Part shown: piece by piece, positions 1 to 64,000 of the stretch
Layout of the letters: the number at the start of each line of letters is the position of its first letter
Numbering within the stretch: the stretch's first letter is position 1
Virus record (IMG/VR): IMGVR_UViG_3300050343_000171
Strand: one strand, 5' to 3'
DNA length: 64,000 bases
Source of the DNA: an uncultured virus (IMG/VR IMGVR_UViG_3300050343_000171)
Taxonomy: Duplodnaviria > Heunggongvirae > Uroviricota > Caudoviricetes > Crassvirales
The notes under the pieces: model-generated
The model's input: only the letters and a program-made list of their open reading frames with translations
Told to the model about the DNA's origin: nothing
Database searches by the model: none
Position numbers and translations under genes: made by a program

Positions 1-3000
1 AAGATTGGCTAATAAAATGATAGAAGAAGGGGTTGTTGGTAGTATTCAAGATTTAGTTAATCATGAAATGACTCACTACGTTAGAAGTGTTACTAATAAA
101 AAATTTCCTAATTCTCAACCTAGAATTGTAGGTGATGTTATGAACAGACTACCTAAAATGAGTCCTGAAAGTATTGAAGCAGCTGGACTTCCTAAAGGAG
201 GCTTAAGAAGGTTTAGAGTAATAATGGAAAAAGCGTATGAAAAAGATGGTGTTGCTATGTCTGAAAATATGTCAAAAGAAGAGCAGTTAGCTTATGTAGT
301 TCAAATATTTTCTAGACCAGAGTTATATTATACAGCTGAAGCCCCTAATTTTATTACTGAAGTAATAAAAGATATTAAAACAAACTTTGATCTTGTAGGT
401 TATAAAGGTAATCCTCCCACAAAAGCTTCGGAAATACAAAGTTATTTCTTTGAAGCATTAAGGGAAATGAAAACTGGTAAAGCTCAGAAATTTGTTGACA
501 TGTTAGCGCCAGAGATGAATGCTTTTAAAGACAGAAACATACAGTTTGTAGAAAGAGGTAATGGAACTATAGGTATTGTAGTAGATGAAAAAACTACACA
601 AAGAGATTCTAAATTAATTGAAGCTGAAGAAACTGCGGTTAAAAAAGAAAGCTACACTGTAACTAACGAACTGTTTAAAGATAGAAAAGGTTGGAATGAC
701 GGTAAACCTACAAAAGAATTTTTAAAGACTTTAGAAAACGAAAAAGATAAAGCTTTAATATTAAAAGCTGCACAACCTGTTTTTGCGGCTTCAATGAAAA
801 GATTGTATACAAGAACTTTAGAGGGTAATCGTGAGGGTGTAACTTATGAGCAGTTTAAGAAAGATCTTGAACAAGAGTATTATCAAAGATTTTTAGACTA
901 TGATGTTTCAAAAGTTGGGGAAAAAAATTTGCCAATAGCCGAACAAACAAGTAATTTATATAACTTAAGAATAAACAAACTGGGTACTGAGCAGTTTAAG
1001 CAAACCAGCTTCACATCAAGTATTGACAACTTAACAATTTCAGAAGAAAGACAGGTTCAACAAGGTTATAGTGAAACTTTTAAAACTAGTAGTTTTGAAA
1101 ACTTAGATTTAAGTCCTGGTTCAGCTGGAAGATCTGGAATTGCTAAAACTAATAAAAAAATAAATGTATTAGACGGTCCACCCACCATTCGTTTAAAAGA
1201 TAATAAAGGCGATTATTTACCTAAATATAAAGACGTAATAAATAAAGGTAAATTAGATTTTGCAGGAGTTGTTTTAAATCCTGATTTTAAAGGCACATTT
1301 AAAAATGTAAACGATTTAGCAAGAAAACAAGGTTTTAGCGGAGAGCTTTTAAGTGAAATGATTGGTATACCTGCTAATAAAATAAGAAACTCTAAAGATA
1401 ATTTTGATAAAAAAGATCAAAGAAAAGCTTTAGCTTTTTTAGCAAATCCTGCAAACTTAAAATGGAGTTTAAAAATTATTCAAGAAGCTAACACGCCTAT
1501 TGAAACGGTTTTATTAATGGGTCCAAAAGGTAATCCGGTTATTGATAAGATTGCAAGTAAAGAAGCTGGAAAAACAGTTTTTAAAACAAAACTTATTGGT
1601 GGAATGCCTACGGGTATGTTTAATAATGTTAGAAACTTATTATACGAATCAACTGGAAAAGTAATTAATGGAAATCCTCAATATAGATTAAAAAGAAATA
1701 TTGAATTAAAAGATATATACAATGCTATAGGTATTAGCGATGGTAAAAGAAGTAATCAATTAGGGCCAAGAAGTACAAAAGAACAAGCTGCTGTTGCTCA
1801 AACCATGAAAGGAATAATTGATTTAATAAATAAATCTTTAAATATAAAGCAAGCTCAAGATGTAGGCAGAAAAATGGGTCTTGATTTACAGGTCATAGAA
1901 AATATGGGTAAAGGTAAATCTAGGTTTGTTGATTCTAAAAATATATTTGAGGGTGTAGAAACAGAATTAAAAGAAAAAGTAAAAACTGGTGGTTTTTCAA
2001 TAAACGATATGGTAACTATTATAAACAATAGTGAAGCTACTGCAGAAGTAAAATCTTACATGATTAAGCTTGTTCCTGAAAGTTTTATGAAACTTGCTGA
2101 AAAAAAGGCCGCTGATAAATTGTTTGCTGAAACAGAAGTTTTAATATTAGAAAATTCTGATTTTACTAAAGAAGAGTTTGAAGTAATGCAAAAGGAGGCT
2201 GCAAAAAGCACTGCTAACATAGCAAGAAGTTTAGGATTAAATCCAGAAAATGTATCTTATAGCGAATTAAACAAAAGCCCTAGAAAACAAAAACTTTTTC
2301 AAAATTATATGAAAAAAGTTTTAAAAAACATGGGTAAACTTGAAGGTTTAGACAAAACTCAAGTTAACGCCATTATAAAAACTTTAGGTATTGGAAGCAA
2401 AAGTAACATGAGGCTTGAAACAGTTAATGGTAAATTAAAATTTGTAAATTTTAAAAAAGGATCAGAAAAAGAAGGTGGAGGAAATGAAGTTTTTATTGAT
2501 AATTATACAGGAAAAGGATCGTTTAAATCAGGAAGAAAATTAACTGAAAAAGAAATTACAGAAAGAGAAGCTTTTTTTATACCTGCTTGGGGTCTTTTTA
2601 AACAAAAAATTACTGATAAACAAATTGAATTAAAGAAAAAATACGGAGACAACACATTAAAAAGAGCTGAAGAATTAAACACTTATGCTTATGGATTGTT
2701 AACTAAAAGTGGATTTAAAAAAGGAACTGATGGTAAATTTATACTTAAAAATGGAGAAAAGGTTCCTTTTACATATGCTGAAACCGCTGCTGCAAATCAA
2801 GCTGTAGCAAAAGATTTTATAATGAGTATGTATGATGTTTACGCTGAGGCTAAACCTGGTAAAGAAAAAACAATGGCAAAAGAAATGATGTTATTAAGCT
2901 TTAGTCAACAAACAAATATAGCTACAGGTTTAATAAAGTCTTTGTATAAAGTAGAAAGCATAGCTGTTGAAGGTAGTAAACAAATTGAATATACTGATAA

Positions 3001-5520
3001 AAAAGGAAATTTAAGAAAAACACCAGCAAATCATATTGAACACGCTTTACAGTTGCTTAATTTTACAGATTTTATGTTTCAACCTGCTGGTTTTAAATCT
3101 AAAGCAGATTTTGAGAAAAAATTAGATTATTTCATGAAAAATGTAGCTAAACAACATGTTGATACCTAAAGAGTTATCTAATTTTAATGACAGTGGAGAT
3201 ATGGGTGGAACTACAAGTTTTAGCCCCATTATTGGAGAAAAAGCAACAGCTGGAACTAATTTTACTTCAAATGTTTTTTTCTACATTATCACAAATGAAA
3301 AATCAAGTTATGTTAACAGAGCCTGGTATGACAAACATTACTATGGCAGAACAAATAGCTAGCACTATACCTGCAAAGCAAAAAGCTACAGTTTTAACAG
3401 AATTACAAACTTTAATGAAGCGTGATCCAAATTTAGTTACATCAGAAACTATACTTTTTGAAAACTCATTAAAAAAAGAAACTATAAAAGAAAAAATAAA
3501 AGTAGATGATAATAATTTTGAATTAATAAAGCTTGCTGACGAAGGAACAGGTGTTGCTAAAGGTGAAAATTTACCTTACAATACTTCAACCGCAGAGGTT
3601 TTAAATAGATTAGGTATTAAAGATATTGAAATATCACAAAATATTAAAAAATCTTTTGATTCAAAGACTTAAGCTCAGAGTTAAACGCTATTATTAGAGA
3701 TGGATCTTCAGAAATAAGAAATTATTCAGCGGCTCAAGCAAAGCTTTTAGGTGAAAAAGTAAGAGATGATATATGGATTCCATCATCTGCAGAAGATTTT
3801 AAAGGATTAATATATAGAACTTTATCAAAAGGTAAATTAGGTGAACAACAATTTGCTTGGTATAAAGAAAATTTAATAGATCCTTTAAATAAAGCAGAAA
3901 ATCTTGCTAGTATAGACACTAGAAACGTCGAAATGTCTTGGTTAGGATTAAAAAAACAATTAAAAAATGTTCCTAAACGGTTAAGAAAAAATAGTGATGT
4001 AAAAGGTTTTACTAACGAAAATGCTATTAGAATTTATAACTGGGCAAGGCAAGGTATGGAAGTACCTGGATTAAGCAAACAAAATTTAAAAGATGTTATA
4101 AACTATGTTGATGCAAATCCTGAGTTTGTAGCTTTTTCTGACAAATTAATAGAAATGACAAAAGGTGATGGTTATCCTCCACCTACTGAAATGTGGCTAA
4201 CAGGTACTATGGGTACTGATTTAAGAAGTGGATTAGGAACTGTTAAAAGAGCTAAATATTTAGAAGCAACAGGATTTACAAACAACATTAATCAAATATA
4301 TTCTAAACAAAATTTAAATAATTTAGAAGCAAAATATGGAACTAAATATAGAGTTGCATTAGAAAATATGATAACTAGAATTAAATCAGGTAGAAACAGA
4401 AAGCCATCTAAAAACGAATGGGGAAAACAGGATGGCTGATTGGTTAAATGGAGCCAATGCTGTAACCATGTCTTTAAACGTAAAATCTGGTGTAATGCAG
4501 TTAACTTCTTCTATAAATTATCTTAATGCCTCTGATAACAACCCGATAGCTGCAGGTATGGTTATAGGAAATCTTCCTGTATATTCTGCGGCTGTTAGAA
4601 GAATATGGAATAGTGATTATCTTCAAGATAGAATGGGAGGAGACAAAATAGATGTTAGCCAGAATGAAGTTGCTGAAGCAGCACAATCTAACGGTATTAA
4701 AGGTTTAACCAATTTAATTCTTCAAAAAGGATATATAGTTACTAGAGCTGCAGATGCCGCGGCAATAGCTTCAGGTGGTGCTACATTTTTAGTTAATCGA
4801 ACTAGAACATATAAAAAACAAGGTATGTCTGAAAAAGAAGCAGGAGATAAAGCTTTTGAAGATTTTAGATTAATATCTGAACAAACCCAACAATCAGCGG
4901 GCAACATCTATGCTTAGTTCTGAGCAAGCTAGTATTTCAGGAAGAGCAATATTAGCATTTAACAACACTCCTGCACAATACACTAGAATAACTAAAAGAG
5001 CCGTTGAAGATTTGATGGCGGGTAGAGGTAATAAAGGAGAAAACATAAGAAAAATAATATACTACAGTGTAGCTCAAAACTTATTGTTTAATGGAATGTC
5101 TAATGCTATGTTTGGTGATATATGGGAAACTGATGAGCAAGCGGCTAATCCTAATGTTCAAAAACGCAAACAAGATAGAAATATTAGAACTGTTACGGAA
5201 TGCTAGACACTATGTTAAGAGGATCTGGTATTAAAGGCGCTGCTGTTTCTACTTTAAAAAATATGCTTATTAAAGTTTATAATGAAAACAAAAAATCTAG
5301 ACCAGAATATGCTAATGTAGCTTTAGAAGCTTTAGACTTTGTACCTAGTTTAGATACTAAAATTAGAAAACTAAGAGCAGCAGGTAACGCAATATCTTGG
5401 AACTATAAAGACATTAAAAAGTTAGGATTAATGGACAGTAAAAACCCAGCATATTTAGCTAGTTCTAATGTAATTTCAGCAGCAACTAATTTTCCTGCAG
5501 GAATTAAAAAAAGCATCTAA
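1..5520 (+). CDS. Giant phage protein, probably virion/ejection-type; 5'-truncated and split by indels into ORFs 5-3169, 3187-3672, 3933-4439, 4432-4917, 4910-5206 and 5200-5520
   Basis: Abutting or overlapping same-strand ORFs with uniform K/E-rich composition. Position follows the structural/ejection module seen at the window end if the genome is circularly permuted. Function is inferred from context only. Confidence 0.55.
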
Positions 5521-5584
5521 AATGCATAAAGCACAAGCTATGAAAATAGATCGTATATTAAAGTCTTTAAATAAAAAATAAATT

Positions 5585-5884
5585 ATGAGTAACGAAGTGG
5601 GTGTAGACATAGACGGTGATGGAAAGCCAGATTTAAGTTTAGATTTAAAAACTATTATACTAATAGTAGGTGGTTTAATATCTATAACAATGACTTATAC
5701 TACTTTGACTGAGCAAATTCAGTTAAACAAACAAGGTATTGAAGAGGCTAAAAAACTACCGCCTCAACAGTCGCATGAAGTTATAGATCAAAAGCTTTTA
5801 TATCTTGAAGAAATGATGGATAAGCTTGCTGAAGATCATGATAAACGTTTAGATAAACTAGAAGATAAAATTTACAGAAGATAA
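5585..5884 (+). CDS. Small single-TM coiled-coil protein
   Basis: Hydrophobic segment IILIVGGLISITMTY followed by a charged coiled-coil; paralogous to the next ORF. Confidence 0.6.
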   Translation: MSNEVGVDIDGDGKPDLSLDLKTIILIVGGLISITMTYTTLTEQIQLNKQGIEEAKKLPPQQSHEVIDQKLLYLEEMMDKLAEDHDKRLDKLEDKIYRR

Positions 5885-5887
5885 AAC

Positions 5888-6184
5888 ATGGCAACAAAAA
5901 TTGGAGAAGACACTCAAGTACAACTAGACCTTAAAACAATTGGAATGATTGTTGGAGGAGTAATAGCTTTGGCAAGTATGTGGTTTACTTTGCAAAGTGA
6001 TATACAGGAGCTTAAAAATAAAGCAAATCCTGAGGAGTTTGTAAAACAAATGGAGTTTCAACTTAAAGATGAGTTGATACGTTCTACAATTTTACAAATA
6101 GAAAAATCTACTGAAGGTTTAAAAGAAGATATTTTAGATAATAAAGAATCAATAGAAAAAATAGAAGATAAAATATACCAATGA
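5888..6184 (+). CDS. Small single-TM coiled-coil protein, paralog of the preceding gene
   Basis: Shares LDLKTI..IVGG.I and ..K.EDKIY with the preceding ORF. Confidence 0.6.
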   Translation: MATKIGEDTQVQLDLKTIGMIVGGVIALASMWFTLQSDIQELKNKANPEEFVKQMEFQLKDELIRSTILQIEKSTEGLKEDILDNKESIEKIEDKIYQ

Positions 6185-6504
6185 AAAATTTAATTACAAT
6201 TATATTTATGTTGTTCACTTTTTTAGTAACAGCACAGGATTATACTTTAATGCATATAAATGCACAGTGGAATCAAAGAAATAATTTTGATTTAAGAGGT
6301 ATTAAAGAGGCAAAAATACAATATGCACTATTAGAAGATCAATCACCTTCTTTAAGAGCGCAAATAAAATCTGTGCCAATAATTATATTACTTGATAAAG
6401 ATGGTAAACCAAGAGGTCGATGGAATGCAAATTTAAGTTTTAAAATAACGGCTTCAAAAGAAGAAATTCAAAATAGAATATATTTTTTACTATCTCAAAA
6501 ATAA
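6181..6504 (+). CDS. Secreted thioredoxin-fold-like protein lacking CXXC
   Basis: N-terminal signal peptide, 'INAQWN' at the position of FxAxWC, and IKSVPIIILLDKDG resembling the thioredoxin cis-Pro region. Confidence 0.45.
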   Translation: MKNLITIIFMLFTFLVTAQDYTLMHINAQWNQRNNFDLRGIKEAKIQYALLEDQSPSLRAQIKSVPIIILLDKDGKPRGRWNANLSFKITASKEEIQNRIYFLLSQK

Positions 6505-6543
6505 AAAAAAATGGGCACCATACCCAAAAATTCCTGTAACAAG

Positions 6544-6575
6544 AAAGGGAGCTATGAAAATAGCCCCCTTTTTTT
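6544..6575. terminator. Intrinsic terminator between convergent gene blocks
   Basis: AAAGGGAGCTA-TGAAAA-TAGCCCCC followed by a T run, located between the + and - strand blocks. Confidence 0.75.
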
Positions 6576-6631
6576 ATATAATCAACTCCCACCAACCACT
6601 CATTTCCTTTGATCAACCCAACGAACGTTGA

Positions 6632-8366
6632 TTATCCATCACAACTAAGACAGCCGTCATCCATTGCTTGTTCAGCAATATCTCCACGTAACACTGACTC
6701 AGTACGAGTATAGTATAAAGTTTTAATACCTTTTTTCCAAGCTTCAAAATGTACTTTATTTATCCACTTAGGTGTAGCAACACTAGGAAAAGCTAAGTTT
6801 AAACTTACACTTTGATCTATATACTGCTGTCTGATACCAGCTTGATTAATTAACTCTAACTGATTAATCTCTTTAAATGTTTTAAATACATCTTTAGCTG
6901 GTATATCATTATAAGGACCAACCATAACTTTATTAAGTTCTTTTAACCCTTGTACTGATCCTCCGTCTTTTAAGATTTTAGACCAAGTAGTTTCATTATT
7001 GATTTTAAGTTTTCGAAAGAGCTTTAACCAATGTGGGATTTTTACGGATGAAAGTACCTTTAGCACTTTGCTCAGTAAATACATTAGCAGCCCAAGGCTC
7101 AATACCTGGAGATACATTACCGCTAAGCTTACTGTTACTAACAGTAGGAGCAATAGCCCTAAGATGAGTGTTGCGCAAACCAGTGCCGACACACCAAAGA
7201 GGTTCTCCAAACTCTTCAGCAAGAGCCATAGAGCTCTTTCAGATTCGATTTTAATTTGTGAAAATATTTTTCTTGTTTCATATTGTGATAATAACCTTCA
7301 AATGGTAAACCCTTTTCTTGTAGATACGTGTGCCAACCTAAAACGCCTAATCCTAAAGCTCTACCTTTTTCAGCAGATCTTACAGAATTATGAAATCCAA
7401 CTTTACCTTTGGATCTTTGTATAAACTCTTCTAATACACCATCTAAAAACCATATAGCTATCATGTATTAATATTTGTATTTTCCATTCATCATACTTAG
7501 CTAGATTTAAACTAGATAAACAACATATAAAGCTATGTTTTCATCTGTATGTAATGTTATCTCACTACATATGTTTGTCATATGTACTTTTAAACCGTTT
7601 TTTTGTAAGCTGTTGGGTTATTCTTGTTTGTATTTCCCTTAAATAAGCATATAAGGTTCTCCAGTAGCTTTACGCTTTTGAAGTAAGTTTTCCCCAACGT
7701 TTTCTAGCTTCTAACATCTCCTGTTTCAACTCTTCGCATGAACTTATCGCCGACCACAGCGCACTGGTGCAGGTTGAGCGATTGACGATTAACGTCTCCT
7801 TTAGGTTCACGTATTTCGAGCCACTCTTCAAAATCGGGGTGTTCAATGTTAATATTAACTGATGCAGCTCCTCGTCGGACAGATCCTTGATTAGTGGCAA
7901 GTATTGTTGAATCGTATATCTTACAAAAAGGCACAACGCCGTCACTTGTTCCATTTCCTTTTATTTTTGCACCAGCGGGTCTGATTTGATTTATACCGAT
8001 ACCAACTCCACCGCCGTGCTTTGCGAGTAGCATCATCTCTAGGTTTTTACTGTCCTATATCGTATATACTGTCAGCAACATCTATACCAAAACAACTGAT
8101 CGGTAAACCTCTGTCTGTCCCAGTATTAGACAACACAGGAGACGCAAGACATAACCAACCTGACCAAATGTATTCAAAAATTTTTCAGCCATATCAGGAC
8201 GTTCTAAACGTCTTGCTACAGTGTTACAAACTCTATCATAAGCATCTTTAGGTGTTTCATCTTTTAAAAGATAACCACCACCTATAGTTTTTTTATACAC
8301 ATCAGTGTCACCCCAACTAGGGTAATCAACTCCTTTTTTCCATTCATTATTCCACATCTGTTTCAA
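6632..8366 (-). CDS. nrdA: Ribonucleotide reductase class Ia large subunit (frameshifted in this sequence)
   Basis: Fragments contain KHGGGVGI, QGSVRRGAA, GRALGLGVLG, AIAPTVSNS, IDQSVSLN, KTLYY and C-terminal CLSCDG. Confidence 0.92.
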
Positions 8367-8737
8367 ACTTTTTTTGGTTGGCTCTTTTTTCTAATCTTGT
8401 AATTCTTCAACTAGCTTTTTCCAGGTATCTTCACCTATATGTAATTGAAAAGCTGTTAAAGTTGAGTTATAGCATCTTCATAACCTGGCAAATTAAATTT
8501 TATTGTATTAAAAACACTTTTTGTTTTAATTATATCTTTGACATTTGTTTTATAAATGATTAACTTGTTAATACCATTTAGGTTTTACTAAATTCCATTG
8601 TTTTCTTGACGCTGTCTGTATCATTACACAAATAAAACCTATTATAAATTTAGTTCTAACGTCCATTGCCCTGCTATTCTGCACCAAAATTTTGCATTCT
8701 ATTATTTTATTTTCTTTCATATTATTTAATTTTATTT

Positions 8738-9718
8738 TTACCAAACATCTTCAAAGTCTTCGCCTTCATTTGCTTTACTATAGTCAGTCGGCCTAATAGC
8801 GAAAAAATCAGTGTGAGTGTGACCCCCAGTAAGATGGTCGAACCAAGCCATTTTATCAATTGACTTTTGGTCATATTCAAATTTAAATTTTCCTTCTGCT
8901 TTGTAGCCCAGTTCTTTAAGTTTATCACCTGTACGTTTTTTAATAAAATGTTTTAGGTCATATTCTGTTATTCCTTCAATATCACCCATTTCAAACAACT
9001 TAGATATATAAGTCATTTCAGCATTATGCATAGTTAAAGCTGCATCATATATATGCTCTTTGCATTCTTCTTTTAATCCTGGTATTTTCGAACACATATG
9101 TCTAAATAATTGACAACCCATTTTACTATGTAATGATTCATCTCTTACAGACCATTTCATTTGTTGGCCAATACCTTTTAATAAGTTTCTCATTTGAAAA
9201 CTATAAAGTACAGCAAAAGCAGAATATAAACTAACGCCTTCTGCAAACGCAGAAAATGTAGCTAATGATTTACCTATACCTACAGGATCATTACCTTCAT
9301 AAGCTACAAGATTATCAAATCTAGCAGCTGTAGCTGGTTCATGTAAAAAAGCTTCATAAGTCTTCAAGACCTAAGGTTTCATTTAAATAACTATATGCTA
9401 CTGCGTGAATCGTTTCTTGCGATCCAAACATCATAGCCATTTGTTGTATCTCGTGTTTAGGAAACCAAGATACAACTTTTTGCGTCCAGTAATCGGAGAC
9501 AGCGCATTCGGTTTGTGCAAAGCCTAAGTAGTATGTTACCTACTAAGGTTTTTTTCTTTATCAGTTAATTTTTCGTTCCAGTCTTTAACATCACCTGACA
9601 TAGGTATTTCAGTATGTAACCAAAATGCTTGAGCTTGTTTTAACCAACCTTCAGTGTAATACTCAGGGTATTCAAAAGGCTTGTACGGTATTCTTTCTGT
9701 AAATAGTGGTATTCCCAT
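8738..9718 (-). CDS. nrdB: Ribonucleotide reductase small subunit (frameshifted)
   Basis: YKPFEYP..AFWLHTEI..D.KDW, EGVSLYSAF, RDESLH and HTDFFA.RPTDYSK motifs. Confidence 0.92.
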
Positions 9719-9843
9719 TAGCGTCCTTGGCCTCTATATTGTTTTTTATAACCTGTCTGTCCTTTAGAGGCGTTTTTAGAATGAACACCAGGTCGTCTTG
9801 TTTTACTCTTTCTTGTATAATTTGCTAGTACTATTTTTGCCAT
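9718..9843 (-). CDS. Small basic peptide (MAKIVLANYTRKSKTRRPGVHSK...YRGQGR)
   Basis: Translated by hand; 41 aa; the stop codon overlaps the nrdB ATG. Confidence 0.55.
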   Translation of the reverse strand: MAKIVLANYTRKSKTRRPGVHSKNASKGQTGYKKQYRGQGR

Positions 9844-10149
9844 TATTCTTCGTAATAAAAGCTTAAACAAATATCTATAAAACCTAAATAAAGTACGTGA
9901 TCAACTTGATAATCACCATCTTCATAAGATCTTATGCCAAATAATATACCTGGAAAAAATCCTGTAGATAATTCCCATGACGTATTTTTTTTAATCATAA
10001 CATTTAATATTATATTTATTATGGATCTCTAAAAGATCTTTCCATTTTAAATAACCTCTTTTATTTGTAGTCCATTTAATATAAGTATCGATCTTACGTT
10101 CTTTATATTTAGTTCTAGCTATATGTTTAGAGGCCAGTTTGTTTTTTCT

Positions 10150-10611
10150 TTGCATTTGTTCTATGGTTTTTTCTCATCTCTTCAATCTGTCTTATTGTAA
10201 AGTCACACTCAGATTGGTTTTGTGGTTTAAATAAAGCTATAGTGGGTGCATGTGTGACATCCATGATTTAAACATTTTCCAACGTAATGGAAACGATTCA
10301 TTTGGCCTACCTTTACATTCAATTACAAAATCTCTACCTACAAAATCTGGTTTGTATTTTATAGGTAGAATTTTTTTATAACCTCTATCTTTGTATTCAC
10401 CTTTACCGTTAGCTTGTCTTTCAAAACAAACATTTCCAAACTCAAAACCTTCAAGCAACGTATAAGAAGCAGGTTCATATTCAGCAACTATCTTAGCTGC
10501 TTTTAAAGCTTTATACATATAAACTTCTAATCCTGAAGCAAATTTAATACCATCGTATGTTACTTTTTTACTTCTGACTGGACCTTTTTTTTTAGAGTAT
10601 TTCTTCTTCAT
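10150..10611 (-). CDS. PD-(D/E)xK endonuclease, T7 endonuclease I / DUF1064-like; 3' end approximate
   Basis: DGIKFASGLE...YKPDFV...VIECKGR. Confidence 0.7.
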
Positions 10612-10862
10612 AAACGTTAATGTTTTTTAATAAAAGCTCTTCAGACATATCTTGCATTTCTTCTCTTGCTGCTTGTATGTATAGTATTGCATCCATTAAT
10701 TCTTCTTGTACGTCGTTTAAATAACCTGATAAGTCTTTTAAACCTTTAGTACGTTCGTCGTGTAGAGTTGAACCATACTTTTTCTGGCCGACATTAGACT
10801 ACGATTAATAAATTTATCTACAACTCGTTCTACGACTGGATCTCTAAATTCTATATTTTTAT
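10600..10862 (-). CDS. Small helical protein, possible NTP-pyrophosphatase-like fold (frameshifted; boundaries approximate)
   Basis: Hand translation gives VGQKKYGSTLHDER...YLNDVQEELMDAILYIQAA. Confidence 0.45.
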
Positions 10863-11150
10863 TTTTCATCTTTTACAAATGTTCCGTTAATCATTTTACC
10901 TGTTCTTTTACTAATAACTTCATATGCTTCAGCTATACATGTTTCTATATGTACACCTCGTTGATGTGCTAAGTTTGTTAACACTACAACCATATCACCA
11001 ATAGCATCTATAACTTCTGGTTGATCATCTTTTAATAAAGCTTTAGCTAGCTCACCAGCTTCTTCTTGTAGCTTAACATATTGAGTCATAGTATCACCTT
11101 TTTCATATAAAGCCTCTAGTTCTAGCCCAGTCTCTTATTTCTCAAACATA
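10859..11150 (-). CDS. MazG-like nucleotide pyrophosphohydrolase; possibly fused to the upstream ORF
   Basis: RDWARTRGL...KLQEEAGELAKA...DAIGDMVVVL. Confidence 0.8.
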
Positions 11151-11194
11151 ACCTAAACTTTTTTACTACACTGGTATTTAAAGCTTATTAACTT

Positions 11195-11629
11195 TTAAAA
11201 ATACTCTGCAAAAGCTTTATTATATATGTAAGATCTATTATCATTATACATAGAAACTTTAGCGTTATCCATTATCCATTGTATTGTTTGCATATCTATG
11301 TAGAACTTACCGTGAGATGTTTCCCATTTTATATTCATATTATCCATAAGATGTCCTTTTAGTTTGTTTAAAGGAACTGCAAAAGTTGAAGTCTGTTCTG
11401 TTACGTTTATTTTCATTTTCTTAAAAAGGTTTTTATATTTTTTTCTATCTACCTTATAGCCATAAGACTTTTGAAGTTCTATCTCTTTGTCTGATATATA
11501 ATCTATATCATCCGACTGATCAAGAACTTCATATTCACTAGAGCTATAGCCCTGAATTAATGTAACACGAGTATTAAGATCACGTGTAACACCTATCTTT
11601 TTACCTGGTATGTGGTATAAATAATACAT
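11195..11629 (-). CDS. Hypothetical protein with a GIY-YIG-like N-terminus
   Basis: YYLYHIPGKKIGVTRDLNTRV resembles the GIY-YIG Y..(K)IG.T..L..R pattern. Confidence 0.45.
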   Translation of the reverse strand: MYYLYHIPGKKIGVTRDLNTRVTLIQGYSSSEYEVLDQSDDIDYISDKEIELQKSYGYKVDRKKYKNLFKKMKINVTEQTSTFAVPLNKLKGHLMDNMNIKWETSHGKFYIDMQTIQWIMDNAKVSMYNDNRSYIYNKAFAEYF

Positions 11630-12279
11630 ATTTTGTTATTTTATCGTTATACAAATGTAAGTTATGTGCGAAATGGTAATACGTACCGATCTCATATCCT
11701 GTCCTCTCTGAGACTAATTCTTGTAGCTTTGAAAAACAATACTGATCATTACAGAAACCGTACCAGAGATCATTAGAACGCATCACAACTGACATATTTA
11801 GTTTATTGTTTAATACTGTAAACTGAACCGCATAAGTACATGGCGTATCTTTAGCATAGTAATGATGTTCTTTACCATCATATATACTTATTGCCGCGTG
11901 TCTAGTATTAGGATTATCCTTAAGCTTTGCAACTACATAATCTAATTGATAGTTACGTTCCCATTGCCAACCGTAATTAGATCTTACTTCATTATTACCG
12001 TCAACCATTCGTTGCCATATCTCAGGTACTTTACCATATATCTCTCCTAACTTATCTACATTAGGATCACCTGATAAGTACCATTGCCATTCAGCTTCAG
12101 CATATTCTTTATTCCATTTTCTGTTTTTAGCTAGTATATGATTATCCATAGGGTTTTTCAATATAAAAACCTATATTAAATAAAGCTCTAGTATTATCAA
12201 ACTTAACACCATCAAACATTATTTTGGAAAAAAATAATTAAAATGCATCACTTGCTGTTTTAAATTTTGTTTTTATCAT
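11601..12279 (-). CDS. Thymidylate-synthase-fold enzyme, dCMP hydroxymethylase/methylase-like; N-terminus frameshifted
   Basis: YGWQW, DNPNTRHA, catalytic PC, MRSNDLWYGFCND and HNLHLY motifs. Confidence 0.85.
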
Positions 12280-12514
12280 AATAAAATCTATATAATTCGA
12301 ATATTTTTTCGTTTAATTGTTTACCATCGTATTTAAATGGTGATCGTTTTTTAGCTCCATTAACCTCTACATCTATCCACCAGTAATAATTATCATGTTC
12401 ATTACTTGCTGCAAATGGAGATATTTTAACACCATTGTTTATACACCATCTATATGCCTCTGTATCTTCATCAGTCCATTCAGGCCCTAAAATGTTAACC
12501 TTTTTTTTCGCCAA
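12260..12514 (-). CDS. Hypothetical protein
   Basis: 84-aa ORF within the operon. Confidence 0.6.
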   Translation of the reverse strand: MAKKKVNILGPEWTDEDTEAYRWCINNGVKISPFAASNEHDNYYWWIDVEVNGAKKRSPFKYDGKQLNEKIFELYRFYYDKNKI

Positions 12515-12524
12515 GCCGCACTCA

Positions 12525-14244
12525 TTAATCCCAAGGCATTGCCTCTTCTTCTAGCTCAGCTAGTTGATGAGGTATGAAACAACCTGATTTATGTTCCCAT
12601 TTAAAATGAGCTTCAGCTCCGTTTTCACCTAGGTTTTGAAACTTTACTTTAAGTACTTTTGCTTTAACTGTTTTAGCTTCATAATCTCTGTGGACCAGTA
12701 TACCATGATAACTTGCATCATACCATTCGCCACCGCCTTTAATGTTATACATAGTAGGTTCTTCAATTTTACCATCTTTATCTCTATACATTTTAGTTGG
12801 ATGTGCTACAATAAAAACTAAGACATCATATTTTTTACAAAACATTTCAATCTTAGTTAGATATTCCATTGTATATCTATTTACATCCTCGGTTTTACAA
12901 TCAACATCTCTAATCTTATTAAATGGATCTATGACAAGACATTTAATACCTTTACGTTTAACTAGCTCAGCACCCTTACGTAATACAGACTCAAGAGTAT
13001 AACGTTCCATATCAATATGAAAAAAGTTATCATTACAATGTTCTGCAATCTGATTCCATTTATCTGAATGTATATCATTTCTTGTTGGCATATCTTGCCA
13101 TATCTTACGCATAAGCTTATGAGCATGTAAATATGTAGGAGCATTTTCAGGACTAGCAAAAGCTGTTTTCCATTGATACTTTTGGTTGTAACCAACTACC
13201 ATCTGATCAACGAAATCTGACTTTCCGCTAGATGGTATGCCAGTAACAGTGATAAACTGCCCAGTATAAGTACTAAAAATATCATCAAAATTAGGTAAGC
13301 CAATTTGATACCCAGGCTTGAAACCATTTTTAACAAAGTCTGTAATTTCATCTTCAATATCTTTAAATGTTTTTACGTTTTCTAATGGAACAGGTCTTGC
13401 ATCATTAATCTTATTTTTTAATTGTTCCTTACCGTATTTTATTAAATATTCATTTGCATCCTTACAATCTTCAAAACTTGCCATAAAACAAACTTCAGCA
13501 CCAAGACGTCTAATAAGTTCTTGTTGTAAAGCTTGACCAGGTTCATCATTATCTACAGCTAGTATTACTTTTTCTTTATCTTCAAAGTAATCTATACAGT
13601 TATCTAAGTAATCTAAATTATTAGAGTTTAGAGTTGCACCGTTAGGTACTGATATTGCATTTGTTATTCCAGCTTCATGTAATGCTAATACATCCATTTC
13701 ACCTTCAGTTATAACACAGGTATCAAAACCTACAATACTATTTATATTATAAAATACTTTTTCAGCACCTTTATATAGTTTAAAATTTTTACGACCATCT
13801 CTGTATTTAACATTGATTAACTCATCGCCTATTATATAATTGAACTGAATTGTATTCTCGGACTTGCCGGTCTGTGGCATAAACTCAGGACCCTCTGTGA
13901 CCATAAGATCGTCGAGGTTTGCTGAGATATACCACTTGTTTCAAACCATTCAACTACCTTAGCTAGTTATTTGATTTTGGGTCTACAACGGTCTAACGAA
14001 TAGGACGTATATTTTCACTAGCACCTTTACGTTGATACGTATGTAATTGAAATGATGAATCACAATGATGGCAAGTACCCAAACCTCGTTCCCAATCATA
14101 ACTAGCACATTTAGCCTTTTGGTTTTTAGGCTTTCTATCATGTGAACACAGGGGACAAATCCCCTGCGTTTTTCCTACATCTAGTTTATGTTGGTTAAAC
14201 TGGTCGATTAAAAATCCATTAATCTCCGTGTTGTTTACTTGCAT
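12525..14244 (-). CDS. T7 gp4/Twinkle-like DNA primase-helicase (frameshifted)
   Basis: Zn finger CPLC...CHHC, TOPRIM ITEGEMD and AVDNDEPG, Walker A GIPSSGKS, LVIDP and VAHP. Confidence 0.92.
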
Positions 14245-14254
14245 GTATTACTAT

Positions 14255-14278
14255 TTAAAAGGGTAAATCATCTTCCAT
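14255..14278 (-). CDS. Candidate micro-ORF MEDDLPF (copy of the SSB acidic tail)
   Basis: ATG GAA GAT GAT TTA CCC TTT TAA, overlapping the SSB stop as TAATG. Confidence 0.45.
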   Translation of the reverse strand: MEDDLPF

Positions 14279-14585
14279 TAAAATGGAAGATCATCTTCAA
14301 TGCTGCAGCTGCTACAGGCGGTGCCGCTTGTTGCTGTGGGTTATCGAACTTTTTAACTTCTCCGTTGGTCCATACTAATTTTACATTACCTAAGTATGTC
14401 TTTGCTTGTTTCGCTTCACGTTCTTCTTTACTTTGCGATACAATGACTGGACCCTGATTACCGAACTGATCAAGCTCATCGTTAAGAGTAATACTGATAG
14501 GTAAGTATTTACCTTTCTTACCAACAATGATCTTGTCTTTAGGTATTTCATTTAGATTAATGCTTGCTGCTAATATTAATGCCAT
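14278..14585 (-). CDS. Single-stranded DNA-binding protein
   Basis: Q/A/P-rich linker. Correcting a 1-nt indel gives the C-terminus EDDLPF*, the typical SSB tail. Lies next to the primase, exonuclease and ERF genes. Confidence 0.75.
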
Positions 14586-14788
14586 TATGCTGTTGTATTA
14601 AATAGGTTTGTGAACATAGTTCTAAGATCTGCTGCGTTTACACCAGTTCTTCTTCTGAAATTATCTGCTTTCTTAGCATATGGGTGCAAACCATCTGCAG
14701 TTGTATTGTTCTTGTAAAATTCAGTTACAGGAAAATTCATTCCAGTCATTGCACATTGTTTTGTTGTTACTTTTCTTTTTCTTGCCAT
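14585..14788 (-). CDS. Small basic hypothetical protein
   Basis: 67-aa ORF, translationally coupled to SSB. Confidence 0.55.
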   Translation of the reverse strand: MARKRKVTTKQCAMTGMNFPVTEFYKNNTTADGLHPYAKKADNFRRRTGVNAADLRTMFTNLFNTTA

Positions 14789-14800
14789 AATAAAATAAAA

Positions 14801-15529
14801 TTAAAGGGTTTTACTAATAAAATATTGTTTCGGATCGAAACTGTCTGTCTTATAAAACAGATCGTAAGCCTCAACGGCTCTTTTAACCTTGTCCTGCCCA
14901 GTTTCATAAAACTGAGGTGAACAGTCATAAATACCTATTTGATGTGTCTTTTTGTCTATAACAATAAACATAAATTCATAACCAAATAAACTACTATAAA
15001 TAAAAGCTTGACTATCGTAATTGTATTTAGAAGCTGAGTACTTAAATTTAGTAAGATCTGCTGTAGTCTTCAAATCAATGATTAACTTTTCATCGTGATT
15101 AACTATATCAGCTTTACCTTTCCACATTTGTCCTTCAAGTTCTACAATACCAGGTTGTTCATATTCAACATTACCTGTTATTAAACTTTTACATACGTCA
15201 TTACTCATGATTTTTTCTCTCATTAATTCTATAGAGTCAACCTCATGTTGTAGTAGACATAACTCTCCTCCAGCTATATCTTTATAAGCTTTAGTATTTC
15301 TAGTAGACGATTTCACAACTTTATACTTATCAAGCTTATTAGGCTCTAGTATAGCTGTGTGAAAATAACCACCGACTAAAAATGCAGCCGATGGTGGTGA
15401 CTGTTGTCCAAGTGCTAAAGGGTTGTTTAACAAAGCTGATATATCTGAGTTACTAAGGTATTGTTTACCAAAGTCTCCGTAGTAATGCTCATCAATTTTA
15501 AGCTTATCTAACACCTCTTGTTTAGTCAT
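14801..15529 (-). CDS. RecE/Exonuclease VIII-like PD-(D/E)xK exonuclease (DUF3799-like)
   Basis: LSNSDI, G.YFHTAILEP, KGKADIV, IIDLKTT and YNYDSQA motifs. Confidence 0.82.
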   Translation of the reverse strand: MTKQEVLDKLKIDEHYYGDFGKQYLSNSDISALLNNPLALGQQSPPSAAFLVGGYFHTAILEPNKLDKYKVVKSSTRNTKAYKDIAGGELCLLQHEVDSIELMREKIMSNDVCKSLITGNVEYEQPGIVELEGQMWKGKADIVNHDEKLIIDLKTTADLTKFKYSASKYNYDSQAFIYSSLFGYEFMFIVIDKKTHQIGIYDCSPQFYETGQDKVKRAVEAYDLFYKTDSFDPKQYFISKTL

Positions 15530-15530
15530 A

Positions 15531-16037
15531 CTATAATGTTATTTGTTTTTCAATTTCAGGAGTTACATTATATTTCTTTTTGATAGCATCGAGCTTTCCA
15601 CCGGCTTGTACAAAGTCTTTAGCTTTTTGTATAGCTGCTTTGTTCATTGGTAAACCATTGGTTGCATCAGCATCTTTGGTATCATCAATTAGGAATAAGT
15701 TACCTAATGCGTATTTCTTCCCATAACTTGAAGCAGTACCGAACTGTTGTGGTGTCTGCATACCTTTTTGATTAAGATCAACACCAACTAATGCTGTAGC
15801 AGGTATTGTATTTTCTCCATCAGATATAGTAGCACAACTTTCAATAATAGGCACAGGACTAGTCTCAACTAAGTTTTCATTAATTGTTACTGTTACTCCT
15901 AATTCTAATAAATAGGGTTTTGTTGCTTCAAGGATGTCTTCGGCTGAGCGGAAGTAATATTTGCCGAATGAGTTAAATCTACTTTTCTTCGATTTAAATT
16001 TGGTCTGGATTGTGGCCAGCTTTTGGTTTAAGGTCAT
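15531..16037 (-). CDS. ERF-family single-strand annealing protein
   Basis: FNSFGKYYFRSAEDILEA and QQFGTASSYGKKYALGNLFLIDD. Confidence 0.88.
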   Translation of the reverse strand: MTLNQKLATIQTKFKSKKSRFNSFGKYYFRSAEDILEATKPYLLELGVTVTINENLVETSPVPIIESCATISDGENTIPATALVGVDLNQKGMQTPQQFGTASSYGKKYALGNLFLIDDTKDADATNGLPMNKAAIQKAKDFVQAGGKLDAIKKKYNVTPEIEKQITL

Positions 16038-16043
16038 AGTTAT

Positions 16044-16071
16044 ATAATTACATGTTAAAATTAAGTTTTAC
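16044..16071 (-). promoter_or_regulatory. Putative class II promoter (GTAA-N16-GTRAT) upstream of the ERF operon
   Basis: GTAAAACTTAATTTTAACATGTAATTAT, with the same spacing as copies at 24820, 36693 and 60672. Confidence 0.5.
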
Positions 16072-16080
16072 AAGAGTAAA

Positions 16081-16846
16081 CTACAGATAATCAAGCACTT
16101 GCGAGTGATCTACATTATCAATTATTTATCTACAGCTTGTTTTTTAAGCTCTGAAACACGTACATAAGCACTGCTTCCTTCTATGTTTAATATCTCTGCT
16201 ATTTTATTAGCTGAATGCTTTTCACAGTCTAATCCATAGCTTAATCTTAATACCTCATATTCTTTTTCATTTAAATGAGTTTTTAATAAACCAGTTAAAT
16301 AAACGTTTAATAAACCTATATTATATGGCTCTGATTTATCAGCAATTTGATAGATCATAGACTCTTCATCATCAGTATTTTTAGGTTTATCATCAATAGA
16401 TAAAAACATACTATTAAAAAACATAGCAACCATCTTTTGATCTTTACCGTTGTTTTTACGTATTTCATTAAGTTTATGCTCAGGTATTCTTATATCACCT
16501 CTGTTTATATCAACAGCACGTCTTATACCACCTTTAATACGTTTAGATAAAAAAGATTTTAATGTTTTTTCTTGATCTGTCTGATTCACTTAATCTACCC
16601 AGTCTATTTTTCTAATAGCTTTAGTTAAACTTAAATTACCTTCTTGTATAAGATCATTGATACTCATAACACCTGATGCTTGTTGTGTTGTAGAGAATTT
16701 ACGAGCTATGTTTTCTACTAATAGCATAAATTTCCATTGCAATTGTTCTGACTTAAATATTGAACATCAATATCTTCTATTAGTTTTAGTTTAATTATTA
16801 AATCGTTTTTATAACGAATATAATTAGGTATATTATATTTTTTCAT
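16081..16846 (-). CDS. Phage sigma-70-family factor (frameshifted)
   Basis: Hand translation gives region 2 LVENIARKF...SINDLIQEGNLSL.KA. Region 4 is LNEKEYEVLRLSYGL...IAEIL...RVSELKKQA. Confidence 0.85.
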
Positions 16847-17474
16847 TTGATTGATTTAAAAGTTCTTTTTCTTTTTTAAGTTCATAACTCATGTTTCTAT
16901 GTATAGTTCTAGCAGAACAATTTAATAAACCTGCAAGTCTGTTTATAGTTATTCTTTTACCCATGTCATTTATATCTAACATGCATTGGTAAATATCATC
17001 TTCGTGTATTCTTTTTGATCTACCTATTAATTGACCTACGATCGTTAGTTTTTGTGACAGATCTAAAGGGCAATTGTCATTAAATATAACTTTTCTTAGT
17101 TTATTTTTAGGTGGTTCTTCAAGATCACACATGCTCACATCATATATTATTCTTTTAAGTAATTCTGGAGGTATATCAAACGCAATAAATCCATACTTAT
17201 AATTAGCTATAGTTTCAGATAGCTTTGTAAACTCATTCATGTCTAGTTGTGGGTTTAAATACCACAAGACTAACAGATGCCATTTTAATGATTTGTATGT
17301 AGTAATTTTAGCTTTACTACGAAACAGATCATAACATTCATAAGTACCTTCTTCATAAAATTTACCGTACTCAAACTCTAATGTAGGTTTATCTGTTATT
17401 GGATTACGTCTGTATACAATCCGCCTCTTGTTTAAATAATATAAGTGACGCGGTATTGATACGTAATGTGACAT
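16833..17474 (-). CDS. Protein with a C-terminal helix-turn-helix (regulator or replication initiator)
   Basis: ITINRLAGLLNCSARTIHRNM. Confidence 0.65.
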   Translation of the reverse strand: MSHYVSIPRHLYYLNKRRIVYRRNPITDKPTLEFEYGKFYEEGTYECYDLFRSKAKITTYKSLKWHLLVLWYLNPQLDMNEFTKLSETIANYKYGFIAFDIPPELLKRIIYDVSMCDLEEPPKNKLRKVIFNDNCPLDLSQKLTIVGQLIGRSKRIHEDDIYQCMLDINDMGKRITINRLAGLLNCSARTIHRNMSYELKKEKELLNQSNEKI

Positions 17475-17511
17475 TAGCCTCTTACTCTCTTATTCTTAGA
17501 CCTATTGTCAC
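17468..17511. promoter_or_regulatory. Inverted-repeat site A, overlapping the HTH gene start
   Basis: GTGACATTAGCCT-cttactctcttattctt-AGACCTATTGTCAC; homologous to 24746-24790. Confidence 0.6.
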
Positions 17512-17585
17512 GTTTAGGTTTTTGAAATGATTTAACTTTATCTGCAATTTTAAAAACATTAGTTGACATTAAATGTTTTATTTGT

Positions 17586-17934
17586 TTAGTTGTACTCATA
17601 TAATTTAATTTTAACATTAGTCCATTTACCTCCCTTCATTGTCTCGTCGACCAGGAAGTCTATTCTATTAGTCCATCTTTTATTCATTCTATCTCTTATG
17701 ACCCAAAGGCCATTCATATTACCTGCATTGCTAACAACAACTAACTTATTCATTTTAAAGCCTTTAGCTTCAAGATCCCGAGACACAGCAATTATTCTGT
17801 GTACTCAGGGTTGTTCATATTGATTTTAAAATTTGTAGCTGTTCTATCAGGCGTACTGTCTGTCTGAGATGGTGTTGCGTGATATATCGTCAAGCGGTCA
17901 CAGTCAAAAGGGTACTTAGTATAAGGTTTTTCAT
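17586..17934 (-). CDS. 3D-domain / double-psi-barrel cell-wall-associated protein (frameshifted)
   Basis: MKNLILSTLLTVT signal-like start, TIYHATPSQTDSTP, IAVSRDL and DRMNKRWTNRIDF. Confidence 0.65.
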
Positions 17935-18384
17935 TTTTATTAATTATAGTTTTCTTATCATTAATATAGTAATTCCAATAAGCTTTAACAGAATTACCTT
18001 CAACTTTATATTCATCGGGCATACATTGTGGAGGTTGTGTAAAACCGGTATGTAATATACCACCTGGATATTTAGCTAATTTTTTAGCACATTTAGTAAT
18101 ACTTAAATGTTTTTACCATAACGCTTAGTATACTCATCGCCAAGTGCAATCATGTAATGGTATAGCCAATAATAGTTTTGACCAGACTGTCTAGCCCATA
18201 TGGTAGACGGATGATTTACATGTGCTTTCTTGTAAGGTATATCCTCACATTCATAATCGAGGTTATACATGCGATGAGCGGTACATAGCATTTGTGCTGC
18301 TTCGAGTATCATCTTAACTTTATGTTTGTCATAATGATAAGCGGCAGCTTCATAAGGATCAGGGTGTAAATAAAATATATTCAT
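17900..18384 (-). CDS. Pyrimidine-dimer DNA glycosylase-like protein (frameshifted; 3' end approximate)
   Basis: MNIFYL...DKHKVKMILEAAQMLCTAH...HVNHPSTIWAR...EYTKRYGK...PPQCMPDEYK. Confidence 0.72.
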
Positions 18385-18474
18385 GTCTTATTTACTCTGT
18401 TATAATGTTGATCAAGTAGCATGTTGGCAACTTCCATGCTGATCATATTGTCGTTATATAATTGCCATACTAAC

Positions 18475-19330
18475 TTACTCATAGTTACGAATAGTTTTAA
18501 ACAATGGATGTCTGTAACTACCGTATTGAGTACGTTCGAAATATGTAAACGTAGCTGTTTGGCCTATGTAGTCATGAATATTTTTAAGCATATTAGCTAG
18601 ATCTTTGTAGTTGTAGCCTTTACCTGGAGGACAACCAAACTCTGTTACCATCATCATCTTGCATTAAGAACTTGCCAAGAGTACCTTCACGTTTGCCTTT
18701 ACCTTCTTCATAGCCTACAATTGTAGCTTCGGTGTCATTAAAGTCTTTAAACTTTTGTAAGTTGTAAGATCGTTTTTGCTGATAAGGTTTGTCTAGACTT
18801 AATATAGAGCCTTCGTAACCGTTATTTAGATTATACTGATGTCTTAATGTTTGCAGCGTCTTTAGAATTAACTAGAGTAGTTTCTACATATTTAACACAG
18901 TAGGAATACATATCAGAACAAGCTAGTTGATTCATTCTGTAACCATAAGGCATCCATACTGTTTCTATATAGTCATAACAATGAAACTGTACTAATTCTT
19001 TCAGCTTCAGCTTTATCAGCATCAGTTGGTTTTTGTTTTCTGACTAATGATATAATCTTTTCAAAAGTCATCTTTAAGATCATGGTTGTACAATTCACCG
19101 TCGAGTACAACATCTACATTAGCATAGTCAAAGAAAAATTTGTTTAACGATAGTTTAATGTGTTCAAGATTGTGAAATTCTTTACCTGTACGTGAGAAAC
19201 ATCTGATGTTTTCTTTGTCGTCGACGTATATAACACACCTTACGCCGTCAAGCTTAGGTTGAATGTATACTTTCTCGGACCAGTCGACAGGTTTTTTGTC
19301 TACTTTGTATGCGAGCATTGGTTTAATCAT
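18475..19330 (-). CDS. ATP-dependent DNA ligase (frameshifted)
   Basis: PMLA, QPKLDGVRC, LDGELY, GYEGSILR, KRSYNLQKFK and YRHP. Confidence 0.9.
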
Positions 19331-19782
19331 AATTTATCTATTTTATTTTGAATGTTAGTTAATTTTATTTTTCATTATCTCAGCTTTTTCATACTCTTCA
19401 TCATCAATAAATTTATTTTGAAGTGTACATAATCTGCCGAGTTCGTCTTGTAATATTTCACGTTCAGAAAGCTTACCTTCATATATAGGTTCGTCTTCTA
19501 CGTATTTAATACCATAAGATGCTGTTTCAGGGTTAATAAACTCCTGATATAGATCGAATTTAATTCTATCTAATAGTTCTTCGATATTGTTCGTCTGTCA
19601 TTAGTATAATCCTAGTTTAGAAGGATTATTTAAAAAGTATTTTATGTCAGATTGTTGTTAGCTTCTAAAGCTTCAATTCTTTCTAACATTTGTTTTAAGA
19701 GTGTGTAACTCGTCCATCTTCGTGAGATTTTATACCTCCGTAGATGTTTTACGCTATGATCCATAATTAGATCTTCTTTAAA

Positions 19783-19821
19783 CATATTATATTATCCATA
19801 TTTTATCGTATTTAGTTTGTA
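19783..19821 (-). promoter_or_regulatory. Class I repeated promoter-like motif
   Basis: TACAAACTAAATACGA-N8-GGATAAT followed shortly by ATG. Confidence 0.75.
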
Positions 19822-20306
19822 ATTTTAGTTCTATTTATTGAATTAGTTTCTACTAAAAACTTTTCAGTCCAGTCTGTATAACCCATGTTTCTTTGTTTAT
19901 ACCTGTGTATAAGTTTATCAGGTGTGCCAACAAATTCACATACATTATTGTACTGATTATAAGCACTTAACCACACGTCAGGTTTACCTACCCATATAAT
20001 CCATGTATATTCATGATCTACAGAGTCAACATTAGGATATAAGTATTGACTATTGTAATGAAAGTCATGTACTAAATGTGATGCTATTCTTGATCCATCA
20101 CCAAAGTTGTTAAAACCTTTGTATTCTTGCATGTGATTAATCCAGTTAGCAAGCTCTATACCTCTCCACTCAGGATAACCATCGTGGTGCAGATACATGT
20201 GAACATTAGCTTTATCACTAACCAATTGAGGTTTAAGTGCAAAACCAGCTTCATGTTCTTCTGCGTGTGATCTATCGACCACCATTGTTACGCTTCTAGT
20301 ACTCAT
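19812..20306 (-). CDS. Hypothetical phage protein
   Basis: 164 aa; MSTRS...Y.HHDGYPE..G pattern seen in phage early proteins. Confidence 0.7.
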   Translation of the reverse strand: MSTRSVTMVVDRSHAEEHEAGFALKPQLVSDKANVHMYLHHDGYPEWRGIELANWINHMQEYKGFNNFGDGSRIASHLVHDFHYNSQYLYPNVDSVDHEYTWIIWVGKPDVWLSAYNQYNNVCEFVGTPDKLIHRYKQRNMGYTDWTEKFLVETNSINRTKITN

Positions 20307-20495
20307 TATACTAATTCTTCTACTATGCTGACTACTTCAGCAATTATTAATATTGTACGCCTAATGGTATAGATGACATTAGCAGTATAAAACCGCATAC
20401 TCTAAGCACAGATTTAACTACGCTTGCTGCAAAATGAGGAGTAAATTTACATCTCATTTGATCATTTATTCATATTTATTATTATTTAATGTTAG

Positions 20496-20568
20496 TTGAC
20501 TCGCTAGGGCTCGAACCTAGACTCTTCTGGACCAAAACCAGACGTGTTGCCAGTTACACCACGAGTCA
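20496..20568 (-). tRNA. tRNA-Gln(UUG); CCA not encoded
   Basis: Cloverleaf with TGACTCG/CGAGTCA acceptor, TCTGG-TTTTGGT-CCAGA anticodon arm and GGTTCGAG T loop. Confidence 0.93.
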
Positions 20569-20825
20569 TTATTTTAATCTAATAGCACCATGTAAGCTTT
20601 AGCGTTGGTTTTTCTAAACCAGTCTAAACCTTTTTCAAAGTCTTTTATTAGTTTTTAGCTAATAGGTATATTAGGATGTTTTTCTTGACATGTACAGCAA
20701 ATGTCATTTGTGCACCCATTATAAAGTCATACATACTTAGTTCTAAGTTTGTTAGCTTGTATGTCTTCGCCTGAAAAAGGATTTGTTACTGTATCGCCTT
20801 TGTCGTAGGTGTTCCATTGAACCAT

Positions 20826-21080
20826 TTAGGTAATTGTGTTTTGTTTTTCATAATCTAAGTAATCTATTTTTTCGTGATCTTTTTCTATTAATGAAGCTAT
20901 GTAATCCCACACGTCTCGTTGTCTTTTAGTGTGATCTAACACGCCTTGAAGTTGTTCTATAGTAATAAAAGGAGTTTGATTATCTTTTATTTCTTGCTTT
21001 AACCTGCTAATGTCATTGTCTAGTGAATATATAGTAGCAAAAGCTTTGTCATGTGCTCTGTTTTGTATATCTTTTTCCAT
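20826..21080 (-). CDS. Hypothetical protein
   Basis: 84-aa ORF. Confidence 0.6.
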   Translation of the reverse strand: MEKDIQNRAHDKAFATIYSLDNDISRLKQEIKDNQTPFITIEQLQGVLDHTKRQRDVWDYIASLIEKDHEKIDYLDYEKQNTIT

Positions 21081-21081
21081 A

Positions 21082-21315
21082 TTATTTGTTAATTATAGAG
21101 TTACCATACATTATATCTTGAGCAGATAAATTGTAAGTTTTTATGTCACAGTATACTGATATATCAGATATTTGACTTACAGTTAAGTCATACCATGATG
21201 TTTCAGACATAAGTGCATACTTAAGTCTTTTAGCGCTAGAATATTTTCTAGCATTTTCTTGTAGTGACAACTTAAAACCTGGTTTTAGTCTGTCATAAAT
21301 TGTTTTTAATTTCAT
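21082..21315 (-). CDS. Hypothetical protein
   Basis: 77-aa ORF starting directly after a class I motif. Confidence 0.65.
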   Translation of the reverse strand: MKLKTIYDRLKPGFKLSLQENARKYSSAKRLKYALMSETSWYDLTVSQISDISVYCDIKTYNLSAQDIMYGNSIINK

Positions 21316-21352
21316 ATTTATATTATCCGTTTTAATTTGTATTTAGTTTGTA
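21313..21352 (-). promoter_or_regulatory. Class I repeated promoter-like motif
   Basis: TACAAACTAAATACAAATTAAAACGGATAATATAAATATG. Confidence 0.75.
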
Positions 21353-21574
21353 ACAAATCTTTCTCTTATCTACTATCGATTATTTCACCGATGTCGATCT
21401 TGCATAGCTACTACATCCATAGCTAAGTAGTTGTAGTTCAGCTAATCCATCAACTTCATAGGTACTCATGTAATCATTGAAGTCATTATCTTGTATAGCG
21501 TTTACACAGTCTCTCTAACGCTCTTGCAGTATTCTCAAACCTGCAGTAACTCATGTTTGGCCATTTAATGTTAG

Positions 21575-21640
21575 TTGCGGCGGAAGGATTCGAACCCCCG
21601 ACCTTCGGGTTATGAGCCCGACGAACTGCTCTACGCCGCA
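21575..21640 (-). tRNA. tRNA-Met(CAU), initiator-like; D arm appears about 7 nt short
   Basis: TGCGGCG/CGCCGCA acceptor, TCGGG-CTCATAA-CCCGA with three G-C pairs, GGTTCGAATCC. Confidence 0.85.
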
Positions 21641-21645
21641 TTTAG

Positions 21646-21725
21646 TGGAAGTGGGCGGAGTCGAACCGCCGTTATACTTAACACCATGCTATTTATGGGT
21701 ATTCAAGTCTTACCTTATCACTCCC
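21646..21725 (-). ncRNA. tRNA-like RNA resembling an isolated tmRNA tRNA-like domain
   Basis: GGGAGTG/CACTTCC-A acceptor with G3:U70, unpaired D region ATAAGGTAAGAC, irregular long stem, T arm GGCGG-TTCGACT-CCGCC. Confidence 0.65.
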
Positions 21726-21728
21726 ATT

Positions 21729-21870
21729 TCGAGGCACCAGTTGTGGACAGGTAGTTAACTAGTATTGTCATTTATCCACACTTTCTGTTTCGTACTGGCA
21801 CAGTCGTATCCATCCGTTTGGTTCATAACTGTCCGATCTACCTAACGTGACCTGTATGCCGCCGCCTCGA
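21729..21870 (-). ncRNA. Candidate multi-branch structured RNA
   Basis: Closing stem TCGAGGC/GCCTCGA with internal GGCATA/TGTGCC and TGTGGATA/TGTCCACA stems; GC-rich; no ORF called. Confidence 0.5.
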
Positions 21871-21872
21871 TT

Positions 21873-21959
21873 GTAACAAGCATTGGAGGATCTTCGTTAG
21901 TTAACAACACATCCATCCTATTTGTACTGTTGCATACTAAGCCCTTTACCGCTTGCTAC
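21873..21959 (-). ncRNA. Candidate rod-like hairpin RNA
   Basis: GTAGCAAGCG/TGCTTGTTAC closing stem with nested TTAGT/ACTAA and GCAACA/TGTTGT. Confidence 0.45.
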
Positions 21960-22148
21960 TTATTTTCTACGCCAAGCTTTGTGTACTTGATCGCTTAGCT
22001 CTTGGCTTACTATTTGTAATTCAAGAACTTGTTTGTTAGCAATAATAGGAATATAACTATATTGCTGTGTTGCGCTGCAGTTTACACAATTTGAATAACC
22101 TAATGCTATTCTGCCTGCCGGTATTTTGTTGTTACATTTACATCTCAT
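21960..22148 (-). CDS. Small Zn-finger protein, DksA/TraR C4-like; likely start MRCKC
   Basis: CKC.NKIPAGRIALGYSNCVNC. Confidence 0.6.
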   Translation of the reverse strand: MRCKCNNKIPAGRIALGYSNCVNCSATQQYSYIPIIANKQVLELQIVSQELSDQVHKAWRRK

Positions 22149-22185
22149 ATTTATATTATCCAATTATGTTCGTATTTAGTTTGTA
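22146..22185 (-). promoter_or_regulatory. Class I repeated promoter-like motif
   Basis: TACAAACTAAATACGAACATAATTGGATAATATAAATATG. Confidence 0.75.
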
Positions 22186-22186
22186 A

Positions 22187-22648
22187 TTAGTCTTCATCTA
22201 AACCTGCATGTAATTTTTCTATTGTAGCACACATAATCATGTGCATTAATTGATTGTACTCGTCACCTTCTAGTTTGTCATGATCTAGTTCTGAACCATC
22301 AATAGCCCACTGAACAGAGTCATATAACGTTTCTTTGATGTAAGAGACTTGAGCGTCTGCTATTTCATCTATAATTTTCATTTTACTCATATCTTTATTT
22401 ATTAATTTTAATTGGTTTAAGTCGTATTTCCGTGTAGTATCACGCCACATTTTATGCATTGTGTACTTACTTACTTGATTATACGAAGATTTACCTCGTA
22501 TTTTTACTTGTTTGTACTCGCGATCAGTAAATGGTTGGCATTCACCATGCACTTTATTGATCTGATAGTGCTGAAACGCACGCTTTTTTCTGTTAGAAGC
22601 AACGTATTGCTTCAGCTCTTGCATATTACTACACATAGATTCTATCAT
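22187..22648 (-). CDS. Hypothetical protein; may be two genes joined by an indel
   Basis: 153-aa ORF with a basic N-terminal half and an acidic C-terminal half. Confidence 0.5.
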   Translation of the reverse strand: MIESMCSNMQELKQYVASNRKKRAFQHYQINKVHGECQPFTDREYKQVKIRGKSSYNQVSKYTMHKMWRDTTRKYDLNQLKLINKDMSKMKIIDEIADAQVSYIKETLYDSVQWAIDGSELDHDKLEGDEYNQLMHMIMCATIEKLHAGLDED

Positions 22649-22772
22649 TTATAGTATACCAGTTTAAGTAATCTGTGTATTCTACGTTTTGATGTAGTCT
22701 AGTTAGAGCTTTGTAGCCATTATCTGTTTCGATAATAGCATTGCCAGTTTCTTGATTGAATTTGATTTTTTT

Positions 22773-22814
22773 CATATATAATTATTATCCGTTAGTTATC
22801 GTATTTAGTTTGTA
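22773..22814 (-). promoter_or_regulatory. Class I repeated promoter-like motif
   Basis: TACAAACTAAATACGATAACTAACGGATAATAATTATATATG. Confidence 0.75.
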
Positions 22815-23228
22815 TTATAATTTACCATAAAAGTAGTTTTTTAAATAAAAGTCTAGCATAAATTTCATTCTAGCCATAGTATTCCATATTTTAACTCTAG
22901 TAATACTATCATAAATGTATGTTTTAAGTTTACCTTCTTCAGTTAAAAACATTTGTCTACGCTCTGATTTGTACACTGGATTTAGTTGATAGTTAGATGA
23001 GCAACTGTTACAGTTTCTTACATAACCAGATTTATATACTGCTAATCTTAGTTTATTTTTAGATTTATAGTTAGTATACCTAGTTTTAGGTGAAGTTGCT
23101 GACACAGGAAATTCAAATTCTCTTGTACCATTTTTAGCTTGACGCTGTGTAGTGACTTCTTTGATATTATACTCGACTAGTAGTCGTCTAGCGAACGCAT
23201 TTTCAACGATTCTTGCTCGAGTTTCCAT
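22815..23228 (-). CDS. Hypothetical protein
   Basis: 137-aa ORF. Confidence 0.65.
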   Translation of the reverse strand: METRARIVENAFARRLLVEYNIKEVTTQRQAKNGTREFEFPVSATSPKTRYTNYKSKNKLRLAVYKSGYVRNCNSCSSNYQLNPVYKSERRQMFLTEEGKLKTYIYDSITRVKIWNTMARMKFMLDFYLKNYFYGKL

Positions 23229-23231
23229 TGT

Positions 23232-23426
23232 TTATACGCCATATTTAATTGTTTTTACTATATTTTGTCGCCATTCCCACTCACGCTTACGAAATTCATA
23301 GCTGTTACACCATTTTTTCCATGAGGTGACTGTCATGCACTCACCGTATTTTGCTTCGTAGTCAAGACATTGTTGTAATTTGTCTTGTATTTGTGAAGCG
23401 GGATAGTCTTCAAATTGTTTATTCAT
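23232..23426 (-). CDS. Hypothetical protein (likely start MNKQF)
   Basis: ORF following a class I motif. Confidence 0.6.
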   Translation of the reverse strand: MNKQFEDYPASQIQDKLQQCLDYEAKYGECMTVTSWKKWCNSYEFRKREWEWRQNIVKTIKYGV

Positions 23427-23463
23427 ATTATTATTATCCATTAGTAATCGTATTTAGTTTGTG
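23424..23463 (-). promoter_or_regulatory. Class I repeated promoter-like motif
   Basis: CACAAACTAAATACGATTACTAATGGATAATAATAATATG. Confidence 0.75.
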
Positions 23464-23834
23464 TGTAAGTATAATACCTTCTACGTCTGCTCTTGTAAGC
23501 TCGCCAGTCATTTGTCTGAGTATAGCCCAAGTGAGATTTATTTCTTTACTATAATGTGTATTTAAAGTGTAGATCATAGTATTACATTTGTTAGTATGAT
23601 TATTAAAGCGATAGTAAGTATTAAGTTACCTTTTTGCATTTGAGTTAATTTTCTGTTATTGTTCATATTATTAAATTTTATTTATTAGTTTTGTTAAAGA
23701 TTTTTTTAAAATGGTTTTAGTAATATTACCATTTAAGTATTGATTTAGTTCGGAAATAGTATTTTTTATTGAAATACTAGTGTGTACATTAAAGAAATAT
23801 TCATTATTTTCCATTTTATTTTATTTAAGATTAG

Positions 23835-23877
23835 TTGTCACAGTGTGAATCGAACACACTTGTATACCATAGTGACA
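23835..23877 (-). ncRNA. tRNA minihelix-like element (acceptor stem and T arm only)
   Basis: TGTCACT-ATGGTATACAA-GTGTG-TTCGATT-CACAC-TGTGACA-A, followed by the same CTAA trailer as the tRNAs. Confidence 0.55.
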
Positions 23878-23932
23878 TTTTACTTGTTCGCATTTTTATA
23901 CTTATAGAAACAAGTGGAACTCGCAGTGTAGA

Positions 23933-24160
23933 TTATACTAATTCTACATTTCTTAGTACTACTGGAATATTATTAGTAGCAGTATAACTTTTGTACTTTA
24001 TGAAGCAAGCCATTTTTTCTAAGTTTGCTTTCATGATATTGTACGCTTTATCATGATTGTAAGTGTGTGTTACACCTTTTTTGTTAGTAAATTCAATTGT
24101 TACATTTTTTCCGATTAGTGACTGTCTGATGACAAATCTTTTTGATTTTAAGTTATTCAT
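23933..24160 (-). CDS. Hypothetical early protein
   Basis: 75-aa ORF downstream of the motif at 24201. Confidence 0.65.
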   Translation of the reverse strand: MNNLKSKRFVIRQSLIGKNVTIEFTNKKGVTHTYNHDKAYNIMKANLEKMACFIKYKSYTATNNIPVVLRNVELV

Positions 24161-24200
24161 ATTTATTTATTTATTAAGTTATTATTTAGTTTATTAGTTA

Positions 24201-24238
24201 CATTTATATTATCATTGTATGTATAAGTTTTGTTTGTA
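24201..24238 (-). promoter_or_regulatory. Class I motif, divergent copy
   Basis: TACAAACAAAACTTATACATACAATGATAATATAAATG. Confidence 0.6.
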
Positions 24239-24307
24239 TGTGAGTGTAATATTATTTATTAGTTTATATTTGTTTGTATGTATACCACTTTGCTTCAAAG
24301 TTAATTA

Positions 24308-24499
24308 TTATATTAATATAGTATCTAAATTTAATTCATCAGTTTCTATTGTATATTTAATATTATTATCATTTAGTATTTTAATTGTATCATTAAAGTC
24401 ATGACATGTATTTTCATATAGTATAAATTCTGATTTGTTTGATTCATTGTAGTGAAGTTCGTCATTCATTAGTAGTAATTGTAATTGTGTAAAATTCAT
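24308..24499 (-). CDS. Hypothetical early protein
   Basis: 63-aa ORF, first gene of the minus-strand block. Confidence 0.55.
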   Translation of the reverse strand: MNFTQLQLLLMNDELHYNESNKSEFILYENTCHDFNDTIKILNDNNIKYTIETDELNLDTILI

Positions 24500-24538
24500 A
24501 TTGTTATTTTTTATATTATTATTATTAGTTATTAGTTA

Positions 24539-24575
24539 CATTTATATTATCATAGTGTACTACAATTTAGTTTGT
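24539..24575 (-). promoter_or_regulatory. Class I motif, divergent copy
   Basis: TACAAACTAAATTGTAGTACACTATGATAATATAAATG. Confidence 0.65.
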
Positions 24576-24745
24576 AAAAAAAAAGATAAAATAGTTTATA
24601 TAATAAAAACGAAAACGTGAAATGTTTTTATGAAATATAAAAAAAAGTTGGGGGGCCCCATAATTTAAAATCGTTTTGCGTAATGTGTTGATAGTCAGGA
24701 GTATAGGGGTAACACCATACTTCTATATACATTACAACTTTTATA

Positions 24746-24790
24746 GTGACATAAGCCTATTAAGGTAGTAGAGTAACAGGCTATTGTCAC
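24746..24790. promoter_or_regulatory. Inverted-repeat site B in the divergent intergenic region
   Basis: GTGACATAAGCCT-attaaggtagtagagtaac-AGGCTATTGTCAC. Confidence 0.65.
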
Positions 24791-24819
24791 ACTTTTAAAA
24801 TATGGTTCTATATATAAGA

Positions 24820-24848
24820 GTAAACCTAGTTAAAAACGTGTGATATTA
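24820..24848 (+). promoter_or_regulatory. Putative class II promoter for the tail-fibre operon
   Basis: GTAAACCTAGTTAAAAACGTGTGATATTA. Confidence 0.5.
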
Positions 24849-24938
24849 CTAAGCATAGCGCGCTTCACAAAAGCCCGTTAGAGAAAAACTCATAAATTCA
24901 CATGTTTACACAGTAGACAGAATATAAATAAAAAAAAT

Positions 24939-25562
24939 ATGGCACAAATCTCTTCATATCCCTTACTAACACCACAGCTTGGTGACAAAGTACTAGGATC
25001 TAATGTATTTGACAGTTCGGGTAATGCAGTATTAAACAACCCAACGTGTCAATTCAACTTCACAGACGTAAAATCTCTTATCGATCAACAATACACACAA
25101 AAGCTATCAGCTTCCAACACAGGAACGATCACTCCGGGTAACAATAATACCGGTTTAATCCTAACTTTTGGTGCAGCACAGGGTACTTCATCCGATGATG
25201 TCATGATTGATGTTAACGGTAAGGTAACATTTAACACAATGGGTAGCTATGTTGTACAGCAAATTTACTATGCACAAGCTACTAGTGGAAACAACATCAT
25301 ATTAAACTTTAAAACAGTACAGGATGGCGCCACTCAGGTTGGTCCTACCTCTATGGTTAAGTTTTTATCTAATTCTACAACAGCAAGAGAGAGAATTAAT
25401 ATAACATCTTATATAAGTGTGTTGCAATCTTCTGTATATTACAATTTTTGGGTACAAAACCCAACATCAGGGGCTGCAGCAACACTACAACCTGAATCAA
25501 CAGCTGCTTCATGGGGAACAGACGTACCCTCTGCACAATTAATCATTACAAAACTAATATAA
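24939..25562 (+). CDS. Tail-associated structural protein
   Basis: N-terminus MAQISSYP..TP...D.VLG is shared with the next gene; beta-rich. Confidence 0.65.
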   Translation: MAQISSYPLLTPQLGDKVLGSNVFDSSGNAVLNNPTCQFNFTDVKSLIDQQYTQKLSASNTGTITPGNNNTGLILTFGAAQGTSSDDVMIDVNGKVTFNTMGSYVVQQIYYAQATSGNNIILNFKTVQDGATQVGPTSMVKFLSNSTTARERINITSYISVLQSSVYYNFWVQNPTSGAAATLQPESTAASWGTDVPSAQLIITKLI

Positions 25563-25563
25563 C

Positions 25564-28500
25564 ATGGCAATAATATACTCATACCCTACAGTAACGCCTA
25601 CATCTGATGATTTAGTTTTAGGTACAGACGTAAATGGAGAGGGTAAACCAACAAAAAACTTTACGATACAAAGTATTGTAGACATCGTACAGGGTGGAGC
25701 CACTGGTTTAGGTGCAGTACTTGCTATTAGTAGTGATGCCCTTCAACAACCTGCTACAAACTTTATAAATGTACAGGGTACAGGAACATCTACCTTTGGA
25801 TCATTTACAGATGGTACAATGACAATATCAAGTGGTGTCGGTACTGGATTTACTAGTATAACTTCAACTGATTTTCAAGGTAATTTAACAGGTATAATAA
25901 AAGCTGGCTCTTCTAGTATACAAGGTTCTGTAACAGGTGTAACACAAACAGCTGGTACAAGTGATACAACATTAGCTACAACTGAGTTTGTTATGGATAA
26001 AGTTGATCCTTCTGTATTAACTTTTGATGGTACTTCAGGCGGTGATCAAACTGTAAACTTAGCTGCTCAAAAATTTAGCTTACTAGGAACTGCTAACGAA
26101 ATAGAATCTGTAGGTACAGCACAAACAATAACTTTTGGTTTTCCAGCTGCAGGCGTGGTTTTACCAGATGGTTCAACTGCTACAACCCAAGCTGCATCAG
26201 ATGATTCAACTAAAATTGCTACAACTGCTTTTGTTAGAAATTATGATGACACTCAAGATCTTGATTTTTCTGGAACAACAGGTTCAGGTTCTGTACTTTT
26301 AAATAGTCAAACACTAGCTATAGCAGGTACAGCTAATCAAATAGTTACAAATGGAGGTGGTCAGACATTAACTATAGCATTAACAAATCCTATTGTTACA
26401 AACTTAACAGGTAATGTGACTGGTATATTAAAAGCTACATCAAGTATAGAAGGTTCAGCTGGTGGAACAGATGCTCAAAACGTTTTAGCTGTAACTCAAA
26501 ACTCAGGAGATAATTCTACAAGAATAGCAACAACAGCTTATGTGGAGGCTGCCGCTGGAGCTAAAACATTAGATTATGCAGGTGACTCTACAGGACCATT
26601 TGCTTTAAATTTATCAACTGATGATTTAGAATTTAATGGTGATTCAAATATAACAGTTACAGCTGCTGCGGTTGCTGCTAACTAAAGGTATTGTAACTAT
26701 TGATTTAAATAATGATGTCGGTATATCCGGTACAATGACAGCTGGTACATTTACAGATGGAACTTTTACAGGATCATCTGGTACATACACGGGTGGTGTT
26801 AGTATAACATCTAGTACTTTTACCGCAACAAATACTCCAATAGGTTTTATTGGTAATGCAAGTACAGCAACAGCTTTAGTATCGCCCGGTACAATACAAT
26901 TGTTATCTGGTTCTGGTGCAACACAAGGTGTAGCAAGTAATGCTGTAACTTATACAAGTGGTGGTGATGTTCAATTAACTACAACACTTGCTGATACAAC
27001 GGTAACAGGTAAAACACTACAAGGATTACCAACACCCGCCGCAGCAACAGTTGTAGCTGGTGATACTATATTAGAAGGTATTGGTAAATTACAATCACAG
27101 ATTAATGGTATTGCAAATGGGTTACAGTTTCAAGGAACTTGGAATGCAAATATAGATGAAGGTGGTGCGGGTGCAGCACCTAATGGAACTCCAGCGCTTG
27201 CATCAGGTGGTGGTGAAGCTACGTCTGGAACAACAAATGCAACTACAGTTAATGAATTAGTTGATACAACAAAAAACTTTACTGCAGCTCCAAACGTTGT
27301 AGCTGTAGGTGATAAAGTAATAAATCAAGTTGATGGTCAAACGGCATTAGTAACTAGTATAGCAAACGCCGCTTCAGGTAGATTAGGTATAGGCGCTAAT
27401 ATAATGCTAACTGCTGAAGCTTATATAATAGATAAACCTCCTTTTATAACAGCTGGTCATTATTATGTGGTTGATACCGTTGGAGCAACTACCGCTAAAA
27501 ATGCTACATTAAACGGTATACAAGACTGGCAAGTTGGTGACTGGGTTATTGCATCTATAAATAATGTATGGCAAAAGCTTAACAACTCTGCTGTTGAAGG
27601 ATCTGGTACTTCAAATAGACTAACTAAATGGGGTTCTGCGGCTAGCACATTAATTGATTCAGGTATAATTGATGATGGAACAACTATAAAATTAGAAAAT
27701 GACACAGAACTTGGTGCGGTATCTACTGATACTATTAAATTAAACGGTCCAACTACTTTTGAGTCAACAGGTAGGTTTAAAAAAGGTATAGCATTAGGCA
27801 CCGCAACAGATGGTTCAGAGTATGGTGCATCTAATCAAGTGTTAACTGCAAGTACTTCTGCAGGTTCACCTCCAACTTGGGAAACACCAACGACAGGTAC
27901 AGTTACTAGTGTAGCTTTAACTGAAACAGGTGATGCACTTACTATAACAGGTTCGCCAATAACAAGTAGTGGCACTATTAATATAGCAGGTGCTGGAGCT
28001 CCTGGAGATTATATAAATGGTGAATTAAATTTAGTTTCATTTCCAGTTTTAGATAATTATGTTAGCTGGACACTAGCTGGTGATACAGGATCTTCTCAAA
28101 CTATAAGTTCTACCAATACGGCTACTTTTGCTGGAGGATTTGGTATTAGTACAGTTGCTAGCGCAACCGATACATTAACAACAGCTATTGATATAGTAGG
28201 TGCAGATAATGCAATTGCAGGATTAACTGCAGCAGCTCCTTTAGCCACAGATACTTTATGGTTTAATGATATAAGCGATTCTAATACTATTAGAAAAGCA
28301 ACTATATCAAATATTGTAGCTTTAGGAGATCAAGGTTTACCTGCAGTATTAGCTATTAACAATACATCTGGTGGTACTGATATTGCAGTAAGTGCAGGAG
28401 ATGATGTAACATTCACTGATACTAGTAAAGCAAAATTTGGAACAGGTAACAATTTACAAATATTTCATAATGGAACAGGAGCTCGTATAGAGAATACTAC

Positions 28501-29416
28501 TGGAGCGTCAACTATTTTATCAGACACTCTTAGTATAAACAATGCAGCTGATAGTGAGACTATGGCTCAGTTTGTTCATAATGGTGCTGTAGATCTTTAT
28601 CATAATGGGTTGTCAAGGTTTAAAACTACAACGACAGGTGTTGAGGTAGTCAACACAGATGCAAATGTTCCACCGACCATATTATTAAATCAAGATTCTA
28701 ATAATTTTACAATAACGCAAGCCGTAAGCGGTGCTGGTCAAATAATAAACAGTTTTGGATCGTTATCTTTAAGAAACGATGGTAGTATTAATTTACAAAA
28801 TAATGCAGGAACTTATACTAAAGCTAGTTTTGATAGTAGTATAAGTTTTAGCCCTGATAATTTAGCTGAAACAGCTACAGTACCAGGTGTTACTATTTAT
28901 AAATCTACAGATGCTACAGCTGACGGAACTAGAACTAGAGTATATGGTGATTTACAAGTTGATGGCAATATAATACATGAAGGAGGGGGTGGTGGAATAT
29001 TTTATGGTGATCAATCTGTAACATCAGCAGGTGGTGCCACTTTAGCATTTACTTTAACAAGAGCTACAACAGGAACATTAACATTTGATGTATGGTTTAC
29101 TTCAGAAACAAGCAAAGAAACATCTGTTGCTAAAAAATATGTAGTTGCTAGAGGAACAGGATCGAGCGGTGCTCCAGTTTATAACAAAATAATTGATACA
29201 GGACCTTCTATATATCCAAATAATAATAATACTACTGATTTTACTGTTTCATTTATTGATGATCCTCAAGCAGCATTAGCAGGTACATCTATTTTATGTA
29301 AAATAACAGTTACTGGAACTAACAGTTCTGGTACAGCCTTAACTCAAAATATAGGTTATACAGTTCAAGTTGGGCATGACAGTACAAATGCTCTTACGTT
29401 TACCCCAGCATCATAA
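25564..29416 (+). CDS. Long tail fibre protein; one gene split by an indel near 26680
   Basis: G/T/S/A-rich, repeated DxSTxIATTAF/YV fibre motifs, and an FQGTWNA...DWQVGDWVI domain. Confidence 0.8.
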
Positions 29417-29425
29417 CAATAAAAT

Positions 29426-31141
29426 ATGGCTAATTTATCTAATATAAATAATAAACTCGTTTTAACAACAGACGGAGCCGCATTAATCAATCAAGGTAGT
29501 GTTGATTATGGAAGTGCTAAACTGCAAGTTTCTGGCAGTGGATCAACAGGTACTATTACGTGGAGAAATGATGGTGGTAGAAAAACTGGTTATTTATATA
29601 GTGATTCAGCTGGTATAGCAATTTATTCTACAGCACTTGATAAGGCAGGTATATATATGGCTGATGACGTACAGATAGATTTTAGAGTTAATGGTAGTAC
29701 TCCTAAAATGATTATTCTAGAATCAGGCAACGTAGGGATCGGAGAAACAAGCCCTGATTCAACTCTTACAGTTGGAGGAAATTTTACAGCAACTACAACA
29801 AAACCAACAGTAAGTGTTTCTAACACGACAAGTGGTGGTTCTTTAGGAATTAGAGGATTATCGCCTATATTAGCATTTGATAAAACAGCAGGTGGTGTTC
29901 CAAAAATATTAATGGATGGTGGTGGTTTAGAATTTAAAAATGGAACATTAGATGCTCAAGGCGATGTCCATTTAAAAATAGACAGTGACGGAAACGTAGG
30001 AATAGGAGGAACACCAAGTACATTTGCTAATTTTACAAATGTTACAATTCAAGGCGGTTCAAGTGGTTCTAATCTTGACTTTAAAAACTCAAGTGGAACA
30101 AGGGTAAGTGCAATAGTAACAACTGCAAGTAATGAATTAATTATTGAAACTGGTACTGCACAACCTATGATATTTAAAACTAACGATACAGAAAGAATGC
30201 GTATAGACAGTGTTGGAAAAGCAACTTTTAGGTCAACATACATAGTTTCTGGTCTTTATGGAGGAGAAGTTACATTAGGTGGAAGTAGTACTACTTTTGG
30301 TTTACAATTAAAATATAACCAAGATGCAGCCACAACAAGTACCATATATCATTCACCAGGATATGTCAGTAATGATAACTCATTTAAACTTGGTTCTGGT
30401 TCAGGAAATACAAATCAATTAGTATTAAAAGGTAATGGAAAAATAGGTATCGGAACGGATTCGCCTAGCGCTAAATTACAAATTGATACTTCAAGTGGAA
30501 ATAATTTAACGATAAGAAAAGGAACAGGGACAGCTTCTTTAGCTTTTGGTGGAGTAACCAATAATGAAGCAACTTTTTTAATTGAAGGTAATGGTAATCA
30601 AGGATTTAAAGTATACAATGGAACAGGTACACTTGCTTCACCAACTTGGACAGCAGGTATGGATTTTTATGATCAAGGAAGATTACATCCTTATGGTGGT
30701 GTATTTTTAGGAAGTTCTAACAATAGTAATTTATTAGACGATTATGAAGAAGGAACTTGGACACCAACGATTAAAGATTTAAATGGAAACCTAGCAACTC
30801 TATCAGCCGCATCAGGTACATATACAAAAATTGGTAGACAAGTTATATTAAATTATAGAGTTGTTTTAAGTAGTAAAGGCTCTATGGCTGGAAATTATGT
30901 TCTTATGGGCGGAATACCTTTTAATCACCCACAAGGAACCAACGGAACAGGAACAGTAGATTATTTTTATAATCTTGATGTGGCTTATTCATCTTTGAGT
31001 TGGGATACCACTTCTACAGGTAGTGTTTGTTGGCTTGTGGGTGTGGGAGCAAATGGTTCAGGAAGTACTTATTATGTCACACCAAGTACTTTTGGTGGTA
31101 ACGAAACGCTTAAAGGATCGGTTATATATACAGTAAGTTAA
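29426..31141 (+). CDS. Tail fibre / receptor-binding protein 1
   Basis: MANLSNIN start, GNVGIG repeats and a C-terminal LDDYEEGTWTP...YTKIGRQV knob domain. Confidence 0.85.
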   Translation: MANLSNINNKLVLTTDGAALINQGSVDYGSAKLQVSGSGSTGTITWRNDGGRKTGYLYSDSAGIAIYSTALDKAGIYMADDVQIDFRVNGSTPKMIILESGNVGIGETSPDSTLTVGGNFTATTTKPTVSVSNTTSGGSLGIRGLSPILAFDKTAGGVPKILMDGGGLEFKNGTLDAQGDVHLKIDSDGNVGIGGTPSTFANFTNVTIQGGSSGSNLDFKNSSGTRVSAIVTTASNELIIETGTAQPMIFKTNDTERMRIDSVGKATFRSTYIVSGLYGGEVTLGGSSTTFGLQLKYNQDAATTSTIYHSPGYVSNDNSFKLGSGSGNTNQLVLKGNGKIGIGTDSPSAKLQIDTSSGNNLTIRKGTGTASLAFGGVTNNEATFLIEGNGNQGFKVYNGTGTLASPTWTAGMDFYDQGRLHPYGGVFLGSSNNSNLLDDYEEGTWTPTIKDLNGNLATLSAASGTYTKIGRQVILNYRVVLSSKGSMAGNYVLMGGIPFNHPQGTNGTGTVDYFYNLDVAYSSLSWDTTSTGSVCWLVGVGANGSGSTYYVTPSTFGGNETLKGSVIYTVS

Positions 31142-31155
31142 TTTAAAAAAGAAAA

Positions 31156-31404
31156 ATGAGTTTAACAAAAAAAAGAGTACAGGATCAAATAGAAATAGCT
31201 GGAGAATATAAAGTTATTCAAATAAGGTATCAAGATCAAATTATAGAAGATGATAAAGTTATATCTAGCTCTTATCATAGAGAAAGTATTACGCCTGATG
31301 AGGAGGCAAAAGCTATTGAACACAATGTAAAAGCTATAGCTGATATATACTGGACAGATGAAATAAAAGAAGCTTATATAAAAAGTTTAGAAATAGTAGG
31401 TTAA
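31156..31404 (+). CDS. Putative tail-fibre assembly chaperone
   Basis: Small gene directly after the fibre that has no S74 domain. Confidence 0.5.
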   Translation: MSLTKKRVQDQIEIAGEYKVIQIRYQDQIIEDDKVISSSYHRESITPDEEAKAIEHNVKAIADIYWTDEIKEAYIKSLEIVG

Positions 31405-31413
31405 ATAAAATAA

Positions 31414-33825
31414 ATGGCAAAATTATCTAATATTAATGGTAAATTTGCGGTTGAAGATACCGGTGCTATAAGATTTAGTGATCAAACTGGTACCACAGGC
31501 CAGATATTAAAATCAAATGGTAATTCAGCCCCAACTTGGGTTGATCCAAACACTGTTGGTACAGGGCCTTGGTTACCTTTAGCTGGTGGTGTAGTTTCTG
31601 GCCCTACAACTTTTCAAAGTAGTTTAACTGTTGGAGGTACTTTGACTGTAAACGCAGGAACTTACCATAAAGTTATAGCAACATTTCCTGCAACTTATAC
31701 AACTAATTTACAAATAGGGCAACAGTTTAATTTAAGCAATAATGCTTTAACCGATACAGTAACTTTTGCTCATACTGGCACAGAAGCTGTCTCAGATTTT
31801 ATCTTTACAGTAGCAGGTAATGAAAAATTAAAAATACAAGGTGATGGAAGAGTAACTTTTGGACCTGATGCTCAAGATATACAAATTGATCCAGCTTCAA
31901 CAAATAGTGGTAACAATTTAATTTACATGAGAGGAAATGCATCTGATGATAAATCTTCATTACAGATGAATCATTTTGGTTATGCTGATTATTATATTGG
32001 TGTAGGTCACGTTGGAAATGGAAAATTTAATATTGCAAATGATTTAACAGGTAATGATTTTGTTATAGATACTTCTGGAAATGTAGGAATAGGAACGACT
32101 TCACCTTCAGATTATTATGCAGACCAATTAGTTGTCAAATGTAGTAGTTCAGAAAATGGTATTACAATAGTTTCTAATTCTACCACAGATGCTAATTATT
32201 TAATGTTTGCAGATGGAACTTCTGGAGCTGATAGATACAGGGGACAAGTAAAATATAATCATCAAGATAATTATATGTCTTTTGCTACTGATGCTACAGA
32301 AAGAATGGTTATTGACAGTTCTGGAAACACAACAATAACTACAACATCTAATCAAGGCGGTCTTACAGTAACAAGTGCAACAGATAATACCGTTCTTGGA
32401 ATTAATAATACTGCTACTGGTGGTCAAAACTGGAGATTACAAAGCATTGGTGGTGGTTCTGGTTCAGGTCAAGGTAAATTACTTATGAAAGTAGGTGGTG
32501 GTGAAACTGCTGCTAATCTAATAAGTTTTGTTACAGATGGTTCTGGTGCTAATATTAAAATGGGGATCGGAATAATTTCGCCTGTATTTAAACTTGACAT
32601 TAGAACCAGCACACCAGGCGATAGAGCGGTGTTGGGAGTTAACAGTGCAACTTCAGGAACTAATTATGGAGGACAATTTAATTCTCAAGGAAGTGGTGCT
32701 ACAAAAAATATTGGTTTATATGCAACAGCAGAAGGAGCAACAACTAACTATGCAGGTATATTTGATTCTGGCAACGTAGGAATCGGGACGACTTCGCCTA
32801 GTGCTAAGTTGACTATTGGAGATCCAGGAGGAGCCACAACAAGAGCCATTCAAATAGAAGGCAACAACAGCACTAGTGGTGTAAATGGAACAATTGGTTC
32901 TTTTGCTAATGGATTATATATTTCTAATAATTATTATTATAGCGGAGCGCAGGTTCATCCTGTGTCTACCTTTGGTCAGACAAATATACTTCAACAAACA
33001 GGCACAGGCGGTCCGGGTGATAATTATATAGATTTTAACGTCAGTGATCATACGGATGCCAACAACGCTCCTGATACTAGAATGAGGATTTTAGATAACG
33101 GCAACGTCGGGATCGGGACAACTACGCCTGTTAATTTTACAAGTCAAACATCATTAACTATCGACGGAACATCAATAGGGAGGGTTGATTGCCTCGCGGG
33201 TGGGGGTGGCGGCGGTGGAATGTTTGCTAGTTCAAGTCAATTACAAGTATTTTCAAACTTTGGAGTTAATTTACAATTAAGTTCGGCTGCTAATATTGAT
33301 TTTGTAACTGGTAGCACAGATAGAATGCATATAACATCTGGGGGTAGGGTTACTATAAAGAACAAACCAAATTCTGGTTTAGGTTATGATGTTTTAATAT
33401 CTTTAGGTACAGGTGCTGATGGTGATGTTGGTTATCAAACACTTTCTCAACTTAACACTAATCTTGCAGGTGCTTCTGATATTAGATTTAAGAAAAATAT
33501 TGAAATCATACCTAATGCTATTGAAAAAATAAAAACTATAAACGGATATACTTTTGATTGGGATTCTGAAAATGAAGATTATAATTATTCAGAAAAAGAA
33601 AGTCGTGATGCAGGGGTAATTGCACAAGAGATTCAAAAAGTATTACCTGAAATTGTCCAAATAGCTACTGTTGATAGAGATGAAGAAGGAAAATCAACAT
33701 CAGGTAAGAATTATTTGTCTGTTGATTATAAAAAAATTATACCATTATTAATTCAAGGTATAAAAGAACAAGAAACTTCAATACAAGAGCTAAAAGCTAG
33801 AATAAAAATATTAGAAAATAAATAA
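31414..33825 (+). CDS. Tail fibre / RBP 2 with a C-terminal intramolecular chaperone (peptidase S74)
   Basis: GNVGIGTTSP repeats; SDIRFKKNI...GVIAQEI..VLPE...VDYKKIIPLLIQGIKE. Confidence 0.88.
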   Translation: MAKLSNINGKFAVEDTGAIRFSDQTGTTGQILKSNGNSAPTWVDPNTVGTGPWLPLAGGVVSGPTTFQSSLTVGGTLTVNAGTYHKVIATFPATYTTNLQIGQQFNLSNNALTDTVTFAHTGTEAVSDFIFTVAGNEKLKIQGDGRVTFGPDAQDIQIDPASTNSGNNLIYMRGNASDDKSSLQMNHFGYADYYIGVGHVGNGKFNIANDLTGNDFVIDTSGNVGIGTTSPSDYYADQLVVKCSSSENGITIVSNSTTDANYLMFADGTSGADRYRGQVKYNHQDNYMSFATDATERMVIDSSGNTTITTTSNQGGLTVTSATDNTVLGINNTATGGQNWRLQSIGGGSGSGQGKLLMKVGGGETAANLISFVTDGSGANIKMGIGIISPVFKLDIRTSTPGDRAVLGVNSATSGTNYGGQFNSQGSGATKNIGLYATAEGATTNYAGIFDSGNVGIGTTSPSAKLTIGDPGGATTRAIQIEGNNSTSGVNGTIGSFANGLYISNNYYYSGAQVHPVSTFGQTNILQQTGTGGPGDNYIDFNVSDHTDANNAPDTRMRILDNGNVGIGTTTPVNFTSQTSLTIDGTSIGRVDCLAGGGGGGGMFASSSQLQVFSNFGVNLQLSSAANIDFVTGSTDRMHITSGGRVTIKNKPNSGLGYDVLISLGTGADGDVGYQTLSQLNTNLAGASDIRFKKNIEIIPNAIEKIKTINGYTFDWDSENEDYNYSEKESRDAGVIAQEIQKVLPEIVQIATVDRDEEGKSTSGKNYLSVDYKKIIPLLIQGIKEQETSIQELKARIKILENK

Positions 33826-36318
33826 ATGGCAAACTTATCAAATATAAATAACGTATTACGAGTTTCATCAGATCTTAGAGTTGGTATAAATACAGATGCA
33901 GCTTCTTATGCTTTAGAAATAGGTGGAACTAATTCAGGTATTAAATTAAAAAATTCAGGTGGTAGTGGTAAAGTTTACTCTATTTTATCAGATACATCTG
34001 GTAATTTTCAAATATATGATGATGCGGCTGCAAGTGGAAGATTAGTTATAAATGATATTGGAAACGCAACTTTTGCAGGTGAGCTTTCTATAGCCTCATT
34101 CATAAGACATACTGGCGACACAAATACTTATATTGGATTTCCCTCCGATGATACTATAAAATTAGTTACTGCTAGTAATGAAATAATACGAATTGATAGT
34201 TCTGGAAATATAAATGTTGGTGAAGGAACAAATCCTAAAGGGAATATTTTAATGGGTAACACAGTTGTAAACCCAGCAAGTGGATTTGCAGACCAAACAG
34301 GTATAGGATTAAAAAATTCAGCAACAGTTCCTGAATTACAAGTATCTTCTGATTCAATTGCTATGCAATTAGGTAGAACTACTACAGGGGGAGATGGACA
34401 AATATTAGCTTTAAGAAAGGCAGGAACTATAATACACAATTTTGATACTAATAATGTAAGCATAGGAACTAACGCAACTTTTGCAGGAGATGTTACCGCT
34501 CCATATTACACAGCCACTAATTTTATAAATGTAAAAGTAGATGACGCAGAAGTTTATTGGACTAATACTGCAAATAATGATTATTGGGTTTGGAAAAGGG
34601 ATGCAAGTAATAATTTTATTTTAGATCATTACAATGGATCAGCAACAAGCAATGCTTTAACATTTAATAGCTCACAAAACGCAACTTTTGCAGGAAATAT
34701 TTATAGTGGACTTAATGGAATGATGGAGTTTCGTTCATCTAGCTATAATAATAGACAAATTGGAATTGATTCTCAAGGTTTTTACGTTTTTAATCCAGTT
34801 GCGGTTAGTGGAGGTAGATACGATTTAAAAATGAATGACAGTGGAAACGCAATTTTTGCAGGAAATGTAAATGTAGGTGGTTCTGTTAGTTCGCCTGCAA
34901 GCGTAGGAACAGTTTTAGGTGTAGTTGGTAGAAATGGAATAGGTGCAGGAACAGCAGGAATTGTATTAAAAGATTATGATAATGCAGCTTGGGATATATG
35001 GAATAGTGGAGGAATATTAAATTTTAGATATAATAATGGTGCAAGTGGAGCAGGAAATGGCGTTAATATAGATACAACTGGTAACGTAAGTGTGTATGGA
35101 AGAATGCGTATTTTTGCAGGCTCTAATAGTAGTTGTTTAATAAAATTTGGCACAGATGATTCTGATCCATCAAATAGTGGTATTGGTCGTATAGAATATT
35201 TAAATTCGGATAATTCTATGAGATTTAGAACTAACAATACGGATAGAATGCTTTTAGACAGTAACGGAAACGTAGGAATTGGAACTATGACTATACCTAC
35301 AAATGGTTATATTGCCTCAGGTGGTGGATGGAAAATGTTACAAATAGGACAATCAAGTCAAATTGCAGCTTATGGAACAGATGATGAAATAGCAATATGT
35401 CAAAATACTTATTTAAATTCATCTGGTGTATTTCAAGCTATTACGAGTAATGTAGCAGGTTCATCTATAATTTTAGTAGATGGTAAAATATATTTTAAAA
35501 GAGCCGCAACAAGTGGTACAGCTCAAACTACTTCTACAAGTATGTTTATTGATACAATTGGCAACGTCGGGATTGGAACGAGTTCGCCTGGTCAAAAACT
35601 AGAAGTTTATCAAGCTGCAACAAATTCACAAGCATATGTAACTGTTCAAAATAACAGGTCAAGAAATGCTGCTGTTTTAACACAAACAACTAATGGTGGG
35701 TTTTATACAGGTACAAGTATAGGTACAGATACATTATGTTGGCAAGTTTATGACGCAAGTGCTGGAGAAAGAATGCGTATAACATCTGGAGGACATATTT
35801 TATTTGGAAATACAAGTGCTTCTTTAACGTCTGGTCTTGGTTTTAAATATATCGATGATGCAATTGCTCCTTATATAGGTTTAGTAGGAAATAGTTCGTC
35901 ATCTACAGGTAATACAAATTATCATTATTATAACACGAATGCTTCGTATAATGGTTTTAGATTTTATATAGCTAACAATGGAGGTATATATAATTTTGCA
36001 GCTAACAATGTAAATCTATCAGATGAAAGAGTAAAACACAATATTGAAAACTCTGGAAAATATTTAGATAAAATATGTTCTATCCCAGTAAGATTATTTA
36101 ATTACAAAGATGAACCAGAAGGAACTAACAAAAATCTTGGTGTTATTGCACAGGAAGTCGAAGCTATAGCACCCGAACTTGTAAACAATGATGGTTTTGG
36201 AGAAACTCCAGAAGATGGAATAGAATTAAAAACTGTTTATTCAACTGATATGATGTATGCTTTGATGAAATCAATACAAGAACTAAAAGCAGAAATAGAA
36301 ATATTAAAAAACAAATAA
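33826..36318 (+). CDS. Tail fibre / RBP 3 with a C-terminal intramolecular chaperone (peptidase S74)
   Basis: NATFAG and GNVGIG repeats; SDERVKHNI...GVIAQEVE..APELV. Confidence 0.88.
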   Translation: MANLSNINNVLRVSSDLRVGINTDAASYALEIGGTNSGIKLKNSGGSGKVYSILSDTSGNFQIYDDAAASGRLVINDIGNATFAGELSIASFIRHTGDTNTYIGFPSDDTIKLVTASNEIIRIDSSGNINVGEGTNPKGNILMGNTVVNPASGFADQTGIGLKNSATVPELQVSSDSIAMQLGRTTTGGDGQILALRKAGTIIHNFDTNNVSIGTNATFAGDVTAPYYTATNFINVKVDDAEVYWTNTANNDYWVWKRDASNNFILDHYNGSATSNALTFNSSQNATFAGNIYSGLNGMMEFRSSSYNNRQIGIDSQGFYVFNPVAVSGGRYDLKMNDSGNAIFAGNVNVGGSVSSPASVGTVLGVVGRNGIGAGTAGIVLKDYDNAAWDIWNSGGILNFRYNNGASGAGNGVNIDTTGNVSVYGRMRIFAGSNSSCLIKFGTDDSDPSNSGIGRIEYLNSDNSMRFRTNNTDRMLLDSNGNVGIGTMTIPTNGYIASGGGWKMLQIGQSSQIAAYGTDDEIAICQNTYLNSSGVFQAITSNVAGSSIILVDGKIYFKRAATSGTAQTTSTSMFIDTIGNVGIGTSSPGQKLEVYQAATNSQAYVTVQNNRSRNAAVLTQTTNGGFYTGTSIGTDTLCWQVYDASAGERMRITSGGHILFGNTSASLTSGLGFKYIDDAIAPYIGLVGNSSSSTGNTNYHYYNTNASYNGFRFYIANNGGIYNFAANNVNLSDERVKHNIENSGKYLDKICSIPVRLFNYKDEPEGTNKNLGVIAQEVEAIAPELVNNDGFGETPEDGIELKTVYSTDMMYALMKSIQELKAEIEILKNK

Positions 36319-36319
36319 A

Positions 36320-36691
36320 ATGGCAATAACTTACAAATGGACAATTAACCAAATGAACGCACATATCCAAGCTGAGGGCGAGGACAATGTGATTTTTACA
36401 GTACACTGGACGTATTCTGGATCAGAAGATGTTAGTGGGAAAATTTACTCAGCAAGTCAAATAGGTGCTACAAGTTTTACTTATGTAAAAGGAGATCCTT
36501 TTATACCTTACGAAGACACTGAAGCTTTTGAAAACGTAGTAATTGGATGGCTTGAAGGCGTGTTAAACGTACCGTCTATGCAATCTAGTATTGAATCTAC
36601 TATTCAAAAAGAAATTACACCTGTTAACGAAGATTTATACTTTACATGGCAAAACCCACCTGCACCACCGGTACCACCTGTGGAAGAATAG
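36320..36691 (+). CDS. Tail-fibre-associated small protein
   Basis: MAITYKWTI...VIFTVHW...FIPYED...VIGWL pattern, directly after the fibre genes. Confidence 0.6.
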   Translation: MAITYKWTINQMNAHIQAEGEDNVIFTVHWTYSGSEDVSGKIYSASQIGATSFTYVKGDPFIPYEDTEAFENVVIGWLEGVLNVPSMQSSIESTIQKEITPVNEDLYFTWQNPPAPPVPPVEE

Positions 36692-36692
36692 T

Positions 36693-36760
36693 GTAAGTTT
36701 GTAAAAAAACAAGTGATAGTATAACTAAACCTATGTCACTGTGGTAGTGACATAAACCTA
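36693..36760 (+). promoter_or_regulatory. Class II promoter followed by the inverted repeat TATGTCACT-gtggt-AGTGACATA
   Basis: GTAAGTTTGTAAAAAAACAAGTGATAGTA, then a 9-bp-arm repeat containing the GTGACATA half-site. Confidence 0.5.
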
Positions 36761-36794
36761 TAAAATAATGTTTAACCCTTAAAACCTAAAAACA

Positions 36795-37121
36795 ATGACT
36801 TATTTTTATTCGTTGAGCTCAAGTATGGGCCAACCCCAACAACCACAGATTACCGAAGAAACTATTAAATATTGGAAGCATTTAGCTGAAAAGAAAAACT
36901 GGAGAATTGTTCAGTTACCTAATGGTTATTTTCAAACCGAGTACAAAGACCCAAATTGCACGTGTGATCCCGAAAAAGATCCGTGTTGCGAAAAATGGAT
37001 AGACGTAACGAGGCGTGAAACTATGAAAGCCGCTGAAACTGCTATTGATGGTAGTGTTGATCACTACGGTAAAAAAGTAGATTTCTTAAAAGGACCTAAA
37101 GTAGTTAAGACGTTTAAATAA
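36795..37121 (+). CDS. Hypothetical protein
   Basis: 108-aa ORF upstream of groEL. Confidence 0.65.
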   Translation: MTYFYSLSSSMGQPQQPQITEETIKYWKHLAEKKNWRIVQLPNGYFQTEYKDPNCTCDPEKDPCCEKWIDVTRRETMKAAETAIDGSVDHYGKKVDFLKGPKVVKTFK

Positions 37122-37153
37122 TATCAATCAATCAAATCAAATTAAATTAAATT

Positions 37154-38695
37154 ATGTCAAATGCAATTGTAAAAAATCTGAACTTTGGTTCGGATGCTAA
37201 AAACAATGTGTTTGCTGGTATTACAAAACTTACACAAGCCGTTAGCTCCACACTAGGAGCTAGTGGCAAATGTGTTATGTTAGAAGATAGTACTGGTCAA
37301 CCTATTATTACAAAAGATGGTGTAACTGTAGCTGAAGCTATTACACTTCTTGATCCTGTTGAAAACATGGGAGCAACATTACTTAAACAAGCCGCAAAGA
37401 AAACTGTTAGTGAAGCAGGTGATGGAACCACTACAGCAACCGTATTGGCTCATGCTATACTAAGTGAAGCATATAAAGTAATAACAAAAGAAAACTCAAG
37501 AGAAGTAAAAGAAAGTATACTTACAGCTACAAACAAAGTAGTTGATTACTTAGATTCTATAGTAACACCAGTAGATGGTGATATGATAGATCAAGTTGCT
37601 ACAATATCTACAAATAATGATCCCATACTTGGTAAAATTATTGCAGATGCTTTTAGATCAGTTGATCAAACAGGTGTAGTGATGCTAGAGGTTTCTGATT
37701 TACCAGAAACTAATTTTGAAACTATTGATGGTGTACAATATGATAGAGGATTAAAAAATATACATTTTGTAACTAATCAAGATACTAAAACAGCTGAACT
37801 AGATAAACCTTTAGTTTTAATCGTAGAGTCAGAGGTTGAAAATGTAAGAAAAATACAAAGTGTTTTAGAGTATGCTATAAAGAATAAAAGATCATTACTT
37901 ATTATTGCTGATATTGATCAACAAGTTATGTCAGCTTTAGCAATGAACAAAATAAAAGGTAATATTAAAGTAAATGTTATCGATGCACCTATCTATGGTG
38001 TAAATAAAAAAGAAACACTAGAAGATTTAGCGTTACTTACAGGTGCTACAGTTATTAATGAAGATCTTGGAGATGATATTGATTTAATACAACCTGAGCA
38101 ACTTGGTGAATGTAAGAAAACAATAACTAGTGAGCATGAAACCATATTGCAAGTTCATGAGGTAAATAAAGAAGTCAAAGATTTAATTGAAGATATAAAA
38201 GCTAAACTTAAAACAGCTAAACACCCAGGTATTATAATTAATAATGAAAAAAGATTAGCTAGATTATCAGGTAAAGTTGCTATTGTAAAGGTTGGTGCTA
38301 ATTCCGAGGTTGAATTAAAAGAAAAACGTGATAGAGTTGAAGATGCTATCTGTGCTACTAAAGCTGCTATCAAAGAAGGTATTGTACCTGGTGGTGGTAT
38401 TGCTTTATTAAATGCATCACAAGAAATAGATACTTCAAACTCTTTAGAAAAAATACTTTTAAGAGCTATTAAATCCCCTTTCAATACAATACTTGCTAAT
38501 GCTGGTATTAAAAATGAAAAGTTTTTTAATCAAGAAGGTAAAGGTCTAAACGTTGTTACAGGAAATATGGTAAATATGATTGAGTCAGGGATTATTGATC
38601 CTTTACTCGTCACAAAAAGTGCATTAAAAAATGCTAGCTCTGTGGCTAGAACTATTTTATCAACCGATTGTGTAATTAATAATCTTAAGAATTAA
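37154..38695 (+). CDS. groEL: Phage chaperonin GroEL
   Basis: ITKDGVTVA, AGDGTTTATVLA, KVGA.SEVELKEK.DRVEDA..ATKAAI.EGIVPGGG and GIIDP..VT.SAL.NA.S. Confidence 0.97.
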   Translation: MSNAIVKNLNFGSDAKNNVFAGITKLTQAVSSTLGASGKCVMLEDSTGQPIITKDGVTVAEAITLLDPVENMGATLLKQAAKKTVSEAGDGTTTATVLAHAILSEAYKVITKENSREVKESILTATNKVVDYLDSIVTPVDGDMIDQVATISTNNDPILGKIIADAFRSVDQTGVVMLEVSDLPETNFETIDGVQYDRGLKNIHFVTNQDTKTAELDKPLVLIVESEVENVRKIQSVLEYAIKNKRSLLIIADIDQQVMSALAMNKIKGNIKVNVIDAPIYGVNKKETLEDLALLTGATVINEDLGDDIDLIQPEQLGECKKTITSEHETILQVHEVNKEVKDLIEDIKAKLKTAKHPGIIINNEKRLARLSGKVAIVKVGANSEVELKEKRDRVEDAICATKAAIKEGIVPGGGIALLNASQEIDTSNSLEKILLRAIKSPFNTILANAGIKNEKFFNQEGKGLNVVTGNMVNMIESGIIDPLLVTKSALKNASSVARTILSTDCVINNLKN

Positions 38696-38955
38696 TGAAA
38701 GCAATAGGTAATAATTTAATAGTAGACATGACAAAACAAGGTGTCTCTGAAACCAAAGGCGGTTTGTTTTTAGCAGAAAAACAACGAGAAGATATAAGAT
38801 ATGCAGAAGGTACAATATTATCAGTAGGTAGTAGTGTTATAGGGATTAAAAAAGGTGATGTTATTTATTTTGATAAAAACAACGCTCATCAAATAGAAAT
38901 AAAAAAAGAAATATATCAAATTGTTAATATAGCACACGTAGTTGTTGTGTTATGA
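38695..38955 (+). CDS. groES: Co-chaperonin GroES
   Basis: ETKGGLFL...GTILSVG...IKKGDVIYF; adjacent to groEL. Confidence 0.9.
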   Translation: MKAIGNNLIVDMTKQGVSETKGGLFLAEKQREDIRYAEGTILSVGSSVIGIKKGDVIYFDKNNAHQIEIKKEIYQIVNIAHVVVVL

Positions 38956-39396
38956 GACTAGAAGCAAGTGATGTTAGAGATTTAAATCTTTTAAAACATT
39001 ATAGGATCATAAGAAAATGGGCTTGTAAAAATAATGAATTAAATGATGCTGATTTAGAACTTACTAATTTATTTCGATTGCATGGATCTTTTTACAAGAG
39101 AAGATTTTAAAATCGGTACATATTCTTATAGTTGGGATAACAGACGCTGGAACAGATTACTTAAAGAAGGTTGGATAATCGTATGGAGACAACACAACCG
39201 AACAACACAAAAGTATAATATTTATAAAGTTTCCTTTAAGTGTAAACAACTAATAAGTCGCATGTACCGTATCATGCTTGGTAAAGAAGATATACCAACA
39301 TCTACCGCTAGAAATAAAATAATGAAAGGTAAAAGTTATATAGACAAAGTAATGATTACGTCTATAAATAACGTTAATAAAGATAAAAACCGATAA
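38952..39396 (+). CDS. Hypothetical protein, possibly winged-helix (frameshifted)
   Basis: Continuous reading across an indel near 39063. Confidence 0.5.
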
Positions 39397-40025
39397 TCAT
39401 GGGAAAAAAAGAAAAAGAAGTTGTAAAAAAAGAATCTTCTTACAACAAAATTATTCACAAAAAAATTGAAAAGCTTAAAGCTAACTAAAATAATGGAACT
39501 TTCTAATATAGGTTCAGACTTGATTAAAAAAATGGATGCCAAAAAGATACGTCTAAACCTGGTCACATCATTCTTCTGAAAAAGAAAAACCTGTTTATGA
39601 TAAACCGCCTGAAGTAGGAGGAAGTTCTGGCACCTAGTTTTATGGGTAAGAATCAAGTTGATGATTTTAAAATGATTAACTGATCCTTTATCTGTAGATA
39701 GAGGTGGTAGAACAGTTGCTCAACCAGATGGTTTAGATAAAGTAGGTATATTCCAGCCTATGAACCCTCCAATGGCTGTACCAACATCACCAAATATAGA
39801 TGAACAAGGTGTTAATAGCTTGTACTCTGATAAAATGTAAATATTATGAAAAATCCAAGTCAACTAGGAGCGAATACAATATGGGACGGACCATTATCAG
39901 AAGTAGGAAGACCTTTAGCAAAAGGTAATTCAAGATCAGGTGATAACTGTATGCAAGTATTAAAAGCTCCATTACCTTACAAAGCTGGACCTATATCTAG
40001 TTTAGCAAAGTAAAAACTCATTAAA

Positions 40026-40490
40026 ATGAGTGATAGAATAAGTGAACACATATCGCTTAAAGAAAGTGTTAAATCTCACACGGCCACCAGGTTAAGTATT
40101 GATAATGCACCTCGTGATTTAGATTTAATTAACATGAAAACTATTGCTGAAAAAGTTTTTGAACCTCTACGTAAATGGGTAGGCGGTCCAATTGCTATTA
40201 ATAGTTTCTATCGCTCACCCAAATTAAATTCTGCTATTGGCGGAAGTACAACCTCACAACATTGTATAGGATGTGCACTTGACATAGATGATAAATATGG
40301 TTATAAAACTAATGCTGAAATGTTTGAATACATTAAGTGTAATTTAGATTATGATCAGATGATATGGGAGTTTGGTGATAAAAATAATCCTGATTGGGTA
40401 CATGTAAGTTACATATCAGAAGATGTTAATAGAAGAAGATGCTTACAAGCTTATAAAGAAAATAGTAAAACAAAATATAAAGTAGTATAA
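40026..40490 (+). CDS. Peptidase M15A-like endolysin
   Basis: INSFYRSPKLNSAIGGSTTSQHCIGCALD...WVHVSY. Confidence 0.88.
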   Translation: MSDRISEHISLKESVKSHTATRLSIDNAPRDLDLINMKTIAEKVFEPLRKWVGGPIAINSFYRSPKLNSAIGGSTTSQHCIGCALDIDDKYGYKTNAEMFEYIKCNLDYDQMIWEFGDKNNPDWVHVSYISEDVNRRRCLQAYKENSKTKYKVV

Positions 40491-40609
40491 TGGCATATCA
40501 ACAAAATCATAATCCGTCACCAATTGCAAAAGGAGGCTTGTGGGCTAATATTCATGCTAAAAGAGATAGAGAAAGCCCTTAGGTGAAAAGGTTATCCAAC
40601 AGATAAAGC

Positions 40610-40875
40610 TTTAAAAGTAACCTAGCAAAAGAATTAGAAAAACTACAACAGGAAAAGGTAGAAACTTTAGAAAAGCTAAAGAAGGTGCTGGTATGACTGA
40701 AAGGGTGTTAAAGCTTATAGAAAAGCAAAATCCAGGTAGTAAATTAAAAACAGCAGTAACAGGTAAAGTAAAACCTGGTAGTAAAGCTGCTAAAAGAAGA
40801 AAATCATTTTGTGCAAGATCAAAAGGTTGGACTGGTGAAAGAGGTAAAGCTGCTAGACGTAGATGGAAATGTTAA
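40610..40875 (+). CDS. Small basic protein (frameshifted; start approximate)
   Basis: NPGSKLKTAVTG...KRRKSFCARS...AARRRWKC. Confidence 0.55.
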
Positions 40876-40901
40876 AATAAAAAAAAAAAAAATAAAACAT
40901 T

Positions 40902-41664
40902 ATGATTAGAAATTATTACACTGAAGCATTTAAAGGCGGTATTACACCGGTTGTAAGTGCTACACAATTATAGATGGTACAGTTAAAATAACTGAATCAA
41001 CTACATCAACATCAGTTACTAACGCAGCTACGTCTGTAACACTAGTATTAACTTTAAATGCAGCTATAAAAAGAGGTATGTATATCACAGCGACCTACAA
41101 TAGCTCCTAGCCCTATAACTATAAATGATAATCTTATTAGTTGAACAAGTTGTTCATGCTGCTAATACTACAATAACATTAAATAAACCTATTCAAATGG
41201 ATGCTGGTCAACAATTAACATTTTTTAATGTAAATCAAAACAGTTGGAAAGAATATAGTTTGTATGTAGGTATTTCACCAGAACAAGGTAACAATAGCTT
41301 TGGATCAGTAACTAGTGCAACAGCAAATGCTGCAGCTGCTGCTCAAAAAGTTGTAACTTATAAAGTTGCTAATCCATATATTCAGTCAGGAATGAATGTA
41401 TATGATGATGGAGTTTTAATAGGTGTTGTTGATATTATTACCACAGCTAATCAGTTTAGTTTAGTAGATAACTTAGCTGCTCTTATAGCTAACGATTCAG
41501 TTTTAACTTTTTCGTTTAGTGTGTTGCCAAGTGTTTCAGTATTAACTATAGATAATCAAACAATAACGTTTACAAATCCTGCTCAAGGTTTTGTTTTACC
41601 AGTATCTGTTGTTCAAGTAACTGCAGTGGCTGGAGGATTAACCAACTTAATAGCTTTAGACTAA
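40902..41664 (+). CDS. Beta-rich structural/decoration-like protein (frameshifted)
   Basis: T/V/A-rich; ends GFVLPVSVVQV...LIAL. Confidence 0.5.
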
Positions 41665-41861
41665 TGTTATCTCCACTATTAAAAAAGTTTCCTGAAATAA
41701 AAGATGGAAACAAAGGAAAATTTACTGCATGGGCTAAAAAACGAGGTATGTCAGCTTGTTCGGCTGCTAGTATGGTAATGAAAAACAAAAATAAATATTC
41801 ATCAGCTGTTGTTAAGATGGCTAACTATGCCAAAAATTTTGGCTGCAAATCAAAAAAATAA
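41664..41861 (+). CDS. Small basic protein
   Basis: KGKFTAWAKKRGMS...KMANYAKN. Confidence 0.6.
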   Translation: MLSPLLKKFPEIKDGNKGKFTAWAKKRGMSACSAASMVMKNKNKYSSAVVKMANYAKNFGCKSKK

Positions 41862-41886
41862 AAAAAACAAATTAAAAATTATTATT

Positions 41887-42390
41887 ATGGGATACGGTAC
41901 AGGTAAAAAAGACATGCCAACAGTTAATGGAATTGCTATGGCAGGCAAAATGCACGGAGGTGGAGTAAATTTATCACCAAAAAAAGAAAATACAGGTGGT
42001 GGTATGGATCTTAATCAAAAAAAAATGATGGCTGGAGATTATAGTCCTAATAAATCTGGAATTATTTCAGGAGGTCATCCAAAAGGAGGCTTTATGCATA
42101 AATCAAAAAGCATGGGTAATCCAAAAAGTCAAGGATATAACGATAGACAAGACGAATCTTTAGGTATGAAAGATGGTAAAGAATCTGGTAAGAAACAATC
42201 TATGAAAGATCGTAGAGATGAAAGAGAAGGAGAAAATGAAAGTCAAGGTAATAAACCTGATGGTCTTACTAAATATGGTAGTGGTCATGGTAAAAAAAAA
42301 TCTCCTACTAAATTAAAAGGTGGCCAAGTAAAGCTAGATAAAAACAAAAATGGAAAAATTGATGGAGAAGATTTTAAAATGATGAAATAA
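41887..42390 (+). CDS. Low-complexity G/K/M-rich protein with a C-terminal EF-hand-like motif
   Basis: DKNKNGKIDGEDF; SPxK repeats. Confidence 0.6.
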   Translation: MGYGTGKKDMPTVNGIAMAGKMHGGGVNLSPKKENTGGGMDLNQKKMMAGDYSPNKSGIISGGHPKGGFMHKSKSMGNPKSQGYNDRQDESLGMKDGKESGKKQSMKDRRDEREGENESQGNKPDGLTKYGSGHGKKKSPTKLKGGQVKLDKNKNGKIDGEDFKMMK

Positions 42391-42448
42391 AGTAAACCAA
42401 ATAATACCATTACATACATACCAATTTTAACAAAACAAAAAAATTATT

Positions 42449-42802
42449 ATGAGTTATTTAGAAATTCCAATTACGGCCGTAAATGGTCAGACAAAGTACG
42501 TTATCGCAAAAGACAAGATAATGTTAGTAAGACAAGGTGATGCAACTTTACCTAATCCAACTGCAGGTACAGTAGGTACAACTGTGAGTTTATTTTTAGA
42601 CAGCGGATTAGCTACACAAGAAGTTATTACATTTACTCACACACAGGCAGCTGCTGGATTTAATGTGGCTGATATTATCAGTGATACTATTACTGGTAAC
42701 CCAGGAGGTATTGTTGCTAAAGTTGGTGGTATTCCAGCTACAGTTAGTGCTAGCGGACAAGCTTTAAGTTTTGTACAGTTTAGTGCACCAGTATTAGCTT
42801 AA
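42449..42802 (+). CDS. Hypothetical, possibly structural protein
   Basis: 117-aa ORF. Confidence 0.6.
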   Translation: MSYLEIPITAVNGQTKYVIAKDKIMLVRQGDATLPNPTAGTVGTTVSLFLDSGLATQEVITFTHTQAAAGFNVADIISDTITGNPGGIVAKVGGIPATVSASGQALSFVQFSAPVLA

Positions 42803-42949
42803 TATGAAATCAGGCCTAGGTGATAAGATAGAATCTTTTACTAAAGCAACTGGTATCAAAAAAATGGTAGACACAGTGTCACAGGGTTTAAATATACCCT
42901 GTGGCTGTGAACACCGTAAAAACGTATTAAATAAAATGTTTCCTGGAAA

Positions 42950-43258
42950 ATGAGTTTTAAATTAACACCTCCTTTTAAAAAAAATCCTACTCCAATAGTT
43001 AACATGCCATTAGGTGATGATATTATGGGTAGAGCAGACAAAAGAGGTACTATTTTAATTAACCAGGATATGACACAGCAAGATGATATAATAGATACTA
43101 TTAATCACGAAGAGGTTCATATAAAACAATTAGCTTCTGGAGAATTAGATTATGACGAGAATAATGTTTATTTTAAAGGTAAAACCTATCCTAGATCTAC
43201 ATTTAATGAAGCAAATAAAAAATTACCGTGGGAAGCACCCGCATATAAAGCAGGATAA
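42950..43258 (+). CDS. Small zincin-like metallopeptidase
   Basis: HEEVH (HExxH) followed by PWEAPAY. Confidence 0.65.
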   Translation: MSFKLTPPFKKNPTPIVNMPLGDDIMGRADKRGTILINQDMTQQDDIIDTINHEEVHIKQLASGELDYDENNVYFKGKTYPRSTFNEANKKLPWEAPAYKAG

Positions 43259-43260
43259 TT

Positions 43261-43716
43261 ATGTCTAAACCTAAAAAAAAATTTAAAGATACTAAAGTGG
43301 GTAAATTCTTACTAGGTAAATCAGGTATTGTAGATGTGATTAGTAATATATTGCCTGATCGAGGTGCGCTAGGTATGGTTAAAAATCTTATACATAAAGA
43401 TCCAGACCTACCACCACAAGATAAGGAAATAGCTCTTAAGTTATTAGAGCAAGATATGACTGAACTACAAGAGGTTACAAAGCGTTGGTCAAGCGATATG
43501 AAGTCAGATTCATGGCTTAGTAAAAATACACGACCAATAGCTTTAATATTTTTAACAATATCTCTTATAGTTTTTATATTATTAGATGGGTTTGATATAG
43601 CTTTTAGCATTGATACTGGCTGGATTGACCTTTTAAAATCACTTTTGATAACCGTTTATGTTGCTTATTTTGGTTCTCGAGGTGCAGAAAAATTTAAATC
43701 AATAAGCAACAAATAA
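43261..43716 (+). CDS. Holin-like membrane protein
   Basis: RW.SDM.SDSWLSKNTRP, two TM segments and AYFGSRG.EK. Confidence 0.75.
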   Translation: MSKPKKKFKDTKVGKFLLGKSGIVDVISNILPDRGALGMVKNLIHKDPDLPPQDKEIALKLLEQDMTELQEVTKRWSSDMKSDSWLSKNTRPIALIFLTISLIVFILLDGFDIAFSIDTGWIDLLKSLLITVYVAYFGSRGAEKFKSISNK

Positions 43717-43730
43717 TTAAATTTAATAAA

Positions 43731-43985
43731 ATGAGTGAAGTAAAATCAATGATTACCAAAGACCAGTTAGAAAAAATCCAAGGCTTTCAAAAACAGTTAA
43801 ACAAACTATTAAATGAAGTTGGATTTTTAGAAGCCCAAAAAGCCCAAGTATTAGGGAAATTCGGTGAAGTAAATAAAGAAACCGAGGATTTCAAAAAAGA
43901 ATTAGAAAAGGAATATGGCTCTATCAATATTAATTTAGAAGATGGAACATACGAACCTATTGAAAAAGAAGAAGATAAGAAATAA
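43731..43985 (+). CDS. Coiled-coil hypothetical protein
   Basis: LEKEYG.ININLEDG. Confidence 0.65.
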   Translation: MSEVKSMITKDQLEKIQGFQKQLNKLLNEVGFLEAQKAQVLGKFGEVNKETEDFKKELEKEYGSININLEDGTYEPIEKEEDKK

Positions 43986-44212
43986 TGTCTTCAATTATTA
44001 GAAAGATAAGTATTGGTTCTGACTATAAAACTGATGCTATGCATTATTCAGTAGGGCAGTCAGTATATGGTGGTCATACTATATCACATATACTTTCTGA
44101 TACAGAAGATAATTCTTATAATATTTTTATCAAAAAACAAGACGAGGTATTGCCGTGGAAGAAGTTTAATTCTAACATGGCTATATCCGTTGAGTATGAT
44201 TTAGAGTATTAG
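43985..44212 (+). CDS. Hypothetical protein
   Basis: 75-aa coupled ORF. Confidence 0.65.
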   Translation: MSSIIRKISIGSDYKTDAMHYSVGQSVYGGHTISHILSDTEDNSYNIFIKKQDEVLPWKKFNSNMAISVEYDLEY

Positions 44213-44817
44213 TGAAAAGCTTATTTGATTTTATTGTTGAGCCAGTAGGCCAGCGATATAATAATGAAGTTAAAGTAGGTGACAAAAGCCTTATAATTAA
44301 CACACAGGTAGAAACTTTTAAATCTGTAAATAATATAGCTAAAGTTATTGAAATACCTTTATCTTACAAAACTCCTATACAAAAAGGTGATTTAGTTATG
44401 ATTCATCATAATGTGTTTAGAAGATGGTATAATATGAAGGGTAAAGAAAAAAACAGTAAATCTTATTTTAAAGATAATTTATATTTTGTTCAACAAGATC
44501 AAATATATTTATATAAAAAAAAAGATAAATGGAAAGCTTTTAATGATAGATGTTTTATAGCACCAATAAAAGATAAAGTTGAAATACATAATGTTTTAGA
44601 GCAAAACCTTATTGGTATATTAAAATATGGTAATAATGCGTTAGAAGCGCTAGAAATCAACGAGGGAGATCTTGTTGGCTATAAACCATTTGGAGAATAT
44701 GACTTTGTCGTTGATGGCAAACGTCTTTATTGTATGAAATCTAATGATATTGTAATTAAATATGAACGTCAAGGAAACGAAGTTGAATATAATCCAAGCT
44801 GGGCACAAAGCAGTTGA
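44212..44817 (+). CDS. Putative tandem GroES-like protein
   Basis: Two halves with FIVEP...IQKGDLVMIH and FIAP...INEGDLVGYK...VDGKRLYCMKSNDI. Confidence 0.55.
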   Translation: MKSLFDFIVEPVGQRYNNEVKVGDKSLIINTQVETFKSVNNIAKVIEIPLSYKTPIQKGDLVMIHHNVFRRWYNMKGKEKNSKSYFKDNLYFVQQDQIYLYKKKDKWKAFNDRCFIAPIKDKVEIHNVLEQNLIGILKYGNNALEALEINEGDLVGYKPFGEYDFVVDGKRLYCMKSNDIVIKYERQGNEVEYNPSWAQSS

Positions 44818-45034
44818 AGAACTTATTAAAGTTGCTAAAGAAGCTATTGTTGATTCTGATGATGATATATCAGCTGATAGATTAAAAAATGCTGCAGCTA
44901 CAAAAAAGCTAGCTATATTTGATGCTTTTGAAATACTTAATCGTATACAAGAAGAAAGTAATATATTAGAAGATATAATTGTAGATAAAAAAGAAACTAC
45001 TTTTAAAGGTTTTGCTGAAAAAAGATCTAAGTAA
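44762..45034 (+). CDS. Putative terminase small subunit
   Basis: Helical 90-aa protein immediately before the large terminase. Confidence 0.5.
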   Translation: MNVKETKLNIIQAGHKAVEELIKVAKEAIVDSDDDISADRLKNAAATKKLAIFDAFEILNRIQEESNILEDIIVDKKETTFKGFAEKRSK

Positions 45035-47255
45035 TGTACGAGCAAAATTTATATAAAATAGTTGAACCTATAAAGCCACATGTTATTAAAAGACTCAATA
45101 AGTCTAAAAAATGGGAGTATGGTTATAATAAAGAATATGATATTATAGTAATAAGCAGAACCGGACAAATCGGTGAAATATACGAAATACAAAACCTTGT
45201 AATTGCTTTGCCACTAGAAAATAATTCTTATAAAAGATCTAATTCTATAAAAGATCAACACTGGGAAGTGTTTGAAAAAAGAAGAGAATTAAAAAATATT
45301 AAAACAATATTTGATTGGAAAACTTACCCAGACACATTTAAACAAAAACTGCACAATTACATAGATGAAGAATTTAAAAGAAGAGACGAAGGTTTCTGGT
45401 TTTATAACAAAGGTGTTCCTACCTATATTACTGGTACTCACTACATGTATTTGCAGTGGTCAAAGATTGATGTTGGGCAACCAGACTTTAGAGAAGCAAA
45501 CAGATTATTCTTCATATTCTGGGAAGCTTGCAAAGCAGACAAAAGATGTTATGGCATGGCATACCTTAAAAACAGAAGGTCAGGATTCTCTTTTATGGCA
45601 TCGGGCGAAACCGTTAATATGGCAACAATCTCAAGTGATGCAAGATTCGGTGTTCTCTCAAAATCTGGAGCGGATGCTAAAAAGATGTTTACAGATAAAA
45701 TTGTTCCAATCTCAGTTAACTACCCGTTTTTTTTCAAACCGATCCAAGACGGTATGGACAGACCCAAAACGGAGCTCGCATATAGAGTTCCAGCGTCAAA
45801 GTTTACAAGAAAAAAGCTTGAAGCAAATGAACGGCTTGAAGAAATGGTTGGACTCGATACAACTATCGACTGGAAAAATACTGGAGATAACTCCTATGAC
45901 GGTGAAAAACTTATGCTCCTTGTACACGATGAAGCGGGTAAATGGGAAAAGCCGGAAAACATCTTAATAACTGGCGTGTTACAAAAACAACATTAAGATT
46001 AGGTAGTACAATAATTGGTAAATGTATGATGGGGTCAACGAGCAATGCTCTTGATAAAGGCGGTAGAAACTATAAAAAATTATATGATGACTCAAATGTT
46101 ACCAAAAGAAACCGCAATGGACAGACTAGCTCAGGATTATATAGCTTGTTCATACCTATGGAATGGAACTACGAAGGATACATTGATGCTCATGGATACC
46201 CTGTCTTTGAAACTCCAAAATCCGAAGTTGATGGCATCGATGGCCAAAAGATTGAAATTGGCGTCATTGAACACTGGGAGAACGAAGTAGATGGCCTTAA
46301 GAATGATCCTGATGCACTTAATGAATTATATAGACAATTTCCTCGCACAGAAAAACACGCGTTTAGAGATGAAACAAAACAATCTTTATTTAATCTAACT
46401 AAGATATACGAACAAATAGATTATAATGAAGATTTAAAACATTCGAACGTGGTTACTCAAGGTAATTTTCAATGGGAAGATGGTATTCAAGACACTAGCG
46501 TTATATTTGTACCAAGTAAACAAGGTAGGTTTATGGTTTCTTGGGTTCCTAATATAAATCAACAAAATAGAATACTTATAAAAAATGGTAAAAAATATCC
46601 TGGTAATGATCATATGGGAGCTTTTGGGTGTGACAGTTATGATATATCCGGAACAGTAGATGGTAGAGGATCAAAAGGTTCTTTACATGGTTTAACTAAG
46701 TTTAGCATGGAAGACGCTACCACCAAATTTATTTTTTTAGAATATATAGCAAGACCACAAACTGCTGAAATATTTTTTGAAGATGTTCTTATGGCTTGTC
46801 ATTTTTATGGTATGCCAATATTAGCAGAAAACAATAAACCAAGATTATTATATTATTTTAAAAGAAGAGGTTATAGAGGTTTTTCTATGAATCGACCAGA
46901 TAAAACAATGCATAAATTATCTATAACAGAAAAAGAAATAGGTGGTATACCAAACTCAAGCCAAGACATAAAACAAGCTCACGCCGCTGCAATTGAAGCT
47001 TATATTGAAAATTTTGTAGGTTACAATAATGAACAATATGGATCAATGTATTTTCAAAGAACTTTAGAAGACTGGGCTGCTTTTAATATAAATGATAGAA
47101 CAAAACACGATGCGTCGATAAGTTCTGGATTAGCTATTATGGCTTGTAATAAAAATAAATATAGACCCGTTGCTGATCTTATTAAAGAACCTGTAAATTT
47201 AAGTTTTTCTAAATATGACAACAGAGGCAATGAATCAAAAATAATTAATAGATGA
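45034..47255 (+). CDS. Terminase large subunit (one indel near 45960)
   Basis: Walker A-like KNRRSGFS, Walker B LLVHDEAGK, coupling motif GSTSN, nuclease FGCDSYD and terminal HDA.ISSGLA. Confidence 0.9.
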
Positions 47256-49665
47256 AATTAAACACTGGTATTAATAGTGCGTTTCCTAGTCAGATGGTAT
47301 CTGAAGAGGAAAAGAAATCTTTAGAATATGGTTTGTTAGTAGGGCAAGCTATTGAATACGAATGGTTTAGAGGAGGTAGAGTAAATGGTAGTAGATGGAA
47401 TACAGGTTATCAAAATTTTCATAACTTAAGATTATATGCTAGAGGAGAGCAAAACGTACAAAAATATAAAGATGAATTATCTATTAATGGTGATTTGTCT
47501 TATTTAAATTTAGACTGGAAGCCAGTTCCTATTATACCTAAGTTTGTAGATATAGTAGTCAAATGGTATGTGCTAAAAGTTTTGATATAAAAGCATATGC
47601 TCAAGATCCTTTTTCTTTAAAAAAAGAACTACATATGCAGATGGTGTTGCAAGAGATATGTTTGCAAAAGATATAATAGCTAATGCCGAAAAAAATACAG
47701 GATTAAGCTTTAAACAATCTTCTTTACCTAAAAAGATTTACCTAGATCAAAAGAAGAATTAGAGTTACATATGCAATTAAGTTATAAGCAAGGTATAGAA
47801 ATAGCAGAAGAAGAAGCTATAAATAATGTTTTAGCTTTTAATAAATATGATTTAGTAAATAAAAGAGTAATTGAAGATATAATTACAATTGGAATTGGAG
47901 CTGTTAAAACTTCTTTTAATAAATCAGAAGGTGTTAGTTGTTGATTATGTTGATCCTGCTAATTTAGTTTATTCATATACAGAATGATCCTAATTTTGAA
48001 GACATATATTATGTTGGTGAAATAAAGTCTATGACTTTAGCTGAAATTAAAAAAAATTTCCTATTTAACTGATGAAGAGTTAAAAAAAATGGTTAGGTAT
48101 CCAGGGCGTGATGGTTATATTGCTAATCCTAATTACGATAACGATTTAGTTCAAATATTGTTTTTTGAATATAAAACATTTATTGATCAAGTTTTTAAAA
48201 TAAAAGAAACTGAAAATGGTTTACAAAAAACTTTAGAAAAACCAGATACGTTTAATCCACCTAAAAGTGATAATTTTAATAGAGCTTCAAGAGTCTATAG
48301 AAGTTTTATTTAGTGGTGCTAAAGTTATGGGTGTTCCACAAATGCTTAGAATGGAAAGCTAGCAGAAAACATGACAAGACCAAAAAGTGATTTAACTAAA
48401 GTTAATATGAATTACGCTATATGTGCTCCTAGTTTATATCAAGGTCGTATAGAATCGTTAGTAAGTAGATGTACAAGTTTTGCTGACATGATACAGCTTA
48501 CATCATTTAAAATTACAACAAGTAATGTCAACGTATGGTACCAGACGGTGTGTTTGTAGATGTTGATGGATTAGCTGAAGTTGATTTAGGTAATGGTACT
48601 AATTATAATCCGCAAGAAGCTTTAAACATGTATTTCCAAACAGGTAGTATTGTTGGTAGGTCAGCTTAACACAAGATGGTGATCCGAATAGAGGTAAAGT
48701 ACCTATACAAGAATTACAATCATCTAGTGCTAATGGTAAAATACAATCATTAATACAATACTTATCAGTATTATTTACAAATGATAAGAGATGTAACAGG
48801 GCTTAATGAAGCAAGAGATGGTTCTATGCCTGATAAAGATGCTTTAGTTGGTTTACAAAAAATGGCAGCTAATGCTTCAAATGTGGCAACGCGACATATA
48901 TTAAGGTCTAGTCTATATTTAACTTTAAGAGCTTGTGAAAATATTTCATTAAGAATAGCTGACATGCTTGAGTTTTCTTTAACTAATAACGCTTTAAAAT
49001 CTAGTATTGGAAAGTTTAGTGTAGGAAATTTAGAAGATATGAAAGAATTACATTTGTATGATTTTGGAATATATTTAGAACTAGAACCTGAAGATGAAGA
49101 AAAAGCAATGTTGGAACAAAATATACAAATAGCTTTACAATCTCAAGGAATTGATTTAGAAGACGCTATAGATATAAGACAAATAAAAAATCTTAAGTTA
49201 GCTAATCAAATGCTAAAGCTTAAAAGAAAACAAAAACAAAAAGAAGATCAAGCTAATCAAAAAGCTATGATTGCAGCTCAAGGTGAAGCTAATGCTAAAA
49301 CAGCCGAGCAAGCAGCATTAAATGAGGTTCAAAAAAGAGAAGCTATGGCACAAACAGAGATACAAATAGAGCAAGCTAAATCTCAGTTTGAAATACAAAG
49401 GATGGAACAAGAAGCTATGATTAAAAAACAATTAATGGCTGAAGAATTTAATTATCAAATACAACTTGCTCAAACACAAGCTCAAGTTACAAAAACAAAA
49501 GAAGCTGAAATAGAAGATCGTAAAGATAAAAGAACTAAAATTCAAGCTACTCAACAAAGTGAAATGATTAGTCAAAGACAAAACGCTACATCACCAACTG
49601 ATTTTGAATCCGCAGGAAATGATAATTTAGGCGGATTTGGTTTAGAGCAATTTGAACCACAATAA
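47252..49665 (+). CDS. Portal protein (multiple indels)
   Basis: Follows terminase; SYLNLDWKPVPIIPKFVD, MIRDVTGLNEARDG and a Q-rich C-terminal coiled-coil barrel. Confidence 0.82.
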
Positions 49666-49695
49666 AATTTTTATTAATTTATATTATATTATATT

Positions 49696-50853
49696 ATGTC
49701 AGAACAAGTAAAAGAAGAAGGTACGTTTAAAATTAAACGTAAACCAAAACAATTGGTAAACGACGGTATTATTAAAGTTGATTTATCAAAACCTAAAAAA
49801 GAAACAGATGCCATTCCAGTCGGAGAAACAAAGAAAGTGGTTGTGGGCGAACAAACCGGAAATAGCCCTAAAGTGGACGAACGAGTACCAGAGTCCAGCC
49901 CGGTTTCTGAAATTAAAGAAGAAGAAAATAAACCTATTGAAGACAAAGTAGAAGAAGAAATACAGCAAATAGGTGAAAAAATTGAACAAAAAGTTATTGC
50001 TCCTACGCCAGAAGAGGCGAGAGAAGTAGCTAAACTACCAGAAAATATTGAAAAAGTTGTAGACTTTATGAAAGAAACTGGTGGATCATTAGAAGATTAT
50101 GTAAGATTAAATGCTGATTATTCTAATGTAGATAACAATACTCTTTTAAGAGAGTATTATAAACAAGCTAAGTCACATTTAGATTCAAGCGAAATTAACT
50201 TTATGATTGAAGATAATTTTTCATTTGATGAAGAAGTTGATGAAGAACGCGAGGTTCGTAAAAAGAAACTTGCATATAAAGAAGAGGTTGCTAAAGCCCG
50301 AAAGCATTTAGATGGTTTAAAAAGTCAATATTACGAGGAAATCAAGTTGAGACCTGGTACGACACAAGACCAAAAAAAGGCAATGGATTTTTTCAACCGC
50401 TATAATGAAGAGCAAAACACAGCTCAACAACAACATGAAGATTTTAAATCTGTTACTAATAAATATTTTTCCGATAATTTCAAAGGTTTTGAGATCGATT
50501 TAGGAGAAAAAAAATTTAGATATGGAGTTAAAAACCCTAGTGAAGTTGCAACTAAACAATCAAATATTTCCAACACAATTAAGAAGTTCTTAGATGATAA
50601 AGGTAATGTAAATGATGTTAAAGGTTATCATAAAGCTATGTACGCTGCTGACAATATTGATTCTATTGCAAAACATTTTTATGAGCAAGGTAAATCCGAT
50701 GCTACTAAAAATTTAGTTGCAAAATCTAAAAACATATCTGACGACATTAGGCCTACGCCTAGTGGAGACGTATTTGTTAATGGATTAAAAGTTAAAGCTA
50801 TCAGCGGCCTTGATTCTTCTAAATTGAAGATAAAAACAAGAAAATTTAACTAA
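49696..50853 (+). CDS. Capsid scaffolding-like protein
   Basis: Acidic disordered N-terminus and helical body, located between portal and capsid. Confidence 0.65.
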   Translation: MSEQVKEEGTFKIKRKPKQLVNDGIIKVDLSKPKKETDAIPVGETKKVVVGEQTGNSPKVDERVPESSPVSEIKEEENKPIEDKVEEEIQQIGEKIEQKVIAPTPEEAREVAKLPENIEKVVDFMKETGGSLEDYVRLNADYSNVDNNTLLREYYKQAKSHLDSSEINFMIEDNFSFDEEVDEEREVRKKKLAYKEEVAKARKHLDGLKSQYYEEIKLRPGTTQDQKKAMDFFNRYNEEQNTAQQQHEDFKSVTNKYFSDNFKGFEIDLGEKKFRYGVKNPSEVATKQSNISNTIKKFLDDKGNVNDVKGYHKAMYAADNIDSIAKHFYEQGKSDATKNLVAKSKNISDDIRPTPSGDVFVNGLKVKAISGLDSSKLKIKTRKFN

Positions 50854-50871
50854 AAAACAAAACAATTAATT

Positions 50872-52392
50872 ATGGGACAAATTTCTCCTGTGTTTGGAAG
50901 CATTATACCTTCTCAAACTCAATTAGCGCTACAAAACAATTACCTAGCGTTTAATGCTGGTGCAAATGACTTTGCACAACAATACTTACCTGAGGTTTAT
51001 GAAGCTGAGGTAGAGAGATACGGAAATAGAACTTTAAATGGTTTCTTACGTATGGTTGGCGCTGAAATGCCAATGACATCTGATCAAGTAATTTGGTCTG
51101 AACAAAACAGATTACACGTGTCTTACACTGGTGTAACTCTCGTTGGAACTGCTGCTGCAAACGGAAATGTATTTACTTTTCCATTAGCTAATGGTGTTCA
51201 AAATGCTATTTTTGCAAACGACACTATTGTTGTAATGAATCCAGCTACTGGTGTTACAATAAAAGGTGTTGTAGGTACTAGCCAAAATATCGCTGGTCCT
51301 CTTGCATCTATTACTGCTTTTACTTTTGTAGGAAACAGCTGGCTTACTTTAGCTGATGCAGGTGTTGCAGCTGGAGCTGCTAACAGATCAACTTCGTTGA
51401 AAATATTTGTATATGGTTCTGCTTTTGCAAAAGGTACATCTCAAGCTACGGCTCAAGGTGCTGCTCCTAATGCTGCATCTTACAAATCTATTCAACCACA
51501 GTTTACTCAATTTTCTAATCAACCAATTATCATAAAAGATTCGTTTCAAATAAATGGTTCTGATATGTCTCAAATCGGTTGGGTAGAAGTTGCTACAGAA
51601 GATGGTACATCAGGATACTTATGGTATTTAAAGTCTGAGTCTGAAACAAGACTAAGATTTGATGACTACTTAGAAATGGCAATGGTTGAAAGTGAATTAG
51701 CTAGTGGTGCTGGTGCTAACAGTTTTGCTGCTGGTGCAGCTGCTGGAAATGTTCCGGGATATAGTGCTGCAGTTAATGCGCATGGATCAGAAGGTTTATT
51801 TGCTGCTATTCAATCAAGAGGTAACATACTATCTGGTTTTTCTGGAGGTACTGGTATTTCTGACTTTGATCAAGTTCTTAAGAACTTAGATACTCAAGGC
51901 GCTATCGAAGAAAACATGCTTTTCTTAAATAGAGATCTTGATTTAGAATTTGACGATATGCTAGGGCAAATTTCTGCTGGTTCTTCTGGTGGTACTGCTT
52001 ATGGTTTATTTGAAAACTCTGAGGATATGGCACTTAACCTAGGTTTCTCTGGTTTTAGAAGAGGTTCTTATGACTTCTACAAAACTAGCTGGAAATACTT
52101 AAACGACGCTTCTACAAGAGGTGCTGTTGCGGTTAACAATATCGAAGGTGTATTAATACCTGCTGGAACTTCAACTGTGTATGACCAACAACTTGGTACT
52201 AACATAAGAAGACCGTTCCTTCACGTTAGATATAGAGCTTCACAAACTGAAGACAGACGATACAAAAACTGGATCACAGGATCTGCAGGTGGTGCTTACA
52301 CTACTGCGTTAGATGCGATGCAAGTTAATTGGTTGACTGAAAGATGTTTGGTTACTCAAGCCGCGAATAATTTCGTATTATTCCAACAATAA
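50872..52392 (+). CDS. Major capsid protein
   Basis: 506 aa, high-expression codon bias, follows the scaffold, ends WLTERCLVTQAANNF, followed by a strong terminator. Confidence 0.82.
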   Translation: MGQISPVFGSIIPSQTQLALQNNYLAFNAGANDFAQQYLPEVYEAEVERYGNRTLNGFLRMVGAEMPMTSDQVIWSEQNRLHVSYTGVTLVGTAAANGNVFTFPLANGVQNAIFANDTIVVMNPATGVTIKGVVGTSQNIAGPLASITAFTFVGNSWLTLADAGVAAGAANRSTSLKIFVYGSAFAKGTSQATAQGAAPNAASYKSIQPQFTQFSNQPIIIKDSFQINGSDMSQIGWVEVATEDGTSGYLWYLKSESETRLRFDDYLEMAMVESELASGAGANSFAAGAAAGNVPGYSAAVNAHGSEGLFAAIQSRGNILSGFSGGTGISDFDQVLKNLDTQGAIEENMLFLNRDLDLEFDDMLGQISAGSSGGTAYGLFENSEDMALNLGFSGFRRGSYDFYKTSWKYLNDASTRGAVAVNNIEGVLIPAGTSTVYDQQLGTNIRRPFLHVRYRASQTEDRRYKNWITGSAGGAYTTALDAMQVNWLTERCLVTQAANNFVLFQQ

Positions 52393-52401
52393 GATTGCTT
52401 T

Positions 52402-52439
52402 AAAGAGTTAGGCGCTTCGGCGCCTAGCCCTTTATTTTT
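52402..52439 (+). terminator. Intrinsic terminator after the capsid gene
   Basis: GTTAGGCGC-TTCG-GCGCCTAGC followed by a T-rich tail. Confidence 0.9.
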
Positions 52440-52461
52440 ATTAATTATATTATATTATATT

Positions 52462-53226
52462 ATGTCAAAGACTAAAAAAACAGAAGCCCCTCAATGGGAG
52501 ATAAAGAGTAGAACTTATCTACTATTAAATAACGCAGAGCCGTTAACTTATACATTAGGATCAAAAAATTCAAGAAGATCACCACTTATGTGGTTTGATG
52601 AAACCACTGGAACTCAAAGAGAAATTAGATATGCAACTAATCAAAATTCATGTTTTGTTGATGAACAAAAAGGTGAAGTTACAATGGGGCACATTATATT
52701 TGAAGAAGGTGTTTTAACAGTTCCTAAGGAAAAACAAAATTTACAAAAATTATTATCTTTATATCACCCAAGATTAAACAATACTTATTATGAATGGCAA
52801 GCTGATGAAGTTGCTGAAGACGAGCTTGATGATATAAACTTAGAACTTGATGCTATGATGGCAGCAAAAAACATGGATATAGATCATGCTGAAGCTGTTT
52901 TAAGAGTGGAAAAAGGATCTGGAGTTTCAAGTTTAAGCTCTCAAGAATTAAAAAGAGATCTACTTTTAATGGCTAGAAAAAATCCAGAAGGGTTTTTAGC
53001 AATAGCATCTGATGACAATGTTGGTTTAAGAAACGTTGGAATTGTAGCGGTAGAACAAAGCATTTTAAAACTTTCTCAAGATCAACGAGAATTTCTATGG
53101 GGAAGTAATAATAGAAAATTAATGACTATACCATTTGATGAAAATCCATATTCAGCTTTAGCTGCTTGGTTTAAAACAGATGAAGGTGTAGATGTTTACA
53201 AAACAATTCAGAAAAAGTTACAATAA
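52462..53226 (+). CDS. Conserved virion-module protein of unknown function
   Basis: 254-aa ORF after the capsid gene. Confidence 0.65.
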   Translation: MSKTKKTEAPQWEIKSRTYLLLNNAEPLTYTLGSKNSRRSPLMWFDETTGTQREIRYATNQNSCFVDEQKGEVTMGHIIFEEGVLTVPKEKQNLQKLLSLYHPRLNNTYYEWQADEVAEDELDDINLELDAMMAAKNMDIDHAEAVLRVEKGSGVSSLSSQELKRDLLLMARKNPEGFLAIASDDNVGLRNVGIVAVEQSILKLSQDQREFLWGSNNRKLMTIPFDENPYSALAAWFKTDEGVDVYKTIQKKLQ

Positions 53227-53244
53227 CATGTAACTATAATTATA

Positions 53245-53277
53245 GTGAAGGGTCACTTTTGTGGCCCTGTCATTATT
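53245..53277 (+). terminator. Possible terminator or hairpin
   Basis: GTGAAGGGTCAC-TTTT-GTGGCCCTGTCAT. Confidence 0.5.
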
Positions 53278-53292
53278 AACTAAAATATTAAA

Positions 53293-54243
53293 ATGGCAAT
53301 AAACGTAAATACTGTATACCAAACCGTTTTATTAATACTTAATAAAGAACAGAGAGGTTATATGACACCCGTAGAGTTTAACAAAACAGGTGCTCAAGCT
53401 CAATTAGAAATATTTGAAACATATTTTGACAGCTTAAATCAGCAAATACGTGTTCCACAAACAAATACAGATTACGCAGATAGAGTCGTAAATCTTGATG
53501 AAAAAATCTCTATATTTAAAAAGTTCGGAACAGCAACTTCAATCTCTTCAAGTAATGTTTTTGAACTACCAGGTTATAATGACTACACATCTGGTTTAAC
53601 TTCTGCATCACAAACATTTAACACTACTGCTGCTACTGCTTACACTTTAACTGGAAACGCTTTAACACTTTCAAATAATGATTCAAGTGTTTCTGTATTT
53701 TTAAATGGAGTTAAATTGGCACCAAATGCTTTTAGCTTAAGCGGATCTATTATTACATTATCTAGTGCTCCAGCTGCTGGCCAAGCGCTTATAGTAAATC
53801 TTTATGCAAACGAATTTTATAGACTAGGACAATTGTTTTATACTCCAGGAGCTTTAGATACTCAAGAACTAGAAAGAGTCACTAGATCTGATTTGTTTCA
53901 TTTAAATTCATCTAATTTAACTAAACCTTCAACAACATATCCTATATATGTTTATGAAAACAATCAAGTTATTGTTTATCCTATTACAATAACAAACGGG
54001 GTTCAAGCTGCATACATAAGAAAACCAGTACCACCACAATGGAATTTTACTTCAACCGCAGCATCAAACTATCAATATATTTATCAACCTGAAACCTCTG
54101 TTGATTTTGAAATACATTCAGCGGATCAAACAGAGCTTACGTTAAAAATATTATTATATGCGGGTGTTGTTATTGAAGACCCACAAATCGTACAGGTTGC
54201 AGCTCAACAAGTACAACAAGAAAACATTAATCAACAAAGATAA
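53293..54243 (+). CDS. Tail ring/adaptor-type structural protein
   Basis: VYQTVLLILNKEQRGYMTP.EFN...YIRKP..P.W; position in the structural module. Confidence 0.6.
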   Translation: MAINVNTVYQTVLLILNKEQRGYMTPVEFNKTGAQAQLEIFETYFDSLNQQIRVPQTNTDYADRVVNLDEKISIFKKFGTATSISSSNVFELPGYNDYTSGLTSASQTFNTTAATAYTLTGNALTLSNNDSSVSVFLNGVKLAPNAFSLSGSIITLSSAPAAGQALIVNLYANEFYRLGQLFYTPGALDTQELERVTRSDLFHLNSSNLTKPSTTYPIYVYENNQVIVYPITITNGVQAAYIRKPVPPQWNFTSTAASNYQYIYQPETSVDFEIHSADQTELTLKILLYAGVVIEDPQIVQVAAQQVQQENINQQR

Positions 54244-54249
54244 TAAATT

Positions 54250-56142
54250 ATGCCTATACCCAATGGAGGTTTAATAAACGAAACCAATAGTCAATATTAC
54301 GCTGGAGCTCAGCAGTTTTACATAAGCACAAGCGGTACTGGTAAGACGTTTACATCGACTTTTGATACTGATTTAGTTTTTGGAGGATCAGATCCTGCAA
54401 CCGGAAATTATAACAAGAACAATTTTAAAATGTTTACTAGTCCAAACGCAAATGTATGGACTGAATTATCTCCAATAGGATCTCAAGTTACAGGAACCGT
54501 TGTTAATGCAACTGGTTTTGCAAGCACGTCTGTAGATTTAACCGCTTATAACGAAGCTATACAAAGTGGCATGACCGTGTCTGGTGTTGGTGTAGAATCA
54601 GCAACAACTGTTCTTAGTGTTATTAATCCTGGAACTTCAATAACGGGAAGTGCTTATGTTCCTTTTGTTACAGGAAACATCGGTTCTATATTAAGTGATT
54701 ATAGTGTTATAATGAATGCAGATATAACAGCAAGTATACAAGCTTTGGGAGCTAATGCTGTTGTTGATGATCCTAATCCTGGAGGTGTAGGAACTTGGAC
54801 AGATTATACACCACCAACTTTTGTACAAACTGTATCTACTAATGGTGGTTTAACCACTATTAATTGGAATAAACTACAAAATGGAACAGGCGTTGGAATG
54901 CTTATTAGATTTCAACCAGCAATAACAGGTACAACAACCCTTACTTTAGGAACATATGATGCTACTATATTAGCAGGTATGGGTGTAAGTGGAAACTATA
55001 TATCAAATGGAACTATAGTTGTAAGTAATACTAATACAGCGGGGAGAAGTGTTTTGGTTTTAAACAAAAACATGACGCAAAGACCCGATAGTAGTGGTGT
55101 TTATACTTTTTTCAAACAAGAAATTACGCTTAATAAAAATGCTACTGTTGTTGACGCTGAGGTTTTAACATTTTCCAACGTTAATCCTTTCACGATGGTG
55201 AATAATGTTATAACTGTTAACACTGTTTTAGCTGCTGGCACTTATCTTAAAATACAGCTGAATGAAGATACCATGCACGATAGTAATGGTGATTATAGTT
55301 ACACAAGACTGTATGACGTTATAGATAATTTTTTAATTGCATATGTAGGAGAAGGTAAACTTATAACAAGTGTAAAAAGATCTGATGTTATATTTCACGC
55401 TAGAAGAGGATTACAAGAATTTAGTTATGATACGTTAAAAAGCATTAAATCTTCTGAACTTACAGTGCCTTCATCATTAAGTTTAACTATACCTCAAGAC
55501 TACGTTAATTATGTAAAATTATCTTGGGTTGATGAGTTAGGTGTTTTACATGTTATATATCCTACAAATAATTTAAATCAAAGCCCTTATTATACTTTTA
55601 GTCAAGATGACTTAGGTAATCCAATTCAAGATAATAATGATAATAATACAGAAGTTACTTCACAGATAAACCCTGTTTGGAGCAAAACTGATCCTAGAAG
55701 GATTAGCGGAGGATTTATTAATGAATTAAATAATGCCAACGCAGTGTTTGATCGTAGCGTTTATGAAGGTGCTTTAGGTCAAAGATATGGACTAGAACCT
55801 CAAACTAGTCAAAAAAATGGTTGGTTTAAAATTGATGAAAGAAAAGGTACTTTTAATTTTACAAGTAATTTAGCAAACAGACTTATATTATTACAATACA
55901 TTTCTGATGGTAATGCTTATGATCTTGATACAAGAATACCTAAACTAGCTGAAGAAGCTTTGTATTCTTATATAATATATGCTTTATTATCTACAAGTAC
56001 AGGTATACAAGAATATATAGTAAGAAGATTTCAAAAAGAAAAAAGTGCTAAACTAAGAAATGCAAAAATTAGATTATCTAATCTTAAACTTGATCAAATT
56101 GTTCAAGTTATGAGAGGTAAATCTAAGTGGCTTAAATTTTAA
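54250..56142 (+). CDS. Tail ring/adaptor-type structural protein with inserted beta domains
   Basis: RRGLQEFSYD...IPQDYVNYVKLSW...L.YISDG. Confidence 0.6.
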   Translation: MPIPNGGLINETNSQYYAGAQQFYISTSGTGKTFTSTFDTDLVFGGSDPATGNYNKNNFKMFTSPNANVWTELSPIGSQVTGTVVNATGFASTSVDLTAYNEAIQSGMTVSGVGVESATTVLSVINPGTSITGSAYVPFVTGNIGSILSDYSVIMNADITASIQALGANAVVDDPNPGGVGTWTDYTPPTFVQTVSTNGGLTTINWNKLQNGTGVGMLIRFQPAITGTTTLTLGTYDATILAGMGVSGNYISNGTIVVSNTNTAGRSVLVLNKNMTQRPDSSGVYTFFKQEITLNKNATVVDAEVLTFSNVNPFTMVNNVITVNTVLAAGTYLKIQLNEDTMHDSNGDYSYTRLYDVIDNFLIAYVGEGKLITSVKRSDVIFHARRGLQEFSYDTLKSIKSSELTVPSSLSLTIPQDYVNYVKLSWVDELGVLHVIYPTNNLNQSPYYTFSQDDLGNPIQDNNDNNTEVTSQINPVWSKTDPRRISGGFINELNNANAVFDRSVYEGALGQRYGLEPQTSQKNGWFKIDERKGTFNFTSNLANRLILLQYISDGNAYDLDTRIPKLAEEALYSYIIYALLSTSTGIQEYIVRRFQKEKSAKLRNAKIRLSNLKLDQIVQVMRGKSKWLKF

Positions 56143-56145
56143 TAC

Positions 56146-59100
56146 ATGGCAGAAATCAAAAATAGTTTTCTAAAGTCTAAAATGAATAAAGACTTAGACG
56201 ATAGACTAATACCTAACGGTGAATATAGAGATGCGCAGAATATATCTGTAGGTAAATCTGAATCCGACGATATTGGTTCTTTAGAAAATATATTAGGTAA
56301 TTTTAAACAAGAAGAGCTTATAGACATTGTCGGAACTAAGTTTGTAATAGGAGTATATGATGATGAGCCAAATGAAAGACTGTATTACTTTATAACAACA
56401 AATAATTCTCAAAACGTAACATGTAGTTTGTGTAGTAATTTTATAGTTGCTTATAACACTGATGGTTCAACTTTTGGAAATGGTAAAACATATCAAACAA
56501 TAGTTGAAGGATCATTTTTAAATTTTTCCACATTTTATCCTATTGTTGGAATTAATTTAATAGATGATTTATTATTTTGGACTGACAATAGAAATCAACC
56601 AAGAGTAATAAATGTAACAAATGAATTAGGGTATTATACAAAAGAAACAGATATATCTGTTGCTAAGTTTTCTCCTTATGAACCTATTAGTTTATTAAAA
56701 ACTACTACTAGCACGTTTACAAGCCAAGCAACTCCAACAGCAGGTGTTTTTGTTTTAAATATAGCTGCTAATACAAATATAACAGTAGGTATGTATGTGA
56801 CTGGTGGTACAACTTTAATAACAGATTTAGTTCAAGTAACAAAAGTTGTTAGCAGCACTCAACTTCACTTAACAGCTACTTTAACAGTTCCTGGAGGTAG
56901 TGGAACGGTTCTTACTTTTACAGGAACCACAATGACAAATGAAAAAAATAATGCTACTTGGCCAGGTGATCCAAATTATTTAGAAGATAAGTTTGTAAGA
57001 TTTAGCTATAGATATAGATATGCAGACGGAGAATATTCTGTTTTTGCTCCATTTACTCAACCTGCTTTTATTCCAAAACAAAAAGGTTATTTTATAAATG
57101 GTAACGAAAAAGATGCTTATAGAAGTACTATTTTAAGTTGGATGGAAAACGAAATTCAAAATGTAGAACTTTTAATTCCTTTGCCAGATATAGGTTCAAA
57201 TATAAAAGGAGAAAACCAAGCGCCTTTTGGTAGTTATAAAATTAACGAAATAGATATTCTTTACAAAGAGTCTGATGGTCTTGTTGTTAAAGTTTTAGAC
57301 ACTATATCTTCTTCAAACTTTGCAAATCTTACGACTAATGTTTATACATATAATTATCAGTCTACAAAACCATACAAAACTTTAACGGAAGCGCAAACAA
57401 TAAGAGTTTATGATCAAGTACCCACAAGGGCTTTAGCTCAAGAAAGCTCTGGTAATAGAGTTATTTATGGAAATTTTTATGATAAATATAGTCCTCCATC
57501 AAACGGTATATCATATAAAGTAGGTGTTAATAAAAAACAAATAAGTAATGATTATCAAAACTTTATTGAATATCCAAACAGCACGTTAAAGCAAAATAGA
57601 AATTATCAAGTTGGTTTTGTGTTAGGTGACAAGTTTGGAAGACAAACATCAGTTTTGTTATCTAATGAAATATCTGAATCTCAAACAATAAACGGTGTAA
57701 AATTTGGTTCTTCAACAATTTTTACTCCATATGATACTCAAGCTGAAGATGTTAAAGCTTGGTTTGGTGATGCTTTACAAGTGTATTTAGAAAATTCTAT
57801 TCAAGCTGGTGGAACTGACACTTATATAAGTGGACCAAGCAGTATAAATACGCCTAACACTGAAATAGGTAGTGATCCTGGCTTGTATGCAATGGCAAAA
57901 AATGGTAACACAGGTTTTAACGCCGCTGCTGGTTCTTCTGTGGCTGGAAAAGTTTACACGTTTACTTTAACAGGTGCTGCAACTGGTGTTCCAGTAACTG
58001 GAGATTTTCTTAGAGGAGAGTTTACAGACTATGTTAAAGTTTTAAGTGCACCTAATGATGGCGCAACACCACCAGTTTATACCGTAACATGTGACGGTGA
58101 TGTTAATACAAAGCTATATTCTTTAACTGTTCCTGCTACTAATCCTGATCCAAAATATTGTTATAAATTAAATGAAACAGGTTGGTATTCATACAAAGTA
58201 GTGGTTAAACAAAATGAACAAGATTATTACAATGCATATCTTCCGGGTGTATTAAATGGTTACCCTGCTCAAATAACAACATTACCAAATCCAAATCCAG
58301 GTAATGTTGAATTACCAATACCTTTTCCTGTTAATGAAGAAGGTAAAACTGCTAATATTGTTTTAATAAATGATAATATAAATAAAATACCTAGAGATCT
58401 AGCAGAAGTTGGTCCTGATCAAAAACAATTTTCTAGTTCAGTTGAGTTATATGGTAGAGTTAATAATACTGCAACATCAAATGTTCAGTTTTATCCTGGT
58501 AACTTTTCTGATACAGCTATAAGCATATCTACAGCGGATGATTCTAATATGGTTCCAAACACATTAACAACTGTTGGTCAAGGAAATTTATATCAAATTG
58601 ATACAAATCCGTTAATAGCAAGAATATCTACATCTTTACCTATAGGTGTTACCACTGCTACTATGACACAGCAATTAGCCGTATATGAAACACAACCCGT
58701 AGAATCTATTTTAGATTTATACTGGGAGTCAACAACTACAGGTTTAATATCAGATTTAAATGCAGACATTAATAGTGGTTTTAATGGTGCTGTTGGTTTT
58801 TCTACATTTACATACGCTCAGACAGAACTTAATCCTACTGGTTTTAACGTTTTAAGCGCTGCATTTTTTCCAGTTAATGCAGCTGGAACCAATATAACAA
58901 CAGCTACACTTGATCCAACTACTTTTTCGGCAGTTAATTTTGCTGGTGTTGCTCAAGATTTTGTATTAACTGACAACGCTGGTAACCCTCCTTCTAATAC
59001 ATATAATGGCCCTTGGCAAATAAAAACAACAAATAATTTTGTTTACAATGCGGCATTTGCAGGGACTGGAGTTGGAACAAGTGGAAGTACTCAATTTTCT

Positions 59101-60669
59101 AATGGTCAAAGGTTTAAATTTACAATGACTTTTGATGTTAGTGGTCAAACTAGCACATTAAGCTTTTTTGGAAACTTAACAAATTTAGCACCTTCTTTTA
59201 CAGGTGTTTCTTTAAATCCATTTACTGTTGCATCAAGCGCTACAAACCCTTTGCGAAGATCAGGATCGTCAAGTCCTGTGTTACAAGGTGTTAATGGTGC
59301 TCTTACCTCGCCAACAACAAATTTAAAATTTAGCATATCTTCTCAACCTTCTGGTAATTATTTTTCAATAGATGCTGCAACTGGTGAGCTAAGTAAAAAT
59401 CAAAATACCCCAGTTGGCGCTTATAGTCTTAGCGTTTTAGTTCAAGACGCTTTTGATACTAGCATAATACCAGGAGTTGGTTTAGGTCAAGGTTCTCTTT
59501 CTAGTTCTATTGGAACTTTAGTTGTTACAGTGGGTCAAGCAGCTTTAAATGCGGGTGCTATATCACCTTGTATTGATCCTAGTGTTACTCCAACAGCTGC
59601 TAATACAGTTGTTGTACCAAATATATCAACAACAATTAATGCATGTTGGTATCTTTCTGACAATACTTTAGTAGGTAATACAAATCCTGCAACAAATGAT
59701 TTTGAAGGAACTGGTTATCCAGGATCAAACACTGTAGCTCCTCAAAATGGTGGACAACCTTGGAGACTAGGTAACAGTGCAGCTGGTAAATCAGACGTTA
59801 AATCAGGAACTATTGTTTTTTCAATAAATACTACACAAAATAAAACAACTAACGATTTAAGTATTTTATCTACTAGTGTTGATAGTTTTACAGTTTGGAA
59901 AAGAACTCCTGCAATTGGCGGAACACCCGCAACTACTTGGGTTAAAGCAACAGATATTAATAATAGACAACAAAATCCTTTAGAACAAAGTTTGCTTTTA
60001 ACAAACACAGCTATTAATACTAAAAAATATGGTCAATATATTTTTGCTTTTGAAGCACCTAGTACTAACAGCGAAGAGTATGCTATAGTTGCAACTAGCA
60101 TTGAGTGTATAAATGCAACGGTTGCTGGTGAATTTCCACAAGTAACAGTAAATTCACAAGATTTATATAATGATTCATGTGTTATTATACCTGATGGAAC
60201 AGGAACAAATTATGGTACAACAGCTGCAACTACACCTAAAAGCTATAGATACAAGGTAGGAACACCTAATGGTAATAGTAATATAGGTGCTCCAGGTGGT
60301 GGTGCTGCTGGATCTGTTAATCTTTTTGCTTTTACACCTTATGGAGAATATGTAAAACAATTTTACACAACATATCAATTAACTGCAGAACCAAACTGGA
60401 CTAACGCAGCTGGATCTCCAGGTAATGTTGCATATGATACAAATGGAAATAATATTGCGTACCCTTGGAACGCTGTTTCAGTTGTTACGTCTACAACACC
60501 TGCTTTTAGCACTATGACTGATTACCAAGATTATAATTTTTCAGCACGAATGATTGTAAGCGGTGGAGTGATGACGGTTACTGGTGGTAATGTTGGAAAC
60601 TATGGTAACACTACTGGTGCTGGAGGTACTGTTAACCCATTATTAAGAATTTTAGGTGGTACGAGTTAA
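56146..60669 (+). CDS. Large tail (stabilisation/nozzle-type) protein, N-terminal part with Ig-like extensions
   Basis: F..KMNKDLDDRLIPNGEYRDAQNI, LLFWTDNRNQPR.IN and FVRFSYRY motifs. Confidence 0.7.
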   Translation: MAEIKNSFLKSKMNKDLDDRLIPNGEYRDAQNISVGKSESDDIGSLENILGNFKQEELIDIVGTKFVIGVYDDEPNERLYYFITTNNSQNVTCSLCSNFIVAYNTDGSTFGNGKTYQTIVEGSFLNFSTFYPIVGINLIDDLLFWTDNRNQPRVINVTNELGYYTKETDISVAKFSPYEPISLLKTTTSTFTSQATPTAGVFVLNIAANTNITVGMYVTGGTTLITDLVQVTKVVSSTQLHLTATLTVPGGSGTVLTFTGTTMTNEKNNATWPGDPNYLEDKFVRFSYRYRYADGEYSVFAPFTQPAFIPKQKGYFINGNEKDAYRSTILSWMENEIQNVELLIPLPDIGSNIKGENQAPFGSYKINEIDILYKESDGLVVKVLDTISSSNFANLTTNVYTYNYQSTKPYKTLTEAQTIRVYDQVPTRALAQESSGNRVIYGNFYDKYSPPSNGISYKVGVNKKQISNDYQNFIEYPNSTLKQNRNYQVGFVLGDKFGRQTSVLLSNEISESQTINGVKFGSSTIFTPYDTQAEDVKAWFGDALQVYLENSIQAGGTDTYISGPSSINTPNTEIGSDPGLYAMAKNGNTGFNAAAGSSVAGKVYTFTLTGAATGVPVTGDFLRGEFTDYVKVLSAPNDGATPPVYTVTCDGDVNTKLYSLTVPATNPDPKYCYKLNETGWYSYKVVVKQNEQDYYNAYLPGVLNGYPAQITTLPNPNPGNVELPIPFPVNEEGKTANIVLINDNINKIPRDLAEVGPDQKQFSSSVELYGRVNNTATSNVQFYPGNFSDTAISISTADDSNMVPNTLTTVGQGNLYQIDTNPLIARISTSLPIGVTTATMTQQLAVYETQPVESILDLYWESTTTGLISDLNADINSGFNGAVGFSTFTYAQTELNPTGFNVLSAAFFPVNAAGTNITTATLDPTTFSAVNFAGVAQDFVLTDNAGNPPSNTYNGPWQIKTTNNFVYNAAFAGTGVGTSGSTQFSNGQRFKFTMTFDVSGQTSTLSFFGNLTNLAPSFTGVSLNPFTVASSATNPLRRSGSSSPVLQGVNGALTSPTTNLKFSISSQPSGNYFSIDAATGELSKNQNTPVGAYSLSVLVQDAFDTSIIPGVGLGQGSLSSSIGTLVVTVGQAALNAGAISPCIDPSVTPTAANTVVVPNISTTINACWYLSDNTLVGNTNPATNDFEGTGYPGSNTVAPQNGGQPWRLGNSAAGKSDVKSGTIVFSINTTQNKTTNDLSILSTSVDSFTVWKRTPAIGGTPATTWVKATDINNRQQNPLEQSLLLTNTAINTKKYGQYIFAFEAPSTNSEEYAIVATSIECINATVAGEFPQVTVNSQDLYNDSCVIIPDGTGTNYGTTAATTPKSYRYKVGTPNGNSNIGAPGGGAAGSVNLFAFTPYGEYVKQFYTTYQLTAEPNWTNAAGSPGNVAYDTNGNNIAYPWNAVSVVTSTTPAFSTMTDYQDYNFSARMIVSGGVMTVTGGNVGNYGNTTGAGGTVNPLLRILGGTS

Positions 60670-60671
60670 TA

Positions 60672-60700
60672 GTAATAATGTTAAAAAATAAGTGATAATA
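60672..60700 (+). promoter_or_regulatory. Putative class II promoter
   Basis: GTAATAATGTTAAAAAATAAGTGATAATA, 4 nt before the ATG. Confidence 0.5.
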
Positions 60701-60704
60701 AATT

Positions 60705-62807
60705 ATGGCGGCAACACTTGAATTAAAATATTTCAACTCCTTTTGGTTAAAGAGATTAAAAACAATGGAGCCAGTACGTTCAACTACTACTACAGGTATT
60801 GTTGCGATAAGTATAACAAATCCTAATCAAACACAATTTAAATTACAACTTGGTAATGATCAAATAAACGTAGGAGATAACGTTCTTAAAAATAATAGTA
60901 TTATAACTAAAATTACATCTATACCTAGTGGTGTAGGCCAAACAGATCCTCCTACTATTTTTAATTGCGATAGTTTAGGTTCTACGCTTTTAGCTGTTGG
61001 AGATATTTTAACATTTAAAGTAAGAGCTGGAAATAGTGGAGCTGGTGTTACAGCTATACAGATTAATGCAAGCAAACAAGTTGGTCCTGGCCAAACAGTT
61101 AGTGGATTTCCTACAGCTGGAGGTTCACCTGCTAGTGGTAAAATAATTTCTTACACATACAGCGCAGGTGGTACAACAGATTTTGTTATAGATACACCTG
61201 TCAATGTTGGCACAGGTATATCATTGGATTTTACAGATCTTAATGATTTTTCATACATACCTAAGCTTTATAATGGAGATATTGTGAATGATTGGTACAT
61301 AGAGGAATCTAGAATAAGAGCTGGTTATAATAACACGTCGGTTGATCTAGGTGTTAAAGCTTATATAGTAGAAGATAATCCACAACAACAGCATAGATTT
61401 AATTCTATGATATATTCAGGAGTTTTTAACTCTAGAACTGGTGTTAACAATACAAATCAATTTTCTGTTGGAACAGATATAACAAGAAGCTTAAATCCAA
61501 TTTACGCATCAATTCAGAAGCTATACGCAGAAGATACAAACTTAATTATATTTCAAGAAGAAAAAGTAAGTAGAGCTTTAATTGATAAAGATGCAATATT
61601 TTCTGCAGAAGGTATGCCAATTACTACATCTGGAGCACAGGTAATAGGGCAAGTTGTAGGTTATGCAGGAGAATATGGTATATCAAAAGATCCACAAAGT
61701 TTTGCGGTATATGGTTATAGAAAATATTTTACTGACAGAAAAAGAAACTGTGTTTGTAGGTTGTCTAAAGATGGTATAACTGAAATTTCTAGTTACGGTA
61801 TGCATGACTTTTTTAGAGATGAATTATCTAAATCTTCAGTAAATAATGTAGTAGGAGCTTGGGACATGCATACTAAAAATTACGTTTTATCTATACAGCA
61901 ACAACAAGGTGGTCAAGTTGGCCAAAATGGAGGATCTGCAGCCGCTGCAGGTGATAGTGTAACTGTTACGCTTAACGCACAAATTGGTCCTATTGTAGCG
62001 GGAGATAACATATATAGTTATACTACTTCTGGTCAAATAACAGGAGAATTTTATGGTACTATAACTAGCGTGACAACAATAGGTAGTCCAGGTAATCCTG
62101 CAATTTTTGTTGCTAATTTAACAAAACAAATACCAGCACTTCAGGTTATTATATGTTGGAGAGAGCCATTTTCTACAGTTATGTTTGATGAAACTGTTTT
62201 AGGTTGGACAAGTTTTATAAGCTTTAAACCATCAACAATGATTAGTAGTGGTGCTAATTTTTATTCCACTTCTAGCACTGGATCAGCAGTATATAAGCAT
62301 CATACTCTTAATTCAGATTATCTAAATCAATACGCTAATTTTTATGGTGTTACAAATAATTCATCAGTAACGTTAGTTTTAAATGCAAATCCATCTGTTG
62401 TTAAAAATTTTAAAACAATAAATTATGAAGGCGGTACAGAATGGGAAATGAATTCTTTTACTGCTTCAGAAGTTTCTTCAGCAATTACACCAACGCTTAG
62501 TTCAACAAACGTTAAAACTACAGGATTACCTGTTTTTAAATATTATCAACCCTTAACTTTAAATGATTTAGAAACTAGTTTATGGGCTAATACTTTTAAA
62601 AGAAAAGAAAATAAATATTTTGCTAATATAGTAAATAGTACAGAAGTACAAAACGCTGAGGTTATATTTGGTCAAAACATAGGTGGAGTAAAAGGATTTT
62701 TTGCTGAAACTAAATTTGTATTAGATAATAATAAAGGTAACGTTGGAGGTTATGGTAAAAAAGAATTATTTTCTGTGTCTTCTGAAATAGTAGAATCATC
62801 ATATTAA
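60705..62807 (+). CDS. Tail stabilisation/nozzle-type protein, C-terminal part
   Basis: IEESRIR..YN, SIQKLYAEDTNL, YAGEYGIS..P.SFA and KNFKTINYEG. Confidence 0.7.
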   Translation: MAATLELKYFNSFWLKRLKTMEPVRSTTTTGIVAISITNPNQTQFKLQLGNDQINVGDNVLKNNSIITKITSIPSGVGQTDPPTIFNCDSLGSTLLAVGDILTFKVRAGNSGAGVTAIQINASKQVGPGQTVSGFPTAGGSPASGKIISYTYSAGGTTDFVIDTPVNVGTGISLDFTDLNDFSYIPKLYNGDIVNDWYIEESRIRAGYNNTSVDLGVKAYIVEDNPQQQHRFNSMIYSGVFNSRTGVNNTNQFSVGTDITRSLNPIYASIQKLYAEDTNLIIFQEEKVSRALIDKDAIFSAEGMPITTSGAQVIGQVVGYAGEYGISKDPQSFAVYGYRKYFTDRKRNCVCRLSKDGITEISSYGMHDFFRDELSKSSVNNVVGAWDMHTKNYVLSIQQQQGGQVGQNGGSAAAAGDSVTVTLNAQIGPIVAGDNIYSYTTSGQITGEFYGTITSVTTIGSPGNPAIFVANLTKQIPALQVIICWREPFSTVMFDETVLGWTSFISFKPSTMISSGANFYSTSSTGSAVYKHHTLNSDYLNQYANFYGVTNNSSVTLVLNANPSVVKNFKTINYEGGTEWEMNSFTASEVSSAITPTLSSTNVKTTGLPVFKYYQPLTLNDLETSLWANTFKRKENKYFANIVNSTEVQNAEVIFGQNIGGVKGFFAETKFVLDNNKGNVGGYGKKELFSVSSEIVESSY

Positions 62808-63218
62808 ATGAAATTAAATATAAGAAAATTAAAAGATTCTGATTGGAATACTTTAGTAGAACTTTGGAATGGTTGGCCTGAATGGGTTAATCATCCTACA
62901 AAAGATATGTTGCCAGAAAATGGTACAGGTGGTTTTATAGTTGAAAAAAATAAAACACCTATTGTAGCTGGATTTATGTATACAACAAATTCTAAAGTTG
63001 CTTGGTTAGAGTGGATTGTTTCTAATGTAAACTACAAAAGCAAAGATAAAAATGATGCTATAAAATTATTAATCGCAGGAATAGAACATGTAGCAAAAGA
63101 AAGTGGTTTTAAAATTATACTTAGCATTGGAAGAAATAAAAACTTAATAAACACTCACAAAGAAATAGGTTATCAAGTAGATGATAAACCATCTTATGAA
63201 ATAATAAAAATAATTTAA
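62808..63218 (+). CDS. GNAT-fold acetyltransferase-like protein
   Basis: 136 aa with a GNAT-like pattern, located between tail and ejection genes as in many podoviruses. Confidence 0.55.
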   Translation: MKLNIRKLKDSDWNTLVELWNGWPEWVNHPTKDMLPENGTGGFIVEKNKTPIVAGFMYTTNSKVAWLEWIVSNVNYKSKDKNDAIKLLIAGIEHVAKESGFKIILSIGRNKNLINTHKEIGYQVDDKPSYEIIKII

Positions 63219-63220
63219 TT

Positions 63221-64000
63221 ATGGCAGCATTTACAGCAATTGCAGGCACAGCATTAAGTGTAGTTGGTGGAGCGGTTCAAGCTAACCAAGGTAGAAAAGC
63301 GGCAAGAAGAGCAAGGGCAGCTCAGCAAGCTGCTCAAATTAAAATGGAAGCAATTAAAAGAAGACGTACTCCAATTACAAATCCTTATGCAAACACAAAA
63401 AATTTATCTAATTTAGCTACAGATCTTTCTGGACAAATAAATAATCCTTTTGCTAGCTTAGGCGTTGCTACTCAAGCAGCAGAAATACAAATGGAACAAG
63501 CAGATATTGCTTTAGCAAACACTTTAGATACGTTAAGAGCAACTGGTGCAAGTGCTGGTGGTGCAACTGCTTTAGCTCAAGCTGCTTTGCAAAGTAAAAA
63601 AGGTGTTTCTGCTAATATTGAACAGCAAGAAGCTACAAACGAAAAACTAAAAGCACAAGGAGAACAACAGCTTCAGCAAATGAAAATGTCTGAACAACAA
63701 AGATTACAAAATATTGCTATATCAGAAGGACAAAGACTACAAGCCGCTGATGCACAAGGTAAGCAGTTTATGTTTAGTGCTAATGAACAAAGAATAAATA
63801 TGGATCTTAACAGAGCCGCTGGTCAAGAGCAGCAAGCTTCACAAAATCTTATTGATGCAAACACTGCAACAGCTGCAGGATATGGTTCAGCATTAAGCGC
63901 TGTTGGCACAATCGCTGCCGCATCTTTAACCGGAAGAGACACAACGGGTCAAGTTAGTTTTAAACAGTATCAAGCAGCTCCTGGAAATTATGGAAAAAGT
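63221..64000 (+). CDS. Ejection / internal virion protein (3'-truncated)
   Basis: Hand translation MAAFTAIAGTALSVVGGAVQANQGRKAARR...; A/G-rich hydrophobic N-terminus and Q/A-rich coiled coil. Confidence 0.65.
   Translation, partial: MAAFTAIAGTALSVVGGAVQANQGRKAARRARAAQQAAQIKMEAIKRRRTPITNPYANTKNLSNLATDLSGQINNPFASLGVATQAAEIQMEQADIALANTLDTLRATGASAGGATALAQAALQSKKGVSANIEQQEATNEKLKAQGEQQLQQMKMSEQQRLQNIAISEGQRLQAADAQGKQFMFSANEQRINMDLNRAAGQEQQASQNLIDANTATAAGYGSALSAVGTIAAASLTGRDTTGQVSFKQYQAAPGNYGKS

Follow-up and report, generated by a model that had tools for sequence, protein, structure and literature searches.

A thymidylate-synthase-fold gene with a cytosine-type residue pattern

Does the thymidylate synthase (TS)-superfamily gene of this uncultured marine phage make thymidylate, or does it modify deoxycytidylate, and if the latter, which modified base would be its product? 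The question is raised by the motif RSNDLWYGFCND, encoded on the minus strand at positions 11745–11780 of the window (the whole stretch of phage DNA analysed here, 64,000 nucleotides), which contains the equivalents of Arg166, Ser167, Asn168, Asp169, Gly173, and Asp177 (E. coli ThyA numbering). The original prediction had recognised in this motif the Asp of the T4 enzyme; the motif is indeed present, within an ORF matching PF00303, and the comparison motifs given there for E. coli ThyA and T4 gp42 match the fetched sequences. The open frame around the motif extends from 11601 to 12161 (186 amino acids), and its match to the Pfam family Thymidylat_synt (PF00303; E = 2.2e-24, 86.5 bits, cut-off 24.3) is far beyond chance. 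Among solved structures in the PDB, the top matches of the ORF were T4 dCH (1b49, 5e-19) and MilA (1e-17), with ThyA structures ranking behind both (1e-14 or weaker). The entire gene, a predicted dCMP C5-hydroxymethylase of the T4 gp42 type, spans 11601–12279 (minus strand) and is broken in the window, and it was found intact in all 78 IMG/VR relatives analysed, where it encodes 202–234 amino acids, mostly 213–217. The window, which has a G+C content of around 32%, contains no second TS homologue.

The product of such enzymes can be read, with some caution, from a published residue code. As set out in PMC13326640 and PMC8670742, Asp177 is the cytosine marker in TS homologues; PMC13326640 also treats Asp or Glu at position 143 as the hydroxymethyl marker and Asn169 as the marker of the 5-hydroxy type, and is itself guarded about Leu143, saying no more than that it "appears to correlate" with the product. 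A deoxyribose rather than a ribose substrate is indicated by Ser167 together with Arg126, according to PMC5175136. The window ORF and all 78 relatives contain the catalytic set of the ThyA fold (Cys146, Glu58, Arg166, and the Tyr94/His207/Tyr209 ligands), together with Trp80, Arg126, Ser167, Asp169, Gly173, and Asp177, and have in common the T4 gp42-like residues Thr147, Met165, and Asn168. The catalytic Cys (the Cys146 equivalent) lies in the Asp-Thr-Pro-Cys codons at 11838–11849 (minus strand), with Asp at the Leu143 position. This DTPC motif, in which Asp stands three residues ahead of Cys, is shared by the window ORF, all 78 relatives, and all of the 120 best database matches, and corresponds to D-F-M-C in T4 and L-A-P-C in E. 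coli. Asp177, rather than the Asn177 of ThyA, is equally constant in the window, the 78 relatives, and the 120 best matches from a search of 5.8 billion proteins, all of which have the same residue pattern. Asp169 is also kept in the window and in every relative, whereas RB69 gp48 has Asn in the same alignment; at position 127, the window family has His or Gln in place of Arg. The C-terminal region of ThyA is absent from the window enzyme and its intact relatives (approximately 215 amino acids). With a cut-off of 327, the best-scoring NCBIfam ThyA equivalog model gave 76.4 bits for the window ORF and 74.2 for L003, an intact relative; all seven NCBIfam ThyA models remained below their own cut-offs (108–427), and T4 gp42 scored much alike.

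By the published code, the sequences of this family read as those of a cytosine-type, deoxyribose-type, hydroxymethyl-type enzyme, and not one of the 5-hydroxy type, with the product call resting on a correlative code. Because Asp143, Thr147, Met165, and Asn168 are T4-like and the ThyA C-terminal region is absent, 5hmC is favoured over 5mC as the predicted product. The original prediction of "5mC or 5hmC" stands as to cytosine-type C5 modification, as far as the sequence can tell, and is narrowed towards 5hmC by the residues that match T4. It had also proposed a phylogeny with ThyA, T4 gp42, and dCMP methylases. In a tree of 28 rows that included E. coli ThyA, the PaMx74 enzyme, T4 gp42, RB69 gp48, and SPO1 gp29, ThyA and the PaMx74 enzyme grouped together with 99/99 support, apart from the window family, but the deep nodes did not resolve. 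Since only 6 of 25 inner branches had good support and the join of T4 gp42 with the window family carried a warning that long branches meet there, the tree was not used for the product call.

The downstream GIY-YIG-like/MazG fusion gene

In all 78 loci, the TS gene is directly followed by a gene that, in the relatives, forms one ORF of 249–333 amino acids, its N-terminal part leading in frame into a MazG domain. In the window, this gene is split by frameshifts in 11090–11194 (indels near 11193, 11187, 11141, and 11111). Its first 144 codons, identified from the relatives' ORFs and a structural model, lie at 11195–11629 (minus strand) and comprise a GIY-YIG-like domain and a middle domain of unknown type, and its C-terminal domain, a MazG-like all-alpha NTP pyrophosphatase recognised with Pfam, PHROG, and Foldseek, lies at 10859–11089 (minus strand). 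The latter region exceeded the Pfam cut-offs for both PRA-PH (30.7 bits, cut-off 21.3) and MazG (26.3 bits, cut-off 22) and matched a MazG-like PHROG at 1e-25; the EE.GE and D..GD columns, in keeping with the EExxE ... D motifs of this four-helix fold, are invariant among the relatives, and Foldseek retrieved 1vmg (TM 0.75 on the target) as well as the MazG of phage S-2L and DCTPP1. BLASTP detected no sequence likeness between this domain and T4 gp56 (E = 0.82). The MazG domain is the likely dCTPase, a substrate preference that a fold match does not itself reveal. The MazG-like neighbour seen in the original prediction was thus real as a PRA-PH/MazG domain, but the ORF in question is only the tail of a broken three-domain gene.

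The N-terminal part of the fusion was modelled with a pLDDT of 86.9. Its VIA-align Z scores against I-TevI (5.4), PD-T4-3 (5.2), UvrC (4.9), and T4 EndoII (4.2) were all under the caution line of Z 8. Members of the GIY-YIG superfamily have a beta-beta-alpha-beta-alpha core with conserved Tyr, Arg, and Glu; within the GIY-YIG-like residues 1–60, Tyr5, Gly13, Thr15, Arg21, and Glu49 are invariant. A Pfam scan returned nothing for this domain, Foldseek gave no PDB match at E ≤ 0.001 for the N-terminal and middle domains, and the middle domain (approximately residues 72–147) had VIA-align matches of Z 2.5–3.7 only. A GIY-YIG homing endonuclease or intron in a td-like gene was considered for the ORF at 11195–11629 and rejected, because all 78 loci have this ORF as a conserved N-terminal part of the fusion and because the TS gene ends naturally at that point.

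Other neighbouring genes

In 29 of 31 relatives, the fusion gene is followed downstream by the gene of a conserved helical protein of approximately 80–136 amino acids, the remains of which occupy 10612–10869 in the window (minus strand; 43 codons open, 10738–10869). The helical-protein ORF had no match in a PDB profile search at E up to 1 and nothing meaningful in Pfam, NCBIfam, or PADLOC. These remains are the second NTP-PPase-like ORF of the original prediction, a suggestion that found no support: when the 94-amino-acid ORF was tried as a second pyrophosphatase, hhalign against the MazG domain gave a probability of 2% over 15 columns, and no likeness to MazG was detectable. The nucleotide-metabolism block to which the TS gene belongs also contains, at 6632–9718 (minus strand), the genes for the small (8738–9718) and large (6632–8366) subunits of ribonucleotide reductase (RNR), both fragmented in the window. 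The statement that no kinase or glycosyltransferase is recognisable in the window was borne out by PHROGs (81 ORFs) and Pfam (49 ORFs) searches and by a Walker-A scan, which found only the P-loop of the primase-helicase and matches inside structural proteins. Scans of the window ORFs likewise found no sugar-nucleotide genes and no DNA polymerase.

Among cultured capsid relatives, of which two were covered, no TS gene was found in Maribacter phage Panino, and Flavobacterium phage elemoF gave one weak match, to an unrelated ORF without any sign of TS. Among the papers listed by full-text literature searches, none was on the phage lineage of the window, judging by title or abstract.

Broken reading frames: errors or decay

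The region 11601–12279 had been taken as a single gene frame, which it is not: roughly the first 40 codons, from 12279 to 12162, fall in different frames and include two stops. Alignment with six relatives, together with pairwise and four-way alignments, revealed three private single-base length differences at 12152–12243 (minus strand), namely an extra T near 12237–12243, a missing A near 12215–12223, and an extra base in an A/C run near 12152–12159, which break the N-terminal frame over the first 40–45 codons. A fourth single-base difference abolishes the stop of the TS gene in the window, and the relative L062 also seems to read through this stop. Stop-codon recoding or a programmed frameshift was considered for the in-frame TAA and rejected in favour of two compensating one-base indels, which none of the six aligned relatives shares.

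From the sequence comparisons, errors in sequencing or assembly are the most likely source of the four private indels of the TS gene, which is very probably uninterrupted in the natural phage. The main rival to this reading, namely that the phage is decaying or defective and the TS gene a genuine pseudogene, with real indels in this and other genes, is improbable. Breakage extends beyond the TS gene to the terminase, portal, ligase, primase-helicase, both RNR genes, and the MazG fusion, which speaks for decay, and it is unevenly spread, since very long ORFs of 1507, 1054, and 914 amino acids are still intact, which also counts towards real changes. So does the placing of the 30 private indels, of which no more than 10 adjoin an identical base, too few for homopolymer artefact to be the whole explanation. 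The bases involved (C 10, A 10, T 9, G 1, on a strand with 13.5% C) suggest a bias that is aligner-dependent and strand-asymmetric and was not used as evidence. Decay is opposed, however, by the pattern of substitution: over 12.7 kb, 30 private 1-nt indels were counted in the window, whereas three relatives have 6, 1, and 5, and non-synonymous changes are not in corresponding excess. The synonymous to non-synonymous counts are 86:9 in the small RNR gene and 29:14 in the TS gene, and the synonymous bias of the broken genes equals that between intact relatives, giving no sign of relaxed selection. Contigs from four public runs of different studies point the same way for the 12 of 95 indels in the contig-depth comparison, none of which lies within 11601–12279, the window's states being absent or in the minority: all covering depth had the relatives' state at sites 8380, 8393, and 9544, and all or nearly all did at site 7232 in three runs (10.3 of 24.4 in the fourth). 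Furthermore, the share of the window's words present in any run was at most 0.53 (20 runs, 14 studies), as expected under private errors. The practical lesson for this window is that its sequence appears to contain many frame-breaking one-base errors.

Alternative products

If the gene is intact in nature, its product might still differ from that of T4 gp42. The alternative that fares best, though an unlikely one, is a dCMP methylase (5-methyl-dCMP synthase) as in phages XP12 and PaMx74, which would place 5mC in the phage DNA. For a TS to become a dCMP methylase, Asp177 by itself suffices (Liu and Santi 1992, cited by PMC8670742 and PMC13326640). Enzymes of the 5mC type also appear to be present among these phages, since the slot is filled in 13 of 71 related loci by a full-length ThyA-like protein of approximately 280 amino acids with Asp177 (LPPCH ... 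RS[AV]D..D). These slot-mates, predicted dCMP methylases, have the features of the type, a ThyA-like active site (bulky hydrophobic residue at 143, full C-terminal region) in combination with Asp177. The window enzyme differs from this type at each discriminating position, namely 143 (Asp, where the methylases have Leu), 147 (Thr, against His or Pro), and 165 (Met, against Gln or Leu), and it lacks the C-terminal 50 or so residues of ThyA and the PaMx74 enzyme, which the tree also sets apart from the window family. Nor was a DHFR or dCMP deaminase recognised in the window, whereas the PaMx74 gene is adjoined by both.

A flavin-dependent 5-hydroxy-dCMP synthase of the RB69 gp48/DLP3 gp80 type, providing the base for glycosylated 5-hydroxycytosine, is very improbable: the window enzyme shares with that class Asp177 and an acidic residue at 143, and with RB69 gp48 a short C-terminus, but the change of Asp169 to Asn, described as diagnostic in PMC13326640, is missing from the window and all 78 relatives, Trp80, Tyr94, Glu58, and Gly173 are kept in the window family and changed in RB69 gp48, and the window scans found genes neither for sugar nucleotides nor for glycosyltransferases. 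An ordinary TS supplying dTMP for an AT-rich genome (approximately 32% G+C) beside the phage RNR is scarcely tenable either, in that its position as the sole TS homologue in a nucleotide-metabolism block and the name "thymidylate synthase" given to its relatives by database sources are set against Asp for Asn177 in 78 of 78 relatives and 120 of 120 best matches, scores far under the cut-off for every NCBIfam ThyA equivalog model, and the absent C-terminal region.

Proposed pathway and significance

A cytosine-type TS homologue coupled to a MazG-type pyrophosphatase thus probably serves, as the gene pair suggests, to bring C5-modified dC into the phage DNA, which may act against restriction as the original prediction proposed, and a 5hmC pathway of a known kind is a credible form for it to take. 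With moderate confidence, we favour a T4 gp42-type dCMP hydroxymethylase and a MazG dCTPase that would together feed 5hmC synthesis, the gene breaks being errors. The product of the TS gene would be a stripped-down homologue of T4 gp42, the catalytic Cys of which may attack C6 of dCMP; a one-carbon unit would then be transferred onto C5 from methylene-tetrahydrofolate, and the exocyclic methylene would be resolved by water, not hydride, to give 5-hydroxymethyl-dCMP. The fusion gene would most likely convert dCTP to dCMP, both supplying substrate and keeping plain C out of the phage DNA. Of this account, the analysis shows the fold family, the residue pattern, the conserved pairing of the two genes, and the private indels, and we infer from them the substrate and product of the enzyme, the dCTPase activity, and the modification of the virion DNA. 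The T4 pathway needs the gp1 dNMP kinase, and a minimal set of genes with neither kinase nor glycosyltransferase sits against a T4-like pathway. With neither enzyme recognised among the phage genes, phosphorylation may fall to a host enzyme or one that went unrecognised, and the 5hmC may be undecorated.

A broader scenario is speculative and, taken as a whole, doubtful. Very abundant uncultured ocean phages of Flavobacteria-type hosts might substitute bare 5hmC for C by means of a 215-amino-acid hydroxymethylase, translationally coupled to a polypeptide that joins a GIY-YIG nuclease to a MazG dCTPase. The nuclease would cut host DNA containing C, in the manner of T4 EndoII, and the phages would have neither a dNMP kinase nor a glycosyltransferase of their own. 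As close relatives would have a ThyA-like dCMP methylase at the position of the hydroxymethylase, the type of modification, 5hmC or 5mC, could be exchanged as a cassette while phages and modification-dependent nucleases of the hosts evolve against each other in an arms race.

If the favoured reading is correct, thousands of marine metagenome genes named "thymidylate synthase" would encode cytosine-modifying enzymes (the protein search for relatives retrieved at least 8000 protein clusters), and a common group of ocean phages would have 5hmC or 5mC DNA. This would affect the sequencing, cloning, and restriction of such phages, as well as counts of nucleotide "auxiliary metabolic genes". The combination of TS(Asp177) with PRA-PH/MazG modules in cytosine-modified phage contigs has already been published (PMC8670742). 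As the principle has been known since T4 and was shown for metavirome contigs in that study, the present result is a well-founded annotation rather than a discovery.

Comparison with known systems

The nearest characterised counterpart is T4 gp42, a deoxycytidylate 5-hydroxymethyltransferase (PDB 1b49, 6a9a, 6l18) whose partners are the gp56 dCTPase, the gp1 dNMP kinase, and glucosyltransferases. The window family is identical to T4 gp42 at Glu58, Trp80, Tyr94, Arg126, Asp143, Cys146, Thr147, and Met165, as well as at Arg166, Ser167, Asn168, Asp169, Gly173, Asp177, His207, and Tyr209, and in both systems the partner is an all-alpha NTP pyrophosphatase. On the other hand, T4 gp42 has 246 amino acids and the family approximately 215, around 30 residues fewer, and the identity between T4 gp42 and the window enzyme is only about 38% over the core. 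In place of gp56, the window has a MazG domain that is fused to two other domains and lacks sequence likeness to gp56, and neither the gp1 kinase nor the glucosyltransferases of T4 have a recognisable counterpart there.

The MetaGPA study (PMC8670742) identified TS(Asp177), PRA-PH/MazG, and deaminase modules in cytosine-modified metavirome contigs from coastal and sewage samples. The window resembles these contigs in the co-occurrence of a TS domain bearing Asp177 with a PRA-PH/MazG-type domain, and differs from the modules of that study in having neither a dCMP deaminase nor a carbamoyltransferase. The 5-methyl-dCMP synthases of Xanthomonas phage XP12 and Pseudomonas phage PaMx74 (bioRxiv 10.1101/2024.12.05.627091) are, like the window enzyme by its sequence, cytosine-type (Asp177) TS homologues for C replacement; the tree places the PaMx74 enzyme with ThyA of E. 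coli, and its gene lies beside DHFR and a deaminase, whereas the window enzyme has Asp143, Thr147, and Met165.

The closest relative in a cultured phage is gene 32 of Bacteroides phage BF486P2 (WAX06796.1; 50% identity over 95% of the ORF), a 226-amino-acid protein with DTPC and RSND..D as in the window, automatically annotated as a deoxycytidylate 5-hydroxymethyltransferase. In BF486P2, unlike in the window, a dUTPase and another, divergent TS paralogue are encoded nearby, and the gene has no adjoining GIY-YIG/MazG fusion. Finally, MilA, the CMP 5-hydroxymethylase of mildiomycin biosynthesis (PDB 5b6d), has Asp at both 143 and 177, like the window enzyme, and is distinguished by Ala and Lys where the window family has the deoxyribose-type Ser167 and Arg126, as described in PMC5175136.

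Residue pattern and predicted product of the thymidylate-synthase-superfamily gene

The thymidylate-synthase-superfamily (TS) gene contains an ORF of 186 amino acids (window 11601–12161, minus strand) that matched the Pfam family Thymidylat_synt (E = 2.2e-24) and the PHROG thymidylate-synthase families (up to 3e-40). The motif RSNDLWYGFCND, on which the original prediction was based, is present inside this ORF (11745–11780, minus strand), and the E. coli ThyA and T4 gp42 motifs used for comparison agree with the sequences retrieved. Among solved structures, the top match was T4 deoxycytidylate hydroxymethylase (1b49; 5e-19), and true thymidylate synthases (1.4e-14 or weaker) ranked behind both this enzyme and the CMP hydroxymethylase MilA (1.1e-17). 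Scores against the NCBIfam ThyA equivalog models did not exceed 76 bits (cut-offs, 108–427), and T4 gp42 scored similarly. In a search of 5.8 billion proteins, at least 8000 clusters matched at E 1e-20 or better, named "thymidylate synthase" wherever the source gave a name, and the same two motifs occurred in 120 of the 120 best matches. The closest TS relatives from cultured phages, with 50% identity, belong to Bacteroides phages. Bacteroides phage BF486P2 encodes two TS-superfamily paralogues (3054–3815 and 5887–6567), both with Asp at 177, which lie approximately 2 kb apart and flank a dUTPase gene.

The window ORF was aligned with 78 relatives and with E. coli ThyA, T4 gp42, RB69 gp48, and the PaMx74 enzyme (residues are given in E. 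coli ThyA numbering). Published accounts describe a change of Asn177 to Asp as shifting the base preference from uracil to cytosine (PMC8670742; PMC13326640), Leu143 to Asp or Glu as correlated with hydroxymethyl rather than methyl products, and Asp169 to Asn as a mark of newly found 5-hydroxy-dCMP synthases (PMC13326640); Ser167 together with Arg126 is described as marking deoxyribose rather than ribose substrates (PMC5175136). Cys146, Glu58, Trp80, Tyr94, Arg126, Arg166, Ser167, Asp169, Gly173, His207, and Tyr209 were kept in all 78 relatives, as was the cytosine-type Asp177 noted in the original prediction. The tetrapeptide DTPC, with Asp three residues ahead of the catalytic Cys, was likewise found in 78 of 78, where T4 gp42 has D-F-M-C, the RB69 enzyme E-Y-P-C, and E. 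coli ThyA L-A-P-C. The family also resembles T4 gp42 in Thr147, Met165, and Asn168, and has His or Gln at the position of Arg127. The protein stops a few residues past the His-x-Tyr motif and therefore lacks the C-terminal region of about 50 residues found in ThyA. In ThyA, the C-terminus shuts the active site for hydride transfer. A 28-row tree placed E. coli ThyA and the PaMx74 enzyme together (99/99), separate from the TS family, with its deep nodes not resolved.

Taken together, the residue pattern is that predicted for a dCMP-specific, deoxyribose-specific enzyme of the hydroxymethyl type. The patterns of a methylase, a 5-hydroxylase, and a thymidylate synthase do not fit the family. Thus, where 5mC or 5hmC had been proposed, the hydroxymethyl-type residues favour 5hmC, whereas a methylase is not matched by the pattern, and we consider 5hmC a credible and somewhat probable prediction for this phage.

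Carrier and frame breaks

The window is a phage sequence, encoding tail fibres, a portal, a terminase, an endolysin, a holin, and GroEL/GroES, and its major structural protein shares 42–46% identity with its counterparts in Maribacter phage Panino, Flavobacterium elemoviruses, and Cellulophaga phages. No TS gene was found in the two cultured relatives searched, Panino and elemoF. The chaperonin genes (37154–38955) encode a GroEL-like protein of 513 amino acids (PHROG 4.6e-134) together with a GroES-like partner; another GroES-like protein, of 201 amino acids, lies at 44212–44817, and a DenV-like pyrimidine-dimer DNA glycosylase at 18103–18384 (Pfam Pyr_excise 1.1e-06; PHROG 1.1e-41).

The interval 11601–12279 had been proposed as a single gene. 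Its start codon is correct, but the frame is not open throughout: read from 12279, the sequence runs into a TAA after 13 codons and a second stop after 45, and a different frame carries the long ORF. The gene is uninterrupted in 78 of 78 relatives (202–234 amino acids, mostly 213–217; 80 loci were kept, and L017 and L029, the two ends of one contig, each cutting the gene, were left out). When the first 170 bases were aligned with those of six IMG/VR relatives, the window had a private extra T within a T run and, about 20 bases further on, a private loss of an A from an A run, which combine to produce the apparent in-frame TAA. Against the same six relatives, it also carries one surplus base at an A/C run. 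The fourth such difference, a private deletion, abolishes the stop codon, so that the window ORF runs 9–10 codons into the next gene.

Similar fragmentation affects many other genes that relatives have intact, including the primase-helicase (574 amino acids, here 83 + 459), both ribonucleotide reductase (RNR) subunits, a sigma-like protein, the MazG fusion gene downstream of the TS gene, the DNA ligase, the large terminase (45034–47255), and the portal (47252–49665); the frame-breaking indels occupy 5700–18200 and 45034–49665. A four-way alignment of approximately 12.7 kb contained 30 one-base indels private to the window, against 6, 1, and 5 in the related loci L003, L015, and L014, although the window is not its most divergent row. 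On this strand, where C makes up 13.5% of the bases and G 18.5%, the base concerned was C in 10 of the 30 indels and G in 1, an assignment that is aligner-dependent.

These breaks very probably reflect assembly or sequencing error; real decay of the genes is improbable. When the window was read in the frame of L003, synonymous and non-synonymous substitutions numbered 86 and 9 in the RNR small subunit, 98 and 37 in the large subunit, 102 and 47 in the primase-helicase, and 29 and 14 in the TS gene. The synonymous proportions in the broken genes are no worse than among intact relatives, giving no sign of relaxed selection and arguing against decay. The stretch was contained in 20 public runs from 14 studies, all seawater and viral metagenomes (maximum share of sampled words, 0.53), and contigs from four runs were compared with window 6601–16600. 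At sites 8380, 8393, and 9544, the relatives' state accounted for all the covering depth; at site 7232, it accounted for all or nearly all of the depth in three runs and for 10.3 of 24.4 in X11. The evidence for error has limits: none of the indel rows listed in this comparison (12 of 95) falls inside the TS gene, an identical base adjoins only 10 of the 30 private indels, and several very long structural ORFs are unbroken (ORFs of 1507, 1054, and 914 amino acids are open), so the breaks are unevenly spread over the window.

Neighbouring genes and the predicted modification cassette

The ORF at 11195–11629 and the MazG-like ORF at 10859–11089 are two pieces of one gene; the MazG-like neighbour originally predicted is thus real, as the C-terminal domain of a larger, broken gene. 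In relatives, this fusion gene is a single ORF of 249–333 amino acids (6533–7303 in L003) that starts at, or a few bases from, the TS stop, and in all 78 loci its N-terminal motif was found after the TS gene. The protein was modelled with a mean pLDDT of 83.8 overall and 86.9 over residues 1–147. Residues 1–60 were predicted to form a beta-beta-alpha-beta-alpha unit, whose top matches in an all-against-PDB structural comparison were GIY-YIG nucleases, all under the Z 8 caution line: I-TevI (Z 5.4), the 5hmC-specific endonuclease PD-T4-3 (Z 5.2), UvrC (Z 4.9), and T4 EndoII (Z 4.2). The conserved middle domain (residues ~72–147) had no convincing structural match. The C-terminal MazG domain retains invariant EE.GE and D..GD motifs and matched MazG proteins, the MazG of cyanophage S-2L, and the mammalian dCTPase DCTPP1; BLASTP detected no likeness to T4 gp56. 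From this context, and from the co-occurrence of PRA-PH/MazG with TS(Asp177) described for modified contigs (PMC8670742), we infer that the domain may act as a dCTPase equivalent to T4 gp56.

In 29 of 31 relatives, the fusion gene is followed by a conserved helical protein of approximately 80–136 amino acids (window 10612–10869; intact in L003 at 7293–7577) with invariant R-S..G..K-Y-G and Q-E-E..D motifs. This is the ORF that had been taken for a second NTP-PPase; that reading is not supported, because no relation to MazG was detected (hhalign probability 2%), and the protein matched no solved structure, curated family, or other known family. As originally noted for a kinase and a glycosyltransferase, no dNMP kinase or glycosyltransferase was recognised in the 64-kb window, nor was a dCMP deaminase, DHFR, or DNA polymerase.

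A search with the fusion protein yielded 548 relatives; 80 of these were retained and 71 analysed (of the other nine, two duplicated loci of the first set, and seven offered <700 bases of upstream sequence). The short DTPC type occupied the slot directly upstream of the fusion gene in 58 loci out of 71. In the other 13 (L101, L102, L106, L109, L111, L113, L121, L124, L135, L156, L158, L164, and L165), this slot held a full-length ThyA-like protein of approximately 280 amino acids that has Leu143, His147, and the C-terminus of ThyA but carries Asp177. These proteins are predicted dCMP methylases that would replace the short hydroxymethylase type. That both occupants are of the cytosine type speaks for a role of the cassette in cytosine modification and suggests that relatives may differ in which modification they make.

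Comparison with known systems

The principle of cytosine modification is already known from T4, and the T4 idea has been carried over to metavirome contigs in published work (PMC8670742; bioRxiv 10.1101/2024.12.05.627091). A full-text literature search, judged by title or abstract, found no publication on this phage lineage. By analogy, the predicted nuclease–pyrophosphatase fusion beside a putative cytosine-modifying enzyme recalls T4 EndoII and gp56.

Follow-up and report, generated by a model that had tools for sequence, protein, structure and literature searches.

A conserved array of four small structured RNAs with a tag-less tmRNA-like unit in an uncultured marine podophage

Introduction

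Complete phage tmRNAs, encoded in one piece or as permuted genes, are described in excerpts of the reports on Melnitz and others (PMC9004378) and on Cellulophaga phage Calle (PMC8776804), and Maribacter phage Panino (PP540027.1) also belongs to these carriers. Mycobacterium phage DS6A carries a reduced form that consists of the tRNA-like domain (TLD) only and has no coding sequence (tmRNA Website; excerpts of PMC4131195 and PMC11915505). According to the same excerpts, which cite Mao et al. 2009, a molecule similar to the DS6A TLD strongly inhibits the tmRNA of E. coli, perhaps by titrating SmpB (PMC4131195, PMC11915505). Reduced tmRNAs without an mRNA-like domain are also described for jakobid mitochondria and some plastids, where they are thought to aid stalled ribosomes (PMC3590771; excerpt of PMC11915505); these are organelle genes that work with an organelle-targeted SmpB. 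In plant mitochondria, tRNA-shaped t-elements act as RNase P/Z cleavage signals that fix the ends of neighbouring transcripts (PMC1920247).

Here we describe a locus in a window of 64,000 nucleotides, the whole stretch analysed, which is IMG/VR record IMGVR_UViG_3300050343_000171. Its source is an uncultured marine podophage of ~64 kb, the closest cultured relatives of which infect Flavobacteriia. The locus is an array of four RNA units that includes an 83-nt mini-tmRNA. As in the published description of DS6A, a phage tmRNA has been cut to little beyond the TLD and has no tag frame, and by analogy it may be expected to interfere with the tmRNA-SmpB system of the host. DS6A is an actinophage, whereas the window belongs to a Flavobacteriia-type podophage with a host of another phylum, and the two are likened by description and not by sequence. 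Compared with what is described for DS6A, the window-type TLD belongs to a family with members in dozens of viral contigs, lies in a tight RNA array with an initiator-type tRNA, and has no encoded CCA. The reduced organelle tmRNAs share the missing mRNA-like domain, but the window TLD is viral and must use the SmpB of its host. The complete phage tmRNAs are likewise phage-borne ssrA genes, some of them near tRNA clusters, and a related viral contig (L006) with a full tmRNA shares its 26-nt 3' end with the mini-TLDs; in contrast to the 83-nt unit, they keep the tag template and the pseudoknots. The t-elements offer a parallel in their cleavage signals, but the TLD retains tmRNA identity features that a mere cleavage signal does not need.

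The remaining units have a possible parallel in phage T4. Its RNAC and RNAD lie next to phage tRNA genes and are excised from a common precursor by tRNA-processing enzymes. In the excerpt of PMC9697503, these RNAs (species 1 and 2) are called 'RNAs of yet unknown functions'. They resemble the window units, again by description, as small, stable, structured RNAs beside phage tRNA genes; T4 differs in host and phage type and is not known to have a tmRNA-like unit.

Results

Layout of the array

The array spans positions 21959-21575, with all units on the minus strand (Table 1) and with spacers of 4-5 nt (AAUC, GAAAU and (A)CUAAA) between them. The minimum-free-energy fold of this region gives four independently closed domains of 87, ~142, 83 and 66 nt. 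The thermodynamic z-scores of M0, M2, the TLD and tRNA-Met are -2.29, -1.01, -2.57 and -1.34, respectively, and that of the whole array is -1.85. Taken alone, the z-scores are weak; it is the Rfam E-values and the covariation in relatives that lift the units above chance. An earlier reading made from the sequence alone (the sequence-only reading) had claimed a tight row of four structured RNAs, each shut by its own terminal stem, richer in G+C than its surroundings and placed directly after a small zinc-finger gene. All of this was borne out: the row by the fold, the Rfam matches and the covariation, the terminal stems by the four separate domains, the composition by a G+C content of 47.5% against 30-33% in the flanks, and the placement by a start of the array one base past the stop codon of a 62-aa ORF. 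Covariation in related phages, which that reading had proposed to look for, was also found, and the folds of M0, M2 and the TLD are kept with compensatory changes.

Table 1. Positions of the RNA units, the upstream gene and the upstream motif in the window
Feature	Positions	Strand	Description
15-nt motif TTACAAACTAAATAC	22172-22186	minus	upstream of the zinc-finger ORF
Zinc-finger ORF	22148-21960	minus	62 aa; Cx1C...Cx2C pattern; from ORF list and sequence
M0	21959-21873	minus	87-nt rod hairpin (fold)
M2	21868-21731	minus	138-nt RNA; unit of ~142 nt in the minimum-free-energy fold
M2 P1	21863-21868 with 21731-21736	minus	99% paired; 3 pairs changed on both sides
M2 S1	21850-21855 (ACAGGU) with 21747-21752 (ACCUGU)	minus	6 bp; 100% paired
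M2 S2	21776-21780 with 21742-21746	minus	5 bp; crosses S1; 100% paired
Mini-tmRNA (TLD)	21725-21643	minus	83 nt; Rfam RF00023
tRNA-Met(CAU)	21640-21575 (21574/5-21640 by ARAGORN/Rfam)	minus	50.6 bits

Upstream gene and genomic setting

The zinc-finger protein has 115 homologous protein clusters, none of them with a Pfam domain, and its cysteines are invariant or almost so across the homologues. It gave no Pfam match even at E 10 and belongs to no PHROG family, and no PDB entry matched its AlphaFold model (mean pLDDT 73.9) at E 0.001 or better. A resemblance to TraR/DksA-type fingers was considered, but it gained no support from Pfam at E up to 10 and was set aside. The minus strand has six copies of the motif TTACAAACTAAATAC, where 1.14 would be expected; 0 of 100 shuffles reached six, and the motif is found again at syntenic positions in relatives. 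Its role could be that of a promoter or leader element of the phage. A scan for sigma-70 promoters gave chance level only, and a terminator scan of the minus strand from 21000 to 22800 found none.

Small genes and genes of DNA metabolism make up the minus-strand block around the cassette, which is probably co-transcribed with the zinc-finger gene. Several genes of the window, namely RNR, ThyA, ligase and the ORF that follows the array, are broken into fragments; therefore, the record may hold indel errors or be decaying. A Pfam scan of 64 ORFs of the window revealed no SmpB or CCA-adding enzyme family, and host factors would therefore be needed.

The tRNA-like domain

The Rfam tmRNA model RF00023 covers 21643-21725 from end to end with 37.5 bits and an E-value of 8.9e-13, and ~300 model positions are deleted in this alignment. 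The match was seen with an Rfam E-value threshold, and its score falls short of the gathering score of 47 bits. ARAGORN called no tmRNA in the window. Against our own covariance model R1, the window TLD scores 78.5 bits. It has a 7-bp acceptor stem with G3:U70, a D-loop analogue (GAUAAGGUAAG), and a T-arm with a 7-nt T-loop, and its 3' end consists of the discriminator A followed by CUA in place of CCA. A short variable hairpin stands where tmRNA has the mRNA and pseudoknot body. The pseudoknot ring PK1-PK4 is accordingly absent from the window TLD, which folds there as one short hairpin, and no tag reading frame or mRNA-like domain was found in the only ~40 nt between the 5' segment and the T-arm. 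A mini tag frame seen by eye inside the window TLD was dropped, as it is not conserved in the relative L008.

For comparison, we used IMG/VR viral contigs fetched by the TLD 3' end, by the motif of M1 (a third unit of relatives that is not in the window and has no Rfam 15 match) or by the zinc-finger gene. In 22 aligned sequences, the acceptor stem and the T-stem of the TLD are 100% paired, with five covarying pairs; pair 4:69, for example, is A-U in 11, C-G in seven and G-C in four. Of these 22, 21 have the alanine identity pair G3:U70 and all end in A-CUA. The tmRNA-type 5' segment (GUGAUAAGG, GUGAAAUGG and similar) is kept while the stems covary, and the middle part varies in length and sequence with no conserved frame. 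By its sequence, the TLD is classed as a tag-less tmRNA of the DS6A type, as that type is defined in the excerpts of PMC4131195 and PMC11915505.

Such units were counted at loci fetched with three anchors. The loci fetched by the 26-nt TLD 3' end all match the tmRNA model (20/20); 17 of these matches span 77-110 nt, one spans 389 nt, one is cut by the contig end, and one further match spans 240 nt at 21.8 bits. The unrelated M1 motif led to a mini-tmRNA in 13 of 20 loci, and four of these, ~81 nt long, score 64-69 bits and thus lie over the Rfam cut-off. Loci anchored on the zinc-finger gene alone have a downstream mini-tmRNA in 22 of 38 cases. The other 16 have no TLD within 1.5 kb, which indicates that the cassette is dispensable.

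Phages frequently integrate at the 3' end of ssrA. The units might be decaying remnants, that is, relic tRNA or tmRNA genes or an attachment site with no present function. We regard this as highly unlikely because the TLD has both acceptor strands, while an attP would be expected to hold the 3' part only, and because its stems covary with zero broken pairs in the 22 sequences, as M0 and M2 also covary. In addition, the scanned ORFs of the window include no integrase family. Signs of decay do exist in a 7-nt D-arm deletion of tRNA-Met, in the broken downstream ORF and in the many fragmented genes of the window, and the Panino authors discuss integration at tmRNA (excerpt of PMC11590407). Among 32.2 million scanned genome contigs, the sole hit to the 26-nt 3' end was 903 bases long and itself bore the phage-type array; therefore, this 3' end is no copy of a known host ssrA end.

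Units M2 and M0

M2 is composed of the closing stem P1, an H-type pseudoknot (S1 and S2), a conserved 22-nt loop and a variable inserted hairpin. Its covariation was derived from alignment A1, which contains 16 distinct sequences from IMG/VR viral contigs. In this alignment, 96.1% of the cells are paired and six pairs are changed on both sides; the covariation score was reached by 0 of 500 shuffles, and slid controls were 32-51% paired. S1 and S2 interleave, as in an H-type pseudoknot, and contain one and two covarying pairs, respectively. The S1 pair is A-U in 11, U-G in four and U-A in one of the 16 sequences, and the two S2 pairs switch from U-A to C-G in four of the 16; this covariation represents few independent events, with the S2 changes confined to one group of four sequences. 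The unit had been read from the sequence as a 142-nt multibranch RNA. It is indeed a closed unit, but the plain multibranch loop has to be replaced by the conserved fold with a pseudoknot and an inserted hairpin.

M0 is built from a variable outer stem, a GAGGG/UCCUC stem, a UUAGU/GCUAA stem and a variable tip, and it carries a conserved 3' bulge, CGAAGA. The motif is present in 21 viral contigs, and RNAalifold predicted 23 pairs from 16 sequences, 12 of which show compensatory changes. M0 and M2 remained unmatched in Rfam 15, both at the gathering score and with E-values up to 10, and so did the corresponding parts of 40 related loci. The strongly conserved loops and the interchangeable tips suggest that M0 and M2 may be stable scaffolds that offer binding sites for proteins or RNA. 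Since M0, M1 and M2 covary clearly and have invariant loops, they are defined candidates for work on structure and function. Likenesses to a hammerhead or other ribozyme core, a k-turn, SRP RNA and RNase P RNA were ideas formed by eye and were dropped. The same applies to a pairing of M2 with M0 or with tRNA-Met, which is not conserved.

Mechanical ORFs of 48-59 aa overlap the array (21486-21641 on the minus strand; 21575-21754 and 21612-21758 on the plus strand), and the stretch could code for a protein, possibly a frameshifted one, instead of RNAs. These ORFs cross the tRNA and the TLD, however, and the relatives contain indels of many lengths, so that M2 measures 74-161 nt and the TLD unit 76-146 nt. 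Together with substitutions that are paired across stems and with the swapping of whole units between relatives, this makes a protein extremely improbable.

The related contig L006 contains a full 389-nt tmRNA (77.2 bits), the last 26 nt of which are identical to those of the mini-TLDs. This identity raises the question of whether the body of a complete phage tmRNA has been split into self-closed pieces (M0/M1/M2 plus the TLD) that jointly serve ribosome rescue. M2 is a pseudoknot RNA, and the same small modules (pseudoknots or tips) are found in the TLD of some relatives and, in others, as free-standing hairpins or within other units; moreover, the annotated tmRNA of Maribacter phage Panino reads as a permuted gene. 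The Rfam tmRNA model, however, gives no score to M0 and M2. When it is forced over M2 plus TLD in L002, which is cut by the contig end, the score of 19.8 bits is below that of a TLD alone, and the interior is left unaligned there and in L014. The window units have no conserved tag reading frame, and we know of no route by which a tag template that is unjoined to the TLD could enter the ribosome. A resemblance between the M1 core and the stretch in which the L006 tag frame ends was noted by eye only, and the window has no M1. We consider such a disassembled tmRNA quite improbable.

tRNA-Met

ARAGORN called the last unit as Met(cat), and its Rfam tRNA score is to be compared with a cut-off of 29 bits. 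Initiator tRNA-fMet is marked by three consecutive G-C pairs in the anticodon stem, a weak or unpaired 1:72 position, and A11:U24. The anticodon stem of the window tRNA has three G-C pairs (GGG/CCC around the loop CUCAUAA), and the relatives are alike in this; position 1:72 is U1:A72 in the Rfam alignment, a weak pair rather than a mismatch. An alignment with the copies of L008 and L005, which have a complete D-arm with A11:U24, places the 7-nt gap in the D-arm of the window copy. A cloverleaf fold was obtained for the intact L008 copy, but no D-stem for the window copy. Therefore, the window copy, at least, may not work.

Arrangement in relatives

Whole units are exchanged between relatives, and the cassette is thus modular. 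The end of M2 lies 2-6 nt ahead of a TLD (20) or a tRNA-Met (three) in 23 of 24 distinct contexts, and the same spacing is found in eight of the nine contexts of the subset that was not fetched by the TLD motif. This spacing fits a release by tRNA-processing enzymes. It would also fit a role in punctuation only, in which the TLD, and perhaps the damaged tRNA-Met, is an uncharged, SmpB-free cleavage signal of the t-element kind that frees M0 and M2 as the products and also sets the ends of neighbouring mRNAs. The replacement of the TLD by tRNA-Met in three of the 24 contexts agrees with this, as do other anticodon-less tRNA-like units in relatives, such as that of L019 with A3:U70. RNase P, however, requires neither the G3:U70 pair nor the tmRNA-type 5' segment, both of which are kept; four relatives pass the Rfam tmRNA cut-off; and in five relatives (L159, L172, L184, L185 and L188) the TLD stands directly behind the zinc-finger gene, where it has none of the units M0, M1 and M2 to release. 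Punctuation as the sole role therefore appears rather unlikely.

The array region is absent from the nearest record (G001), and the M0, M1 and M2 motifs are missing from the three nearest phage records, two of which are cultured phages. When cultured phages were searched with the array region by blastn, tRNA-Met was the sole match, and the array of a relative, the L006 tmRNA and the zinc-finger protein (tblastn) gave no match; thus, no cultured phage was found to carry the cassette. Contigs from three RNA libraries and one DNA library cover relatives; as contigs, they are silent on transcription, ends and strand. The very high depth over the tRNA in these libraries stems from short conserved tRNA contigs.

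Discussion

The units of the array are present, folded and conserved in relatives, and their arrangement is modular. On balance, we think it probable that they form a conserved non-coding cassette of four RNAs that is released by tRNA-processing enzymes and in which the TLD acts on ribosome rescue of the host. RNase P of the host would cut directly in front of the TLD and of the tRNA, and the cut at the TLD would also leave M2 with its 3' terminus. As CCA is not encoded and a conserved A-CUA stands behind the TLD and the tRNA, cleavage of the RNase Z type or trimming would generate the 3' ends of these two units, to which CCA would then be added. Since G3:U70 and the SmpB-facing D-loop analogue are kept, the TLD should accept alanine and bind the SmpB of the host. 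It may then either compete with the host tmRNA, so that tagging of stalled products is blocked, or rescue ribosomes without a tag.

Several claims of the sequence-only reading stand in part. The Rfam search that it proposed recovered tRNA-Met and, below the cut-off, the tmRNA, but nothing for M0 and M2. Of the supposed set of host-RNA mimics, the TLD alone among the window units is recognisable as such; M0 and M2 have no Rfam 15 match to support the label. Release by RNase P/Z is plausible at the two tRNA-shaped units, one of which follows M2 so regularly, but nothing tRNA-like lies between M0 and M2, so these enzymes alone cannot free M0. The cassette had also been called undescribed. This does not hold for the mini-tmRNA, since a TLD-only tmRNA has been published for DS6A (at least in the excerpts cited above), while it agrees with the lack of Rfam 15 matches for M0 and M2.

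A bolder proposal is that M0 and M2, with M1 of the relatives, are new phage RNA classes, scaffolds with exchangeable tips that are freed by tRNA-processing enzymes beside the tag-less tmRNA and the initiator tRNA. All of them would belong to an RNA-only cassette, perhaps a disassembled tmRNA, that reprograms or protects host translation during infection. The units could then, for example, act as decoys that draw off ribosome-rescue factors or defence nucleases directed at tRNAs. We consider this proposal unlikely. If the array is cut by RNase P/Z and acts on rescue, initiation or tRNA-directed defence, it would represent phage control of host translation by RNA only. Tag-less mini-tmRNAs are known but little studied, and here one lies within a conserved modular cassette that is common in uncultured marine phages with Flavobacteriia phages as their closest cultured relatives. 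Standard annotation overlooks such genes, as the ARAGORN result and the missed Rfam cut-off in the window illustrate.

The tRNA-fMet-like gene may supplement or replace the initiator tRNA of the host. The same trailer, CUAACAUUAAAU, stands behind both tRNA-Met and tRNA-Gln, which supports the processing model.

Phage genome and layout of the array

Protein matches in the window include the C-terminal domain of a crAss-type muzzle protein, a Toprim/DnaB primase-helicase, tail-spike chaperone domains, ERF, an exonuclease, RNR, ThyA, and a GroEL-like chaperonin. A 506-aa structural protein matched 85 phage records at <60% identity, and the hosts of these phages are Flavobacterium, Cellulophaga, and Maribacter. 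The window is a near-whole genome, because a related viral contig of 64.6 kb is rated 100% complete; it belongs to an uncultured marine podophage. A Pfam scan of 64 window ORFs gave no SmpB, CCA-adding enzyme, or integrase family. Blastn of the region, tblastn with the zinc-finger protein, and motif searches in the three nearest phage records revealed no cultured phage carrying the cassette.

All features of the finding lie on the minus strand. The array begins on the base directly after the stop codon of the zinc-finger gene and consists of a rod hairpin RNA (M0), a pseudoknot RNA (M2), a tRNA-like domain of tmRNA (TLD), and tRNA-Met. The spacers are AAUC (4 bases) between M0 and M2 and GAAAU (5 bases) between M2 and the TLD. 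At minimum free energy, the 385-nt array folds into four separately closed domains, and its G+C content is 47.5%, compared with 30–33% in both flanks. The sequence-only reading had described these domains, the raised G+C content, and the start behind the gene, and its observation of the array was confirmed. The fold energies by themselves (z-scores of −2.29 for M0, −1.01 for M2, −2.57 for the TLD, and −1.34 for tRNA-Met) are not convincing support. Therefore, the case was built on model matches and relatives.

Features of the window discussed in the text
Feature	Coordinates	Strand	Basis or remark
62-aa ORF (zinc-finger gene)	22148–21960	minus	ORF reading; Cx1C...Cx2C pattern
M0, 87-nt hairpin	21959–21873	minus	first unit of array
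M2, 138-nt RNA	21868–21731	minus	second unit
TLD, 83 nt	21725–21643	minus	third unit; Rfam RF00023
tRNA-Met(CAU)	21640–21575 (also given as 21574–21640)	minus	ARAGORN, Rfam
ORF after array (MSYCRFENT...)	21486–21554	minus	stop after 22 codons
tRNA-Gln(UUG)	20495–20568	minus	ARAGORN, Rfam; second window tRNA
RNR large and small subunits, thymidylate synthase, DNA ligase	6635–8036, 8741–9367, 11604–12161, 18831–19330	minus	profile fragments only (Pfam/PHROG)
GroEL-like chaperonin, phage-encoded	37154–38692	plus	Cpn60_TCP1, E 2.6e-59

A tag-less mini-tmRNA

In the window, ARAGORN, and likewise Rfam with its gathering-score cut-off, called only the tRNAs Gln and Met. At the Rfam E-value threshold, with 3 kb scanned, the TLD matched the tmRNA model RF00023 from the first to the last model position, with deletions amounting to about 300 positions (37.5 bits; gathering score, 47; E 8.9e-13). 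It has a 7-bp acceptor stem with G3:U70 and a tmRNA-type 5′ segment, followed by a short hairpin, which replaces the mRNA-like domain and pseudoknots, and by a T-arm. The 3′ end carries the discriminator A and then CUA instead of CCA. The RNA that had been called tmRNA-like is a tmRNA reduced to its TLD, without the tag.

Exact copies of the 26-nt 3′ end occur in 21 viral contigs. All 20 scanned loci bearing it matched the tmRNA model: 17 units of 77–110 nt, one full tmRNA of 389 nt, one low-scoring match spanning 240 nt, and one truncated where its contig stops. Two samples were independent of any TLD motif. The mini-tmRNA was present in 13 of 20 loci fetched by an unrelated motif, four of them at 64–69 bits, above the Rfam cut-off, and our own covariance model placed it downstream in 22 of 38 loci fetched by the zinc-finger protein alone. 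In an alignment of 22 distinct TLDs, 264/264 stem cells were paired with five covarying pairs; G3:U70 was retained in 21 and the A-CUA end in all 22. Among the genome contigs scanned, the 26-mer was found in only one, a 903-base piece with the same phage array; the TLD 3′ end is therefore not taken from the ssrA end of a known host.

RNAs of this type have already been published. A "TLD only" ssrA of mycobacteriophage DS6A is listed in tmRNA database papers, according to which a comparable molecule is a strong inhibitor of tmRNA in E. coli, perhaps via SmpB titration (PMC4131195, PMC11915505). The cassette may alternatively be a phage tmRNA that has fallen apart into pieces.

The full-length 389-nt tmRNA, carried by a viral contig (L006:1499–1887, minus strand; 77.2 bits), shares its last 26 nt with the mini-TLDs, and its tag frame, read by eye, ends in ...AEEVAVA. 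In Maribacter phage Panino (PP540027.1, 27513–27899), an annotated 333-nt tmRNA overlaps an annotated tRNA-Asp and tRNA-Thr. Its sequence runs from the T-arm and 3′ acceptor strand through about 35 nt to a tmRNA-type 5′ end; this order reads as a permuted two-piece gene, and the annotated coordinates look wrong.

Pseudoknot and rod RNAs

The Rfam 15 scan matched tmRNA and tRNA; M2 and M0 had no match among its 4227 families, even at E 10. About 17 distinct M2 homologues (74–161 nt) share a closing stem (P1), a stem S1 (ACAGGU with ACCUGU), and a stem S2 that crosses S1 and with it forms an H-type pseudoknot. A loop of 22 nt is invariant, and an insertion site holds hairpins of widely differing size. 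Paired cells amounted to 96.1%, compared with 32–51% when the partners were slid. Six pairs were changed on both sides, those of S1 and S2 deriving from few lineages, and the covariation score was reached by 0/500 shuffles. M2 ends 2–6 nt ahead of a TLD (20) or tRNA-Met (3) in 23 of 24 distinct contexts, and is so placed in 8 of 9 when those fetched by the TLD motif are excluded.

The M0 core motif was found in 21 viral contigs. RNAalifold of 16 sequences predicted 23 pairs, 12 of which show compensatory changes. Nearly every lineage has a different outer stem, and the 3′ bulge CGAAGA is invariant. No tRNA-like element lies between M0 and M2.

The stems of M0, M2, and the TLD all covary in related phage contigs. 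A protein-coding region fits poorly with these covariation and indel patterns, and so do decaying remnants or an attachment site; unlike an attachment site, the TLD has both acceptor strands.

In some relatives, M0 precedes a further rod RNA, M1 (core GACGAGUAGCUUAAUUAGG ... CACAUAAGUGAAU), which is absent from the window, matched no Rfam family, and occurs in 68 viral contigs (L061–L128, e.g. L062:1195–1275). M1 is closed by a covarying stem, its tip inserts are highly variable, and we take its AGUA/GAA arrangement to resemble a loop-E (bulged-G) motif. In L020, L075, L096, and L108, the M1 core forms a branch within a larger closed RNA (GUGAGG...CCUCAC) that has crossing helices of its own and a 3′ end like that of M2.

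Modularity across relatives

The combination of units that lies between the zinc-finger gene and the gene after it differs from relative to relative: the TLD alone, M1 + TLD, M1 + M2 + TLD + tRNA, two TLDs, or, in some, other anticodon-less tRNA-like units. The combination in the window recurs in only one of the 38 contigs.

Small tip modules shift between scaffolds. The module ...CCAAAYRGAUGGAU... lies at the M0 tip and within the M2 insert of the window (21922 and 21819, minus strand) and at the TLD tip of a relative (L029 / L005). Other pseudoknot-like modules are nested in the TLD or M1 or stand alone as hairpins. Many relatives have a further anticodon-less tRNA-like unit (GGGAACUAGGUCAGGU ... 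GGUUCGAAUCCUCACUAGUUAC), with a 5′ part like that of M2, placed between M1 and the TLD (L062:1277–1362 and many M1-anchored loci).

Proposed mechanism

The array has four conserved RNA folds in fixed order, with tRNA-type ends and no encoded CCA. The units may be co-transcribed with the zinc-finger gene from a repeated upstream motif. RNase P would cleave at the 5′ ends of the TLD and tRNA, the former cut also generating the M2 3′ end, and RNase Z-type trimming and CCA addition would complete the 3′ ends. The TLD may serve only as such a cleavage signal. In the proposed mechanism, it would be charged with alanine and bind SmpB, as its sequence suggests, and could then compete with host tmRNA or act in tag-less ribosome rescue. 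The interpretation of the sequence-only reading, a processed transcript releasing host-RNA mimics, is partly supported.

T4 RNAC and RNAD, whose function is given as still unknown in PMC9697503, are likewise phage tRNA-linked small RNAs. The cassette varies this known theme with two units outside Rfam 15.

tRNA-Met and neighboring genes

The window tRNA-Met has a CAU anticodon, three G-C pairs adjoining the anticodon loop, and U1:A72, and its relatives have A11:U24; we take these to be initiator-type features. It lacks 7 nt of the D-arm compared with L005 and L008, the latter 93% identical to the window over the region, and its fold has no D-stem. RNA- and DNA-run contigs over this site are also about 7 letters longer than the window. 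In the ORF after the array, homology goes on in another frame beyond the stop; the same gene in L062 has 67 codons (67-aa form). The fragmentation of RNR, ThyA, and ligase suggests either indel errors or genes that are interrupted or decaying, and it, the D-arm gap, and the broken ORF may reflect assembly indels or real decay. Both window tRNAs are followed by the common trailer CUAACAUUAAAU.

Follow-up and report, generated by a model that had tools for sequence, protein, structure and literature searches.

A tag-less tmRNA-type RNA gene in an uncultured marine phage and its relatives with variable middles

Does the 80-nt stretch at positions 21646..21725 of this viral DNA encode an RNA of the tmRNA type that consists of a tRNA-like domain (TLD) without a tag reading frame, and what might such an RNA do for a phage? 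The window, i.e., the whole stretch of 64,000 nucleotides that was analyzed, is phage DNA by its content, as searches with PHROGs and Pfam identified a primase-helicase, an ERF recombinase, tail fibres, GroEL/GroES, and virion proteins. Its GC content is approximately 32%. The probable major capsid protein shares 46% identity with that of Maribacter phage Panino, 42% with those of the Flavobacterium ‘elemo’ phages, and 36% with those of the Cellulophaga phages phi38:1 and Calle. These identities to phages of Flavobacteriia point to a host that is probably a marine member of that class, and the source is probably an uncultured marine podovirus of the Flavobacteriia-phage group. Public runs that contain the stretch are marine, estuarine, or viral metagenomes, and an IMG/VR relative of 66,393 bases with 100% completeness (G007, bearing locus L008) has flanks that are 95–98% identical. 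Many genes in the window are split.

The element and its immediate surroundings are organized as follows:

21646..21725, minus strand: predicted tag-less, TLD-only mini-tmRNA gene, 80 nt (from sequence, Rfam alignment, fold, and family covariance model)
21719..21725, minus strand: acceptor 5' strand GGGAGUG, with the G3 of G3:U70 at 21723 (from sequence and family pair counts)
21709..21718, minus strand: stemless D-loop analogue AUAAGGUAAG with a GG doublet, near-constant within class 1 of the family described below
21673..21708, minus strand: P2-like helix and variable cap, together the ‘module’, 36 nt (from fold and relatives)
21671..21672, minus strand: AC spacer, immediately 5' of the T stem
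21654..21670, minus strand: T arm GGCGG-UUCGACU-CCGCC
21647..21653, minus strand: acceptor 3' strand CACUUCC, with U70 at 21649
21646, minus strand: discriminator A, with an encoded trailer CUA, not CCA
21641..21645, minus strand: 5-nt spacer CUAAA from the element to tRNA-Met
21575..21640, minus strand: tRNA-Met(CAT), adjoining the element downstream (from ARAGORN and Rfam; 21574..21640 in the ARAGORN call)
21726..21779, minus strand: non-coding conserved leader GUGGAUAAAUGACAAUACUAGUUAACUACCUGUCCACAACUGGUGCCUC..., upstream of the element

The fold claimed by an earlier, sequence-only reading of this locus was borne out, with an acceptor of 7 bp (G1:C, G2:C, G3:U, A4:U, G5:C, U6:A, and G7:C), a discriminator A, a perfect T arm, a stemless GG loop, and a long irregular helix. 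A D stem is absent, as AUAAGGUAAG lies unpaired at the position of the D arm. The irregular helix comprises 10 bp (6 + 4) with one bulged A and a 12-nt loop, and the centroid fold extends it by 2 bp and leaves a loop of 7 nt. Within the module, ACUUGA pairs with UUAAGU in the closing helix, and CCAU-AAAUAGC-AUGG forms the inner hairpin. The minimum free energy of the 80-nt element is -25.1 kcal/mol (z = -2.63), and 2 of 200 shuffled sequences fold equally well. The last letters of the element are ...CACUUCCA, after which the genome continues with CUA. The adjoining tRNA-Met, from which 7 nt of the D arm are missing in the window, is the usual downstream neighbour across class-1 loci, and its own discriminator is likewise trailed by CUA. 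The leader GUGGAUAAAUGACAAUACUAGUUAACUACCUGUCCACAACUGGUGCCUC... recurs 5' of many family members and may be a promoter or a processed leader.

The sequence-only reading had proposed standard detectors as a check. ARAGORN made no tRNA or tmRNA call at the element, reporting only tRNA-Gln (20495-20568) and tRNA-Met in the window, while the Rfam tmRNA model (RF00023) aligned with the element from model positions 1 to 374, skipping approximately 300 positions, at 37.5 bits (E = 2.4e-13; permissive thresholds, 801 nt searched), which is below its gathering score of 47 bits. At the gathering score, the Rfam search of the window found the same two tRNAs (Gln and Met) and not the element. The end-to-end alignment with only 36 nt between the constant parts bears out the proposal of a phage gene for a tmRNA-type TLD without a tag ORF. 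All 20 of the class-2 loci tested also align end to end with Rfam tmRNA (28.9–45.2 bits). No other Rfam family was listed above tmRNA for the window element or these 20 class-2 relatives, for which the mt-tmRNA model was not the best clan match either; nor was the tRNA model RF00005 the best clan match for the window element. None of the short family forms was called by ARAGORN. A family covariance model of the acceptor and T arm (hereafter R1), trained on 15 sequences including the window element, scores that element at 79.8 bits and family members at 37–90 bits. In comparison, the neighbouring tRNA-Met genes of relatives reach 15 bits, two full-length tmRNAs reach approximately 27 bits, and the window's own tRNA-Met has no match at E ≤ 1.

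The family was sampled from IMG/VR by exact patterns, and more scaffold classes than the two found here are probable. The 3' 25-mer of class 1 occurs at 22 IMG/VR loci, of which 19 hold a short element with the 5' strand GGGAGUG, one has a damaged 5' strand (L015), and two are full-length tmRNAs (L006 and L014, with 77.2 and 62.2 bits against RF00023). The ARAGORN tag of L014 is AMSKWNEVDETPVYSINRSQLAMAV*. As these full-length tmRNAs share the exact 3' 25-mer of the window, the comparison suggests descent of the element from a phage tmRNA. The class-1 5' 17-mer was found at 39 loci, comprising 35 complete elements, three unrelated sequences, and one fusion (L044) in which the 5' half of an element is joined to the 3' half of tRNA-Met. 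The damaged copies in L015 and L044 indicate that the gene can be lost. Class 2, with the scaffold GGGCGUG...CACGUCCA at 60 loci, was found via a tandem second copy in L020, and a scan with the class-2 head only returned 61 loci, 38 of them members and the other 23 unrelated. A pattern script for the two classes identified 27 distinct class-1 and 54 distinct class-2 elements (81 in all), with a median length of 92 nt; a looser script identified 86 distinct elements and at least 94 distinct element-plus-flank contexts. Element lengths range from 68 to 177 nt, and one extract of 237 nt, outside this range, consists of two joined L015 copies. Tandem paralogues and arrays with tRNAs occur among the family loci, and loci with 74–98% identity in their 1.5-kb flanks have constant ends that match exactly.

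Beyond IMG/VR, a single copy of the 3' 25-mer was found among 185,579 species genomes; it lies on a contig of 903 nt that was binned into a Planctomycetota MAG. This contig itself bears a 116-nt family member, and accordingly the single site represents phage sequence rather than a host tmRNA. BLASTn searches against deposited phages returned only tRNA or T-arm matches and no family member. Similarly, R1 found no member in five cultured relatives (Panino, elemoF, phi38:1, Calle_1, and phi46:3), a metagenomic relative from GenBank (MW202828), or G001, the best score of 20.2 bits being at the level of tRNA. No description of the family was found in the literature searched. Two other explanations of the locus were rejected. 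An ordinary tRNA or an assembly deletion, which the sequence-only reading had named among the outcomes that would overturn it, does not agree with the relatives, which carry short elements too, in more than 80 short variants with no ARAGORN tRNA call. A fragment of a host tmRNA or an attP site was set aside because the 25-mer is phage-borne, no integrase was found in the window with Pfam, and the pairing 5' strand is also there.

Is the scaffold maintained, and if so, which of its parts? The R1-guided alignment holds 93 matches in 73 distinct rows, with 99.4% of the paired cells actually paired, a level that none of 500 shuffles attained. G3:U70 is present in 69 of the 73 distinct rows and A:U in the other four. 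Three of these four (L034, L088, and L089) are misplacements of the model onto an internal GGAAGUG in long elements, and the sole true A3:U70 belongs to the tandem paralogue in L020, on a single contig; the conservation expected by the sequence-only reading thus has one true exception. At pair 4:69, 44 rows have C:G, 25 A:U, and one U:G, a U:A variant coming from the head-only scan. Two T-stem pairs covary between the classes, although the covariation in the acceptor and T stem represents few independent events (two to four scaffold variants). Homologues and covariation, which the sequence-only reading had proposed to look for, were both obtained (81–86 distinct elements; pair 4:69 and two T-stem pairs). 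Other T-stem variants are GCGGG/CCCGC, GGUGG/CCACC, and GGGGG/CCCUC. In the head-only scan, which left the discriminator unconstrained, all 38 members have A; L222 has U. Two dinucleotides, the GG in the D-loop analogue and the AC preceding the T stem, hardly vary in the family, and both are also present in the Rfam tmRNA consensus and in phage DS6A (see below). The trailer at 160 sites, at loci that partly repeat the same contigs, is CUA in 150 cases, CAA in 5, and CCA in 2. The retention of G3:U70 while neighbouring pairs covary argues that charging matters, and the pattern in these sequences argues for selection on alanine identity in the family.

RNAs of this kind are already in print, and the novelty implied by the sequence-only reading was overstated in light of the ‘TLD only’ tmRNA of DS6A and the CDS-less tmRNAs of organelles, as given in the accessible sections of PMC4131195 and PMC11915505. 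The Mycobacterium phage DS6A is listed with a ‘TLD only’ tmRNA in Table 2 of Hudson, Lau, Williams (PMC4131195). According to the citations of Mao et al. 2009 in the accessible parts of PMC4131195 and PMC11915505, a DS6A-like TLD molecule strongly inhibits tmRNA whether it is chargeable or not, perhaps via titration of SmpB. The DS6A element lies at JN698994 28478-28560, where a GenBank annotation is absent, and aligns end to end with Rfam tmRNA (43.2 bits, 312 positions skipped, below gathering); its R1 score of 23.8 bits (E = 2.4e-5 in 451 nt) is mostly explained by common architecture. Both elements are phage-borne, are approximately 80 nt long, and have G3:U70, a discriminator A, a T arm, a stemless GG loop, a P2 capped by approximately 20 nt, no tag frame, and the trailer CUA. 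However, they have little sequence similarity, and DS6A is a high-GC actinophage whereas the window is from a marine Flavobacteriia-type phage with 32% GC; in view of this contrast in GC and host, their origin is probably independent. Moreover, DS6A is a single sequence in the accessible part of the published account (PMC4131195), as opposed to more than 80 variants with exchangeable middles and tandem paralogues here.

The accessible part of the 2025 tmRNA database paper adds plastids of Mallomonadaceae, with CDS-less tmRNAs of approximately 65 bp, to the case already known from jakobid mitochondria, and notes that these organellar forms persist together with SmpB (PMC11915505). They resemble the phage elements in having the TLD alone, from approximately 65 bp upwards, with no tag frame, but differ in their vertical inheritance and nucleus-encoded SmpB, and variable modules are not reported for them in that part of the paper (PMC11915505). 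Full-length phage tmRNAs include those of the Bxz1 mycobacteriophage group and Bacillus phage G, from the accessible part of PMC4131195, and the two-piece ssrA of the marine phage Melnitz (PMC9004378). These are likewise phage-borne ssrA genes beside tRNA genes, and L006 and L014 share the 3' 25-mer, whereas the full-length forms have a tag frame, score above the Rfam gathering threshold, and have at least 300 nt where the window element has 36 nt. The t-elements of plant mitochondria, which act as RNase P/Z signals in the accessible part of PMC1920247, are also tRNA-like, have no anticodon function, and lie beside other RNAs, and the phage element could direct RNase P/Z cleavage in a similar manner. 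Unlike the phage elements, in which G3:U70 and A73 are kept in a self-contained unit, t-elements mark mRNA ends and lack both a conserved alanine identity and a D loop of the tmRNA type.

With respect to classification, the element has the acceptor with G3:U70 and discriminator A, the T-loop consensus, the stemless GG loop, and the P2 helix of a tmRNA. It has no mRNA-like domain, resume codon, tag, or stop, and none of the pseudoknots PK1–PK4. The lack of a tag frame and pseudoknots and the score below gathering (37.5 versus 47 bits) indicate that it is not a tmRNA proper, and it is not a canonical tRNA in that the D stem and an anticodon arm with a 7-nt loop are lacking. What it does have is a complete tmRNA-type TLD with a short-capped P2 and no tag frame, and by these sequence features it is a member of the known kind ‘CDS-less tmRNA’. 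The features that appear to be new here are the size of the family, the marine setting, the selection on alanine identity, and the architecture of exchangeable modules.

The exchangeable modules, which were absent from the sequence-only reading, lie between the constant 17 nt at the 5' end and the constant 27 nt at the 3' end, and this middle is unalignable across the family. Nevertheless, 76 of 80 elements close the middle with a helix (P2) of 4 bp or more and 53 with one of 5 bp or more, using 51 different helix sequences, whereas swapped-half controls, whose 5' and 3' halves come from different elements, reach 4 bp in 23% of cases. The middles of the 81 elements fall into 48 types, of which 32 are singletons and 8 are shared by the two scaffold classes; some types lie nested in larger ones. 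One type (module 7) is a single 103-nt architecture present in both classes, with 9 compensatory pairs out of 31 and conserved loop sequences. Another (module 0, AACCNCGGCGWAAGCAAAGGU) was found at 23 sites in 22 loci: 13 sites are in G3:U70 elements, 4 in tRNA-like elements without G3:U70 (20 bits at best with Rfam tRNA), and 6 are free-standing. When free, module 0 caps a hairpin that precedes a T-run or comes right after the stop of an ORF, and once lies beside a free module 1. A further module was seen inside elements in three cases and on its own, between an element and tRNA-Met, in two. The module type of the window is common to L002/L243, L008/L256, and L262, among which both helices have compensatory substitutions and the loop sequence AAAUAY is kept; a pattern search for it gave 47 matches, 3 within elements and the other 44 by chance. 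No Rfam motif was found in the modules at E ≤ 0.5 (20 loci) or E ≤ 1 (11 loci). Tag ORFs in the longer middles were considered and rejected, as related middles differ by 1-nt indels while their hairpins covary, and these indels imply that the middles are non-coding. To judge from these comparisons, the middle is exchanged between phages like a cassette, and a swap of cassettes in a near-identical background was only partly seen in the sequences: the middle of L005, with flanks 93–94% identical, is alignable over 19 nt only, and that of L008, with flanks 95–98% identical, is homologous.

What might such an RNA do? The element is very probably a functional TLD-only RNA of the tmRNA type, and we see roughly an even chance that it acts on trans-translation at all. 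Identity as a TLD-only relative of tmRNA and action on trans-translation, taken jointly, have a probability somewhat below one half, and action as an inhibitor or decoy, though the leading proposal for its role, is tentative. In the proposed mechanism, the element would be co-transcribed with the neighbouring tRNA-Met, its 5' end would be cut by RNase P, and its 3' end would be trimmed past the discriminator and receive CCA, which would be added post-transcriptionally because the gene encodes CUA. Host AlaRS would then charge the RNA through G3:U70 and A73, and host SmpB and EF-Tu would bind the constant parts, namely the GG D-loop analogue, the AC spacer, the T arm, and the base of P2. No SmpB gene was found in five related contigs (two of them complete) by a search whose control matched 10 of 14 known genomes, and the partner would therefore be host SmpB. 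With no resume codon or tag frame, trans-translation could not finish, and competition with host tmRNA for SmpB and stalled ribosomes may blunt tagging during infection. The part distal to P2 would be an exchangeable structured module with an added role. Contigs from two oligo-dT RNA libraries lie over the element (X15 record 11, 21598-21777; X16 record 15, 21642-21725), but, as assembled contigs that are blind to RNA ends, strand, and CCA and may derive from DNA carry-over, they leave transcription unproven. DNA contigs of run X1 also span the element.

The inhibitory reading has to be weighed against other roles for the same RNA. The gain that a lytic phage would draw from blocked trans-translation is not evident, and a pure SmpB decoy would not be a full explanation because modules are also free-standing and present in tRNA-like elements without G3:U70. 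An alanyl mini-tmRNA could instead accept the nascent chain together with host SmpB, after which drop-off or a hydrolase would free the ribosome, leaving the protein untagged. Such tag-less rescue, which would protect phage proteins and keep ribosomes available, and is the role proposed for the jakobid mitochondrial CDS-less tmRNAs, draws on the same structural evidence as the TLD-only tmRNA reading. The retention of organellar CDS-less tmRNAs together with SmpB, as described in the accessible part of PMC11915505, suggests a useful rescue role, and the strict retention of G3:U70 and A73 argues that charging matters, which a sponge for SmpB would not require, given the accessible part of PMC4131195. 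Nonetheless, no release-factor partner is evident among the 59 ORFs of the window (Pfam) and the sole experimental precedent cited is one of inhibition, and we regard rescue as unlikely, at about one chance in five. Still less probable, to the point of being nearly dismissed, is that the element diverts defence nucleases which target tRNAs, or that a full-length tmRNA or tRNA has been reduced to it by decay or by faulty assembly. The position of the element within a phage tRNA cluster, the damaged copies in L015 and L044, and the many split genes of the window would fit such readings. The defence decoy, suggested by the sequence-only reading, received no support: the middles have no sequence relationship to one another, and a 7-nt loop resembling that of an anticodon arm is not conserved in the family. 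An artefact or neutral decay is excluded by the number of distinct short forms (more than 80, from many contigs) and by the compensatory substitutions found in every helix, and the X1 DNA contigs further speak against an artefact.

The variable middles lend support to a different reading, absent from the sequence-only one, in which the tRNA-like ends mainly mark the RNA for RNase P cleavage, 3' trimming, and CCA addition and lend it a stabilizing frame, while the module is the active part (e.g., a protein-binding or decoy RNA) and trans-translation is not the target. This arrangement would resemble t-elements, which are RNase P/Z signals in the accessible part of PMC1920247, or a natural ‘tRNA scaffold’. 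It agrees with the 48 module types among 81 elements, of which 8 are in both classes, with the architecture of module 7 being held across both classes by compensatory pairs, and with the occurrence of module 0 free-standing (6 sites) and in tRNA-like elements without G3:U70 (4 sites) and of a second module three times in elements and twice free. The location of elements in tRNA arrays and the CUA trailer in common with tRNA-Met are also consistent with it. On the other hand, a cutting signal alone needs no G3:U70, discriminator A, GG loop, or AC spacer, all of which are kept, and the module of the window is short, at 36 nt, and rare, with 3 of 47 pattern matches in elements. We consider this reading improbable, at perhaps one chance in four, and it can coexist with action on trans-translation. 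A version of similarly low probability joins the two: the TLD may be a natural display scaffold, i.e., a constant, chargeable, SmpB-binding frame that carries one of dozens of modules per element. These modules would be shuffled by recombination between the constant ends and also used free-standing in the genome, and the frame would deliver them to the ribosome or SmpB, or stabilize them, in a fast-evolving conflict with the host.

TLD-only phage tmRNAs have so far consisted of one sequence (DS6A) and one cited inhibition experiment in the accessible parts of PMC4131195 and PMC11915505. The family described here indicates that such RNAs are common and conserved in abundant uncultured marine phages, where they are missed by ARAGORN and by Rfam at the gathering score. 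The retention of G3:U70 bears on the question of what role a message-less tmRNA has, and the finding of the same modules in elements and in free-standing hairpins suggests that phages have a modular RNA biology. If the TLD does act as a display scaffold, the family would be a modular RNA toolkit rather than one decoy.

The tag-less, tRNA-like-domain-only element of the window lies next to a tRNA-Met gene and is preceded by a conserved leader, and the same stretch of virus DNA carries a number of protein genes assigned by Pfam or PHROG:

6632-8036, 8738-9367, 11601-12161 and 18475-19330, minus strand: apparently split or partial enzyme genes (Pfam)
21575-21640, minus strand: tRNA-Met(CAT), 66 nt, adjoining the element
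21726-21779, minus strand: conserved non-coding leader (GUGGAUAAAUGACAAUACUAGUUAACUACCUGUCCAC...), upstream of the element
37154-38955, plus strand: GroEL and GroES genes

The D arm of the tRNA-Met lacks 7 nt, reading GAGCAGUUCG as compared with GAGCAGUGGCCAGCUCG in L005, L008, and other compared loci, and despite this shortened arm the gene scores 50.6 bits as a tRNA. The form without the 7 nt also occurs in a contig assembled from an RNA library that covers the site (X15, record 11), and both forms are present in the DNA run X1. The first acceptor pair is U1:A72, and the anticodon stem contains three G:C pairs, which give this tRNA-Met an initiator-like look.

Among the enzymes that appear split or partial by Pfam are the ribonucleotide reductase large chain, which is spread over three ORFs, the ribonucleotide reductase small chain, thymidylate synthase, and DNA ligase, which is found in two pieces. 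This pattern points to frameshifts in an indel-rich assembly or, alternatively, to gene decay. The window also encodes a GroEL of 513 aa (PHROG 5725, E = 4.6e-134) and a GroES (Cpn10).

Tandem, damaged, and hybrid copies of the element were identified at three of the compared loci:

L020 2847-3025, plus strand: tandem element pair
L015 1871-2107, minus strand: tandem element pair, both damaged
L044 401-489, plus strand: hybrid of a class-1 element 5' half and a tRNA-Met 3' half

In L020, a class-1 element is preceded by an A3:U70 paralogue, with 3 nt between the two. In L015, one copy has a T-stem insertion, and the 5' acceptor strand of the other is mutated. The L044 hybrid, which scores 31.1 bits with R1 (the family covariance model of the acceptor and T arm), apparently arose by a deletion joining a neighbouring element and tRNA-Met. 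ARAGORN called a permuted "tmRNA*" in Maribacter phage Panino (27557-27889), overlapping tRNA-Asp and tRNA-Thr within an 8-tRNA cluster; this is probably a false call. R1 reaches only 18.6 bits close to it.

The module 0 motif (AACCNCGGCGWAAGCAAAGGU), a hairpin that combines a GNRA-type tetraloop and an asymmetric internal loop, matches no Rfam family. It also occurs beyond the elements (L218, L225, L227 at a second site, L229, L232, and L234), at the tips of long hairpins followed by a T-run and directly 3' of ORF stops. In L219, L224, L230, and L239, it lies inside short tRNA-like elements of another kind, which lack G3:U70 and differ in their acceptor and T stems; none of these was called by ARAGORN (best Rfam tRNA score 20.3 bits).

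In L004, L009, L010, and L017, the element is followed, before tRNA-Met, by ~95 nt of conserved, structured sequence that AGAGAGAUG...CAUCUCUCU closes; searched on L004, this sequence had no Rfam match at E ≤ 0.01. On the 5' side, the GUGGAUAAAUGACAAUACUAGUUAACUACCUGUCCAC... leader recurs upstream of many family loci, and in others it is replaced by CACAUAAGUGAAUUGCCUGCUACAAU immediately 5' of G1. A related motif, GGAAGUGUAUUAC, is found repeatedly within long modules. These sequences may be promoters or protein sites.
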